Part shown: in pieces, positions 1 to 64,000 of the stretch | How positions within the stretch are numbered: the first letter of the stretch is position 1 | Layout of the letters: each line of letters opens with the position of its first letter | Source: Mytilus californianus | Taxonomy: Eukaryota | Length of the DNA: 64,000 nt | Assembly (NCBI RefSeq): GCF_021869535.1 | Contig: NW_026262723.1 | Span: 59,458,001-59,522,000, forward strand | Reading direction: 5' to 3' | Position numbers and translations under genes: made by a program | The notes under the pieces: model-generated | What the model saw: the letters and a program-made list of their open reading frames with translations, nothing else | Told to the model about the DNA's origin: nothing | Databases searched by the model: none

Positions 1-208
1 ATGTTTGAGAATATGGATTTTCACCGTAAAAAATTAACAACAAATAGCTGCATAGATCATTTGATTATTTCACGAATGTAGCATAACAGTACAAAACACT
101 AACAACTAGTAATCAAATAATTTGATTTTTCCCTGAATTATATGTCTGAAAATATGAATATTCCTTCATGAAAGCACTTATGGGTCACACTCTCAAACGT
201 GCACTAAC

Positions 209-400
209 TCAGTTCTGTACATATATAATCTCCTGTTTGATATCAGTCAAATTGTTGTCAAATGATTTTGAGAAGTCTGATAACACTTCCGATATTACTG
301 GATGTCTTAGAATGTTTGACAAGAAAAATTCCTTTTCGGCCTCAATACAGCGAATGCTTTCTTTTAAATGTTTATTTTCGTCCATTAATGACTTCAATTC
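209..400 (-). CDS. bZIP-1 coding exon 3 (leucine zipper and C-terminus)
   Basis: Acceptor ttttttcag|GAA at 400; ELKSLMDENKHLKESIRCIEAEKEFFLSNILRH...VQN*; continues the heptad register from exon 2; paralogous to exons at 38923-39105 and 49792-49980. Confidence 0.88.
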   Translation of the reverse strand, partial: ELKSLMDENKHLKESIRCIEAEKEFFLSNILRHPVISEVLSDFSKSFDNNLTDIKQEIIYVQN

Positions 401-1017
401 CTGAAAAAAAGAAAAAAAAAAACATTGTATATATGTCACAGTAATTTGTAATATAAAAACTTAATTAATGTACACAAGAATCACACGGCATCATTTTATC
501 TACATGTATTTTAACAGAGCTCTTGTCGTCTATCGGCGTGTTATTTAATTACTGTCTTCACTAAAGAACATTAAACCAGCAAGCTCGAGTACATCACACA
601 CCCCATATAACGTTTTTGGAATATTTCTAAATACCCCTCCCCAAAAAATGGTTCTCCAATTCAGATTTTTCTGATTTTTGAAATCATCCAATGTAATGAT
701 GAGTGAAAACGTTCATACAAATTCAAAGACGATCTGATGAAACAAATAAAGGCGCTATCTCACGGAGTTCTTTATTGTTTTGTGTTTCAAGTAATTCAAT
801 TATGATACAGTATCTTGTGTAATGATGACCCCAAAACAGGTCACTGTCATAAATGTTAGTTCAAGAGTTAATGCTGAAATTGTTTCCATAGTTTTTGCAG
901 AAATGCCATTATTAAGGATCTTTATTTTTCCATTACAGATATAGTGAATGAAATAATATAATGTCTTTTATTACATGTAAGTCAACCAGACCACTAATAT
1001 ATGAAATTGCTAATTAC

Positions 1018-1125
1018 CTGCTGTATGTTTTGATAATTTATCTTTTTCTTCCGTCGACATTTTTTTGCTGATTCCCTGTTCAGAAGTTTTCTGTTTTCTT
1101 GTTTTTGTTTTTCTTCAGTTGTCAG
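1018..1125 (-). CDS. bZIP-1 coding exon 2 (basic DNA-binding region)
   Basis: Hand translation: tacag|LTTEEKQKQENRKLLNRESAKKCRRKKKINYQNIQQ|gtaatt; 108 nt, phase 0/0; N-x7-R bZIP signature. Confidence 0.9.
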
Positions 1126-1453
1126 CTGTAATATCAATAACATGAAAAATTTAGCTTATGTTATTTCTTTATAAATAAAAAAAAAACTGTTTGCATTTCT
1201 TTGCCTATAATTGTTTGGCTGTATATGAAAGCAAGAAGAAAATCAGAAAACAGATTTTTTTAATCTAAAAATGAAATGACGCAATTAGCGTAAAATGTGT
1301 GAAATCCTAATAAACGGAAGGTATACGACACTCCAAAAAAATCAAAACGAAATTCTAAATTTGTCTTATTATTCTAGATATTCCTTGTTTCGTTCGGTTG
1401 TTGTCTGTTTGACCTCTACCCCACATCTCCATACGATCTTTTGCACATACATG

Positions 1454-1673
1454 CAAGGAGGGGGGGGGGGGGGGGGGATCCAGGATTTTTGAAAGGGTGT
1501 TTAATTCCATAAAACGGATTATACACTGTTATATAAACTTTTTTGGGTGAATTTATGCTACAAAAATCATATAAATAGTGAATAACATGATATAATTATT
1601 TTTTGGGGCGTTCAAAAGGGGGGGGGGGGGGGGCGTACGCCCTCGACGCCCCCACCCCCTGGATTCGCCACTG
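1454..1673. mobile_element. Short MITE-like element with G-runs in a bZIP-1 intron
   Basis: Imperfect inverted ends (gg..ggatccagg / cctggattcgccactg) around long G tracts; a related terminus (cctgaatccacccctg) at ~3437-3453. Confidence 0.5.
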
Positions 1674-1758
1674 ATATGTATATGAAACCACCGAGAGAAT
1701 ACATGGTCAACCAAGTTAAAAACAAATAAACAGTTATTAGTGTTTATTTTCCACTTAC

Positions 1759-1971
1759 AGGTGCTGGTGGCTTCATTTGGAAATCTACTTTGAGTTCTTC
1801 CATTCCCCGAGAAAGTCGTTTGGTCTGTATTTTACAACGTAATTCATCCTTTATCAAAGGTAGCAGAGAATCACCCTTCACAGACTCCAAAGCATAATTA
1901 AAAAGTTCTGTATCAAAGTTAAAAGCATCAGACGGTAGACGAAATGACGTTGTTTCACCTTCCATTTTCAT
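1759..1971 (-). CDS. bZIP-1 coding exon 1 (ATF3/Fos-like bZIP, 170 aa total)
   Basis: Acceptor ttgcag|atcataagtATG; MKMEGETTSFRLPSDAFNFD...LLPLIKDELRCKIQTKRLSRGMEELKVDFQMKPPAP|gtaagt; 213 coding nt, as in both complete paralogs. The LP.IK.EL..KIQ..RL..G..EL motif resembles the N-terminus of invertebrate ATF3-like proteins (recalled, not searched). Confidence 0.88.
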
Positions 1972-3887
1972 ACTTATGATCTGCAATTGAAAACAACAAT
2001 ATCATTAACTGTTAATGATAAAATAAAATTATATAAATAATGTTTTTAATCTTTGATAATGATAGTAATAATAAAAAAACGCGGAAGTCAGAATGTTAAA
2101 ATTTAAAATACTTTTTTGGGCTATAATTATTAAGCAAAGATAAGAAACTTAGGAATCTATCTCCTTATTCTATTGTTGATAACCCGAATTAAACGACAAA
2201 AACAAATAATAGTAATAATAATGATAGTAATAATAATTATTAGTATAATGATAGTAAAAGTTTATCAATTATAAATTTAAAATGATCGTGATGATTTTAT
2301 TTAGTTTCATACCTACTTTATTCGTTCTCCTTCAATGACGACTGTTTCAAAAATGTTTAAACAGAGCGGGACACGTGGTTCTTAATGAATCACTTCATAC
2401 ACATGTGTAGGCATAAACTGTAGCACGTAGTTTTGTAAATGGCTAGTCCTCCTGTGTTTAGTTCCTAATAAAGCTCTAAATTGTTCGAAGAATAAATTCT
2501 GACTGAAATTGTCATCTGATGTAAATACTATAAACTATTACAAAATTGAAACCGACGTCATGTTTATCACAGTGGTTCGTATAATTTTGTAAAAATCCTT
2601 CCTTCACGACAAAATGCTCGGCAGATTTAACGTACTCTTCGTGGAAAAATAAACGTAAATATGGTAGTCAAAGGATAGTAGGTAAAAATATATCTTACCG
2701 TATTAATTACCTGGAGAAGGAACACAATCTATAGGATATCTATTAATACATAGGTGATTTCCGCTTGCTATATATATATACATGAACCATAATGAACACT
2801 TCGGTTTCAGGAAGACGACAATACTGCGGTTTGAAAGGATTCATAATCCCGTATAACAAACGCGTTTAAATTTAAACCTTTAACAGTTACTTTATTTCAT
2901 ATCTAAATATAAACTTATCATTAGTGCTTTTTTTTTCTTCAACGTAAATCACAATATACTTTTGACGAGTATGTAAAGGTTGATTTGACTAGATGTTCTA
3001 TCTTTTTATTGCATAATTCTAAGATATTTAACACAGGCATTTTCTATTCGTGTCATTGTAACAACTTTTTACTTTAAAATGGGTCATTATTTCAGTAATT
3101 TTGCTTTTAATAGTTAGTTATTTATAAAAAAGGGAATTTCTGTTTTCTAAAATAACTAGCTGCATGACATCAAAGGTCGTATGACAAAAACACCCATTGT
3201 TTATTATGATTAGTCACTCACACTTCATGTGTAGACAAGCATAAGCTTATTCTTTCCATCCGTGTGTTCCTTTACGTTTCCGATGGTATCACAAGTACGT
3301 AAACTTAAATTTTCGCGAATTTTTTTGAGGTAAAATTATCGAAATATTCTTCTAGAGTGGGTGCTATGTAGATATCTCGCTGAGGACTTTACTCGTGCTT
3401 TGCAAATTTTAAGGGGGACACGCCCGCCACGCCCCCGCCTGAATCCACCCCTGATGCTCTTTTCCGCGTGAAAAAATTAAGGATACCATTTGTTTATTCT
3501 TTTTCTTTGAACATTGTTGCATGTATTATCAGCCGCCTAAAAACGTTTACATAAATATACTGAAGGTTTTATCAAATTATTACTAAGAAAAAAAGTAAAT
3601 GTTTTGAAAGTGATGGACAAATATAAAAGGGAGGGTAACCCAGTTAGTTGGTTAAAAAGATCGGTAGTTTTAATGTACTGTTTATGTAGGGAAAAGAATG
3701 TAAGCTGTTACATGTAGTAGTCCTAATACTGATAACAATCTTAAATTATCACCAACTTCCGTGGTAAAATATTTGACTGGTTCTTTCAACACAATAATAT
3801 AGTGTATATTAACTTTTCATTTTAAAAACAGCCTTAATCTTTCAATTATAGATAAACTCGTCATAGATACTAGGACTAATTTTTTTT

Positions 3888-3931
3888 ACGCCAGATGCGC
3901 GTTTCGTCTACAAAAGACCCACCAGTGACAC
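3888..3931 (-). ncRNA. Degenerate type-I hammerhead motif (family A repeat)
   Basis: Minus strand GUGUCA-CUGGUGG-GUCU uuugu AGAC-GAAA-CGCGCA-UC-UGGCGU; stems I-III form, but the CUGANGA core is mutated to CUGGUGG, so probably inactive. Confidence 0.55.
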
Positions 3932-5784
3932 TCGAATCAAAAAAGTTAAAAAGAGCAAATAAAGTACGAGGCTGAAGAGCATGGAGAACCCAAAATAGCG
4001 AAAGGTTTTGCCAAATTACTCATTATAGAGTGACAAAGAGATAGTTCTGCAGAAACTGATAATGATTTTGTGATACAGGTGACAGGCATGTAAAAGGAAT
4101 ATTTAATATATGAAGAATGAATGACTAGGCAAGTGTGTCTGCAAATAGATACTGCACAGTGCATGGCTGGACGTTATTGGAAAATGATGTATTTTATGGG
4201 AATATTCAGTAAATAAATATAGCAGTTCATTAGATATCAAGGATTGCCAATATTGGGGAGAGCTTCTGGATAACACTGAATACATGTGCTCCATTAATTG
4301 GAAGATTATGTTTGTAATAAATATTTAATATTAGATAGATCAAAACTATGGTTAAAACATTAATACAAATAAATGCTGAATGCAATTTATTTTTTACTAC
4401 AAGATTGTCAAGTAGTGTAAGAATTTAGTGCGAATCTACAGTGCTTGTTAACAAGACCCTGTGAATGGCCCACAAATGCCGCATGACCTCATGTTTTGAT
4501 TATTGCAAAAGCTGGGGCTACATTTGTACTTCAATGAATGATATATGAAAGCTTCTGATATCTAAAGTTAAACCAGGTATAAATTTAATTCAAGAAATAG
4601 GTTTGCATTGAAGTAAATGAGAGATTTTTGTACGGAATTTACCCCTATAGGAAAAATATGCACCCTGTCACTGTACCTTGTAAGGCCACTCAATAACCCC
4701 TGAGCCCATTTCCTGTAAATATTAATGCAATGAGAAAGCTTTTAGGAAACTGTTAATGTTGTTTTTCATGTAACAAAAAAGGACTAAGTAGACTGTTGGA
4801 CGAGGCAATGGGGCCATGGAAAACAAAATATAACAATGGAAATATTTATTAACCAATTTGAAATTTGCATTTAAAAAGGGGAGCTAACACCCCATTTAAG
4901 TTATATTAAACTTATGCTAACTTGTAGAATGTCTAAATATAGATGTGAACCGTGTGGATATAATCATTTCCAACTATTATAGAATAAAAAAGACAAAATA
5001 CGAAATTATCTGTATGAAATTCCGTTGATTTATTGTCAAAACGTAAAACAGACAGTCGTTTTACTAGAAATGGGCTAAGCTAGAGAAATTATAAGAAGAA
5101 GTAGATTCGGAAACGATATTCAACTTGAGACTAACGCCGCTCGTTGATTATCGTTTACGAATCCACAACTTCTTATAAATTCTCTAATACATAAATCACT
5201 ATTATAAATACTTCCCTTTCAGAGTATTTTCAGCAGTGTCTTCTATCTTAACCCGCAGATAAAGTTGTGAATAAGGACTTTTTAAGTGTTCCAACACTAG
5301 AATAATCTGACGGTAAGAAGATATAGTATTTCACTACATATATCATTGAGTTTCTTTAATTCAAAAATATTCCGGAACATTTTTCAACCATTTATACATA
5401 CCCTTCATCTATTAAACTGTTGTTTAAATGTATGTATTTGGATCGCTATGTCAGCTAATTTGCTACTGGGTTTGTTATTGACAGTGTTTGAACTACTCAA
5501 GTATTAAAAGCACATCTTTAGTGAAGTGAAACATATTTTTTTTGCACGAAACTCCTTAAAAAGCCTTTTTTCTCAAGACATATAATAAAAATTTTTTTAA
5601 GAATCTTGTATTGACACTGAAACTTGAAAATTGGTTAAATTACATGACCAATACACAAAAAATAGGAATGAAGAAAAAATGTCTCTTTTCCTTAAGTTTT
5701 TTACATAAACTATATGGCTATCATTTTTTTTAATTAGAAAAAAATTCAATTTTTAAACTTGATGCTCCACAGAACCTGTATTCC

Positions 5785-6760
5785 CTATAAATAAGAAGAT
5801 GTGGCAAGAATGCCAATGATACAACTATCCATCCAAGTCACAATGTGTAAAAAAATAACAATGATAGGTCAAAGTACGGCCCTCAGTACGGAGCCGTGGC
5901 TCACACCAAACAGCAAGCTATAAAGGGCCCCAAAATGACAAGTGTAAAACAATTCAAACAGGAAAACCAACGGTCTAATCTATATAAAAAACGAGAAACG
6001 AGAAACACTTATGAACCACACCAACAAACGACAACCACTGAACATCAGGCTCCTGACTTAGGACAGGTGCATAAAAATGCAGCGGGTCTAAACGTTTAAA
6101 CAACCTTCACCATAACCTGAAACAGTGGTGTAACATTACAACATAAAAAGACACACAATAAAATATCAATCGAAATGGCTTAACTCGATCAAAAAGACAT
6201 ACACCAAAACAAGTAAATATACACTGAACGAATAAGTTTGATCTATGAGACAATATAAATAAAAAAGATGTATCAATGTCGAAAAGACAACTTTAACCTA
6301 GGACAAAATGGCGTTAAATAAAGTAACATACACAGGTAAATTAGTATATAATAACTTTGTTGTTAGGAGTACAGAAACATTTTTTACAAAATAAATTTGT
6401 TGTTCATAGTACGAGTACAGAAGTGAAAATTTATCGTCATACTAATTAATTATCAAAGGTGGTATATATTAAAAATAGTAAGACGATATATAACACAAAA
6501 TAAGTAAACATTAAATAACAGAAATGCATTACAAATTGTGTCAACAGGTCAAATTAACACGAAAGTACGATTTAAGAGTATTCACAGTTACTGAAAGCTA
6601 GTTGAAAGCCAGAAACAATTAATAACAAAAAATCATGCATCAGAGACTAAAATTAATTAAAACACATCCCAGGCAGGAATTTTGCGTTTTAACGCCATGG
6701 ACAGTCATAGAAGACATGACTAGTGCAATGCCAAAATAAAAGTAACGACATGCAGTAGGA
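5785..6760 (+). repeat. Abundant non-autonomous interspersed repeat
   Basis: Starts aagaagatgtggcaagaatgccaatgatacaact; related copies or termini at ~27405-28240, 30907-30962, 43950-44440, 55650-55770, 59283-59495, 61010-61060 and 61540-61688. Confidence 0.7.
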
Positions 6761-7229
6761 TAGTTAGGATTTAACCTTATAATAAATATGTATGATGTTC
6801 TATATAGATAAAAACAATCTCTAAATAGAAAATAAACGTGGATATGATATACACATCCCAAAAAAACGAAAAGACTACAAATTTAGTTATGTTTTAATTT
6901 GTTAATGACAAAATCGATGTTAGAGCCAATGAAAACAATATTCAAAGATCTGATTACCACATTAATAAGATAACCTTTACTAATAAGTTTGTTGAAAGGT
7001 TCGGTAAGTTTACACGGATCACATAGTGATTCCCCCGTTGTTTTGTATTAAACTGATACAATGCAACAACAATATCTGTGAAGCATTGAAATTTTTGTGG
7101 ATCAAAATCTTTTTTTTTGTGATCATTTGTGCGGGGCAGTTGTTGTCTATCCAAAGTTATAGACAAAAAAGTGAAAAAAATAGGTTCATACTGTGATGTA
7201 GGGAAAAACAACTCCTGTAAGGAAACGGT

Positions 7230-8045
7230 TTGCAATTGGAATCGTTCAGACTAATTTGTAGCCCTAGATATTTTATTTTTTAATCATTTTTGCTGTTTAC
7301 AATTTTGTTCTATTTACTCAACCTAAAATCCGTCACAATTGCCACCAGAGGAAAAAAACTCTTATAAGGAAACGACTGTAATTTACGCCATTTTGGCTAT
7401 ATTTAGATCATATATTGCTGATCAGTTTTGCTCCATCTACTTTGAATTGATAGTAACAATAGTTACATCAAAATTGGATAGAATTGTCATTTAAGGGCAA
7501 TAACTCATATATGCATCGATTGAATATTTCGGCCATGATGGTTTATTTGTTGCCACATGTAGAGCTGATCTGCTTACCCTTCCGGAGCACCTGAGCTCAC
7601 CCCCAGTTTTTTGTGGGGTTCGTGATGCCCAGTCTTTAGTTTTCTGTGTTGTGTTTTGTGTGCTGTAGTTTGTCTCTTGGTCGTTTTCTTTTTTTGGCCA
7701 TGGCGTTGTCAATTTATTTTCGACTTATGAGTTTGAATGTCCATCTGGTATCTTTCGCCTCTCTTTTGTTGATCTTATTCTGCTGAACTATTTACCTGTT
7801 TCTCTCTACCTCTTATAGTTTTCACTAAAAAAAGCAATACAGTTGTACAAGCGTTAACGAAGGGCATGAACTCCTATAAATAGTCGACTGACGATTTCGG
7901 CTATGTTGATCTGATCTTCTTGATCATTTTTGCCAAGCAAAGTTTCACGATTATTGCAAGATTATAGCCAAAAATGCAACACAACGGTAAACAAAAATCA
8001 CGATGTAAGGTCGATAACTCCTATACAGAGTCAAATTACGATCTC
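7230..8045 (+). repeat. Degenerate ~150-bp tandem-unit repeat (tttaagggcaataactcctataag / gctgatcatttttgctg family)
   Basis: Same unit motifs recur at ~12640-13220, 14480-14800, 20400-20560 and 22380-23200; interrupted here by the repeat at 7550-7767. Confidence 0.6.
7550..7767 (+). repeat. Short interspersed repeat (gcttacccttccggagcacctg family)
   Basis: Near-identical layout at 28400-28645; decayed copies at ~51200-51400 and ~62260-62345. Explains ORFs 7491-7712, 28380-28607, 28387-28578 and 28450-28671. Confidence 0.7.
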
Positions 8046-8959
8046 GGCCATGTTGATTTTTTTGCTGTTAAATAAAGGCAACAGTAGTATACCGCTGTTC
8101 AATAGTCATAAATCGATTAAACGAAAAAAAATCCGGGTCACAAACCAAAACCGAAGGAAACACATCAACTATAAGTGGAAAACAACGGAACATCAGAAAC
8201 ACTAAACTGCAACAAAAACAAATGCCAACATATATAGAAACGGTCTATTTGTTACAACTGCCATATTCCTGACTTGGTACAGGACATTTAGAGAAAAAAT
8301 GGTGGGTTGAACATGGTTTTATGGCTAGACAAACCTCCATCTTATATGGCAATGTAACAAATACCGCTATAATGACAACATTACGTGACAGGAATACAGT
8401 ACAAATAAACGCAAGAACACTGAGGAAAGAGAAATACATAAATAAATAATATAATAGTACATTACAACAAGTAAACCACAGAATAACAACGGTCAACTCC
8501 CATGAATTTACGACAGTGCACCAGGACACCAAAATAGAATCATAAACTGTGTGTCACACGAATGTATCAACGCCACAAAAAGTGACGTATTTTTTGTGAC
8601 GTTTTTTTTATCACAGGTAAATTTCTAAAAATAGAATATAAAATTGGGATTGAGTTTTTAATGGAGTTATTTTATGTATTTTCTAACCATGCCAAGAATA
8701 TTAAAATGGAATTCTGTTTGTAATGGTGTAATTATTTGTAATTTCTAACTATGTCGGGTTTTCTTCTAAATCAAAACTGTGTATACACAAAAATCCTCGG
8801 CATGTAGTTGCTTTAAACCAAAATTCATATAAATGAAATAGCTGATTAATTATCTTAACTTTTACATACATATAGAAAATAAAAATAGAATTCAAACCAC
8901 AAACGATAAGACATAACACAATATCCAACCAGACTTACAAAAAAAAACATCATAACTAA

Positions 8960-9548
8960 ATACATGGATGTTGGGTGTATAAATACCGAGACACGTCGTA
9001 TAGCAATGAGAATTCACACCCGGCAAAACAGTCATATTCGGGAATAGGTCACGTTCGGTACTTAGCAGACCAGACGACGAAGATGGTAAACCACAATCTA
9101 AGACATGGTAAACATGTCGTTAGTTAGTTTAGACACAGACACATCGTTTAGATCAACCAATTCGTGATGGTGGCCATAAAATTACGGAGTGTCATTTTTA
9201 ATCTTTGCTCCTCATAACTCTGTTGGAGCAGTTTCTGCGTAAGGAGCACACTCCTGTATATGAAGTCCGTATAGTGTGAACATGCACGAGCACAAAGTAT
9301 CAACTGAGATATGTAAACACCATACGATGGGGCAGAGAGTATGCTACTACTGAGAAATTGGAAATTGATAATTGGGAAGTTGAAATCATCCCGTTTGTCA
9401 TAGATTTTAGGGTGAAGTCGTCTATCTGTGTCAATATTGAGGAATAGATCAAGGTATGAAGCAGTCCTACTAGTATCAGTAGTATCCTTAATTTCAAGTT
9501 CACTGGGATATATGAGATGTAAGTACTGACTGAAATATGGGTTATTTT
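8960..9548 (-). mobile_element. Penelope-like retroelement fragment (RT C-terminal/thumb region)
   Basis: Hand translation: NPYFSQYLHLIYPSELEIKDTTDTSRTASYLDLFLNIDTDRRLHPKIYDKRDDFNFPIINFQFLSSSILSAPSYGVYISQL...QKLLQQSY; matches the ELEIKDTTD / YLDL / YDKRDDFNF / YGVYISQL motifs of invertebrate PLE RTs; later stops. Confidence 0.8.
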
Positions 9549-9552
9549 AAAT

Positions 9553-11889
9553 ACAAATTACTACCAAGAAATGTATATGCAACAGGAAATTCGATTTGAA
9601 AAAATCGCTAAGATGACCGAAACAGTACCAGCGATTCAAAACGGGGATGATCGTAATTGGTAAAAGATGACCGTAATTTATAAAGAAAAAAAAAAGAAAA
9701 CTAGTAATTTGATTTGATCCTTTAATGAATGTTATAAATAATCAATTATATTATTTAGTTTCATCAGAATTATCAATTATGGACTATTTTATTTCTAAAC
9801 AAACGAAACAAATGAAAACTCATTAATAATGAACCAAAAAACAACATTTGAAGGTAGTCAGAAGGTTTATCACTGAGCACGTTGCAAATGTTATACCCTT
9901 TGACTACTTAAAGTACATTTCCATATAAAATCAAGATGATTTCAAATTATAGTCTGGCTAAATAACAAAGCTGTGGTCTGTTCAGGGTTGATGCATGAAT
10001 TTCCCGAACAATTAAATTTTGAAATTTTGCAAGCTTTTTCTGGTAAGGGAACGATCATTTGATTCTGAGGTGAGGGCCGGGCAGATTTGATCGGGTCAGA
10101 ATATTTATTTTAAAAATTTTGGAGGTCAGAAAATTTATTTCAACCACTTTAGAGCAAGATTCTTTATTTTTCTTATTTTTTTACTAAAAAATATACATGG
10201 TGGTAAGAATATTTTTCTAGGAAGTTAAGCCAGAATATTTATTTTCAACTTTATCGAGGTCAGAAAATTTTGATGAAAAATCTGCTAGCCCCCCACTGGA
10301 GTTTTACCAAGAAATGTACTTTGCAAGAACAATGTCAATTGCCGAGGATGAAAATACCAATAGAACATAACTCCTAAATGAATCTGTCTCGGGCACTTTC
10401 ACTATGACATGTATGAAAAAAAGGTTCATAATAGAAAACCTATAGAGTGAGTCATAAATTTTGCAATGACTTAAATCTTGAAGTTTACATCCTCAGAGTG
10501 ATACTGAACAATTGATAGCAAAAAAATTAAATTGCTAAAATTATGAATGGTTCGTGTCTTCATATCTGTAAGTGCCCAGACACAAAATATTTAAAAAAAT
10601 TCAAGAAACTTGGGTTTATTTAATTATATATACCATCAATACTGTTCAACGATATATCTTTAAAAAGTAATGATATCTCAATTAAATAGAACAAATCTTT
10701 TAAAAACAAATAATCGTTTTCTTTCTGAAAAGGAATAATAATTGATTGCTGTTCATTTGTCGTGATCCATTGCATGCTATTCGCATCTTGATTTATAGAG
10801 AATTAAATTATTTGAAAAGTACATCAAACATGTAAGAATTATTTCAATGAAATATTTAAGGGGCATTAGCTACGAGATATAGAAAAAATAAAACACGATT
10901 TTTTTTTTGTTCAATCATTAATGAAAGTGAAATAGTGAAATAATAATTCGATTTTAGCAGCCAGTTTGATTCAGTTTTGCAAAATAAGCAAAGAGACATC
11001 GTTAATGAATTATTCACTTCCAAGTGAATAATTCGACTTCATTAAATCCGTATTCATGTGAACTTCAATTGAACCCCTTAGCTAGAGATGGGGTACGCAT
11101 GAACTAGACATGTTCAGCTATTAAAAGGAAAAGAATGTCGAAATTGGAAGTGAAACAAGGGTAAATCAATTGGTCGACTGATTCCATCTACTAAAACTCT
11201 TAAAAACGATTATTAACATATTGTGTTAACCTATAATATAAAATCAAACAGACCTAGAAAAATGCAATTACACAAGTTTGCTATCTATTTATATCTATGT
11301 TTATGTTTATAAATTAACAGAAAATGTTTTAAAAAAAACTACGATCAAACTAATGAGGGTGAGCTCCGGCAAAATCTTACCTAATTTATAATTTAGTCTA
11401 CCCCTTAGATCTTTGGAAAAGCTTGTACGAATAGCGTATTACAATGAGGAACCTTGTCAAATTGTGTAAAAAAATGTTATTCATATATCAAGACAAAGTT
11501 TGTGGAAACATACACATGAGTTCGGTTATAAATATGTTTAATCATTTCTTTTTAATTTTTGTCGTATCTTTGTCAATTTGTATTAAAATTTTAATATTGT
11601 TATTAATATTTCATTGTTGACTAGCAATATGCAATTTACTATCTATGTCCTGTACTGAAAATACGGCAAAAAATAAAAAAGACATTAATTAAACATATTT
11701 ATATCCGCTAACCGAGCCCCTTTTGAGACAAACTGAACATCATCTGTTGCTCGGATTATGGAATCACGGTCATCCTTGTTATATGTCACGATCATCTTGA
11801 AAAAAATAATGATGATGAATTACGGTCATCTTAGAGATTTTTTCAAATCGAATTTCCTGTTTCATATACATTTCTCGGTAGTAATTTGT
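9553..11889. mobile_element. Non-autonomous TIR element (~2.3 kb) between the two PLE fragments
   Basis: 9553-9620 (acaaattactaccaagaaatgtatatgcaacaggaaattcgatttgaaaaaatcgctaagatgaccg) is the reverse complement of ~11820-11889 with a few mismatches; subterminal gatgaccg/cggtcatc repeats on both sides; no clear TSD. Confidence 0.65.
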
Positions 11890-12055
11890 GATTTCCGTGT
11901 GCACTTTTTATAAATCTATATCATACCAATGTATACTTTATATAGAATATATCATAGAAACTCTTAAACAGGCAATACCGATTCTGACCTAATTCTGCGT
12001 CCGCCATCTTGGGATGAACGTGAATCGAATTAAGGTCATCAGCTTTACCCCAGTG

Positions 12056-12340
12056 AGTAGTGTAAAGCGTAGAAAAATCAAAAGTCTTAATGTTGCTGCA
12101 AATTGCAGAGATTGTGATCTAAGATTTAGCAGTAGATCTTAAGAATTTTTAAGAATCCACATCTGATTGACACCACTGGTTGAATATATCTCATCACAAC
12201 ATTTCTGAAGGCCATATTTTACTGTAGAAAGAATAGTAGTCAGCACTTTAGAAAGATGTTTAGTTAAACATCTTGATGTTCCAGCTATGTATCGTTCTTT
12301 ATAAGGAGTTTTGTGAAGTTTGGGTATCCAGTATAATGTT
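12056..12340 (-). mobile_element. Penelope-like retroelement fragment (RT N-terminal motifs)
   Basis: Hand translation: LYWIPKLHKTPYKERYIAGTSRCLTKHLSKVLTTILSTVKYGLQKCCDEIYSTSGVNQMWILKNS*DLL..(frameshift)..ICSNIKTFDFSTLYT. Confidence 0.8.
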
Positions 12341-12464
12341 AAAAGTTTCCCTGCATCTATTGCAGTGTTTTCAAAATAATAGTCAAAAACGAAACAAATA
12401 GGTAAACACTGTCATTTAAGAACATTGACTCATATAAGAAGTCGAACATTTTCTACATAAGGAA

Positions 12465-12600
12465 ATGCCTGTACCAGGTCAGGAATATGACAGTTGTTTT
12501 CCATTCGTTTATTGCGTTTGAGCTTTTAAATTTGCAATTTGGTAAGGGACTTTCTGTTATTGAATTTTTCTTGGAGTTCGGTATTTTGGTTATTTTATTT
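12465..12600 (+). repeat. Short interspersed repeat (gcctgtaccaagtcaggaatatgacagttg family)
   Basis: Copies at ~31175-31335, 33880-34005 and 45870-46010; reverse copy at ~8255-8290. Confidence 0.65.
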
Positions 12601-13716
12601 TTTGATAATTTAGGACATACAATTTGTCATAAGATCTTCTTTAGCTGATCATTTTGCTGTTCACCGATTCTCTTCATCTTCTATTTTTTAACAAAAGTAC
12701 AAAAATAAGACAAACAAACGTCATTAAAGAACAAAAACTAAGGAGTCGACTACCGATTTTGACCACTTGCCTCTTTACTTTGCTGATCATTTTTACTGCT
12801 TACAGTTTTGCTCTATCTTCTATAGTGTCCACCAAAAATGCAATTACGGTTACAAATTGTATTGAAAGCGAAATAACTCCTAAACGAAGTCAACTGACAA
12901 TGTTTGACATATTTGTAGATTTTGTTTTTCTGATAATGATTGCTGTTTTATGTCTCTCACTATCTATTATAGTTTTATAGATTATAGCCAATTACGCTAA
13001 AAGGGTAAACATCATCATTCAAGAGCAATAACTCCTATAAGGAATTCTGTCATCTAGCTTATTTGTAAATATTTTCTTGTAAATCATTTACAGTTCAAAA
13101 TTTCTCTCTATCTTTAATAGTTTCAAGAAAATAAAATATGCCAAAAATTGGTAAAAATCGTCATTTAAGGGCAATTACTCAGAAAAGGAATCATCTGATA
13201 GTTTTGTCAAAACATGTAGTACATAGGTCTTGACATTTTGAACATTCATGCACGTCAGATTTTCTCAATCTATAACGGTTGTCTAGATTTTTAGCGATTA
13301 CTTGCATTTTGTTTTATGGTATATTTTTAGACATGTTGGTTGCCGTCTAGTTCATCGGATACAATTTTTGAATCAGATAAACCTAGGATGGTTTTGTTTG
13401 GTTGCATTTGGCAGAGTAGTTTCAGGGGAGATTTTTTGTAAAAGTTAACGGACGACGGAAGCTGAGTAATGACAACAAATTTACGTATGTTGAAACTACT
13501 TATTGGGATCTGCTCGACACAATATTTGCAGACTATGTTGTAATTTATAAATCTTATAAGATCCTAAAGTTCTCACAAATCAAACAATAAAAATTGAAAA
13601 GACACAACAGATTGATTGTTTTTTCTTAATTTTCAGCGATAGATTTCCAATGCATAATTGTGACGTATCAATCAATTGCAAAATGTAAGAAATCAATGTA
13701 TACTGCACGTACTAAT

Positions 13717-14173
13717 CTACTGCTCAAAAGGCTCAGTTCTTATTGACACAACGTCGTTGTCCTCAACAATCTTAATAGTTTCTGCAACTTCATGGTGGGA
13801 TGAGCCTTTAACTTGTTTTCCATCGTCTGTGATTATTTTATCCAATTGTTTAAGACCTGCCTTTGCAGTATTGGAAGAAACATCTGACACGTGAAAAGGT
13901 TCAATTGATATTGACACAACGTCGTTGTCTTCAACATTCTTAAACATTTCTGCAACTTCATGGTGAGATGAGCCTTTAACTTGTTTTCCATCCACTGCGA
14001 TTATTTTATCTAACTGTTTAAGACCTGCTTTAGCAGCAGAACCACCGGTAACAACATCTGACACATAAATGTCGTCGTTAAAATCCTTTCCACCGATAAG
14101 ACGGAAACCATACCCAGACTCACAAGGTGACAGTAGCAATTCTTTTGATTTTGGGTTTGGGTTTGAAAAGGAT
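13717..14173 (-). CDS. B-box-PDZ gene 1, exon 2: PDZ domain plus duplicated PDZ C-terminal half
   Basis: Acceptor tttttcag|A TCC TTT (phase 2); GYGF carboxylate loop, then IYVSDV..G.AAKAGLKQLDKIIAVDG..V....H.EV = canonical PDZ; ends EPFEQ*. Confidence 0.88.
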
Positions 14174-14956
14174 CTGAAAAATATAAATAATTTCATTAAC
14201 TATTTTTATATTTTGAAATAATTAACATATACAATAAATACTTTTGATATATGAAAAAGGACATCCATTTTCAATATATGAATATTTGTAAATTATCATA
14301 GGTTATATATACGTTTTTAAAAACATACATCAAAAATAATGTGCTGATATTGTAGGGAAATGCATGTTTGTTAATACTCTTTTAAATATTTGAGTGATAG
14401 AATGCCTTGTTCATATATCATAAAAACTATTTTTCATAGATAACACATTGTTGAACTTGAAGACCAAAACCTATTTTTTGTTGATCCTGAATTGCTGATT
14501 ATTTTTTGCTGTTTATTGTTTCTCTCTATCTACTAGAAAAGAGATCCAATACACAAAGTGGATAACAATCATCATTTAAGGGCAATAACACTTTAAGGAC
14601 TCATCTAATGATTTGGTCATACTGATATTTTTGTAGAGTTTGTAAAGCTGATCATTTATTTGGTTTACAGTTGCTATTTATCTATCATTGTGTTTGAGAT
14701 AAAGGATAAAAGCACGACGATAAGACAAAAATAGTCCTGAATGAGTCATCCGATTGTTTCGGTCATTTAACATTTTTAGATTTTCTGTAAATTATCTGAA
14801 TACAAAATGTTAAAAAATTCAAAACACTTAAGTTTTTTTACCCCCAGGCGTGAATTGCCTTAGTCGTATTTTGGCACAACTTTTCGAATTTTCAGGTGTT
14901 AATGCTATTCATCTTTGTATTTGATTTGGCTTTCCAACTTTTCAATTCCAACAAAA

Positions 14957-14994
14957 CTGATGGATTTTTAGTAGACGAAGTGCGCGTCTGACGT
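14957..14994 (+). ncRNA. Degenerate type-I hammerhead motif (family A) in the B-box-PDZ-1 intron
   Basis: cugaugg-auuu uuagu agac-gaag-ugcgcg-uc-ugacgu; same family as 3888-3931, with several core mutations. Confidence 0.45.
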
Positions 14995-15389
14995 ATCAAG
15001 TTAAAAGCCTAGTATCTGTGATGAGTTTTACTTTACCTGTCTAGTATAGAACTGTTGCCTTTAATATCCTTTTAAATATAATAAGCAAAATGTTAAAAAT
15101 TAGCCAAAAAAAAATGTTAGGACATAAATCCTTATGTAGTCATCTCATATTTTTTGGTGAAAATAGAAAAAAAATTTGATCTTGACATTCTGAAATTTTT
15201 TTTCTGTCAGATTTTTTACTATGTAAGTGATAGCAAAATCTCACATTTCAAGGGTAGGTGAGCTAAAAACGCAAGAAACACACCGTACACCTGGCTGTTA
15301 TAATTTTGTTCAAACCCCGATATATAAGAACACGCATCACTGTTGTTATATTTTACCAACAGAATGAAAACAACACTTTTAAATTTCAT

Positions 15390-15431
15390 GCGTCCGAAGT
15401 GCTTTTCTGGATTCACCTTCATCAGGAACGC
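15390..15431 (-). ncRNA. Type-I minimal hammerhead ribozyme motif (family B), core intact
   Basis: Minus strand GCGUUC-CUGAUGA-AGGUGAAUCCA-GAAA-AGCACU-UC-GGACGC: stem I GCGUUC/GGACGC (6 bp with one GU), CUGAUGA and GAAA boxes, near-palindromic stem III AAGCACUU, UUC cleavage triplet; stem II is weak (GG/CC closed by an A-A mismatch). Confidence 0.6.
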
Positions 15432-15991
15432 TACGAGACGAATGTTTGAAAGCCAGGGATGTATAAAAACCGAAACATTTGGAGAGCTATATTACAAGGA
15501 AGGAAATTGAATACTTTAATGATGATTTCATCACTTCTTAAAGGAAATAAGATCTTAACCGTTTACTGAATTTAATACATAATTAAAGATATGCCTTTGT
15601 CGGTTAATACTGTTAACACAATACATTTGTCATCCGTAATATTTGGTATTATTCATATATCTTAAATACATCTTATATCCATTTTTTGTTTATAATATAT
15701 CAAAAATAATTTGCTGCATATAACATGATTTTAGGTTTATAGTATATGACAAATATCTTTTAAATAATATTAAACTTCATTTCAAATATTATGAATATTT
15801 CTCATATATTTATATTAGATTTAATAAATCATTAGATATATGTAAAATCCTGAATTTGAAGAGGGTGGTAAACCGTACTTGAAAGCTTGATACTTCTCCG
15901 ACTTGCATTTCTCTGACTGATTATAGTTGACTTTAACACACGTAATATACGAGTTGTTAATTTATTATTGATACCATCACTGATCACTTAC

Positions 15992-16758
15992 AAAAATTTG
16001 ATACGTCCTAGTAAACCCATGATGATTTTTTCGTCGACTGGTTGGGCACAATATGAAACCGCAGGGACATCAGGCAGGTTAGGAAGTTCCATTGCTTTCA
16101 TGTCATTGAGAAGTTTTTGAATTTCATGAATAGATGTTTCGGTTGCTTCTTTCTGTCCAATTTCATCTATCTGCTTTAGCCATTGTGTGAATGTACTTGA
16201 AATTGCATCCTGAAAACACATAGGATAATGGTTTCTCACGTTTTCACGAGATTTCTTTACGTTTTCAATTATTGCGTTAACCATTTTGTCAATACTAGAC
16301 TTTATCTTTGCACCTTGATTTGAAATTGCTCGCTCAAGCTTTTCGCTCTCCTTCTCATAAGACGTTGTCATTGATAACATGTCACCGCTTTTACGCTTGA
16401 AATCGCTAAAGATTCCTTTCATTGTTGTAGATGCTTGGTAGTGCAAGGATGAAAACATCTTATCAACTTCGTCCACGCTATGGCCATTGTGGTTTTCGAC
16501 TAGACAACCCTTACACAACGCAAAATCGCAATCTAAACACATAAACACATGTCGATCAACATGATTACATTTCAGCTGTTCCTCTACATCCTCTACATCC
16601 ACCTCGAAACTTTTTCCAAATACATGATTACGTGCAATCTTTAATCTTAGATGTGCAGTCTTGCAGCTGTAACAAAAGTACTGTCGACATTGTTTACAGT
16701 AATGTGATCCTGTTGCTTGAACACAAATTTCACAATTTCCAATTGGACATTGTGCCAT
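15992..16758 (-). CDS. B-box-PDZ gene 1, exon 1: RING-less B-box1 + B-box2 + coiled coil (TRIM-like); spliced product ~407 aa
   Basis: ATG at 16758 (MAQCPIG); B-box1 CEIC..CKQC.QYFCYSC..AH..RNH; B-box2 CNH..CLDC.FALCKGC..NHNGH; helical coiled-coil region; ends AAA TTT TT|gtaagt (phase 2), matching the PDZ acceptor. Confidence 0.9.
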
Positions 16759-18339
16759 TTTACTTTTATCATGTGTACGTTTCAAGTCGAATGTTTTACT
16801 TCCTGTTTATACAAGTGTCTATCTTATCTTTACACATGCTTTCCTTTTCCTTGAAAATACTATAATGATCTTATCATCATTTTGATTTTAATAAATTACT
16901 CTTAAGTAAAGTTCACACTATATACATTTGAACCTTATATTGACAATTGTGATAATGTTAACATATCAGCGTATAATTCTATAGATATAATTCTATATCT
17001 ATTATGGTGTTTAGATATTAGGCAATTACTTCAATTTTACCCTTATGTTCTATTTCCGCCATGGTGGCCATGTTGGTTGATTGAGAAGAGCGGAAAACAT
17101 ACAATTTATATAACATTCCCGGAAGGATCATTAAGTCCATGTGTAGTTGAAATTAGTCCAGTAGTTTTAAGAAAATTTTTAAAAAGCATACGACGACGGG
17201 CATCGATGAAGTACACCAAGTGATCGCAATAATTCATCTGGTCCATAGGACCTGGTTTTTGATTTGTTGAAATGTACGAATCTATTTGCAAATTATTTTT
17301 GTTTACTTTGAAAAACTAAACTTTGCTTCTTTTGGAATTACCTTCAGAAACATTAAAAACCTTAATAAAAAACATAATTGATATTTCAATACTCGAATAT
17401 CTCATAAAAAGCTGTCGATAATATACATCGTAGATGTTGTTAATAATTTTTCATACGGAAAAAGATTTTTCGCATCAAGTCATGAGAACAATATAAAATC
17501 TATAGTTATACATCGGTTTAAAGTTGAAACTTATCTGATAACTTCATACATCAAACTAGTGTTTAAGAGGGAAGGAAATACATATACAATCGTAACTACT
17601 CGGGCATTCTCGCTACACATACAATAGTATTATAGGCGTAGCCAAAATGGCCGAGTAGTTACATTTGAATTTATTTACTCGTTTCCGTTTAAAAAAGAAA
17701 AACTTTAATTTCCTTGATGCTTTAGATTCGTGTTAAGAACGATACAGATCTAAAGTTTCAAAGCCAATCAAAAAGTTTCAATTCGTTAGAAAAATTGTAA
17801 CGAAGTACACTCTATATGAACAAGTGAAACTAGCCCCAGACCACAATTAATGATCCCGCTTTTCGTTGTCCTTAATTACATGTAGTTCCCTTTAATTAAA
17901 GTGTATTTTTTCTTTATTTTTTTTCTTTCCTTTTCTCATACATTTCTTAGTTTTTATATGGTGGAAATGAAAGAAGAGAGCTGAAATAAATTTTTGGATG
18001 TTTTATTGTAACTGATTTTGATATGGAAAGAGTGATTAGGCCAGATGCAAAAAGGTAATATTTACAGTTTTCGGAACATCTCTCGATTAGTCCATAGGGG
18101 TATGGATGTGTATTGGCTAAATTTGTAAGATGTAAACGTTCAATTTTTCTGAAACTTGGATATATTTTTGGACTTGTACTGTACATTACACACACAAAAG
18201 ATTTGACAAAAAAAACAGGTAAACTTTTTTAATGCGACAAAACGTTATAAAGAACTAATAGGGGGAATTAATTGTGGTCTGTGGCCAACTGTATATAATT
18301 ATACTATGGAACGCCAAAACTGTCTTATTATGCCCATTT

Positions 18340-18960
18340 TCATTTTATGATGTGCATTTGCCTTTATATGATGTGCACTTGTCATTATATGATGTGCAAA
18401 CATACTCATATGATGTACAAACATCCTTATATGATGTGCAAATATACTTATATGATGTGCAAACATACTTATCTGATGTGCAAACATACTTATATGATGT
18501 GCAAATATCTTTATATGATGTGCAAATATACTTATATGATGTGCAAATATACTTATATGATGTGCAAATGTACTTATATGATGTGCAAACATACTTATAT
18601 GATGTGCAAATATACTTATATGATGTGCAAATGTACTTATATGATGTGCAAATATACTTATATGACGTGCAAACATCAATATATGATGTGCAAACACATT
18701 TATATAATGTGCAAATATCTGTATATGATGTGCAAATATATTTATATGATGTGCAAATGTACTTATATGAGGTGCAAACATACTTATATGATGTGCAAAT
18801 ATACTTATATGATGTGCAAATGTACTTATATGATGTGCAAAGATCCTTATATGATGTGCAAATATATTTATATGATGTGCAAATATCCTTATATGATGTG
18901 CATCTTCCCTTATATTATGTGCAGACATCTTTATATGATGTGGGTGTGTCATTATATTAT
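18340..18960 (+). repeat. 21-bp minisatellite (atatacttatatgatgtgcaa)n in the left arm
   Basis: About 29 degenerate units; produces ORFs 18274-19218, 18299-18973 and 18347-18970. Confidence 0.95.
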
Positions 18961-19329
18961 GTGCTTGTAACAATATATTATGTGGTGCGGTTTACTTCAT
19001 TATATGATGTCAAAACGTCCTTATATGATGTGCTTTCATCGTTGTTATGGTCAAAGAACATGATTACAATTAGAACGATTACTGTCTACGTCATAACTGA
19101 TTCCGATCTGCTTATCCGGAATTATTATAAACCCGGCTCAAATCTGAAGCTATCGTTTGGAAAATGGTTGAGGTTTTTAGAGATAAACATTGCATGGCAC
19201 GTTGGTACCTCGTTTTAAAGATGAAAGAAACACATCTGATATTATTGGAAAATTGTCAAAATATAAATTGCAAAGTTTAGGTTTATTCGATGGGTTTAAA
19301 ATAATGAACATACGGTGAAAGTGATTTAT

Positions 19330-19620
19330 TATGGGTCTTAGACTGTGTACTGAGCACCTGGAGTTCAAATAACCAGAGGATATTCTGCATTGTTTTTTTG
19401 AATGCCAGTTTCCTGTTTCTGATTTAGCAGCTCCAATCTCGTATCAGCTTCCGAAAGTGCATTTTATAGAAAAAGTGAGATAGTGCAATTTAATAAAAAA
19501 AATCAACGTTTCAAACATTTCGGAGGAAGATTTAGACCCATTAAAACAGGAGCTAGTTGAAAAATTTTCCCTGCTGCGGCGAAAATATGATAAAACAACT
19601 TTTATTGCAAAAGACAGCTT
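19330..19620 (+). pseudogene. Decayed HTH / pre-integrase transposase-like fragment
   Basis: With frameshifts: PEDILHCFFECQFPVSDLAA..VS.SES.FYRK..NVSNISEEDLDPLKQELVEK/FPCCGENMIKQLLLQK; the right arm reads ISEEDLNQLMQELFEEFP*CGENMIN. Resembles the ISD..LD...FP..GE.M motif that precedes the catalytic core of IS3-like integrase-core proteins (recalled). Confidence 0.55.
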
Positions 19621-19765
19621 TACCGGTATATGTATTCCCTCTTTCTGAATTGTCGCTTTATCTTAATTCTTTTCCTATACCAATTAGATCACAATAATTT
19701 TTAAAAGTATTTCATAACAATAGCTATAAAATTTTCTACTTATGCATAAGTAAACCGGTATGGAT

Positions 19766-20023
19766 AATTGATTGATTGATTGATGTTTTACGCCACTTTC
19801 AGCACTATCGTGCTATTTCGAGGCGGTCACTTTATATTGGTGGAGGAAGCCGTAGTGCCCAGAGAGAATCACCGACCATCGGTAGTAAAACTGACAGTCC
19901 TAGTCAATTAAGATTAGAGTCGAGCTTACCTGCCACATGTGTAATTCGAACTCACACCTTAAGTGTTGACAGGCTAGTGATACAGTAGTTATACTACTTA
20001 GACTACTCAGCCACCGATGACCC
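19766..20023 (-). mobile_element. Full-length tRNA-derived SINE
   Basis: Head ggggtcatcggTGGCTGAGTAGTctaag (A box) ... GAGTTCGAATT (B box); (aatc)n tail; 11-bp TSD ccggtatggat at 19755-19765 and 20024-20034. Confidence 0.85.
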
Positions 20024-20689
20024 CCGGTATGGATGAAAGGAGATATAGGATTAACTTGGTGCGTTACATTTGCGCACAGCTTTATATTACGTTTTCGCGC
20101 ATGTATTTTACAGCTTCAACTAGACAGTAACCCGCAACATAAAAGGTTTCGATGGAAGCCGTTCATATATACACCTCCAGACTCAAGAACTTAAAACAGC
20201 GCCAAGGTACCGACCAATCATTTTTTGTTTTTGGTGGGGGGGATGCATGTTTTTTTAAATGTTTGATTCCAGATATTGAAAAAGATATTATTTGTTTCAG
20301 AAGGAGAGCAAATAAAATAGATTGTTTCCATTGAAAATGTCTTTTCTATTTAGAGGCAGTTTCTTCTATAAGAAGTTGATACACAAATTTCAAATACAAA
20401 TGTATGATCATTTTTTGTAAATTTTGCCTTGCTGATCATTTTAGCTGTTCAAGTTTCTCGTTATATATTACTTTTCTCAAGATATTAGTAAAAAAAAGAC
20501 GCAATAATCGGCAAAAATCGGACACTGGGAGGGTGATGACTCCTGTAAGGGATCAGTCAGTTATAACCCCAAAAAGAAGGGATGAGGACCTTGAATTTTG
20601 GAATGGAAAGGTGGTATTCATTTTTTTATATTTATAAATTTGCAGCCGTATAATGGTATGGCGATGTCGTCGTCGTCCGAAGACGTTTG

Positions 20690-21505
20690 GTTTCCAGAAC
20701 ATAACTTGAGTATAAGTATATGGATCTCTATCAAATTGTACCACAGGGTTCAATACTACAAAAGGAAGGTTGGGATTGATTTTTTTTGTCTTAACTGTTT
20801 AGGAATTAGGGGCCAACAACAAGTATTTTTCTTGTTTCAGGAAAATCACTTGTGTATAAGTGTATGGATCTCTATGAAATTGTACCATAAGGTTCTATAC
20901 TAAAAAAAGAATGTTGGGATTAATTTTGGGGGTTATGGCCTTAACCGTTAAGGAAGTAGGGGCCTTTAATTTCTTGACCAATTTCAATAGGGTTAAATTC
21001 AAAGTCTTGAATTCTTGGGATCTTTAATATGTTGAATCTAACCGTGTAATTAGATTTTTGATTTTGGGCCCCGTTTTTAAATTGGTCCGAAATTGAGGTC
21101 CAAAGGGTCTAAAATTAATCCTTGTTCGATTTCATCAAAAAATGAATTATTGTGGTTCTTTGATATACCGAATCAAGCCGTGTATTTAGATTTTTTATTT
21201 TGGGCCTCGTCTTCAAATTTGTTCACATTAAGGTCCAAAGGGTCCAAATCAAACTTTGTTTGATTTCAACAAAAATTGAATTCTTGGGGTTCTTTGATAT
21301 GCTGAATCTAACTATATATTTAAATTTTGGGTATTGGACCAGATAATAGGTAAATGTCCAATTTCATTTTTTTAAGATGTTAGACCACATTCATTCTGTA
21401 TCGGAAATCTATGCTGTGTCAAATATTTGATCATTATCCAAATTCAGAGCTGTATCAAGCTTGAATGGTGTGTCCATACTTGCCCCAACTGTTTATGGTT
21501 CGATC
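20690..21505 (+). repeat. Element with internal tandem units (two ~144-bp units, then about three 134-137-bp units)
   Basis: Repeated acttg.gtataagt.tatggatctctat.aaattgtacca at 20704 and 20848; ttctttgatat..gaatc.a.cc at ~21019, 21156 and 21290. Confidence 0.7.
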
Positions 21506-22868
21506 CACACCCTACACCCCCCTACAGTAACAAAAATAGTTTTGACTCGAAACACATCAATTTTTTATAACCGGCATATCCAAATTAAGTTCCCTGAAGT
21601 CGCAAACAACTTCCACACTTAAAGTTCTAGATCTACTACTGACGCAATATTTTATACGTAAAATAGCAATAGAAATTTAATGCATTTTTTTTGAGAAATG
21701 CCCATTTTACAAATCTATATGAAAAATGTAGGGCTAACTATTTGGTCATTGCTCTAGATCGTGTATTGCTCATCATTTCAACTGTTTACAGTTTCTACCA
21801 AAAAAACATATTATTTCAAGCCAATTACTCCAACAATGATTCATCGCCGGAATAAATTTGGTGGAACTAGAAAGTACATGTAGGTATAGATCTTGACAAT
21901 CTGCGCAAGTTTTTAATGAAAAAGTGATTGAATAATACATTTCCCGTTGTTTTTCAATGGAAACTATGTGCCACTGTGATCAGAATCGGCAACCTATCAA
22001 TAGTAAATGGTAATCGTTGAAAGGGATCTCTCATCATTAATCTTATAGAGTTTCCAAACATATAGCTTTGCAGTTTCAGTGAAGAGGATTTTTAGAAATT
22101 GACCTGCCAAATTCAAAAATTGACTCCGGTGGTATTATTTTAACAAATCGGAACAAAATGAAGGTTTTTTGTATAGGACTTTCAATACATTATTCTTACA
22201 AAGATTTATTAAAATTGGCTGAGTGGTTTCAGAGAAGAAGAAAATGTGAAAGTTTACGGACGACGTATACTTAATGACGAGAATAGCTCACATGGCCTTA
22301 CAGGCCTGCATGACACCTATAGGCTTCAAAGATCATATGTCGCTCACCTAGGTCTATGTGCATATTCAACACTGGTTGGACTCTCTCTCCAACAACTTAG
22401 ACAAGAATAGAGTTCATGACAAAAATCTCTTTTTTTTATTGAACTTGTATTGCTGATCATTTTGTCTGTATACATTGTAGTTTCTCTCTATCGTCTTTAG
22501 TTTTTGCTCAAAACACAAAAGAGAGTAATAAAAAATGTCATTTAAGGGCTTCTTCTTCTTCCGAATACGAGAGTGGACTCATAGGTGGGATTGTAATAAT
22601 AATAAGAAAAGGGCAATGACGCCTATGAAGAGTGAGTCTTATTACTATAACGGCAAAATTTGACTATGTGGATCTTGCCTTGCTGATCATTTTTTTTATT
22701 TTTAAAAAGTTTCTTTTCATCTATTAACTACCTATTATAGTTTTTCATCATATAAGGCAAAATGCAAAAAAAAAGGTAAAAATCGTCATTAAAGGGTAAT
22801 GACTTCAATAAGGAGTCGTCGGAAATTTCCACCATATTATCTTAAATGTAGATCTTGGCTTGCTGATC

Positions 22869-23036
22869 NNNNNNNNNNNNNNNNNNNNNNNNNNNNNNNN
22901 NNNNNNNNNNNNNNNNNNNNNNNNNNNNNNNNNNNNNNNNNNNNNNNNNNNNNNNNNNNNNNNNNNNNNNNNNNNNNNNNNNNNNNNNNNNNNNNNNNNN
23001 NNNNNNNNNNNNNNNNNNNNNNNNNNNNNNNNNNNN
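22869..23036. other. Assembly gap (168 N)
   Basis: Run of N inside a ~150-bp-unit repeat; ORFs crossing it are artefacts. Confidence 1.
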
Positions 23037-23199
23037 TCGTGTCAACTGACGATTTCCACCGTGCAAACTTATTCGTAGATCTTGTATAGCTGATCATTTT
23101 TGCAACTTTATTTTTCTTTCTATCTATTATAGTTTTCAAGTTAATAGGCAAAAATGAAAACAACAATGGTAAAATTTGTCATTTAAGGGCAAAAAGGAC

Positions 23200-23550
23200 A
23201 AAAGCTTTGACGTTCCTGGATAATTGGTAGAGCTCAACATTCCAAACATTTTTGATCTATCAGATATTCTCTATTTATAACGATTTTCAAAATAATAGAC
23301 AAAACTTGCATTTTACCCCTATGTTTTATTTTTAGCCATGTCGGCCATCTTGGTTGGCAGACGGGGTCATCGGACACATTTTTAAACATGATACCCCGAT
23401 AATGATTGTGGCCAAGTTTAGTTAAATTTGGTCCAGTAGTTTCAGAGGAGAAGATTTTTGTAAAAGTTAACGGCCGACGACTACAACGGACGACGGACGA
23501 CGACGACGGACGCCGGACGACGAGTGAAGTGAAAAGCTGACTTGGCTAAT
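23200..23550 (+). repeat. Interspersed repeat (gccatcttggttgg...ggacgacggacgacg family)
   Basis: Degenerate copies at ~13240-13470, 17030-17300 and 22030-22310. Confidence 0.65.
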
Positions 23551-25129
23551 AACAGTTACTATTGGAAAACTGGACTTTATTTAAAAAAAAAATTAACATC
23601 CTCAATCCTCAAGCTTAAATGATTACGGAGCCCTGTTGTAAAGTCCAGAGCTTGAGTTGTAAAAGAAATTTATATCTACTGAGCTGAACATTATATCTAC
23701 ATCGCTTGACTTTATATCTATAGCGCTTGATTCTACTTCTCCAGCGCTTCACTTTAAAAAAAAACACAACTCTCTTTCTGTATGAGACCAAAAGGCCTCA
23801 GTAAACAATGATTTTTTTTGTTATGTTCATTTAGACACCAATCGTCCTAGCTTTGCTTACAAGGATCCGAAAACGCTCTATTCTATTTTCTGTTTTAGAG
23901 ACCATATGTGATTCTCTGGTTTTGTCGGATTGATACACACCTTCAAAAATTTAAAGGCTGAAATTACCAGAAGAGAAAGAGGCTTAGACACAGGATCTGT
24001 ATCTTAATCAGATTGGTTAGGCACCGACTATTCATCTTTTGTGGGTGGGAACATGTGTATTTCCTTGGGCTCAGGTCAAACATATTTTTCGACTTTAATA
24101 AAAAAAAAATTTTCAATAACATAATTTTTTTTTTAATTTCATTCTTGTTTTTATTTTTTCCCTCGTTTTCAATGGAAACAAACTATTTTTTCGCTTCCCT
24201 TCTGAAATAAATAGTCTTTTTCAAGAAATTTGGAATCAAACATTTAAAAAAAATCCGGGCACTACGGCTTCCTCCATCAATATAAACTGACCGCCACGAA
24301 ATAGCACGATTGTGTTGAAAGTGGCGTTAAACCCCAATCAATTAATCAATCAATCAATCAATCAATCAATTAATCACCCAAACCGGTATAATTATGCATG
24401 AGTAGATAATTTTATAGCTATTGTTATGAAATACTTTAAAATGACTGTGATTTAATTGGTGTCTTTTGCAATAAAAGATGATTTATCATATTTTCCCCGC
24501 ATCAGGGAAATTCTTCAAATAGCTCCTGCATTAATTGATTTAAATCTTCCTCCGAAATGTTTAAAACGTTGATTTTTGTTAAATTGCACCGTCACATTTT
24601 TTCTATAAAATGCACTTTCGGAAGCTGCTACGAGGCTGGAGCTGCTAAATCAGAAACAGTAAACTGGCATTAAAAAAAATGCAGAATATCCTCTGGTTTA
24701 TGAAATATTTGAACTTCGGGTGCTCAGTACACAGTCAAGGACCCATAATTTAATAACTTTCACCGTATGTTCATTATTGTAAACCCATCGATTAAACCTA
24801 AACTTTGCAATTTATATTTTGACAATTTTCCAACAATATCAGAATGGTTTTTTCATCTTTAAAACGAGGTACCAACGTGCCAATGTTTATCTCTTTTAAA
24901 ATCTCAACCACTTTCCAAACAATAGATTCAGATTTGAGCCGGGTTTGTAATAATTCCGGATAAGCAGATCGGAATCAGTTATGACGTAGACAGTAATTGT
25001 TCTAATTGTAATCCTGTTCATTGACCATAACAACGATGAAAACACAGCATATAAGGACGTTTTGACATCATATAATGAAGTAAACCGCACCACATAATAT
25101 AATGTAACAAGCACATAATATAATGACAC

Positions 25130-25500
25130 AACCACATCATATAAGTATATTTGCACATAATATAAGAATGTTAGCACATCATATAAGTACATTTGCACAT
25201 CATATAAGTATATTTGCACATCATATAAGTATATTTGCACATCATATAAGTATGTTTGCACATCATATAAGTATGTTTGCACATCATATACGTATGTTTG
25301 CACATCATATAAGTATATTTGCACATTATATAAGGATGTTTGCACATCATATAAGTATATTTGCACATTATATAAGGATGTTTGCACATCATATTAGTAT
25401 ATTTGCACATCATATAAATATGTTTGCACATCATATAAAGTTGCTTGTACATCATATAATGACAAGTGCACATCATATAAAGGTAAATGCACATCATATA
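25130..25500 (-). repeat. 21-bp minisatellite in the right arm (inverse of 18340-18960, fewer units)
   Basis: (ttgcacatcatataagtatat)n, about 17 units. Confidence 0.95.
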
Positions 25501-28500
25501 ATGAAAATGGGCATAATAAGACAGTTTTGGCGTTCCATATTATTCTACTGAACTACTGGTCTTTCAAGAATTATGACTTCTTTAGTGTTGATATAATTTC
25601 TGACACGCATTGTATTTGCGGTTGTAAGAAGGCACATTAATTCTTCTTATAATGCCTATTATACAAAATCCAAAGAGAAATTCTGATAAACAATCTTAGT
25701 TTGATTCCTGATGACAAAATAGTTTGAAAGATATGCAACATGAAAAGTTACTTGCATAACATTCAAAATCATTTATTTGTATACACTCATAATAACCTAT
25801 TGCTTTCATCTACATATGACAAACTATAGTAGGATGGTCTGACTTTTTTTTATAATTGTTATTTCTTTTTTTTACTGAAATCGCTCAAAAGTAAAACGAA
25901 TTTCTTTGTTTTTACTTTAGTTCATTCTTAAAATGAACAAGTGACTTGGAAGAGAAATTTCATGTAAACATTTAAACATTTTGTCAACATTTTGTGGGGT
26001 TAAGCTAGTTTTTTGTGGAATGGTTCCTTGTATATTTTCCAAATATCCAAATATAACTGACCAATCAAAACATTCAAGCTTATATTTACTTAGAGGCCCT
26101 TCCAGGGTATAGAAAAATGTGGAAGAAGTTATATGTTATTCTAAAATACAAAAAGTTTTCAATGATCAACACAAAAATAGTTATTAAAATAACTTGCCTT
26201 CATTCTATATTTTGGAATAAAAGTATTTTAAGGGTATATTCAACTTTTATAACTCAAAATAATGTTTTGTTGATAATAACTTTCTTTCACTTATATAAAC
26301 TTACCTTATATATCTATGTCAAGCTTCAGTTTCATGACTTACTAGATAAAATGTCTATTTCATTACACTTTACCGCATAATCACTCGTAAACACCCACCT
26401 AATTCACTAAAAAAAATTCAATCCCAACTGGCTTCCATACCTACCGTGGTACTACTGGATGCAAGGTAAAGAAGCCTTTCTATCGCCACTGTAAAGAATA
26501 AGAGGTTCAAAATCAATTTCGCAGATATGACAAAAAGAGGCTAGTTCTAGGACACCTTCGACATGACATTTTTTTAGGGCATTTTTGTAGAATGTTTAAA
26601 TGTAACATTTGATCGATTTAATAGAAATGTTTTATCATATTACTCCCAGTTTTTCCAATGAAATTAAAGCAAACTTTGTAAACTGATATTTATTTATTGC
26701 ATCAGATATTATGATACATGCAAAGTTGGTAACAACATTATTGAAACATGGGATTGAACTACCTAATCCTGACTGTAGCCATTTGTGTTCAATTCGTTCT
26801 TCATAACATTTTTTGGTTTATAAGCTTTGAATTTTTCAAGTTTTTGATTTCATCGAGCATCACTGAAGAGATATCTGATTTGGCCTTTTTAAGGTCCTAT
26901 TTGGTAATATAGCTTTTCAATTGTTTTGGTTCTTGTACATCCTTGGCTTTCAAATATTAGGCTTTGAATGTTCCTGATGAAGATTTGAACAAAACATGAC
27001 TGATTCATATACAAACCCTTAATTGAGTTTTGTGATATAGACTGTATTTTGAACCTAATCTAAACATCTCCCTCTTCCTTGATTTTTATCTTCCCTCGAG
27101 CTTGGATTATAGTTTTCCATAGTTATGTAACGAAATAATTTAAGATCAAAACACAATTTATTCCCAAATGACACGATATTGTAATACCAACCATATGTAC
27201 TCAGTTTTCTTATTTATTTTGACATAACAAAAAGCGGTCTTGGATGCATTAAAACAAGATTGAGATCAACATCCCGTATATATAAAGTAACTTTTTATCT
27301 ATATTTCCCAAAAAGTAAAGCTGTGATCAGAAAGGGTTGTTGTTTGCATGCTGGTGTGAATTCCTATGCAAAATGAGTATTGTGCATTTCCCTTTACAAA
27401 ATAAGGAGATGAGGTATGATTGCCAATGAGACAACTATCCACCAAAGTTCAAATAAAGTGGATGAAAGCAATTATAGGCAACCGTTCGGCCTTCAACAAT
27501 GAGAAAAACCCATACCGTATATAAAAAGTTCCGACATGAAAAATATGAATCAATTAAATTGAGAAAACTAACGGCCTAATTTATAACAAAACAATTAACG
27601 AAGAACAAATATGACAGACATGAACCAACGACAACCACTGAACTACAGGCTTCTGACTTGGGACAGGCACATACAGAATGTGGCGGGGTTAAACTTGTTT
27701 GTGAGCGCTCAATCCTCCCCATAACCTGAGACAGTGGTGAACAGCACAACTTAAGAACAAACTATAAAAATCAGTTGAAAAAAGCTAACTTATCAGATCG
27801 ATACAATTAGAAAAACATCAAACATAAACACAGACTGGACGTGGCAGGACATTTTTCCATCCCTCATCCGTAACAACAAAAGGACACTAAGTACAGTTCT
27901 GAGAGTACTCGCAGTTACTGACAGCTAATTCAAAGCCAATAACAACTGATAAAAAAAATCATGTATCTAAGACTAAAATATCAATCAGTACACATCCAAC
28001 ATCCATGGATTTAGTGTAAAGACGTCATTAACAGTCAGAGAAAAACCCGACCTTGTGCTATGCCAAAATTGACAGATTGAGTACCTTTTAAGTGCATATG
28101 TGTATAACAGAACTATTGTATGATTTTGATTTACTGATAACTAAATCAATATTTATACCAATAAAAAAAAATATTCAAAGATCTAATTTGCCCACTTTTA
28201 TAAGTCTGAGGTTGTCCTATAGACCAAGAGTTTAGATTCCTGGTATTGTTATCTTAAATACTCCGCTAAAAAGATTTGGAAAACACCCGGTTTATAGTGT
28301 CTTTGAACTTGTATTTCTCATGAAGTAGAGCTATTGTAAATATGAAAATGACTCTAGGCATCTATGTTGCTCTTTTTTTTTGCATGTTAACACATCACCG
28401 GATTTGTACTTACATGAGCAACACGACGGGTGCCAGCGTGTAACAGGATATGCTTACTCTTTCGGAGCACCTGATACCACCCCCACTTTTTGGTGGAGTT

Positions 28501-29984
28501 CGTGGTGCTCTGTCTTTGGTTTTCTATGTTGTTTTGTGTACTGTTGTTTGTCGGTTTGTCTTTTTCTTTTTTGGCCATGGCGTTGTCAGTTTGTTTTCGA
28601 TTTTTGAGTTTGAATGTCCCTTTGGTATCCTTCTCCTCTCTTTTGTCCTGACTATGTTTAGTATATGTTGATTATGCATCTCTCTTTGTCTGTTTGTATT
28701 AGGCTTATGTTGTCAAAATGTTTCGATTCTGAACTGTGATGTTGAATAATACAAAAAACAACATTAGGATCATCGTCCGTTTAAAGTGTCTTTGAATTTG
28801 TATTTTTCATATGTTGAATAAGAATAAGGTTTCTGGTTTCTTGTTGTTTTTGCATGTTGTTTTGACTTTGTGTATCGTATGTCAGTTGTGCAATTTTTCT
28901 AGTGGTTTTCATTAGTCTAAATAATTGTGTTAACAAGATCTTTTCGACTTCTGGCAAATTTTGTCGCTTTGATATTCTTCTACATATATATTCATGAAAT
29001 GTCAGATCGGGTGTTCTCAATATTTTAAAACGTCATTTTCCTCGAAGTATCACGTCCAATTATTCGCTCCTTTTTTAAAGGGTTAATCAATTTGTGTATA
29101 CATAGATAAGAATAATGTATAACCTTTCCAGTGGTAAGCCCGTAGATTAAATAATAAACCAATTTTTTCTTTACCAAGAATGAAATAACTAACTTATAAA
29201 TTGTTAAAAAAAAAAAAAACATTTTCCTTGTGTAATTTCATTTTGTTGTATATATAAATAAATGGATAACAAATAGATCAAATATCTTCAATGGGATCAC
29301 TCAACTTACAACTAATAACAAAAATTGTCACTGGTTTCTAAATAATTCATCATAAGAGTTTCTCGGTGATAATAAGACACATAGAACATACAACAATATA
29401 TGGTAAAGTTTTTTGTTTTTTTACAAACATAATTTATAAAAGATGTAAAGCATATTTATACATTTATTCCATCTATGGTTGTCAGCTTTGCCAATGTATT
29501 CCAGAGTTGTAAACTAAACATCCTCAACTAGGTGTGTTGGAACAAAAGCTTATACTGCCACTCGTTCTATAAGTCAAATGATGTGTTCATTTTATTAGTA
29601 ATATGATTGTTATTCACATTTCTGGGATCTTCGCCAAATACACAGGATAAAGATGAAGAAGCAGTCAATATGTTGTTACTTATACAGCTTCGATACTGAA
29701 CAGTGAATTTTTTTTTAGAATTTATTGTTTTATTCTATATTTAAATAAAAAAAATAAGTGATTACAAAAATTAAAACAATAAATAAGGTGAATAAATTAA
29801 AAAAGTTTTAAATGCCAATTGTTTTTTCAAGTTCCATTATTTAATTTTTCTAATGTTTTTTTCAAAATTTTACCAACGATTTATTTTATTGATTTTGATA
29901 TTTCGTCAAAAAATGAAATTCTGAATAATTTGAATCAGATATTAACAAAATAGTACGAAAACAATGTTTATAATACACACAAAT

Positions 29985-30273
29985 CTACTGCTGAAAAGGC
30001 TCAATTGTTATTGACACATTGTCTTTGCCTTTCGCATTCCTAAATATGCTTGTAACTTCACCGTGTGTCAGGCCTTTAGTTTGTTTTCCATCCACTGCGA
30101 TTATTCGATCAAATTGTTTAAGACCTGCCTTAGCAGCAGGGCCATCAGAGGAAACATAAGACACGTATACGTCTTCATTTACATCCTTTCCACCGACAAA
30201 ACGTAAACCATACCCAGACGATTCAGGTACCAGAAACAAACCTTTCGATTTTGGGTTTGGTTTCGAAAAGGAT
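29985..30273 (-). CDS. B-box-PDZ gene 2, exon 2: single PDZ domain
   Basis: Acceptor ttttcag|A TCC TTT (phase 2); SGYGLRFVGGKD..VYVSYVSSDGPAAKAGLKQFDRIIAVDG...LTHGEV..VSITIEPFQQ*. Confidence 0.9.
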
Positions 30274-31874
30274 CTGAAAATCATAATAGATTTCATTAAC
30301 ATATATATCTGATCATTTTAAAAATTGTATTTTTAATTTTCTACCTTTATATTTAAGTGTTGTTAAAATAACAGGCATAGGCACGAAAATTAGTAAAAAA
30401 ATCATCATGTAAGGGCTATAACTCTGTAAGGATTTATGCAATGGTTTCGGTTATTTGACAATATAATTTTTGAGATAATAGGCAAATGTATTAACATGTA
30501 TCCATACATATTCAAATACCACTTACAAGTATCAAATATTATAGACCGAGTATCATGTCCTCAAAAGAGTGTTTAAAATGAGGCAATTATTTGAATCAAT
30601 TTAATAGATAGATGAGTAAATAATGGTTTGATTTTCCTTTGTCGAAATGAACATGATGAATCTCTCCTAATTACAATGTATGGTTTATAATTTTTATTGA
30701 TCATTATATTAATTCATATATGCAATATGCTACTTTTATATCAAGACCATACGAAATATTTATATAATTGTTGTTTCTTTCATTGAAAATATATATATTA
30801 AGCTATGTATCATATATTATAAATATTTCTCCTTTAGGGCCTATATATTAAAGATACTCAATTGATGATATATGTAAAATCTAGAATAATGATAGGGATG
30901 GTAAACTATATGGATGGAGAGTTGTCTCATTGGCACTCATACCACATCTTCTTATATCTATATACTTGATTGCTTGATACTAACCCGCTTTTCGTTTCTT
31001 AGACAGATTATAGTTTACTCTAACACACGTCATATAAATACAAAAATAAACCAGCTTTCCAATGGCAAGAAAAACAAGTGGAGATAATATGAAAATATAA
31101 GCCGCTTGCTGGCGCTCTTTGATTCAATACATTGTTTACTCAACAGTCCCTTCGAAAACCCATTATCTCTTATAATCCGCCATTTTCTACATTTGAAAAT
31201 GCCTGTACCAAGTCAGGAATATGACAGTTGTTGTCCATTCGTTTGATGTGTTTTGTCTTTTGATTTTGCCATGTGATTAGGGACTTTCCGATTGAATTTT
31301 CCTCGGAGTTCAGTATTTTTGTGATTTTACTGTTTTTTATAAAAAAGTAAATTAATCGTCTTTATTTCATCAACAAATGTTGTAAATAACTCATATCATA
31401 AACTGATTTTATGAATTAAATATATGTTGAAGTTCAAAAAACTAAAAGATAAACTTCGAAATCCGAATTAAATACCGTTGCGACGCGTAGCTTTTTAGTT
31501 TCCGGGTAGTTCAAAGCTGGCACAATTTTGTTCTGGTGGATGAATATATGTACGAGGCGGTGTAATGATAATTTTGAATGTGCTTTTCTCATTGTAAAAA
31601 GTTCAAGAACGTTTCCAGCACCGATTAACGAGCAAAATTTCCCTAAGTATCACGATTGAAAGATTTCCCCTCCTAATATCCTGATCTTTACTGCCTTTTT
31701 AAGGCTTCCACATTAATAGAAAAACAGAATACAATTTCAAATGATGTTAGCAGATTTTAAGTGTGAATATTATGTCAGGTTCTTGAAAAAAAACGTTGTT
31801 TTCCAGATGTGAAAAAACGAAATAATTGGTATACAGTTGTTAAATTACTATAAATGGAAGCACCTATAACTTAC

Positions 31875-32632
31875 AAAAATTTGACACCTCCTAGTAAATC
31901 CTTGATGATGTTTTCGTCGACTGGTTTTGAACGATATGTAACAGTAGGTACATCAGGCAGGTTTGGAAGTTCCATTGTTTTCATGTCATCGAGAAGTTTC
32001 TGAATTTCAAAAACAGACGACCCGGTTGCTTTTTTCTGTCCAATTTCATCTAACTGCTGTTGCCATTTTTTGCATGTAGTTGAAATTGCATCATCAACAC
32101 ACGTAGGATAATGTTTTTTCACGTTTCCACGAGATTTCCTAACGTTTTCAATAATTGCGCTAACCATTTTGTCAACACTAGACTTTATTAGTTCACCTTG
32201 TTTCGAAATCGCTCGCTCAAGCTTTTCGCTCTCCTTCTCATAAGACGTTGTCATTGATTTCATGCCACCGCTTTTTCGCTTAAAATCATTTACGATTCCT
32301 TTCATTTTTGTAGATGCTTGGTCGTGCAAAGATGAAAATATTTTATCCAAATCCTCCACGCTATGGCCATTGTGGTTTTCGACTAAACAAGCCTTACATA
32401 ACGGAAAATCGCAATCGTTACACATAAACATTTGTCGATTAATATGCCTACAGTAAAACTCTTCCTCTTGGCCTATCTCGTTTCTTTTTCCAAATACATG
32501 ATTACGTGCCATATTTGATCTTAGATGAGCAGTCTTACAGTTGTTACAAAAGTATTGTCGGCATTGTTTACAGTACTGTGATCCTGGTGCTTGAACACAA
32601 ATTTCGCAAGTTCCAATTGGAGATTGTGCCAT
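31875..32632 (-). CDS. B-box-PDZ gene 2, exon 1: RING-less B-box1 + B-box2 + coiled coil; spliced product ~348 aa
   Basis: ATG at 32632 (MAQSPIG); same B-box Cys/His pattern as gene 1; ends AAA TTT TT|gtaagt (phase 2). Confidence 0.9.
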
Positions 32633-33262
32633 TTTCCTTTTATCGTATAGACGTTGAAACCGAAAAAGCACGAATATCTATACTTCCTGTTTATCCCAGT
32701 GTCAATTGCATCTCCTCATATGTTTTCCTGTTCCAGGAAAATACTATCATGTTCCTAATCACTATTGTTATTTTGTAAGTTGCGGTAATTACTTTTACAT
32801 GGTATAAATTTCAATGGTATCTTGTGTACTATTATGAGTTTTGCATATTAACGTAAAAATGGTTCATGTGGAGTACGATTCATGTAATAAGAGACAGGTG
32901 CTATATGATGAGCTCCCCATGTATATAAGTGCATGTTTGCTCTACTTATCATCATATTTTCGGTTATTATATATAAAATTTTGCGAGAAGTCGTATGCTA
33001 CTCAGATACAAACTTGCGGGAAATCGTATGCAGCTTTAATTTGAAAACATTACCCTACGTGTGTTGATGATGCAATTTCAACTACATGCAAAGCAATACG
33101 TTATTTTTTAAAAGTCCCAACGGAAATTTAAAAATATATATATAACTGACATCTGACAGACTAATGAAACCCCTTGTCATTGATAATTATTCAATGTGTT
33201 ATTATCTTGCGGCCTACACCTTTTTTGTTTCTGCATTCATGATGTTAACTATCCGTTAAAAA

Positions 33263-33625
33263 AAAAATGAAAATAACACGTTATAAATTTCATGCGTCTG
33301 GATTTACCTTCATCAGGAACGCTCAAAGCCGAATATTTGAAAGCCAAGGATGTATAAGGACCGAAAACGTTGACGAGCTATAAACCAAAAAGGGACCTAA
33401 GAAAATAGCCAAATCCATCTAAGGCCAACTTTGCCTGAGGGAGTTGAAACCTTAGTTTCTGTATAATTTCAAAATTTATAAACGGGCAATTTTAAATAGT
33501 TTGTTATAAATCATGTCAGTACCGAAGTACTGACTACTCAGATGATGATACCCTCGGGGACTGATAGTCCACCAGCAGAGGTATCGACTCAGTGCTGTAA
33601 AAAAATGAAAACAACACTTTAAAGG
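33263..33625 (-). mobile_element. One complete monomer of the hammerhead-bearing family B repeat (retrozyme-like), ribozyme disabled
   Basis: Bounded by direct repeats atgaaaa(t/c)aacac at 33267 and 33605 (period 338 nt); the hammerhead at 33294-33322 keeps CUGAUGA but lacks ~13 nt covering GAAA and stem III. Confidence 0.6.
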
Positions 33626-34067
33626 TGTTTGGACAACAGGTTCAATATCGCGGTGTGTGTGGTACAAAAATGACATAATAAGTTTATATAATATAACACA
33701 ATGTTGACTGCTATACCCCTATTTTTGACATTTTTACCTTTTATATCTGGGTTTTTTTTGTTCACACATTGTTGTAATTATATTGGAATTGTATGCGACT
33801 GTCATACAAGTGAGAGGTTTAGCTAGCAATAAAACCAGGTTTAATCAACCATTTTCTACATAACATAAGGAAATACCTGTATCAAGTTAGAAATATGATT
33901 GTTGTTATCCATTCGTTATTTTTGTTTGAGCTTTTGATTTTGCCATTTGATAAGGCACTTTCTGTTTTGAATTTTCGTTGTAGTTCGGTATTTTTGTTTT
34001 TTCATATTTTCATTACACTTGGTAAAAAAAGTAAGTACTTTGCATCGGAATTAAACATATTCATTCT

Positions 34068-34695
34068 AAAACCAGTTGTTGGCATGACACGGGTTATGTT
34101 CTTCTCATATATTTTATGATGGTATAACACTAAACCCCTAACAGGAGGGATTGTGCCTGATATTCATATGATGAAGACATAATCTTTCAATCAGTTTAAT
34201 TGAGGTCTGGAGCTGGCATGTCAGTCACTGCTAGTAGTCTGTTGTTATTTATGTATTATTGTCATTTTTTTATTTTCTTTTGTTTCCTATTCTGACATCG
34301 GACTCGGACTTCTCTTAAACTGAGTTTTACTGTGCGTACTGTTGTACGTTTGTTTTTTCTACATTGGCTAGAGGTATAGGAGGAGGGTTGAGATCTCAAA
34401 AACATGTTTAACCCCGCCGCATTTTTGCGCCTGTCCCAAGTCAAGAGCCTTTGGCCTTTGTTAGTCTTGTATCATTTTTAATTTTAGTTTCTTGTGTATA
34501 ATTTAGAGTTTAGTATGACGTCCATTATCACAGAACTAGTATACATATTTGTTTAGGGGCCAGCTGAAGGACGCCTCCGGGTGCGGGAGTTTCTCGCTGC
34601 ATTGATGACCCATTGGTGGCCTTCTGCTGTTGTCTGCTCTATGGTCGGGTTGTTGTCTCTTTGACACATTCCCTATTTCCATTCTCAATTTTAAG
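34068..34695 (+). repeat. Abundant interspersed repeat
   Basis: Shares the catgtttaaccccgcc..cctgtcccaagtca.gagcc module with 44170-44230 and, in reverse, 27650-27700. Confidence 0.6.
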
Positions 34696-35714
34696 TAACC
34701 AATAAGTACAGAAATGATGCTCACTTTATGATTGAATAAATAATAATTCTATACGCTCTTGCATTAAGCTTCAATTAATGAAACATTTATTACGAATGCA
34801 ATTTTGTTATGTTATTTTCTTAATAAAATAGTTTCTTTTGAAATATTCTTAAATTCGAAGTTTGCGTTTTAAATTCAAACTATGGAAAGGAATTTGAATT
34901 AAAAAAAATCATTATTCAAATATCCAAGATGATCTTTTCGTGTACATAAAACAAAGTAACATATTTTAAAACCATGGTTATCAACACAAATTCACATGTG
35001 TTTAGGATTCATTTAAAAATATCCTCCAACTTTATCAGTCCATGAGACATACGTCTTGTCTATAGTTTAAGTCTCAATCATTTCATTCTGAAAAAATAAA
35101 ATTGTATTGTCAGAAATAAATTCTCAGCTTTACTGCATTGTATTTCGACTTAAATTTTATTTTCTCCTGCCTTCTCCTAGCGTAGACTAGTACTTTTTCA
35201 TTTTATGTCCATTATATGCTTGATCATAATCACATTATATATGGATTCTACTACTGCATCGAGTGTGTCTCCAGTTGAGACAGTTAATTTTTTAGAATTC
35301 AAATAGCGAGGCTTGATGAACTTTCTAAGTAGTTAAAATTTAACTGTCGAGAGTGGTAAAATATCGTAGTGCACGAGTCGCGGCGGTTGATTCTGTTCCC
35401 CTAATGATTCAAGACTACATGAAGACAAAATTTATCTTTTATTTTCGATGATCTGCAAACAAGTTATGTTCTTTATATGTAACATCAGGTATGATCGCCT
35501 TTTTCGTTCCGTCACTATATGAAATTCAGAGGAAAGCAAGAAAAAAGTTGTACCATAAATGAGTTTTGCCCAATGAATAATTGAGATAAAACGAACCACA
35601 CGTTGTTTATAAATAAGATAATCAACCAATCGCGAAAAGTATAAATTGGGTAAACATATACAACGTATTGTTTTAAATAATCTATGCATAAACTTCTTAG
35701 ACTATCTACAAATA

Positions 35715-37750
35715 GAACTCTTCTCCATGTCAAGAGTCAGTGCGTTGTAACCATGATTGCAACGATGTACACTTTCCTAAACTGATCAGAGGAATGTCAT
35801 TATTCTTAATTCCATTTATGAATGGCGAATTTATAGCTAAGATAAATTTACACAAAATTGTGTGCACAATGACGAGACAATTATCACTACGCTTTTTTTG
35901 TATAATAGTTGACACATATAATGATTTTCTTCGAGCCGTTTTATCGAGCTTTATTTTTCAAAGTATTTCTTTTGATATAGTCAAGAATCGATTTGATCAA
36001 ATGTGATTTTCTATTTAGAATAGTATCAGTTATATAAAAAGCATTTACCAATCAGGTAGCTAGTTAAATTTATCACACTTATTCCAAGAAGATCATACAG
36101 ATTTAGTATTTGAAAATAACAATCCGATTTATGACTTTAATTTTGATTTGGAATTATATTTTGTCGGAAACGGATATTTTTAAATTTACGGAAATAGGTA
36201 TAATGATTATGTACTATCTTGTTTATCAATATTTTAGTAAAAATGAGTTAGATTGGACATCTAAAAGTTAGTATAGAAGAAAAGTCTTTAATAATTTAAA
36301 ATCCATCACTTCCTGTCCACATGTTAAAAGAACCATTTCCCTTTTATTGCATAAGACTTACTCATTGTATATTTGAATATTCTTTTAATTTAAAATCGAA
36401 ACTGAATCTATATGTAAATCAATTTTTGATATTCAAAATCTACTTATGAAAAACTATAAGATTTTCAAATTAGGTAACCAGATCAATTATATTTACTTAT
36501 GCTTAATTTATTAATGTTCCACGAAGACCGTATTGATTGAGTTTTTGAAAAATAGACTGACTTAAAGAATTTTTGACATTTGAAATCTACCAATGAAAGA
36601 CTATAAGATTTACAAATCAGGTAACCAGATCAATTATATTGAGTTGTATTCAATTTATGAAATGTTCCCGTATTGATTGAATTTTTGAAAAAAAAATTAA
36701 AACCTTATATGATGAAAAAATTATTGAAAACATGTTTTGAAAGAAAGTGATATTGCTTGATAGTAACAATTGTTAGATTTAGTGGTTTCACTTATGTGTT
36801 CAACTCCTATATTGATTGGCTTCAAAATGATTTTTTTCTGAAATATTTGCATTCCATGCAAAACATAACTTAAAATTCTTGTCACCTTTTTTTGGTGCGA
36901 AGAAACCACTTACGACTAAGCGCCACATAAATAAAAGACCATGGGAGATTCTGGATGGAGTAAACAACATTGAAAATAATGGGTAAAAACTACAAAAAAA
37001 CGATATAAAGAATAGAGAAAATAAGACCAAGAAAATAGAGAAAAATGTGGGACTAAAATATAAAGAATAGAAAATAATTGGCAAAAATTATAAAGAAATG
37101 AAAAAATTGGTATAAAACATTCAAGAATAAAGAAATGAGTATCTCCAATCCAGACCCGCCTGTAGTGTACAATCAATACCGACAAATAATTTGCGGCTTA
37201 AGAGGTTATTTTCACTATATGAAATTCTCGTCTCAATAACTCAATGTATTTTAAAATTTTTTGGAATAACTGGTTTACGTCATCTGTTCTCCACAAGACT
37301 TGAGAAAACATTAAAATTTATGCACGACTTTATTAAACTTTATGTTGTAAGGAAGCGTGACTGGTATGCATTCCATATCAACATACAAAATAACTATGTG
37401 TTTGTTAGTATCACAACGCCATATGATTCTTACATTTATGATGCACGCTTACCCATAAAATTTAATTTGTTACATTAGAGGTCACCCGACATTCCTTCGC
37501 GAGGTTAATTGCTATATTTGTGGTCATTTCGTAAAACTTGTATCATAGTATGCTTCATTATTTAGCAATTAACAATAAATAACACTTCAAAAATGTTAAA
37601 CCATATATACCTGGGTCACACATGAGCGAAGGTTAAAATTAATTCCTTGTTATATGTGTGGTTATATTTATAGAACATGGACTTCCTGCGTTCTTTTTTT
37701 AACATTTGTTTTAAATAATTGCTTATTTAAGGGTTAATTTTACGCGACCA
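35715..37750 (-). pseudogene. Orphan duplicate of the bZIP-2 leader exon and intron 1, with no intact coding exons
   Basis: Colinear matches to 41440-43200, e.g. gagacaatta, ttccaagaaga, gaagacc.tattgattg.gtttttgaaaaatagactgactt, atgttgt.aggaagcgt, and the tacctg..ggttaaaa.taattccttgt..tagaaca block. Confidence 0.55.
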
Positions 37751-38157
37751 AATAATTTCTCCGGGTAATTGCAATGATATATGATATATAACTTATTGTG
37801 AGCATAATTGGAGTTTTCGTAATTTTGGTTTTGTTTTTTTAGACATCAATTTTACGAGATCTTCATGAGGAATGTATCATTAAATTGATTTGTTGAAAAA
37901 ACTTATTTTACTATTAGTTGAAAATATGTTTTTAGTAAGCATTTAGATACCCCCAGGTTTAACGTTTTTCAAACATCAATTACTTGTCAAATCTTCATGG
38001 AATTTTATTAAACATGGACAGAAGCTGATAAAAAAAATAAAACGGAACAATTTTGTCATAATGTACAAATATACTAGACTTTTACATCATAATCAAACAA
38101 AAGTATTATTGTGCACTGACTAACATGCATGTTATATACAGTTGTTTGTTTTAGCTC

Positions 38158-38823
38158 AATAAGAATAAGAATAAGAATAAAAATATTTATTATTCCAATC
38201 AAGGGCCCTTGATGGGCAGCATAACATGTACACATAAAACAATACATCATGATTTGTAACAGAAAAACATTTTTATATATTAAAATGAAACATTTAAAAG
38301 TTCAGACAGATGTTATTATCTTCATTCTATAAAAATCACATACATTTAATTCCAGGCAGGATCAGAACTATAAAATCATTACAATTATCATTGTTATTAC
38401 ATACATTAATTAACATTTCGTCTAACATATAGACATGTAATAATATAGCTCCCTAAATATTTTAGTATAGACAAATTTTGCCTCAATTGAAAGATATATA
38501 AAATTGGGACAGATACAGTTTATCTCCTTGAAAAATATCTCCCTATCATTATTGTATGCTGGACAACTAGAAATAAAATGTTGTTCATCTTCAACCAGAT
38601 TTAGAGTACATTTCTTACAAAGCCTTTGGTCTCTTTCTATATATAAAGTTTTATACCTGTCTCTTTCTGTTTTGAGATCATGTGCACTGATTCTGATTTT
38701 ACATATGGCACTTCTCAATTGAAAATTGTTTAAAGATAGATACATTTCTTTCGAAAAACAAGTTTTAAGTTTGAAATAAGTTTCTAATTTACTACTCTTT
38801 GTATCTCTTCTTTTTGTGTTCAA
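38158..38823 (-). mobile_element. 5'-truncated LINE (CR1/L2-group) 3' end
   Basis: ORF2 C-terminal motif KL.TY...F....YL....R..I.K.R.S.H.L..E..RY.....R.C..C....EDE.HF...CP.Y...R; 3' UTR with palindrome atcaagggcccttgat (38198-38213) and a (tattct)n tail. Confidence 0.8.
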
Positions 38824-38922
38824 TATATGAACGGCGAATAGCTAAAGATTACTGACTAGTAATGAGATATTTTATCCATTACAATTTTGATTAATTCTGT
38901 CCTTTTTTGTAATTTTTGAATA

Positions 38923-39105
38923 TCACAACACATCTTCTGTCTCAACTTCACATACACTGTTTAAAGTCGCTCCATAATACTCTGTAAAAATATTCACAAT
39001 TTCTGGAGTATTGAATAGTTTAGATATATAGAACTCCTTCTCTGTTTCCAATTGAAAAACTTTATCTTTTAGTTGTACATTTTTTGTTCTTAAATCCACC
39101 AGCTC
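38923..39105 (-). CDS. bZIP-2 coding exon 3 (zipper)
   Basis: cttcag|ELVDLRTKNVQLKDKVFQLETEKEFYISKLFNTPEI...EDVL*. Confidence 0.88.
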   Translation of the reverse strand, partial: ELVDLRTKNVQLKDKVFQLETEKEFYISKLFNTPEIVNIFTEYYGATLNSVCEVETEDVL

Positions 39106-39801
39106 CTGAAGTAATAAAAGAACCATTTTAGTAGATTTATTAACCAAACACTTCAATGAATATGAAGCAATAAAATTATTTTTTATCATATAAACATTAA
39201 TATTCACCCATAATAAATGTTTGTTTTTTAGCTATGTTTGTACTTCCTAGGAATATAATCTTAAAATAGTGTTTGCTGGTTTTTTGTGACATCTTCCGAC
39301 TTTTTCTCTAAATATTGGTACAGAAATCGCTTCGATTGCAAAAGAAACTGATGTTCTTCTGAACTTGGATTCATTATGGACCGACCTAGAGTAATTCAGA
39401 AATCCATCTTTTGGCTTCGTAAATTAATTTTTTTTCGTAGTCGCAGCGTTTGATTTTTGGCCCAATCAGGAGGTTAGAAACCATAAAATTTCAATTTTGC
39501 ATGATCATTACCGATTAGGACAATTACGACATAAGAAACAATAACAACCTTGTACTTGTAATTTAAGTTAAAATTTTACACCTTTCTGTACTTTTATTGA
39601 AATTGCAGTATGTAAGAAATATATATTTTCTATAGAGAGTTTGATCAATTGGAAAAACTTATCAAGTAACAAAAGACTTAACAGTAATACGAAGCTCTAA
39701 AAAAAAGAGACGAAAAGACTGTCCGAATGCTAGACGAACATTTGCTTGAATTGATGATAAGAATAGATTCAACGATTATGTACTAGTATGATGTTCCTAA
39801 C

Positions 39802-39909
39802 CTGTTTTACCAGATAATTAAATTGTTTTTTCTTTAGTCGACATTTTCGTGCAGAGGACCTGTTGCACCGTTTTCTGTAACATTGTCTTTCTCTTTCTTT
39901 TTCTGTAAG
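39802..39909 (-). CDS. bZIP-2 coding exon 2 (basic region)
   Basis: gatag|LTEKERERQCYRKRCNRSSARKCRLKKKQFNYLVKQ|gttagg; 108 nt. Confidence 0.9.
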
Positions 39910-40992
39910 CTATCAATTTTTTAAAGGAAAGAAATCAATAACATTCATCCTGTAAACATTAATAACATATGTATGAAGGAAATGTTGGGTAAGAGTAAAT
40001 GGCATAGCCACCCCAAAACACTTATTTGTTCGAAAATATTATCTATGGATTACGGCATGTCCAATATGACAAGGTATCAACATGAACCTAGATGGAATGT
40101 GGTAATTCTATTTTATTCTAGCTTTTGTGATTGAATTCCAGAATGAGTTAGAAATCATCACCAAATACCTGAATAGAAATGTTAACCCAATTCCCACTAC
40201 AAAAAAAAACAAAACAAAAACAAAAAAAAAAAAACACAAATAACTATAAAAAAAAAAACAATCAACGAAACATAATTCATAAACATTGAAACTTTTGTTG
40301 ACCAACTTTCATAACGAATACCCCAGAGAGCACCGTTCCATTCTATGCTGTTTTTGCAAGATATATTAGTTTTTTACTCGGAAGAGCATGAACACATTTT
40401 GCATGGTTCAACCAGTTTTGTGGGAAGATTTGTTCCTTGTATCCTTTCGATTTGTATAACAGACGACGAGAAGTATATACTTTATAAAAAAAAATTTATA
40501 AAACAAAAGCTCGAAACCCATTATGGTTAATTGTTCGACGTATTATTACATTGCGCCTACACATTTCGAGGTTTCATGTTACAAGTGTAAATGATACATT
40601 TCAGTTGTATGACTAACATGTTCACTATTGTGATGTGTGTGTGGTACAAAACGAAATTATTGGTTTTCTATCTTTTACCAACTAGGTGTAAATACGAAGA
40701 AACAAGCAGATACAAAAATGATGCTTGCTTTATTAGAAAAGTTAAATGGCTAAATTTTATGAAACATTTATCAAAAAAAAAAAATCATTAATATTTGTTA
40801 ATTGGTTTTATTTTGATAAGAAATTATCTTTTGATAAGTTCGAAAAGTCTTCATATAAAATTCGTATTATTAAAATGAATTTCAAAATGAAAGTTCAAAT
40901 TAAGATCCATTATTTAAATATTCAAGCTCATCTTTTTGTATTCATACAAAGATTAACAAATGTTAGTGGCTATGGTATCAAAACAAACTTAC

Positions 40993-41205
40993 AGGTGTTT
41001 GTGGTTTATGTTCAAAATCTACTTTAAGTTCATCCAGTCCCTGAGACAGACGTCGTGTCTGTATTTTCAGCCTCAATTCGTCTTTTAATAAAGGCAATAA
41101 AGACTTTCTTGCAACTGACTCTTTTGCACGGTCATAAAGATCATTGTCAAAATTGTGAGCATCAGATGGCAGTCTAAATACTCTTTCATTTTCTTTGCGG
41201 TCCAT
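40993..41205 (-). CDS. bZIP-2 coding exon 1 (167 aa total)
   Basis: tttcaag|aATG; MDRKENERVFRLPSDAHNFD...LLPLLKDELRLKIQTRRLSQGLDELKVDFEHKPQTP|gtaagt; 213 nt. Confidence 0.9.
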
Positions 41206-43073
41206 TCTTGAAAAAAAAAAAATAAAATGTATACGCAATATATCTCAGCTACACTGGTGTTATCAAAGAAGTTTTCTAAGATGTTATTTCCGATTCCCTC
41301 TCCATGCACAGACTAGCTTTTTTATGTTTTGTCCAAATATATTCCTGACAGTAATCACATAATACATAAATATAACACGTGTTTTTTTTTTAATATTCTT
41401 TGCATTGACTCATGCTTACGCAAAATTAGGCTGTCTAAAAATAACTCTTCAGCAAGTTAAGGGTCAGTGAGTGGTAACCATGAACGAAACTTTGTGCACT
41501 TCCCTGAAATAAGGGAAATGGATTTATATACGAGCATTGACATTGTTACCTCATCCCATTATTGAATTCCATGATACATCGTACTAGTTTAAACTATTAT
41601 TTGTACATGATTTATTAATACATGCAATATTTCTTTACAACATTTTATGCACTCTGAAGAGACAATTAGCCCTATGCTAAACTTGACACAATCACAAGCA
41701 TTAAATTTTTAGTTCAGCCGTGTCAGTTTTATCATTATTCGCACAGTGTTTAAAATGCTGTTTTCTTTTCCAGTTGGTCTTTTCCTATAATGTAGAATCA
41801 AAAGTGAGCCGACATGATGTTCTATTTTTAAACACTACCTATTACATAAAAAAACTTACCAGCCAGGTAGATAGATAAATTTATCATACTGATTCCAAGA
41901 AGACCGTACATATTTGGTATTTAAAAATATTAATGTTTTATATGAATTTAAATTTATTTGAAATTAAATTTTGCAGGAATTATATATTCTTGCAATTAAC
42001 AAAAGGGTTGTAAAAGATAATGTTCTAATAGACAGAAAAAGAAATATAAGAAAATCTTTTGATAATTAAAAAATTACAACATCCTATTCCTTAAACTTTA
42101 TAAAATATCGTGCTTCCGATGCGCTTTTCACTTGCATTGCACACGACTTACCATTATTCTCTTAAAATAAGATCAAGACTTAAATGATTTTTTAATCTAT
42201 TTTTGATTTTACAAATTTACCTATGATTAAAAAGTATAAGAATTACCAATAGGGTAGCGAAATCATTTATAACAACTTATATTTACTTCATTAGCGTTCC
42301 AAGAAGACCATATTGATTGCGTTTTTGAAAAATAGACTGACTTTTTGAATGAATATATTATTTGAAACTAGGCTTTGAAATAAACAGTTGCTTCCTGATA
42401 GTAATTGTTGAATTAGGAAGTTTGATTAATCAATACATTTTGTTTTGTGTAGTAAAGATCAGTAAGTCCATTTGTAAGAATGAAAAAAAACATTTCATTG
42501 TCCGTCCAATTACATTCTAAACACAATAAAACACCAATAACCCTCCAATAACTCGAGACCCAAAGAGTGTGTGACCTCTCAACTGGTATGTTTTAATTTG
42601 ATAGTGTTGACATAAAATATGTACACGTTTAATTTGGAGTCTCAAAGGATATTTTAACTATGTGAAATTCTTTTTTCAATAATCCAATGTATCTGTAGTT
42701 TTACAATATTCATAACTGAAACATCTTTCTGATCTCTACAACCTCAAGAAAGCATACACATTTATGTATTCATTTTCATGTTGTGAGGAAGCGTATTTGA
42801 CTTACCTTTTCTTATCTCATTACAACATGAACTTTTAAAAAAGCATTGTGGCTAAACACTAAAAAAAGTTTCTGTTGAAGTCCATATGTGCTTAATACGC
42901 CCGACAATTCAATCAGTTATGAGCAAACTCATCCATGCAATTATAAGCATTGCTTCAGTAGTAACTCGACAATGCTATGTATGTTGTCAACCCAAAAAAT
43001 GCGAAAAATTAAAAAGCATTATTATTTAGCTTGGAACGATAATAATGAATTCTAAAAAAGTTAAAATGTATAC

Positions 43074-43200
43074 CTGTTTTAGACATGTGCTATGGTTAAA
43101 AATAATTCCTTGTCATCTTTGTAGAATTATTTTTAGAACAGGTACTTTCTGTGTTCTTTATTTAGCATTGTTTTAGATAAATGCATATTATATGATTGAT
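43074..43200 (-). promoter_or_regulatory. Putative non-coding leader exon of bZIP-2
   Basis: Donor cag|gtatac near 43074; homologous blocks with the same donor at ~37608-37730 and ~53832-53950, the latter about the same distance upstream of bZIP-3. Confidence 0.45.
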
Positions 43201-43652
43201 TCATTTCCCTAGGAAATTGGATAGCCATATTTATGTTTACAAATTATTTGTAAGCGTTGGCTTAAGATAATGCTAACGACTGCACTATATTTAACATGAC
43301 AAAAAGTTTGCTGCAAGCTAAATTCCAAAGGTTTGTCTTCACGCTAAAAGCACCAATGTGTCATTGTTTGGGCCATGGGTTTTTCCTATGACAAACAATA
43401 TTTTTTTTTGAACAGCAGGAACACGAAATGTTATTTATTCAAATCAATTTTGTTTTTATTTTGTTACTTATTTTAAGCAAAAACATAATCTATTCATTCA
43501 CTGAAAGAAATTGCTTTGTATATATTCATATCGGACAAAGATAATGTACCTTCTAAAATATCTGAATAAAGACAGAACAGATAAGACATTTTTGACCTAG
43601 ACGTCCTTTAAACAAAGGTGTTTTAAGTTTAGTTTTTTTTCAAATATTTTTG

Positions 43653-43865
43653 CCTTGGACATCACTAAAGAGACGTTTATTGTCGAAAACCGCATCTGGT
43701 GCAATAAATTTGGTATGTTTAATGATATTCCACAAACCTGTCCAAATTAAAAAAAATAATACTAGAAAATAATAAAAAGAAGCCTTGTCTCAATTTGTTT
43801 TTGATTTTAACATATTTTTGCCTTGGACATCACTGATGAGACGTTGATTGTCGAAATTCGCATTA
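43653..43865 (+). ncRNA. Two tandem type-I hammerhead-like motifs (family C), period 168 nt
   Basis: acauca-CUAAAGA-GAC guuuauu GUC-GAAA-accgca-UC-UGGUGC (core mutated) and acauca-CUGAUGA-GAC guugauu GUC-GAAA-uucgca-UU (core intact, 3' strand of stem I lost). Confidence 0.55.
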
Positions 43866-46800
43866 AGTTTTAAAAAATAATATTTGAAAAAAATCGAGAG
43901 AAGCCTTTTATTATAATTGATTTTTTTTTTATTAGTTGTTATTGGCTTTGAACTAGCTGTCAGTAACTTCTAGTACTCTCAGATCTGTACTTGTCGTCTT
44001 TTTGTTGTGTGGATGTATAAGGTACCTGTCCACGTCCACTCTTTGCTTTTGTTAGATGTATTTCAATTTGTATCCATCTGATGAGTTAAGCCTTCTTCAA
44101 CTGATTTTTATCGTTTGTACTTATGTTGTACTGTTGAACCACTCGCCCAGGTTAGGGGTAGGTTTGACTGCTCACAAACATGTTTAACCCCGCCACATAC
44201 TTTATCTGCCCGTCCCATGTCAGGAGCCTGTAGTTCAGTGGTTTTCGTTGGTTCATGTCTGTCATATTTATTTTTCGTAAATTGTTTTGTTATAAAATAG
44301 GCCGTTAGTTTTCTCAATTTGTTTTTCTCATTGTTGAAGGCCATACAGTTGCCTATAATTGCTTACATCCACTTTATTTGAACTTTGGTGGATAGTTGTC
44401 TCATTGGCGATCATACCACATCTCCTTATTTTTATATTGTCTATCACCGCTTTAAAACGTTAGATGTTCTAAATCATATTCCTCAGATATAAACAAGAAA
44501 TTAAAACAAAAAAGTCTGTGATAACACCGACAATACAAATTTTGGTCACTTTTGTAGCATTAATTGTTGTAACAATTGGTCGAATTAATATAAACTCTCT
44601 ATCATATCCCATCCACCCTTTTCTGTTATAAGATATATATAATAGCGAACTTTGTATACGGATGATTATTAAATAGTTTAAATATATTCTATTGTATTAA
44701 GTAACAACTGGATTGGATACAAATTATAACAACTTAAGATAGTCCTTAAGTTTATTGCATCAGATAATACAATACATGTTAAGTCGGTGTTTCTAATAGT
44801 ATTGTTCAAAGCTCTGAGTTCTTTTAAAGCAAGAGATAAAACAAATCAAACTCGAATTTAGTCAATTATATCTTAATCGTTTTTCTTAACATGGATGTTG
44901 ATATTGTTCAAATATTCGTTTCCCTGCTTAGTGTTACTTGTATTTGATTTTCAAATGTATGAGTTTAACTATAATTGAAGTGAAATCCTACATAATGTGA
45001 TGACGTCAAATCAGTTCAAGGTTGACATACCTGCTGTCATTCTCGCAGGAATTGCTGCCATTTTTATTATATGAAGATTTATTATGCTGTTTTAAAATAT
45101 TACTTTTCTATTGAAAAAGGAGACAAAGTGCAAATGGCAATAAGACAGCATTTCAGCTTTCTTACTTAAGATGGAGTATTTTTTTAAACTAAAAGAGTAA
45201 GAATATATAAAAGGCCAGTGCTAACACTTTATGAAAAGGGGGGTATAATATTGAAAAACTTGTATGAAAATAAGAAGAAACAGCTTAATCTTATCCGATA
45301 AAAAATGCTGAAAAGATTTTTTAAATAAGCTCTAGACTCTAGATGGAGTTTTGTAATATTGTTTTTACTATAAACATATTTAACAATCTTCTTCCTTGAT
45401 TTTTATTAACCTCCGATCTAGGTTTAGTTTTCCGTGATCATTCTATGAAACAACTTGAGATACACATTTTATTCCCAATAACTAGATATTTAAATGCCAA
45501 CCCAGTAGTTACACACCCTATTACCGGCTATCATTGAAGATACAATAGGAAGTGTTCCCAATTGTCATTCAAAACAATTGTTTTTACTATCGCATGAATC
45601 AGATGTTTGTCTTCTTTAACGATTGCCATTTTAAAACAATGGATTTTGCAGTAGCGTACAGTAGATTTGATCTGTGTTATCTGTCGTATCGATAGATTGT
45701 AATGGGATGGGAGATGAATACATAGCCTCCCTATTTTTTTTTATTTTTTTTATTTTACAAGACAACACAGGAAAAACACAAAAATTTTAATTCTGGTATC
45801 TATGATGAGTTTTCTTAAATGCTCTGAATCAACATCCCGTGTATATAAGTGTCTTTTTTCCTTAAAAAAATGTCTGTACCAAGTCAGGAATATGACATTT
45901 GTTTTCCATTCGTTCCGTTGGTTGATATTGTCAAGCATATGGTTTCGTCAAGTTTTATGGACTTCTCCCTTGTAAATGTACCTTAGAGTCCGGTGTTTTT
46001 GTTAATACTTTTTGTGTGTATCTCAATTTCTCAAGAAAGTAAAACTGTGGTCAATATAAGTAAGGTTTAAGGTTTCAGTGTTATCGCTTGCATTTTGCTT
46101 TGACTTCGTATGTAGTATTTTAAATTTGCGTTCCTCCTGGTCTGTTTTTATTAGTCTTATATGTTGCCCTAAAGTTTCAACTTTAAGTATTGTTATCTTG
46201 AATACTACTTAAACCAGATAGGGATGAAGGTCCCGTTTAAAGTGTCTGTGTATTGTCTCCAGAAGGAAAGTAATCAATATCAATATGAATGTGGCTTCTT
46301 GTTTCATTGTTGTTGTTTCTGCATGATGTTCTGACTTTGCATGTTGTATGTTGGTTGTGCACTTTCCATAGTCGTTTTCATTAGTCTGATATAATGGTGT
46401 TATCTGTAGCTTTTTTATTTTGTCGTTGCGTAAATTTGTCACTTCGATGATTTCTAGAAATGTATGAACTGTCAGCTCAGTTATTGTGATTTTATTAAAA
46501 CGTCGTTTTACTTCGAAGTTTCACTTCCCAATTCCCCGTAGCTTGATTGTTTTAACAAAAATAGTTAATCAATGTACGTATACATAGAGATAAGACATGA
46601 ATTTAACCTGCGTGGTGGTTATAATTTAGTTCAAATAATAAAAAAGGAGTTTGTATTTTTATTTACCAAGACAGAAAGAATAAATTCACAAATTATTAAA
46701 TCCATTTTATTACATAATCTTATAACTCTTGTATTGTTGAATGGTTCCTAGATTATTGTCGTTAATCATTAATTTATTATTTTTGAAAGCTTTGCTGAAA

Positions 46801-48275
46801 ATATTGTACTTCAGAAAAAAAGTAAGGTTATAACACCATCATGCAAAGTTGACTTCCGACGGTTTGTCTAAAATATTAGTCTTTTTATATCTCTTGTTCC
46901 CTATGTATTATCATATTCTGACTGTCCTAATTTTAGCCATGAGTGTTCTTAATGAAGTCAGAAACTTTGCTTTAAACTTTAATTCATTTCTGGCAAATTG
47001 ATTATAATATAGATTCACGCATTGAACACATACAATAGAATCGAAAATTTTCAGTTTGATTATTATTATAGTATAAATAATTTACTATATAAGATTATCG
47101 ATCTCTTCCTTGTTGTAAAATCTATATGAAATAGGTTATTACATATTAAATCAAGAGCATAACAGGCTATAGTCCGGTATTTAATTTTTTTTTGTAATTG
47201 TTGACTTATTTTACAATTGTTCATTACGTTGTATATGGAAACTTTTCATTCCCTTTGAGTAGCGGTAACCTTATACTGCAGAATTTCGCTTTGTTTGTTT
47301 TTCATTTGTTTTTGTCGCCTTGTTTTTGTTTTTGCTTTTTGTTCCTTCTTTTGTTGATAAAGTCACTTTGGTATTAAAGATTTTAGTTGTTTTTTGCTTT
47401 ACTAATTAATAAAACAAAAACACACTTTAAAATTTATTACTAGTAATTTTATGCAATATCATTTACATTTCAGTTCAAGCTAAGGATACAGTTCTGTAAG
47501 ACAAATATATGAACGAACACACAAATGAAAGAAGAACGAATGAACGTACTTGTAAACAAACAACCGATTGAACTGACAAATTACCAAATAGATACGAGAG
47601 ACTAAGATTAATTGAGTACAATCTGATTTTATGATCGGTTACATTTTGTTTGTAAATATTTATCAAAATGTCAATAAATTAAGATATCATGAGTGATCAT
47701 AGTTATAATTTGTCTATTTTTTTATCATTGGAAAATACGTTTAAAAAATATCAGTTACACATCAGCCAATGAAAATCGATGTATATATATTACAATGAAC
47801 TCTCTTCCTGGTGAACGAATGTATTTACCGAAGACTTGATTGATATCCGTTTATTTTATTAGTAGATAGATCCATTTCAGAAGTCGTACACAGCACTTAA
47901 TGCCCTTGTATTCAATACTGGACATAAGGTTTAACTTATGTCGAATACGATCTATGATAAAAATTTCTACTCAAACTCGTATTCTTAGGAAATATAATTA
48001 ATATGGAATGCATTGTGAAAATTGTGTAAAGAAAGATAACTTCATGATCTATTTTGCATATCTCTTTAACTTTCGAGTCCATTTCTTTATTTAAAAAAGT
48101 AGGCATTACGAGAAGAACCATTACCAGTTCAACTGTTAGTAAAATAAAAAAATAATAATATTCGCAGTGTTTCAGATTCACTTATTTTTCTAAATCGCAT
48201 GATTGATATTTAAGTTTTGTCGATCGTGTAATATAACTTATAATGCAAAAATCCCCAATATTTTATAAGTTGTAT

Positions 48276-48317
48276 GCGTCCGAAGCGGTTTTCAAGATTT
48301 ATCTTCACCAGGAACGC
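48276..48317 (-). ncRNA. Degenerate family B hammerhead motif
   Basis: GCGUUC-CUGGUGA-AGAUAAAUCUU-GAAA-ACCGCU-UC-GGACGC; core A6 changed to G. Confidence 0.5.
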
Positions 48318-49791
48318 TCAAAGTCGAATATTTGAAAGCCAAGTCTGCATAATAACTGAAACAGTGGAAGAGCTATATGATCAAAGAAGACCTTGAAAGA
48401 GATACTAAATCTATTTCGGGTCAACTTTGCCTGAGAGAGTTGGTACCTCAAGTTTGCGGTACAGTCGGTGATATGCATATATAGAGTACTTGTACTAGTA
48501 TTCATTGACGCTATTTTAGATTACATTATCAATGGAAATACATTTGACTATATAAATAACTATAAAAGAAATATGAGATATAAAATCAAAGATAAATGAG
48601 AAAAGATTGAGTTACGCATATGCCTTATGAAACAAAAGATTGTGTTTGTACTGAAGAAATGGAAATCTGTTATAGGGAAACTGAATTTTTCCCTGTTTTA
48701 AGTTATCTATTTGAAGATTTATCTAACACACATGCTACTTTATCCTTGAAGTATATCTGAATTCTAAACCGACACCTACAAATCCGAAACTTCAAACACA
48801 CTGAAGCTTTCTGTATGGCCTGAGTTGATCATAATATATATATATAGTTTATTATACATTAAGGATATGTGGTAGTGTATGATCGAAAATGAGAAAACTA
48901 TCCACCAGTGTCCAAATGACGTGGATTTAAGCCACTTTGCATACACACGGTTTTATGTTTTGTCTTTATTTTTTTTCTCTCTACCAAATAAGACTATTTC
49001 CTCGTGAGTAGAAAATAGTGGCAGTACAGTATCATGATATCCTGAGGTATCAAATGGTAATACGTACATACAAACACTTAAATCATTTGCTATTTGAGAG
49101 GCTAAGAAGCTGATGTTTTGCGATATTCTGATCAAATTTTTTGGGTAGTTCAAAGCCAAACATAAAGAACCATAGACATAACGCACTTGGAACAAGTAAA
49201 AACTCATGAGGACAGCTATTGCAAATAGGAGATTTATATTATTGACATCTAATTTTAATGGATTCTTCTTTCAAAACACAGCAGCGCTGCATGCGGTACT
49301 TAAACTAATCTGTGGATTTTCTATTAGACTTTAACTTAAGTGATTTTGTTGTCCGTTTTTTTTTTCTTTGCGTTTGAATTGTGTTTTCTTTAGAACTCCT
49401 CTTTACTTTTTTTTAGATTCACAGACGGTGCCCAACAGACCTGTTATGGTGTTTTTCATATTTTCTTTCAAAATCGTTTATTTTCTAATTACAGCTGCAG
49501 GTATCATTTTGTTTTCACTATTATGTAGATCAATGTTTTGCAAATTTAAGCAGGAGGTAGATTAAAAATAATCAAGCATATAATATATTAAGTTGTTATA
49601 GTCTTCTTGAAGAAGAGTTAAAAAAAAATGAAAACAACGCTTTATAAACTGTATGCGTTTGTATCGCTTTTCTGGTTTTAACTTTAAAGCTGTTTATGTA
49701 CTTGAAAATGTCCACTCGTCATTGTTTTATTGGTATAATACATTAATATCATAATGAAGAAACTAAGGTTGTCTAAATAGGAGATTTAATC

Positions 49792-49980
49792 CTAATGATT
49801 TAGCACATTTTCTGTTTTGATTTCACACAAAATATCTAAAGGTTCTCCATACAACTCAGTAAAAATGTTCATAATTTCGGGAGAACTGGCTAGTTTTGAC
49901 ATATAATAATCCTTCTCAGTTTCTATTTTGCGTATTGTGTTCTTTAAAAACTGATTTCTTTTCTCTAAATCATGGAGCTC
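49792..49980 (-). CDS. bZIP-3 coding exon 3 (zipper)
   Basis: Not in the ORF track; tttatttcag|ELHDLEKRNQFLKNTIRKIETEKDYYMSKLASSPEIMNIFTELYGEPLDILCEIKTENVLNH*; aligns with bZIP-2 exon 3. Confidence 0.88.
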   Translation of the reverse strand, partial: ELHDLEKRNQFLKNTIRKIETEKDYYMSKLASSPEIMNIFTELYGEPLDILCEIKTENVLNH

Positions 49981-50941
49981 CTGAAATAAAATAATAAAAT
50001 CAAGATAAAGACTTTATCATGGTTGATAATGGAGAGAAAAAAAAATCACTGTGTTTTATCTAAAAGGAAAAGAAAATGAGGTGCATGCCTATGAGACATT
50101 TTCCACGTTCAAACTTGGAAATAAGCGAAGAAGTATCGCTTTTGCTTCAATTTTACAGCTGCCGAAAGGTTGTCTACAGCGAAAAAGCCAACATTCTACA
50201 ACAAGTTCACGAAGCCTGATATAACGAATATAAAGAGAAAATATTGAATTGTTGTTAAAAAAATAACACAATTTCTAGTTTCTACAATATAAGGCAGCAA
50301 AAATGTAGAAAGAAAAAGGTATGTCCAATTTCCCCCCGTATGTATTTCATATGATTTATTTCACTCGCACTAGATTAGAAAGTTATAATAGCATATGTGA
50401 ATCGTGGTACAAGAGTCTATACAACACACTTAAAACACTTTTCAATTTTATTCAGCGCTACAGATTGCTGTAGTAGACATTTTTTATATAATACTGCAAA
50501 GGTATAAGGATTTTGTAAAATTTAGCATTTGAGGACATACATAATCTTATTGAGTCTTCAAAACAATGTATTGTTTTAATTCGAATACATTGTTTTCATA
50601 CATACTCCAATGCCAAACTCTTTCATTGCGGTTTTGATCATAATATTGTCAGATCCTCATAGTACACGCACACATACAGCTTTGATACTGCGAATTTGAG
50701 TAAAGAATGAAAGATCTTATGAAAATGGTCCTGTATTGAAATAAATTCGGTGGTGGTTTCGGGGGGATCTACGATACAAAAATAATACACTTGTTTTCTT
50801 AATTAGGTACGATCAGTCTAAAATAATTGCAAAAATACTTGTGCATAAAACCAAATATGAAACATGCACATATCTGTGTTGCAAATTGCCTAAAACAAAC
50901 GATTCTTATCTTTAATGAACTTTTCCACATTTCCATCTTAC

Positions 50942-51049
50942 CTGTTGTTTCCGTGAATAAAATATTTTTTTTTTATATCGACATTTTTTAGCTGACACTC
51001 TATTGTGCATTTTTCTGTGATTTTGTTTTTCTAGTTCTTCTTCTGTAAG
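50942..51049 (-). CDS. bZIP-3 coding exon 2 (basic region)
   Basis: tatag|LTEEELEKQNHRKMHNRVSAKKCRYKKKIFYSRKQQ|gtaaga; 108 nt. Confidence 0.9.
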
Positions 51050-51771
51050 CTATAAATTTATGAAAAGGAAAAAATTAGTAGTTGTATACATTTACGTGAA
51101 GTTATTCTTTCTCCAGTCTCCTGAAATGTTTTGTTTTGCCCGAATACCACTTTTTGACGGTTTGTGCATGTATTAAGCAACACCGAGAGGATTAAGATTG
51201 TATAGCCTTTCAGAGAATCTGAGTTCAATCCAGGGTTTAGTGAGGTTCCTGTTGCCCAATCTTTAGTTTTCTATATGGTTTTATAAATGACTTCTGTTTT
51301 TTTAGTGTTTTGTATGTTATTCGACGTATGGTTTCTGACTGCCTCTTGTCATTTCATATTTTTCTTCGAGTTTTTGCAATATTTTCTTGTTTTATTTGGA
51401 ATTATTCATCTTAAATTAAGTTCTGACTTTACCTATCGCTACCCTCACACAATATCAAAAGAATATTGGATGAAAACTTTATACTCTTCTAGTTATTGAA
51501 AAAAAAATAAATACATGTAATTCTAGCTATAATTTGTACTCTCAGATCTCTTGAATGCATTCATTAATCTGATGTATTTTGAAACATATTTAGACATAAA
51601 GTTTAAACAATCCAAACTTCAATGTTTTTTTTTTTTGCTTGACCCATAATTTGCAAATAAAGTTATAATGAAAAAAAAATACCAAAAATGTTTAGACTAC
51701 AACTTGAGAAAACTGAATATAATTATATGATATACGCAAGAAATATAGTTTTATAATTGTAAGTAACTTAC

Positions 51772-51984
51772 AGGGGATTGTGGTTTGCTTTCAAATTCTA
51801 CTTTTAGTTCTTCTAACCCTTGAGATAGACGTTTAGCTTGTATTTTAAGTTTTATTTCATCTTTCAGAATTGGGAGTAGTGACTTCGTTTCAACCGATTC
51901 CTTTGCCCGATTGAAGAGATCGGGATCATAGTTGTACGCATCGGACGGTAATCGTAGTAAATTTTCGTTTTCCTTTCCCAACAT
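51772..51984 (-). CDS. bZIP-3 coding exon 1 (169 aa total)
   Basis: tttcag|aATG; MLGKENENLLRLPSDAYNYD...LLPILKDEIKLKIQAKRLSQGLEELKVEFESKPQSP|gtaagt; 213 nt. Confidence 0.9.
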
Positions 51985-54900
51985 TCTGAAAATAAATTGA
52001 AAAAAAAAAAATTAGTCGATACTCCGAGCATATAATCTTTTTCTAACAGATTACCAAAACATTTAAAATTGCAATATGTATATATATATATATATTCTAC
52101 TGAATAGACATATAGAGGGACAATAAGAGATAGAAACAGCTGGAAAACACCAAGGAAGATGTAAAAACAATGTATAGTTAGTCAAGCGACAGTAACGTGC
52201 AAACAAACAACACTGAAAATGAAAACTTGGGATATATCATCTCTCATATCAGCCTTATATGATACCAGGTGCACCAGAATATTATCATATCTTGTTTCGC
52301 ATATAGCATGCATCCACTATTTTCATTATCAGAATCAATAATAGTTACAACCGATGGGACAAGAAAAATTGTTTAGTGAAATATGTTGTCATTCACCTTG
52401 TGATGCAATCTCTTCGAATTGAACAATAAACTCGTAATGGCGGTCACAAAACTAACTAAGTTATGACACTAACTAAGTGTGTATTAAAAATGAATTAAGT
52501 TTGCTACATATATATGAAAATAAATAAGCTGTTCCACTGCTCCATTGCTCTTTTTTAGAACGTTCAAGTTATATAAAATGTTCTTATAAACGCATGACAT
52601 GATAATTTGCATAGAACACGTGTTTCTGAAGGACAACCAACAATGTAAAATCTTTGGAGAGTTTAAAAATAAAAAGGTCTTAAAGAGAACCGCAAAACCA
52701 GTTAATTTGAAAAAAAAAACAGATAGATAAAATATAGTGTTTATATTGTTGAAGGAAAAAAATTATAGAAAATTAACTTTGAAAGGATATTTAGAACTTT
52801 TTTATTATACAGTGAATTGTGTGAAATATCATGCATATCCACCCAAATCACCTGGATATCCTTTTAAGAATGAACAATAAAAAAAAAAGGAAAATATGAT
52901 ACGTTTGCAAAAAAGAGGGGGAAACATTAAAGGGGTAATAAATATCACACGAGTGAAGTATCATATCATGGCAAAAGAGCAAAGAAAAAAGAAGTGTAGC
53001 CAATTTTATTAACTGAACATTCATCAAATACAACAGGAAAATGAAAACATTGGATATATAATTTTTGGCAGCAAAATGATAATTCAAATCGGCCCATAAT
53101 GCTTTCATTTATTCCACTTTTTCAAAAATATATATGACTATGTTTTGAGAAATAACGTTATATCGTTTATAATATTTCGTATCACCAAGAAAAATGTGTA
53201 CAAACATAGGATAGAAAAAGTAAAAATCTAAATATTTCTGAGCGGAGGGAGGCGTCTCCTGGTATGCATGCATGCATGCAGCAGCCATCGTACGATCCAT
53301 ATGTAAACATGAATGAGTAATAAAGACATAGATGAGATCACCATTAAATTTCTGGCTAGAACAAAGTAAATATGTTTTATTATAAAGGGTGGAACCACTG
53401 CTATCATTTTCACAAATATCATCCAAGGGACAAGGCAACAAAAAAGCCTTAGGTTATGATTTTTAAAATAATAAAAAAAAAAAGAAAAAAAAAAGGAACA
53501 GAATTTTTTATAATCTCTTGCATTTGAATTTATTTTCCGACGCCCATAACACTTACCTGCAATTGATGCCTACTTGCATTTGCAGTGAACAAGAATCCAA
53601 GAATTAAATGCATTAACTCTTGTCTGCGAATTATATGGGCTGCTCGCAAAACACTTTTCTCAATAACATGGATGATGCATGCTTATCCATGAGACCATTA
53701 CGAATGGCGTCTCTATCAAACCTGTGTGATCATCATAGTGGTCACTTTTATTCTAGTTTTTTTACATCTTGCGTTACCTTATCACACATATCAGTGTTCA
53801 TGGAACTATGATAATGATTTTAAAATAGTATGTACCTGTTTGAAGGCGTCCTTCCAAAATATGTCCTTGTAATAAATGAAGAACAGTTTATTAATAGAGC
53901 AGGTACTTTCTGAATTCTATTTATAACTTATTGTAAGCTGTCGATGCACAACGAGCAAATATTCTATACATTCTTTAATATTTTAGTGAGATTTCAAGAC
54001 TATTATATAAAAAATTAATGTCAGTTTTAAGTTAAATTATTACTGAAATTTAAACTGTCTGGCTGTAAAAAAGATTTTTTGTCATACCGATCATGTATTT
54101 ACAAATTTTACTTTTTAAAAAATTACCACAATTTTTTTATTTTTTACTTTGAATATATAATCATTTACTTTCCTAACCGTATGCATAAAACCATAAAATT
54201 TTAGCAGTATACTAATGAAGAAAGCAAAACTAAAATGATCGTGATGACCTAAAATAAGTTCCAAGAATTGGAACTGATAAGAAAATAGCATTCTCTTTTT
54301 AAATATAGTAAAAACTTGATGAAAAATATGCACAAATATTTTTACTCGAATATACATGTATTTTTTACAATGAAGTGGTCTTAAGAATTATGCCTTCACT
54401 TATTTTACGTAAAAAAATAGCATTTAAACATCAACGACATTATTATCATTGAATATAACCATAGATGTATGGGTTTATACATCTATGATATAACGATCGT
54501 GATAAAATCATAAATGACTGTTAGAAATGTTGTTCGTCGATATCATCATACTTCAAGATTTTGAAAAAGTAAACTGTCCGATTGTCGATTGGGTACACCA
54601 ATAACTGAATTACCCGAGTGTAATTAGTAAAATAAGTTAATAAGGTGGAAAATACTCTAGACAAACAAGGCTTCTTTATTATACCTATCTAATAGCAAGT
54701 TCAATAATCATTTCAAGAATATTGTGCCATAAAAAAAAATCCTCGATTCGTTGCTATCCTTGTATTATTTATACAAAATTAAGGGGGAAACAAGCAGTTT
54801 TACTGATATATGTACCATTTTAACTGTACATGAGTTCTTGTACCGGTGTTTTGCATGTTAGTCTACTTATCGGCAATTGATAGCGAAAGGGAAATTAGAA

Positions 54901-56260
54901 AACATTTAGTGAATTTGTCAATGGAATTGAAAATTATGTATTAATATTTTGACACTACTAATTCTAGAAATTAAAATTAAATATTATAATATTATTAGAT
55001 AAAAAAAATCATTATAAAAAAGTGAGGGGAAAGCTAGATTTTAGGAGTGTGAATTGTTACATCAAGTTTATATTTTTTAGTATGAAAGTATTATGGAACA
55101 CACAGCGGATCGAGTTCGGAAAAAAAACATTGGTTTATATAAATACCGTATTGGAATTTTTATTGCAATATTTCTAAATTAGACGGGATATAAATAGATT
55201 GCGTAAAACAATCTTAATGCATTCAAGAGAACGATAAACAGGTTTTCCCGTATTATCATGCAAATAAATTAACATTTAAAGAAAATAAAACAAAAGATAG
55301 ATTGATGTTAAGGAAATAAACAAAACATAAAAAACATTTGAATAGTGTTGTAGAATGAATGCAATTCTTTAAACAAATTTTAAAGTTTATTGTACTACGT
55401 GTACTTTACACATGCGCTACGATTTTTCTTTGCCAAAAAATGTAAAATAGTTTTTTTTTCTTTTTTACAGACACTGAATATTAAAAGTTGTCGCTCAATA
55501 CACTAAATGGAATACCTTGCCAGGCAATACTATAATTTGAATCGTATATCGGAATTAAAAAAAAAAACCTGTTAAGTAACCTAATTTTTTAGTGCATTTA
55601 AGCCCATGCAAAGAAAGAGCACTTTTAATTCAATTCTAAATTAGAAGAGTATGGGTTTTTCTCATTGTTGAGAAGGCCGTATGGTTGCCTATTATTGCTC
55701 ACATCCACTTCATATGAACTTTGGTGGATAGTTGTCTCATTGGCAATCATACAACATCTCCTTATTCTTATACATTTCTAAGTTAAACAGAAAAAAAGTA
55801 AAAAAGAAAAAAAGAACTTTTGTTAAATTCAAAACTAAAAATATGAGGTAACATTTACCGGAGTTCAAAACTCGTAAATACATTTTGAATATAAAACCCA
55901 AGAAAAAAACCTAGAGGAAGTAGCATGACTTCCAAACGGAGATGAAACGGTGTGCCAACAAGTAAGGCGTCTGTTGCTACATGTATGCATGCATCATTCT
56001 TCATGTGAATTCAGACTCAGTATTTTTTTTTACTATAGGCAACAGGACACAATAGGTAGATATCAGACAATTACTCTGGAGTCTTTTTAAAAAGATCTAT
56101 GGTCGGTAAACAAGTTTCTCGTGAACTGAGACATAGACACATTCTTTCAGTCCACCAATTCGTGTAGTTATTATTTCATTTTTTTTTATCATAAGCCGGG
56201 GTGTTTTAACGTTAGGTGCGCGCCCCTATGGCAAGCCATTTTACTATTTATTTTAACTTC

Positions 56261-56670
56261 AAGATATCTCATATAATATATAAGATATCTTATATAATCT
56301 AGTGTTTATTTATATACTTTATAAGATATCTTATAAACTTTAGAAGATATCTTATAAAGTTTAGATGATATCTTATAAAGAAAATTATATGAGATATCTT
56401 ATAAATCATATAAGATATCTTATATACTTTAAAAAGATATTTTATATACCTTATACGATATCTTATATAGTTTATAAGATATATCATATAATTTATAAGA
56501 TATCTCATATAATTTTTAAGATATCTCATATAATTTTCATTATAAGATATCTTATATACTTTATAAGATATTTGATATATTATATGAGATATCTTATATG
56601 TTTTATGAGATATCTTATATAAAAATTATTTATAAGATATCTCCTAAAGTTTATAAGATATATTATATAA
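56261..56670. repeat. Array of palindromic units (core tataagatatcttata), cluster 1
   Basis: The 16-bp core is self-complementary; about 20-bp spacing; produces ORFs 56299-56529 and 56365-56622. Confidence 0.9.
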
Positions 56671-57392
56671 ATAATTGCATTGAAAATCAAAGTCTCCCTT
56701 TAAATCAACCAATCAAAAAATATTATCAAATTAAGTGTGAACTAGTAAACTGGTTTCCTACGTTTCATTCTATAGATATTCGTGTCCATGACTCAATCTT
56801 AGCAAAACCTACTAATATTATTGCCTATAGGATATTTTATTTCTTGTCCGTATCTAGTTTCTATTATGATTTTCCGTGTATCGCTATGTATACGTTATAT
56901 GCAATTTTATATGGTCTTCAATTAAAGGTTTATTCTGTTATTGCTTTGTTAATGCATGATTTGGTGATTCATATATATAGCATGTTTCGCTTATATATAT
57001 GTACTTAAACTTATATTTATTATCTTTAACTGTTAAACCCTGATTTGACCTTTTCTCGGTAGATTGTTCGGTGGTTAATTATATACTTTTACACATCTAT
57101 TTATTTGAAAGGATTTTCCCAACGTAAATGATCTGTGGCAATCAACTGCATGGTCTTCTATGAATTTCTTTAATTTGATGATATTACACCTGGTGTTTCG
57201 GATATCATTTAGGTCAAGTTCGACCAAGGCTGTTCAACCTCGTCAGGTGTCCAGGCCTAATTCATTTTTATTTACTATAACATTTGATTATAATTACTTT
57301 TTAATTATAATCAATATGTTTCTATCGTGTAACATTTTTGGGGTTCTGATGTAGGGAGCGTTTGTTATTTAAAAATAATGGTTGAAGTCTCG

Positions 57393-57742
57393 TTTATAAG
57401 ATATCTTATAAAGTATATAAGATATCTCATATAATTTTCTTTATAAGATATCTTATGACTATATAAAGTATATAAGATATCTTATAAAGTTTATAAGATA
57501 TCTTATAAATATCTTTTATATAAGATATCTTATATACTTTGTAAGATATCTCATATAGTTTTATAAGATATCTTGTATAGTTTATAACATATCTTATATA
57601 GTTTATAAGATATCTCATATAGTTTATAAGATATCTTTAATAGTTTATAAGCCGATGATATCTTATAAAGAAAATTATATGAGATATCTTATAAATTATA
57701 TGAGATATCTTATAAACTATATAAGATATCTTATAAACTATA
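57393..57742. repeat. Array of palindromic units, cluster 2
   Basis: Same unit; shares the specific variant gatgatatcttataaagaaaattatatgagatatcttataaat with cluster 1 (56365 vs 57655). Confidence 0.9.
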
Positions 57743-58610
57743 AAACTGAAATTACTAGGTTTATATTAGACCAAAGTTTGAAGTCATCTATCTATGTTAA
57801 TTTAAAATAAAAGATAGATATGAACTGACCTTACAGTTTCGGTTGTATCCATAATATCAAGTTCACAGAGAATTATTGGACGCAAGAATAAACTGAAATG
57901 ATTGTAAATGAGATTTTTTTTAAACTAACAGTCTCCGGCTCATTCAAATGATCAAGTAAATCTTAAAAGCAACATTTTTTTAAAGTAGCAGACAAAAAAA
58001 TCTACTTTAAAAAAAGCACAGTAAATCACTTATACATGTATCACATTTACATTAGGTATGTCTACGTAAATTGGTGTTTATTGCATTTGTGTTTATTGAA
58101 TGTTAATAACTACAATTAGGAATTAAAGTTGCACTAAGACCTATAAATAAATAGTGAGATTGGCCTTTAAACTAAATTTATAAATACAAATTATGTATCT
58201 TATTTTTTTTATGGTGACCTTTCTTTTTTATTGTTTCAATTAAGCAATATACCAGTAGCATCTGCTTATTGAGAATAGTTATACCTCTCGGTTGATACGA
58301 TATTCAAGAGCTTTTGTCCCCATATCAGAATTTCCTTAAGGTTTTATAAAATTTCTTGTTTCTTTCAATGCCAATTTGTATTATATTGTCTTTGTTTTAT
58401 CTCCTGATACTTTTTTGATTTATTCTAGTTATGCACCCTAAGGGTTGACTGGTTAAATGAAAAATATATTTACCAAGATTTCTCTCATCCCCCAGTCAGA
58501 CCCTTGCTAGAGAGGAGCGTCTGCCGGAATGTATAAAAGCCCGGCCACGTCCGGTCATATAGGAGTATTTAATCCGATGCCTCGTGTAGAGAAAGTGATC
58601 ATTGCATGTT

Positions 58611-59236
58611 AAGGGCGTACGATACAGTTTTGATCCCATAATGAAAATTTGATGAAAATTTGCAAATAGGCTATTTTTTACCTGATTAAATCAAATATGT
58701 AATAAAAAATATACCTTCATGTGCTACTTTTTGATTAAAATGAGTTCGAAATTTCAGATATTTGCTCAAAATTCGGATTTGTGGTTGTATTTTTCCTTCC
58801 TACAGAAATGCATAACTTTTTTGTTTTAAAAGATAAACACAAGCTGTTTTTTGTTAAATTATTTGTAATTTCTGTTATAATATAAGCATCCTATAAATTT
58901 ATGAAATCGTTTGTTTAGAAATAACTCAAATTCATCAAATGTTCATGAATGTAGAAAAAAACGTCATTTTTTGCTGTATATTTATCAAATTTAAAAAAAA
59001 ATGCATTATTGACTTTTTCATGAAAATTGGTACAAATAATCTTCATACGTAATCAAACCGAATGTCATTTTAAAAAAGAGGGGTCCATGAACTCGTTTTC
59101 AAGTTAAATAAGTTTGAATGATAAAAATCAGTCGAAAAATACATCTTTTCCCGATATGTCACAGTTTGACGTTGCCAAAATAACATTTTACGTTAGCAAC
59201 GTCATTACCTCCCCTGTAACTGTATCGTATGCCCTT
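58611..59236. mobile_element. MITE (~625 bp) with 19-bp TIRs, possibly Kolobok-type
   Basis: aagggcgtacgatacagtt ... aactgtatcgtatgccctt; left end reads TTAA|GGG, right end reads CCC|TTCG (imperfect TTAA). Confidence 0.7.
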
Positions 59237-62200
59237 CGAGTGGTTCATAAGTAGATTGTTTAGTGATAGAAGATTTACGTCTTTATCTATCTTATATAGA
59301 TATAAGAAGGTGTGGTATGAGTGCCAATGAGACAACTCTCCATCCAAGTCACAATATATAAAAGTAAACCATTATAGGTCACAGTACGGTCTTCAACACG
59401 GAGCCTTGGCTCACACCGAACAGCAAGCTATAAAGGGCCCCAAAAATTACTAGTGTAAAACCATTCAAACGGGAAAACCAACGGTCTAATCTATATCCTC
59501 ATTTTCTGTGGCAATCTGAATTTATTTCTCGTCCTTTATCTTTGACGACTTACTTAACAGAACATACCCTTTGCAAATTAAATTGTTAATTTTTGTTTTT
59601 GCTTCGAGTATGCGTGAATTATTTGTCTCTGGACTTTTAGCAAGCAACAATTAATGTATCATTTTCAAAGGTAAATCAATTTGCGCTTTGTTTTTCTCCT
59701 TCTTTCAGACTTTGTAATACTTTTTAAATAGAAATGCTAATATTTAAGAACGAATGTGTTTAAACCCTCCACATTATTAGTATCTTAAATGAAAAAGTTA
59801 CATGTCAATTCAATCAAGATTCAAGCTGCAGTTTTCTTTTTTATAGCCAGTGCTGTGTAGCTTAAGCCAACTTAATTGAAGTAATGTTCGTTTGCATTTT
59901 TCTATACCTGCCAAAAAAAAAAAAAACTAGCTTATAAATCTGTAGCTAATAACAGCTGTACGAATATGCTCAAATTAATTTTAAAGATAATGTCTACGTG
60001 TTTAATAAATTAATATAATATTTAACACATTTACATCAAAATAACACAAAAAGGTTGATTTATAGATATTTAAAGTTCTAAATCTGTAGTTTTGAAATAT
60101 TATTTCAGCGTAAAATCATAAAACGCCATGGCTTCCTTTCACATGAAACACAGACATAAAGAAGAGAGGAAATTTAAAACCCATGAACAACAAAACAAAA
60201 TCAAATCAAATGTGTTATATTTTCCTTATTTCAACTTAATTCATTGATCTTTTTTTCTTTTCTTAATTCTTTGATAATCATTTTGATTGTTCTAACTAAA
60301 TAAAGATGGGAAGAAAAATATTCATGTGACAAAAGTTTGTCTTAGACATTACAACTAGATGCCTCCAAATTTATTGTAAAAAACTATACTGTGTTTAAAT
60401 ATTGCATTGATTAGTAAACCGTTACAGCAGAATACTTTACAATTGACGAATTATTTGAACACCCTTTCTTCATATTCATTATTTACATATATACAAATTC
60501 ATAAAAACGTACATAAACTTCGTCTGAATTTAAGCCCGACATTGTTCGATATCTATAACAAAATTTTGTTATTGGATTATGTTATTTTTAAAATATAACA
60601 CGTATTACTATTCCTTCTTGATATATTAGCCTTACATTGTTGGTTTTGTTCTACATTTGAACCAGGATATATCTGAAAATTTTCACAGGACATAACAACC
60701 TAGTAAAACTGCTAGATAACCTCTAACATAATATATACTTATACCTGGACTTCCAAATAAGGAGATAACATGATTATTTTTTCTGTTAGAAGAAATTGAT
60801 AAACATATTATGTCGAAGTACATCCTTCAACAATTAACACAAGCCAAAGGCGGATGAAAGTTCAAGAAGTTTCTAAAAATGTTAAACATATAAATATAGA
60901 CCGTGTCAGCAAATATGGGACGTTAACAACAAAACTTACTTTGAGAAAATGATACTAATTCTTACATGCGACTAGAAAATGCTAGTATTTCCCTAAGCCC
61001 TAAAATTAATGAGCGAATGAAAAGGAGATGTGAGCTATATGTTGTCAATGAGACAACAAGCCAACGAAAAAAAACCCAGCCCAGTCACCTAGAGAGCAAC
61101 ACATAGTCTTCAACAAAGACCAGCATCTATAAAATATGTCAAGATTTAAATCATCCCGCGGTATCGTTTATTGAAAGAACAATATTATAAACACATGCGA
61201 AACGGCTATGCATTGGGTCGTGGAAACATACGAAGAAGCCAATGGAACATCACAATCGTGTAGTGTAACGATTATAACTTAAATAATATTTCATATTTAA
61301 GCATTGTCTTATGAATACGATAAAACACGAGGCATTTTACCAATTCATTGGTGTGTAATGCATATCATCAAAGGGTTTAATTAACACGAGTTACATGACG
61401 GATATCACACGTGACCTGCTTACATTGTTAGTGCTGTCCTATATTAGAACCAGGATACATCTGAAAATTTTCACAGGATATATCGACCTAGTACAGTATA
61501 ACTGATTGATAACCTCTAATATATACATTTGTCTTTTCGGGGCATTTTAAAGCTTGTTATGAGGTATGGCTTTTAATCACTATTGAAGGCCGTACGGCGA
61601 CCAACATTTGACAATTTCTACGTCATTTAATCTTTGGTGGAGTGTTGTCTCATTTGGCAATCATACTGCATCTTTTTATATTCTTATTATAGAAACTTCT
61701 TGAACTTTTCATCCGGCTAGTGTTAGTTCTTGAAGGATGTTCTGTGACATAATATGATATTGATTAATTTATTCTATTATCTCCTTATTTGGATGTGCAG
61801 GTATAAGAAAAGTGTCATAATATAAGTGTAAAAAAAACAAAAAAAAAAAACAAACAAGAAAACTAACGGCCTGCTTTATTCTCAAAACAATCGACGAAAA
61901 ACAAATATGATATACAACAACAAACGACAACCACTAAATAGCAGGCTACTGCATGACTTTGGAAAAGCATAAAATTATACAGAATGTAAAACTTAGTTTT
62001 CTCGTTTTGATTTTTTTACATATTATTTTGTTCATTATATGTCAAAGAACATCCTTCAACAATTAACATTAGCCGGATGAAAAGTTCAAGAAGTTTCTAT
62101 AATAAGAATATAAAAAGATGTATGATTGCCAAATGATATGTAACACTCCATCAAAGACTATAAGGGGTTAAACGTTTCTATAAGATGAATAACATATTAA

Positions 62201-63085
62201 TGTAGACCGTTTCAATATATTAGAAACGAAAACAACACACTGACTCAGAAAATGGTAATTTCGGAGCATCTCAGTTCATCCCCGGTTTGTGGTGGGTTTG
62301 TTGTTCCATCATCAGTTTTCTGTTTAGTGTTTATTTGTAGACTGTAAAATCGCTGATGCATGCACACATATTGCTTGCAACTAATGCAACGAATAAACAG
62401 AATATAAAACTTTTTTTGTTTTTGGCTACAATTACATGATTAAAAAAAACCAATCTCACATACAGATCTTTATTGAAATGAAATAATCACATTGCACATT
62501 CATTCAAGACATACACATAGAACTGTAATGTTATATGAGGTAGAAAGACATGAGGGTTTACCTAATTTCGCCGTTTCAGAATCTAAAGGATTGTGGATAT
62601 TTTCATTGTTTGTACCCGAAATGAAAATAACGGCATGTCATTGGTTGAATTTCCATTGTTTAGAACGTCCTTAGCTAATCAAAGGCTTTGGATGTACAGT
62701 TTTGAAAATAATACCCAGAATGCATTTGATTCTGAACCGGCGAAATAATATCAGAAGATTTACATAGTATTTTTTTTTTCGTTAGAACAGACAACTGCCT
62801 GCTTTTTTTTTGCTGCTATTCGAAAAACTTATATTCTAGATAACAAAAACTATTGTTAAATTTTCGTGAATTTTAAGCTTAAAAAAACATGAACAATTTA
62901 TTTCATTTGTAAATGAATTATAAAGTTTTCAAATTTGAAAACGAGTTTAAAAGTCTTTTAATGAGAGAGCCTGCTACAGTACCAACAGACACACTCTTCT
63001 GTTCTTGATGGAATTATTCAAAACAGAGTTTATCGTTACCAGGGATGGTAGTTTATATTAATGAATGGTAGTATATTAGTGACTA

Positions 63086-63277
63086 TCATGTATTCATTAG
63101 AGGACTTCCCCGTGTAAGTTGTGCTTGTTGCAGTCTTGGGTGATTAGCTGGAATTGAAGTGCACCTCCCTCCAACTGCATGACTGTGAAGCACTTGATTG
63201 AATACTTTTGCACACAGTTTAAGCTTTTTAATATCAGAGTTTAAGGATCTTTGCTGATCTTCTAGCATTTTGCATTC
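63086..63277 (-). CDS. bZIP-4 last exon (zipper and C-terminus)
   Basis: tttttttag|ECKMLEDQQRSLNSDIKKLKLCAKVFNQVLHSHAVGGRC...NT*; with the previous exon gives heptads L-L-L-L-F-H, as in Fos/ATF3 zippers. Confidence 0.82.
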   Translation of the reverse strand, partial: ECKMLEDQQRSLNSDIKKLKLCAKVFNQVLHSHAVGGRCTSIPANHPRLQQAQLTRGSPLMNT

Positions 63278-63906
63278 CTAAAAAAAATGAGATACACACT
63301 AAGAAATCCAAAAAATTAAAAAAAATTAAAAATAAACTTATTTCTAAAAACAAATTCATATTAAAAATTTTAAACATTTACATTTGATTTATCATAAATT
63401 AACTTTTTTTGGAGTAATTTTAAGAATTATTGTCAGATCGTTGACGTATGGCCTTTATTATTTTATCAAAATTATTTACGAATTTTCTAGACTCAGCTGA
63501 ATAATGACTTGACGTACTGCGTAGACACGTGTATGTTGTTGATGACCGCATATTAATCTCTAAATGTCTAATTGTTGGGTTTTTTTTTTGTCGTTGGTTT
63601 GTCGTCTCAATAATATATATCCGACTTGTTCTCCTCCATTTAGTTATATTAAACTTATTAATTGTTTAGTTTATAAACGTACTATGTGACTCCCGAGTTT
63701 TGCACATTTTTTTTTTATTATCCAGTCGATGGACTTATAAATTGTTAAGTTCCAAAATATACAATGTGACTCCCGAGTTTTATATATTTTTTCTTAAGAA
63801 ATAATCGATACAAACATTATTTTCATTTACCATCACATTGAATTTTCTACTTTTTAAATCAATTATTGATTAGATTAATCATCAGATGAGTATAATATTC
63901 ACTTAC

Positions 63907-64000
63907 ATCTTCTAAAACTTCTACTCTACGTTTTCTTTTTACTCTTGCTTTCTCCGCGGATTCTCTGTTCCTCTGTTTTCTGTTTTCCATTTTTGTTTTT
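63907..64000 (-). CDS. bZIP-4 basic-region exon (partial, cut by the window end)
   Basis: ..KTKMENRKQRNRESAEKARVKRKRRVEVLED|gtaagt; phase 0 into 63277. Confidence 0.85.

Follow-up and report, generated by a model that had tools for sequence, protein, structure and literature searches.

A tandem pair of RING-less, TRIM-like genes of Mytilus in which a B-box/coiled-coil exon is joined to a PDZ exon

In a window of 64,000 nucleotides of Mytilus californianus DNA (contig NW_026262723.1, positions 59,458,001 to 59,522,000), open reading frames for B-boxes and for PDZ domains lie apart from one another at two places, and the question raised by this locus is whether each pair forms a single spliced gene and, if so, what kind of protein it encodes. 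A first-pass annotation made from the sequence alone had proposed a fusion in both cases, with products of about 407 and 348 aa; the open reading frames lie where it had put them, and splicing indeed yields a product of 407 aa from gene 1 and of 348 aa from gene 2. Both genes are on the minus strand and consist of two coding exons separated by one GT-AG phase-2 intron. In gene 1 (XP_052068243.1, LOC127707647), coding exon 1 occupies 15992..16758 (residues 1-255 plus 2 nt), the intron 14174..15991 (1818 nt, GTAAGT...TTTTCAG) and coding exon 2 13717..14173 (a complete PDZ domain, a partial second PDZ copy and the stop codon). In gene 2 (XP_052067969.1, annotated as 'TRIM45-like'), the corresponding features are 31875..32632 (residues 1-252 plus 2 nt), 30274..31874 (1601 nt, with the same intron ends) and 29985..30273 (a single nt, residues 254-348 and the stop codon), with a 3' UTR that extends past 29900. 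The junctions described earlier were found again in both genes: exon 1 ends AAA TTT TT/GTAAGT, its last base being 15992 in gene 1 and 31875 in gene 2, and exon 2 begins TTTTCAG/A TCC TTT, its first base being 14173 and 30273, respectively. Counted from the ATG, exon 1 is 767 nt long in gene 1 and 758 nt in gene 2, which gives phase 2 in both. Each product is identical at every residue to its M. californianus RefSeq protein. An assembly gap at 22869..23036, which produces runs of X in the list of open reading frames, is intergenic, 6.1 kb upstream of the gene 1 ATG and 6.9 kb downstream of the gene 2 stop codon, and lies outside the exons and introns of both genes.

The fusion of the B-box/coiled-coil exon with the PDZ exon is confirmed as a real spliced product in both genes. 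For gene 2, splicing is shown directly by transcript contigs: one contig from run X1, 1344 nt long, and one from run X2 join 31875 to 30273 exactly and skip the 1601 nt of 30274-31874, which are bounded by CT..AC on the plus strand and hence by GT..AG on the minus strand. Gene 2 coverage in the assembled contigs of two public runs is restricted to exons, and it is from this exon-only coverage that the RNA nature of the supporting runs, labelled 'RNA?' by guess, was deduced. The transcript contig begins at 32653, 21 nt before the ATG. Depth over gene 2 is low (about 9), and no reads fell on its exons in the approximately 6% of the true RNA-seq run X21 that was read. For gene 1, splicing is predicted from the RefSeq model and from conservation. 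The gene 2 intron also contains two short repeats (30911-30966 and 31195-31321) with very high depth in the RNA runs.

The in-frame TAA within the donor means that an unspliced transcript would yield a protein of B-boxes and coiled coil only, and such a protein might be the main product, made from unspliced or intron-polyadenylated mRNA, with the PDZ isoform minor or restricted to certain tissues. The exon 1 open reading frames of both genes end ...KFL-stop exactly at the donor, the closest relatives of the pair are B-box/coiled-coil proteins of about 255-320 aa, and run X5 covers both gene 2 exons with no joint reported. However, contig coverage of the intron next to the gene 2 donor is zero in X1, X2 and X5 (bins 31452-31839), and the spliced form is the only one seen to span the gene 2 junction. 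The PDZ exons are, moreover, under purifying selection (orthologue dN/dS 0.28 in gene 2 and 0.36 in gene 1), and their reading frames and stop positions are conserved across three species and three paralogues, the third of which lies 26 Mb away and has the same intron phase. We therefore consider it improbable that the PDZ-containing product is the lesser one.

The order of domains proposed earlier, B-box1, B-box2, coiled coil and PDZ, was borne out by Pfam, by profile alignment and by the AF2 model. Two stretches of each exon 1 match Pfam zf-B_box, and the consensus ligand patterns of B-box1 and B-box2 are complete at residues 9-45 and 61-90 (or 64-93), corresponding to 16624-16734 and 16480-16569 in gene 1 and to 32498-32608 and 32363-32452 in gene 2. 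The 18 invariant alignment columns of the N-terminal module consist entirely of the start Met, one Gln and the Cys and His residues of the B-boxes. A profile of this module matches the RBCC region of TRIM28 (6H3A) with an E-value of 5e-24 across B-box1, B-box2 and coiled coil, about 210 positions, followed by TRIM25, TRIM3, TRIM72 and TRIM5, and the alignment runs through the coiled coils of TRIM28, TRIM25, TRIM72 and TRIM5; the closest shapes in the ESM Atlas belong to TRIM71, TIF1, TRIM56 and TRIM9 clusters. In both genes the coiled coil follows the B-boxes (helices at 31892-32350 in gene 2), and the AF2 model of the gene 2 monomer (mean pLDDT 84.7) contains a long helix at residues 95-198 (about 100 residues, pLDDT about 90), helices at 204-218 and 240-247, and the PDZ domain at 262-345. 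A TRIM-type coiled coil with fold-back helices thus stands directly behind B-box2. What the proteins lack is the N-terminal RING finger of TRIM/RBCC proteins, as had been claimed: neither protein has a Pfam RING match or a RING ligand pattern, and no RING motif is found in the same-strand open frames 6-7 kb upstream of the genes. In gene 2 the open reading frame extends no further upstream of the ATG than 32671, a distance of 39 nt.

Each exon 2 has a Pfam PDZ match (E-values of 3e-14 and 2e-11), located at approximately 13897-14148 in gene 1 and 29997-30248 in gene 2. The fold has the six strands and two helices of a PDZ domain; Foldseek gives TM scores by target of up to 0.88, VIA-align a Z of 14.7 with an rmsd of 1.6 A over 88 residues, and the fold matches reach Z values of 14 or more at rmsd 1.4-2.1 A. 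The carboxylate-binding loop reads GYGL from residue 273 in gene 2 and GYGF from residue 276 in gene 1, and at position alphaB1 gene 2 has His323, matched in the alignment by a histidine in PSD-95 PDZ3 and in Scribble. Loop and histidine together predict binding of class I tails, [S/T]-x-hydrophobic-COOH. Exon 2 of gene 1 also carries a tandem duplication (13726..14036; 168 bp, 1.9 copies, 88% identity) that repeats the PDZ domain from part of beta-C to beta-F. The resulting partial second copy (residues 352-407, 13720-13887), without beta-A, beta-B and the carboxylate-binding loop, is retained in gene 1 orthologues of 405-408 aa and has a dN/dS of about 1, which is about the neutral rate; it looks non-functional.

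How the PDZ exon came to be joined to this module is suggested by the relatives of the pair. Mytilus has RING-less B-box/coiled-coil proteins annotated as 'TRIM71-like', 'TRIM33-like', 'TRIM45-like' or 'wech-like' (e.g. XP_052075947.1 and XP_071141956.1) whose N-terminal module is 24-30% identical to that of the pair and has the same MAQ start. These B-box-only relatives, some of them on other chromosomes, share the cassette exon, with the same exon 1 end and a GTAAGT or GTAAAT phase-2 donor at nt 767-773 that includes the in-frame TAA, but their 3' exons encode tails of approximately 35-40 residues with a C-x2-C motif where the PDZ genes carry a PDZ domain. In P0068 and P0058, for example, exon 1 ends at nt 767 and 773, in phase 2, and is followed by unrelated short exons. 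Because the closest B-box-only relatives share the end of exon 1, the PDZ exon can be regarded as a 3' module exchanged on a cassette exon common to the family. The family's PDZ domains are each other's closest PDZ relatives, and most likely the PDZ exon joined the cassette in a single exon-shuffling event that preceded the divergence of the three paralogues. The first-pass annotation had taken the junctions kept in two diverged paralogues as an argument for a real fusion product. The product is real, but since the phase-2 donor is family-wide it is weaker evidence for the PDZ join than was assumed. In an exhaustive profile search, the full architecture turned up in Mytilus only. The two genes are tandem paralogues belonging to a small subfamily, so far known from Mytilus alone, within an expanded mussel family of RING-less TRIM-like genes.

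Synteny of the pair extends to M. coruscus and M. galloprovincialis, with intact open reading frames, the same splice sites and no gene called between the two orthologues; M. edulis and M. trossulus have annotated proteins of each type. Gene 2 is the better conserved copy, with an orthologue dN/dS of 0.23 (0.14-0.36), and gene 1 the more relaxed, with 0.42 (0.31-0.58). Between the paralogues dN/dS is 0.69, and in the coiled coil, compared between M. californianus and M. coruscus, it reaches or exceeds about 1, based on few substitutions; constraint is therefore moderate. It might be argued from the gene 1 value, from its near-neutral PDZ repeat, from low expression and from a premature TAG at codon 4 of the third paralogue in this assembly that one or both genes are decaying duplicates, or incipient pseudogenes, whose models reflect automated annotation rather than function. 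We think this very unlikely, given that neither open reading frame is broken and both encode the full zinc ligands and PDZ motifs, that both genes and their splice sites are kept in M. coruscus and M. galloprovincialis and both protein types are annotated in M. edulis and M. trossulus, that for either gene as a whole a dN/dS of 1 falls outside the bootstrap interval, and that gene 2 is transcribed and spliced.

The raised values between the paralogues and in the coiled coil could instead reflect diversifying rather than purifying selection on fast-evolving immune sensors or decoys, whose PDZ heads would bind class I PDZ-binding tails on proteins of viruses or other pathogens while the B-box/coiled-coil part assembles or recruits RING-bearing TRIM paralogues. 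A Mytilus-only family inside a massively expanded B-box family would suit such a role, the structural neighbours of the PDZ domain include PDZs crystallized with tails of HPV E6, HTLV-1 Tax, HBV core and NleG8, and RING-less TRIM16 heterodimerizes with other TRIMs (PMC3357404). Yet orthologue dN/dS of the PDZ parts is clearly below 1, and the raised values, resting on few substitutions, fit relaxed constraint equally well, so that we hold this reading to be unlikely. Also unlikely, in our view, is a more specific form of it, a Mytilus-specific innate-immune module in which an antiparallel dimer with two class I PDZ pockets would capture viral or parasite tails and pass them on, by way of mixed coiled coils or B-box assemblies, to TRIM paralogues that have a RING; if true, this would be TRIM5-like restriction logic with a PDZ domain as recognition head.

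The reading that we prefer, and consider probable, is that of a Mytilus tandem pair in which a RING-less cassette exon is spliced to a once-acquired PDZ exon, encoding a predicted bivalent class I PDZ scaffold or adaptor. If it behaves like the coiled coils of solved TRIM structures, the long helix would pair antiparallel with that of a second chain, the fold-back helices would draw both PDZ domains in towards the centre of the rod, and the PDZ pockets would bind class I C-terminal tails. The first-pass annotation had likewise proposed a dimeric scaffold, which may bind tails of membrane or pathogen proteins. Lacking a RING, the protein is not a RING E3 ligase in its own right, and we infer an adaptor role, possibly with assembly through the B-boxes or pairing with RING-bearing relatives.

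The earlier interpretation is supported in part. RefSeq/UniProt already lists the two genes, together with relatives from five Mytilus species, and assigns them B-box and PDZ domains, but our literature search found no paper describing a B-box/coiled-coil/PDZ architecture, and the full form has so far been found only in Mytilus. The module does not belong to any recognized TRIM C-terminal class (C-I to C-XI), and the word 'PDZ' occurs nowhere in two TRIM classification papers (PMC3503706, PMC2533329), in line with the earlier statement on these classes. The reach of the finding is limited, as the genes were in the databases already, their family is small and has so far been found in one genus, and no long-standing question is opened. 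It nevertheless adds PDZ to the list of C-terminal recognition heads carried by TRIM-type scaffolds, shows the mussel route to it, a conserved phase-2 cassette exon that takes different 3' exons, and provides an example of exon shuffling inside a lineage-specific gene expansion; the predicted bivalent scaffold is testable and its ligands can be screened.

With TRIM28/KAP1, TRIM25, TRIM3, TRIM72 and TRIM5 the mussel proteins share B-box1, B-box2 and a coiled coil of one long helix with fold-back helices, but they differ from these and other solved TRIMs in having no RING and in carrying PDZ in place of PHD-bromo, SPRY, NHL or filamin modules. The vertebrate proteins TRIM16, TRIM29, TRIM14 and TRIM44 likewise combine B-box(es) and coiled coil without a RING, and TRIM16 forms homodimers through its coiled coil as well as heterodimers with other TRIMs (PMC3357404), yet these proteins are not orthologous to the mussel genes and their C-terminal part is SPRY or nothing, not PDZ. 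The PDZ domain itself has the fold of class I PDZs of the NHERF/PDZK1 type and of Scribble, MAGI and PSD-95 (TM 0.8-0.88 by target, rmsd 1.5-2.5 A) and shares their G-Y/L-G-F/L carboxylate loop and alphaB1 histidine, but at only 25-39% identity, so that no donor PDZ can be named. The RING-PDZ ubiquitin ligases LNX and PDZRN couple a ubiquitin-system zinc finger to PDZs that recognize the C-terminal tails of their targets (PMC5679597). They resemble the mussel proteins by analogy alone: LNX has a RING and several PDZs with neither B-box nor TRIM coiled coil, whereas the mussel proteins have B-boxes, a coiled coil and a single complete PDZ, and no RING. TRIM5-CypA (TRIMCyp) arose by retrotransposition of CypA and kept its RING, whereas the mussel genes join a spliced PDZ exon to a RING-less cassette. 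TRIMCyp is a precedent for an unrelated binding domain taking the place of the recognition module at the C-terminus of a TRIM scaffold (PMC6677749).

The two paralogous genes each consist of two coding exons on the minus strand, a large first exon encoding two B-boxes and a coiled coil being spliced to a second exon that encodes a PDZ domain. Gene 1 begins with an ATG at 16758, its first exon running to 15992, its intron from 15991 to 14174 and its second exon from 14173 to 13717; gene 2 begins at 32632, with exon 1 running to 31875, the intron at 31874-30274 and exon 2 at 30273-29985. When the spliced products were reconstructed and compared with RefSeq, every residue was the same as in XP_052068243.1 (LOC127707647, 407 aa) for gene 1 and XP_052067969.1 (348 aa, annotated as 'tripartite motif-containing protein 45-like') for gene 2. 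Both genes are located on JAKFGE010000007.1 (117.9 Mb of Mytilus californianus chromosomal DNA), gene 1 at approximately 59.47 Mb. The first-pass annotation, made from sequence alone, had joined separate B-box and PDZ open reading frames across a donor AAA TTT TT/GTAAGT and an acceptor TTTTCAG/A TCC TTT (the slash marking the splice point), both in phase 2; these junctions are right as written for both genes, and the observation as a whole is correct in every detail, the B-box/PDZ fusion being real.

The splicing of gene 2 was investigated by comparing four public sequencing runs with positions 29900-32800. In run X1, a contig of 1344 nt, beginning 21 nt upstream of the ATG, covers 32653-31875 and then continues straight on through 30273-29900, omitting exactly 1601 nt whose CT..AC ends correspond to GT..AG on the minus strand. 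The same joint, with one side 29 nt shorter, is present in X2, another sample from the study of X1, so that the predicted junction 31875-30273 is represented by spliced contigs in two runs. In X1, X2 and X5 the only covered positions outside the gene 2 exons belong to two short high-copy repeats in the intron, coverage being zero in the intron beside the donor. Runs of this type are tagged 'RNA?' by guess and gene 2 depth in them is low (approximately 9), but they were taken as RNA because coverage is exon-only. X21, a true RNA-seq run, gave no reads on the gene 2 exons in the approximately 6% of the run read, which is not informative as to silence. The splice in gene 1 is predicted, supported by the RefSeq model, by conservation of the splice sites and by the evidence of selection. 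In the contig runs the two intron repeats of gene 2 (30911-30966 and 31195-31321) reach a summed depth of 10^4-10^5, and they attract hundreds of X21 reads; loose ends lead from them into unrelated sequence, and these segments are therefore pieces of a repeat that is either strongly expressed or very abundant and do not belong to the gene 2 transcript. No Rfam family reached its gathering score anywhere in the window, and at 15390-15431, within the gene 1 intron, there was no Rfam hammerhead match either at the gathering score on the whole window or at E<=10 on 15200-15650.

The domain order proposed at the outset, B-box1-B-box2-coiled coil-PDZ, is upheld by Pfam, by profile matching and by structure prediction. 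Pfam identified zf-B_box in two stretches of exon 1 in each gene. The zinc ligands of B-box1 are complete in both proteins (residues 9-45, C-x2-C-x7-C-x2-C-x4-C-x2-C-x3-H-x8-H), as are those of B-box2 (gene 1, residues 64-93; gene 2, residues 61-90). Alignment with 21 B-box-only relatives left 18 columns invariant, and these hold nothing but the start methionine, one glutamine and the cysteines and histidines of the B-boxes. When an N-terminal profile was compared with PDB sequences, the TRIM28/KAP1 RBCC structure (6H3A) was matched over B-box1, B-box2 and the coiled coil with an E value of 5e-24, followed by TRIM25, TRIM3, TRIM72 and TRIM5. An AF2 model built with a family alignment of eight sequences was not usable (pLDDT 52.9), and a 60-row alignment was used instead; the resulting model (mean pLDDT 84.7) has two B-boxes, a helix of approximately 104 residues (95-198), further helices at 204-218 and 240-247, and a PDZ domain at 262-345. 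In the ESM Atlas it lies closest in shape to the TRIM71, TIF1, TRIM56 and TRIM9 clusters; the Atlas feature search gave no usable match. With the whole model as query, PDZ matches took up the Foldseek and VIA-align lists, and the N-terminal part was judged by the profile and Atlas shape searches. A RING, which the first-pass annotation had claimed to be missing, is absent from both proteins and from the open frames 6-7 kb upstream; the alternative that a RING is contributed by an upstream exon was rejected, there being no candidate in those 6-7 kb. At 33044-33092, approximately 400 bp upstream of the gene 2 ATG, there is a 49-nt inverted copy, 98% complementary to the coiled-coil coding stretch at 32069-32117, with protein-level similarity spanning 32985-33092; if co-transcribed, this copy could pair with the gene 2 exon.

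The PDZ domain in exon 2 was identified by Pfam with E values of 3e-14 and 2e-11, and in the AF2 model it overlays solved PDZ domains with Z scores of 14 or more and an rmsd of 1.4-2.1 A (Foldseek/VIA-align). The carboxylate-binding loop is GYGF in gene 1 and GYGL in gene 2, and the first residue of alphaB is a histidine that aligns with that of PSD-95 PDZ3 and Scribble; histidine at alphaB1 is the class I PDZ signature. In gene 1, a 168-bp tandem duplication within exon 2 (13726-14036, 1.9 copies, 88% identity) adds residues 352-407, a second copy of part of beta-C to beta-F from which beta-A, beta-B and the binding loop are missing and which therefore cannot form a complete PDZ domain alone. 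M. coruscus also has this partial copy, as do the orthologues of 405-408 aa from M. edulis and M. galloprovincialis, and the duplication is old.

Selection was estimated by the Nei-Gojobori method between M. californianus and M. galloprovincialis, with bootstrap intervals. For gene 2, dN/dS was 0.23 overall (0.14-0.36), 0.17 in the B-boxes (0.05-0.49), 0.25 in the coiled coil (0.14-0.50) and 0.28 in the PDZ domain (0.10-0.68); for gene 1 it was 0.42 overall (0.31-0.58), 0.36 in the PDZ domain (0.19-0.68) and approximately 1 in the partial second PDZ (0.45-3.9). Both genes are thus under purifying selection, gene 1 less so. Between the paralogues dN/dS was 0.69; their dS of 0.25 is not above that between orthologues (0.24-0.33), yet the duplication is older than the species split, which suggests gene conversion or a duplication shortly before that split.

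The closest relatives without a PDZ domain are XP_052075947.1 ('TRIM33-like', on another M. californianus chromosome) and XP_071141956.1 ('TRIM71-like', from M. edulis). Their first coding exons end 767 and 773 nt from the ATG, respectively, at a phase-2 donor (GTAAGT or GTAAAT) containing an in-frame TAA, as is also the case in genes 1 and 2 and the third paralogue, and their 3' exons are short and unrelated. Because this donor is common to PDZ-less relatives, the intron after the coiled coil is family-wide, with the PDZ exon as a module of compatible phase placed on a shared cassette exon. The first-pass annotation had taken retention of the donor in two diverged paralogues as an argument for the join; the join is real, but conservation of the donor is expected whatever follows downstream, and the better evidence is the conserved acceptor, PDZ frame and stop together with the gene 2 spliced contig. 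The PDZ domains of the three paralogues are one another's closest relatives, which points to a single acquisition of the PDZ exon. The donor gene could not be named, the best PDZ domains outside the family being no more than 39% identical. The architecture is one further case of C-terminal exchange in a family that is very large, modular and lineage-specific. In a relative with the same cassette, VDI33877.1 (M. galloprovincialis, 665 aa), the annotation places NID, PARP14-type RRM and C-type lectin domains downstream of the coiled coil, which reflects either a further exchange of the 3' module or a gene model that merges separate genes.

The gene pair and adjacent bZIP genes are syntenic in M. 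coruscus and M. galloprovincialis, and M. edulis and M. trossulus each have annotated proteins of both types. The third paralogue, 38-44% identical and likewise of two exons with a phase-2 intron, is LOC127707574 in M. californianus, at 33.5 Mb of the chromosome carrying genes 1 and 2; in M. edulis it is XP_071130657.1. In the M. californianus assembly it starts M-A-Q-stop, codon 4 being TAG (9911-10000 of the locus L003), and the RefSeq model consequently starts 30 codons downstream, without B-box1; in M. edulis the orthologue, of 345 aa, is intact. Matches to the full-length architecture came solely from Mytilus, both in a word-based family-alignment search and among the best 150 matches when 1.84 billion representatives were searched exhaustively with an HMM. 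The other top matches among those 150 were multi-PDZ proteins or B-box/coiled-coil proteins without a PDZ domain, and all nine of the names checked were Mytilus or had no name on record; more dissimilar, independent B-box-PDZ fusions may exist elsewhere, ranking below the best 150. As to the novelty claimed for the architecture, no paper describing it was found in the literature searched, of which coverage was incomplete, but RefSeq/UniProt entries for five Mytilus species already record the genes, unnamed, together with their domain content. ATF3-like bZIP exons lie downstream of gene 1 (212-403, 1000-1149 and 1750-1983, minus strand), with two more exon copies upstream of gene 2 (40987-41178 and 51766-51957, minus strand), and some older gene models, of 692 and 585 aa, run gene 1 and the bZIP gene together. 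These syntenic bZIP proteins were rejected as PDZ ligands, their C-termini (...YVQN and ...MKAA) having no class I motif.

A run of Ns at 22869-23036 lies within the 13-kb intergenic stretch, 6.1 kb upstream of the gene 1 ATG and 6.9 kb downstream of the gene 2 stop; it is crossed by no exon or intron of either gene and is without bearing on the B-box/PDZ finding. The orthologues are 5.6 kb apart in M. coruscus and 3.8 kb in M. galloprovincialis, with no gene called in between. On either side of the gap are 21-bp satellite arrays (18274-19218, 27.6 copies; 24896-25551, 17.6 copies), inverted and with similar flanks. This arrangement fits a transposon foldback at 18305-25539, a region making up most of the extra intergenic length relative to those two species.

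Domain order, intact zinc ligands, PDZ pocket motifs, absence of a RING, splicing and constraint are established; the working of the proteins can be proposed by analogy. As in solved TRIM coiled coils, the long coiled coil would pair as an antiparallel homodimer, and the fold-back helices would position a pair of PDZ domains close to the rod's midpoint, giving a putative bivalent adaptor predicted to bind class I C-terminal tails. The protein itself is predicted to lack RING ligase activity, and may act through B-box-mediated assembly or by pairing with RING-bearing relatives, as in TRIM16, a RING-less protein reported to pair with TRIM relatives (PMC3357404).
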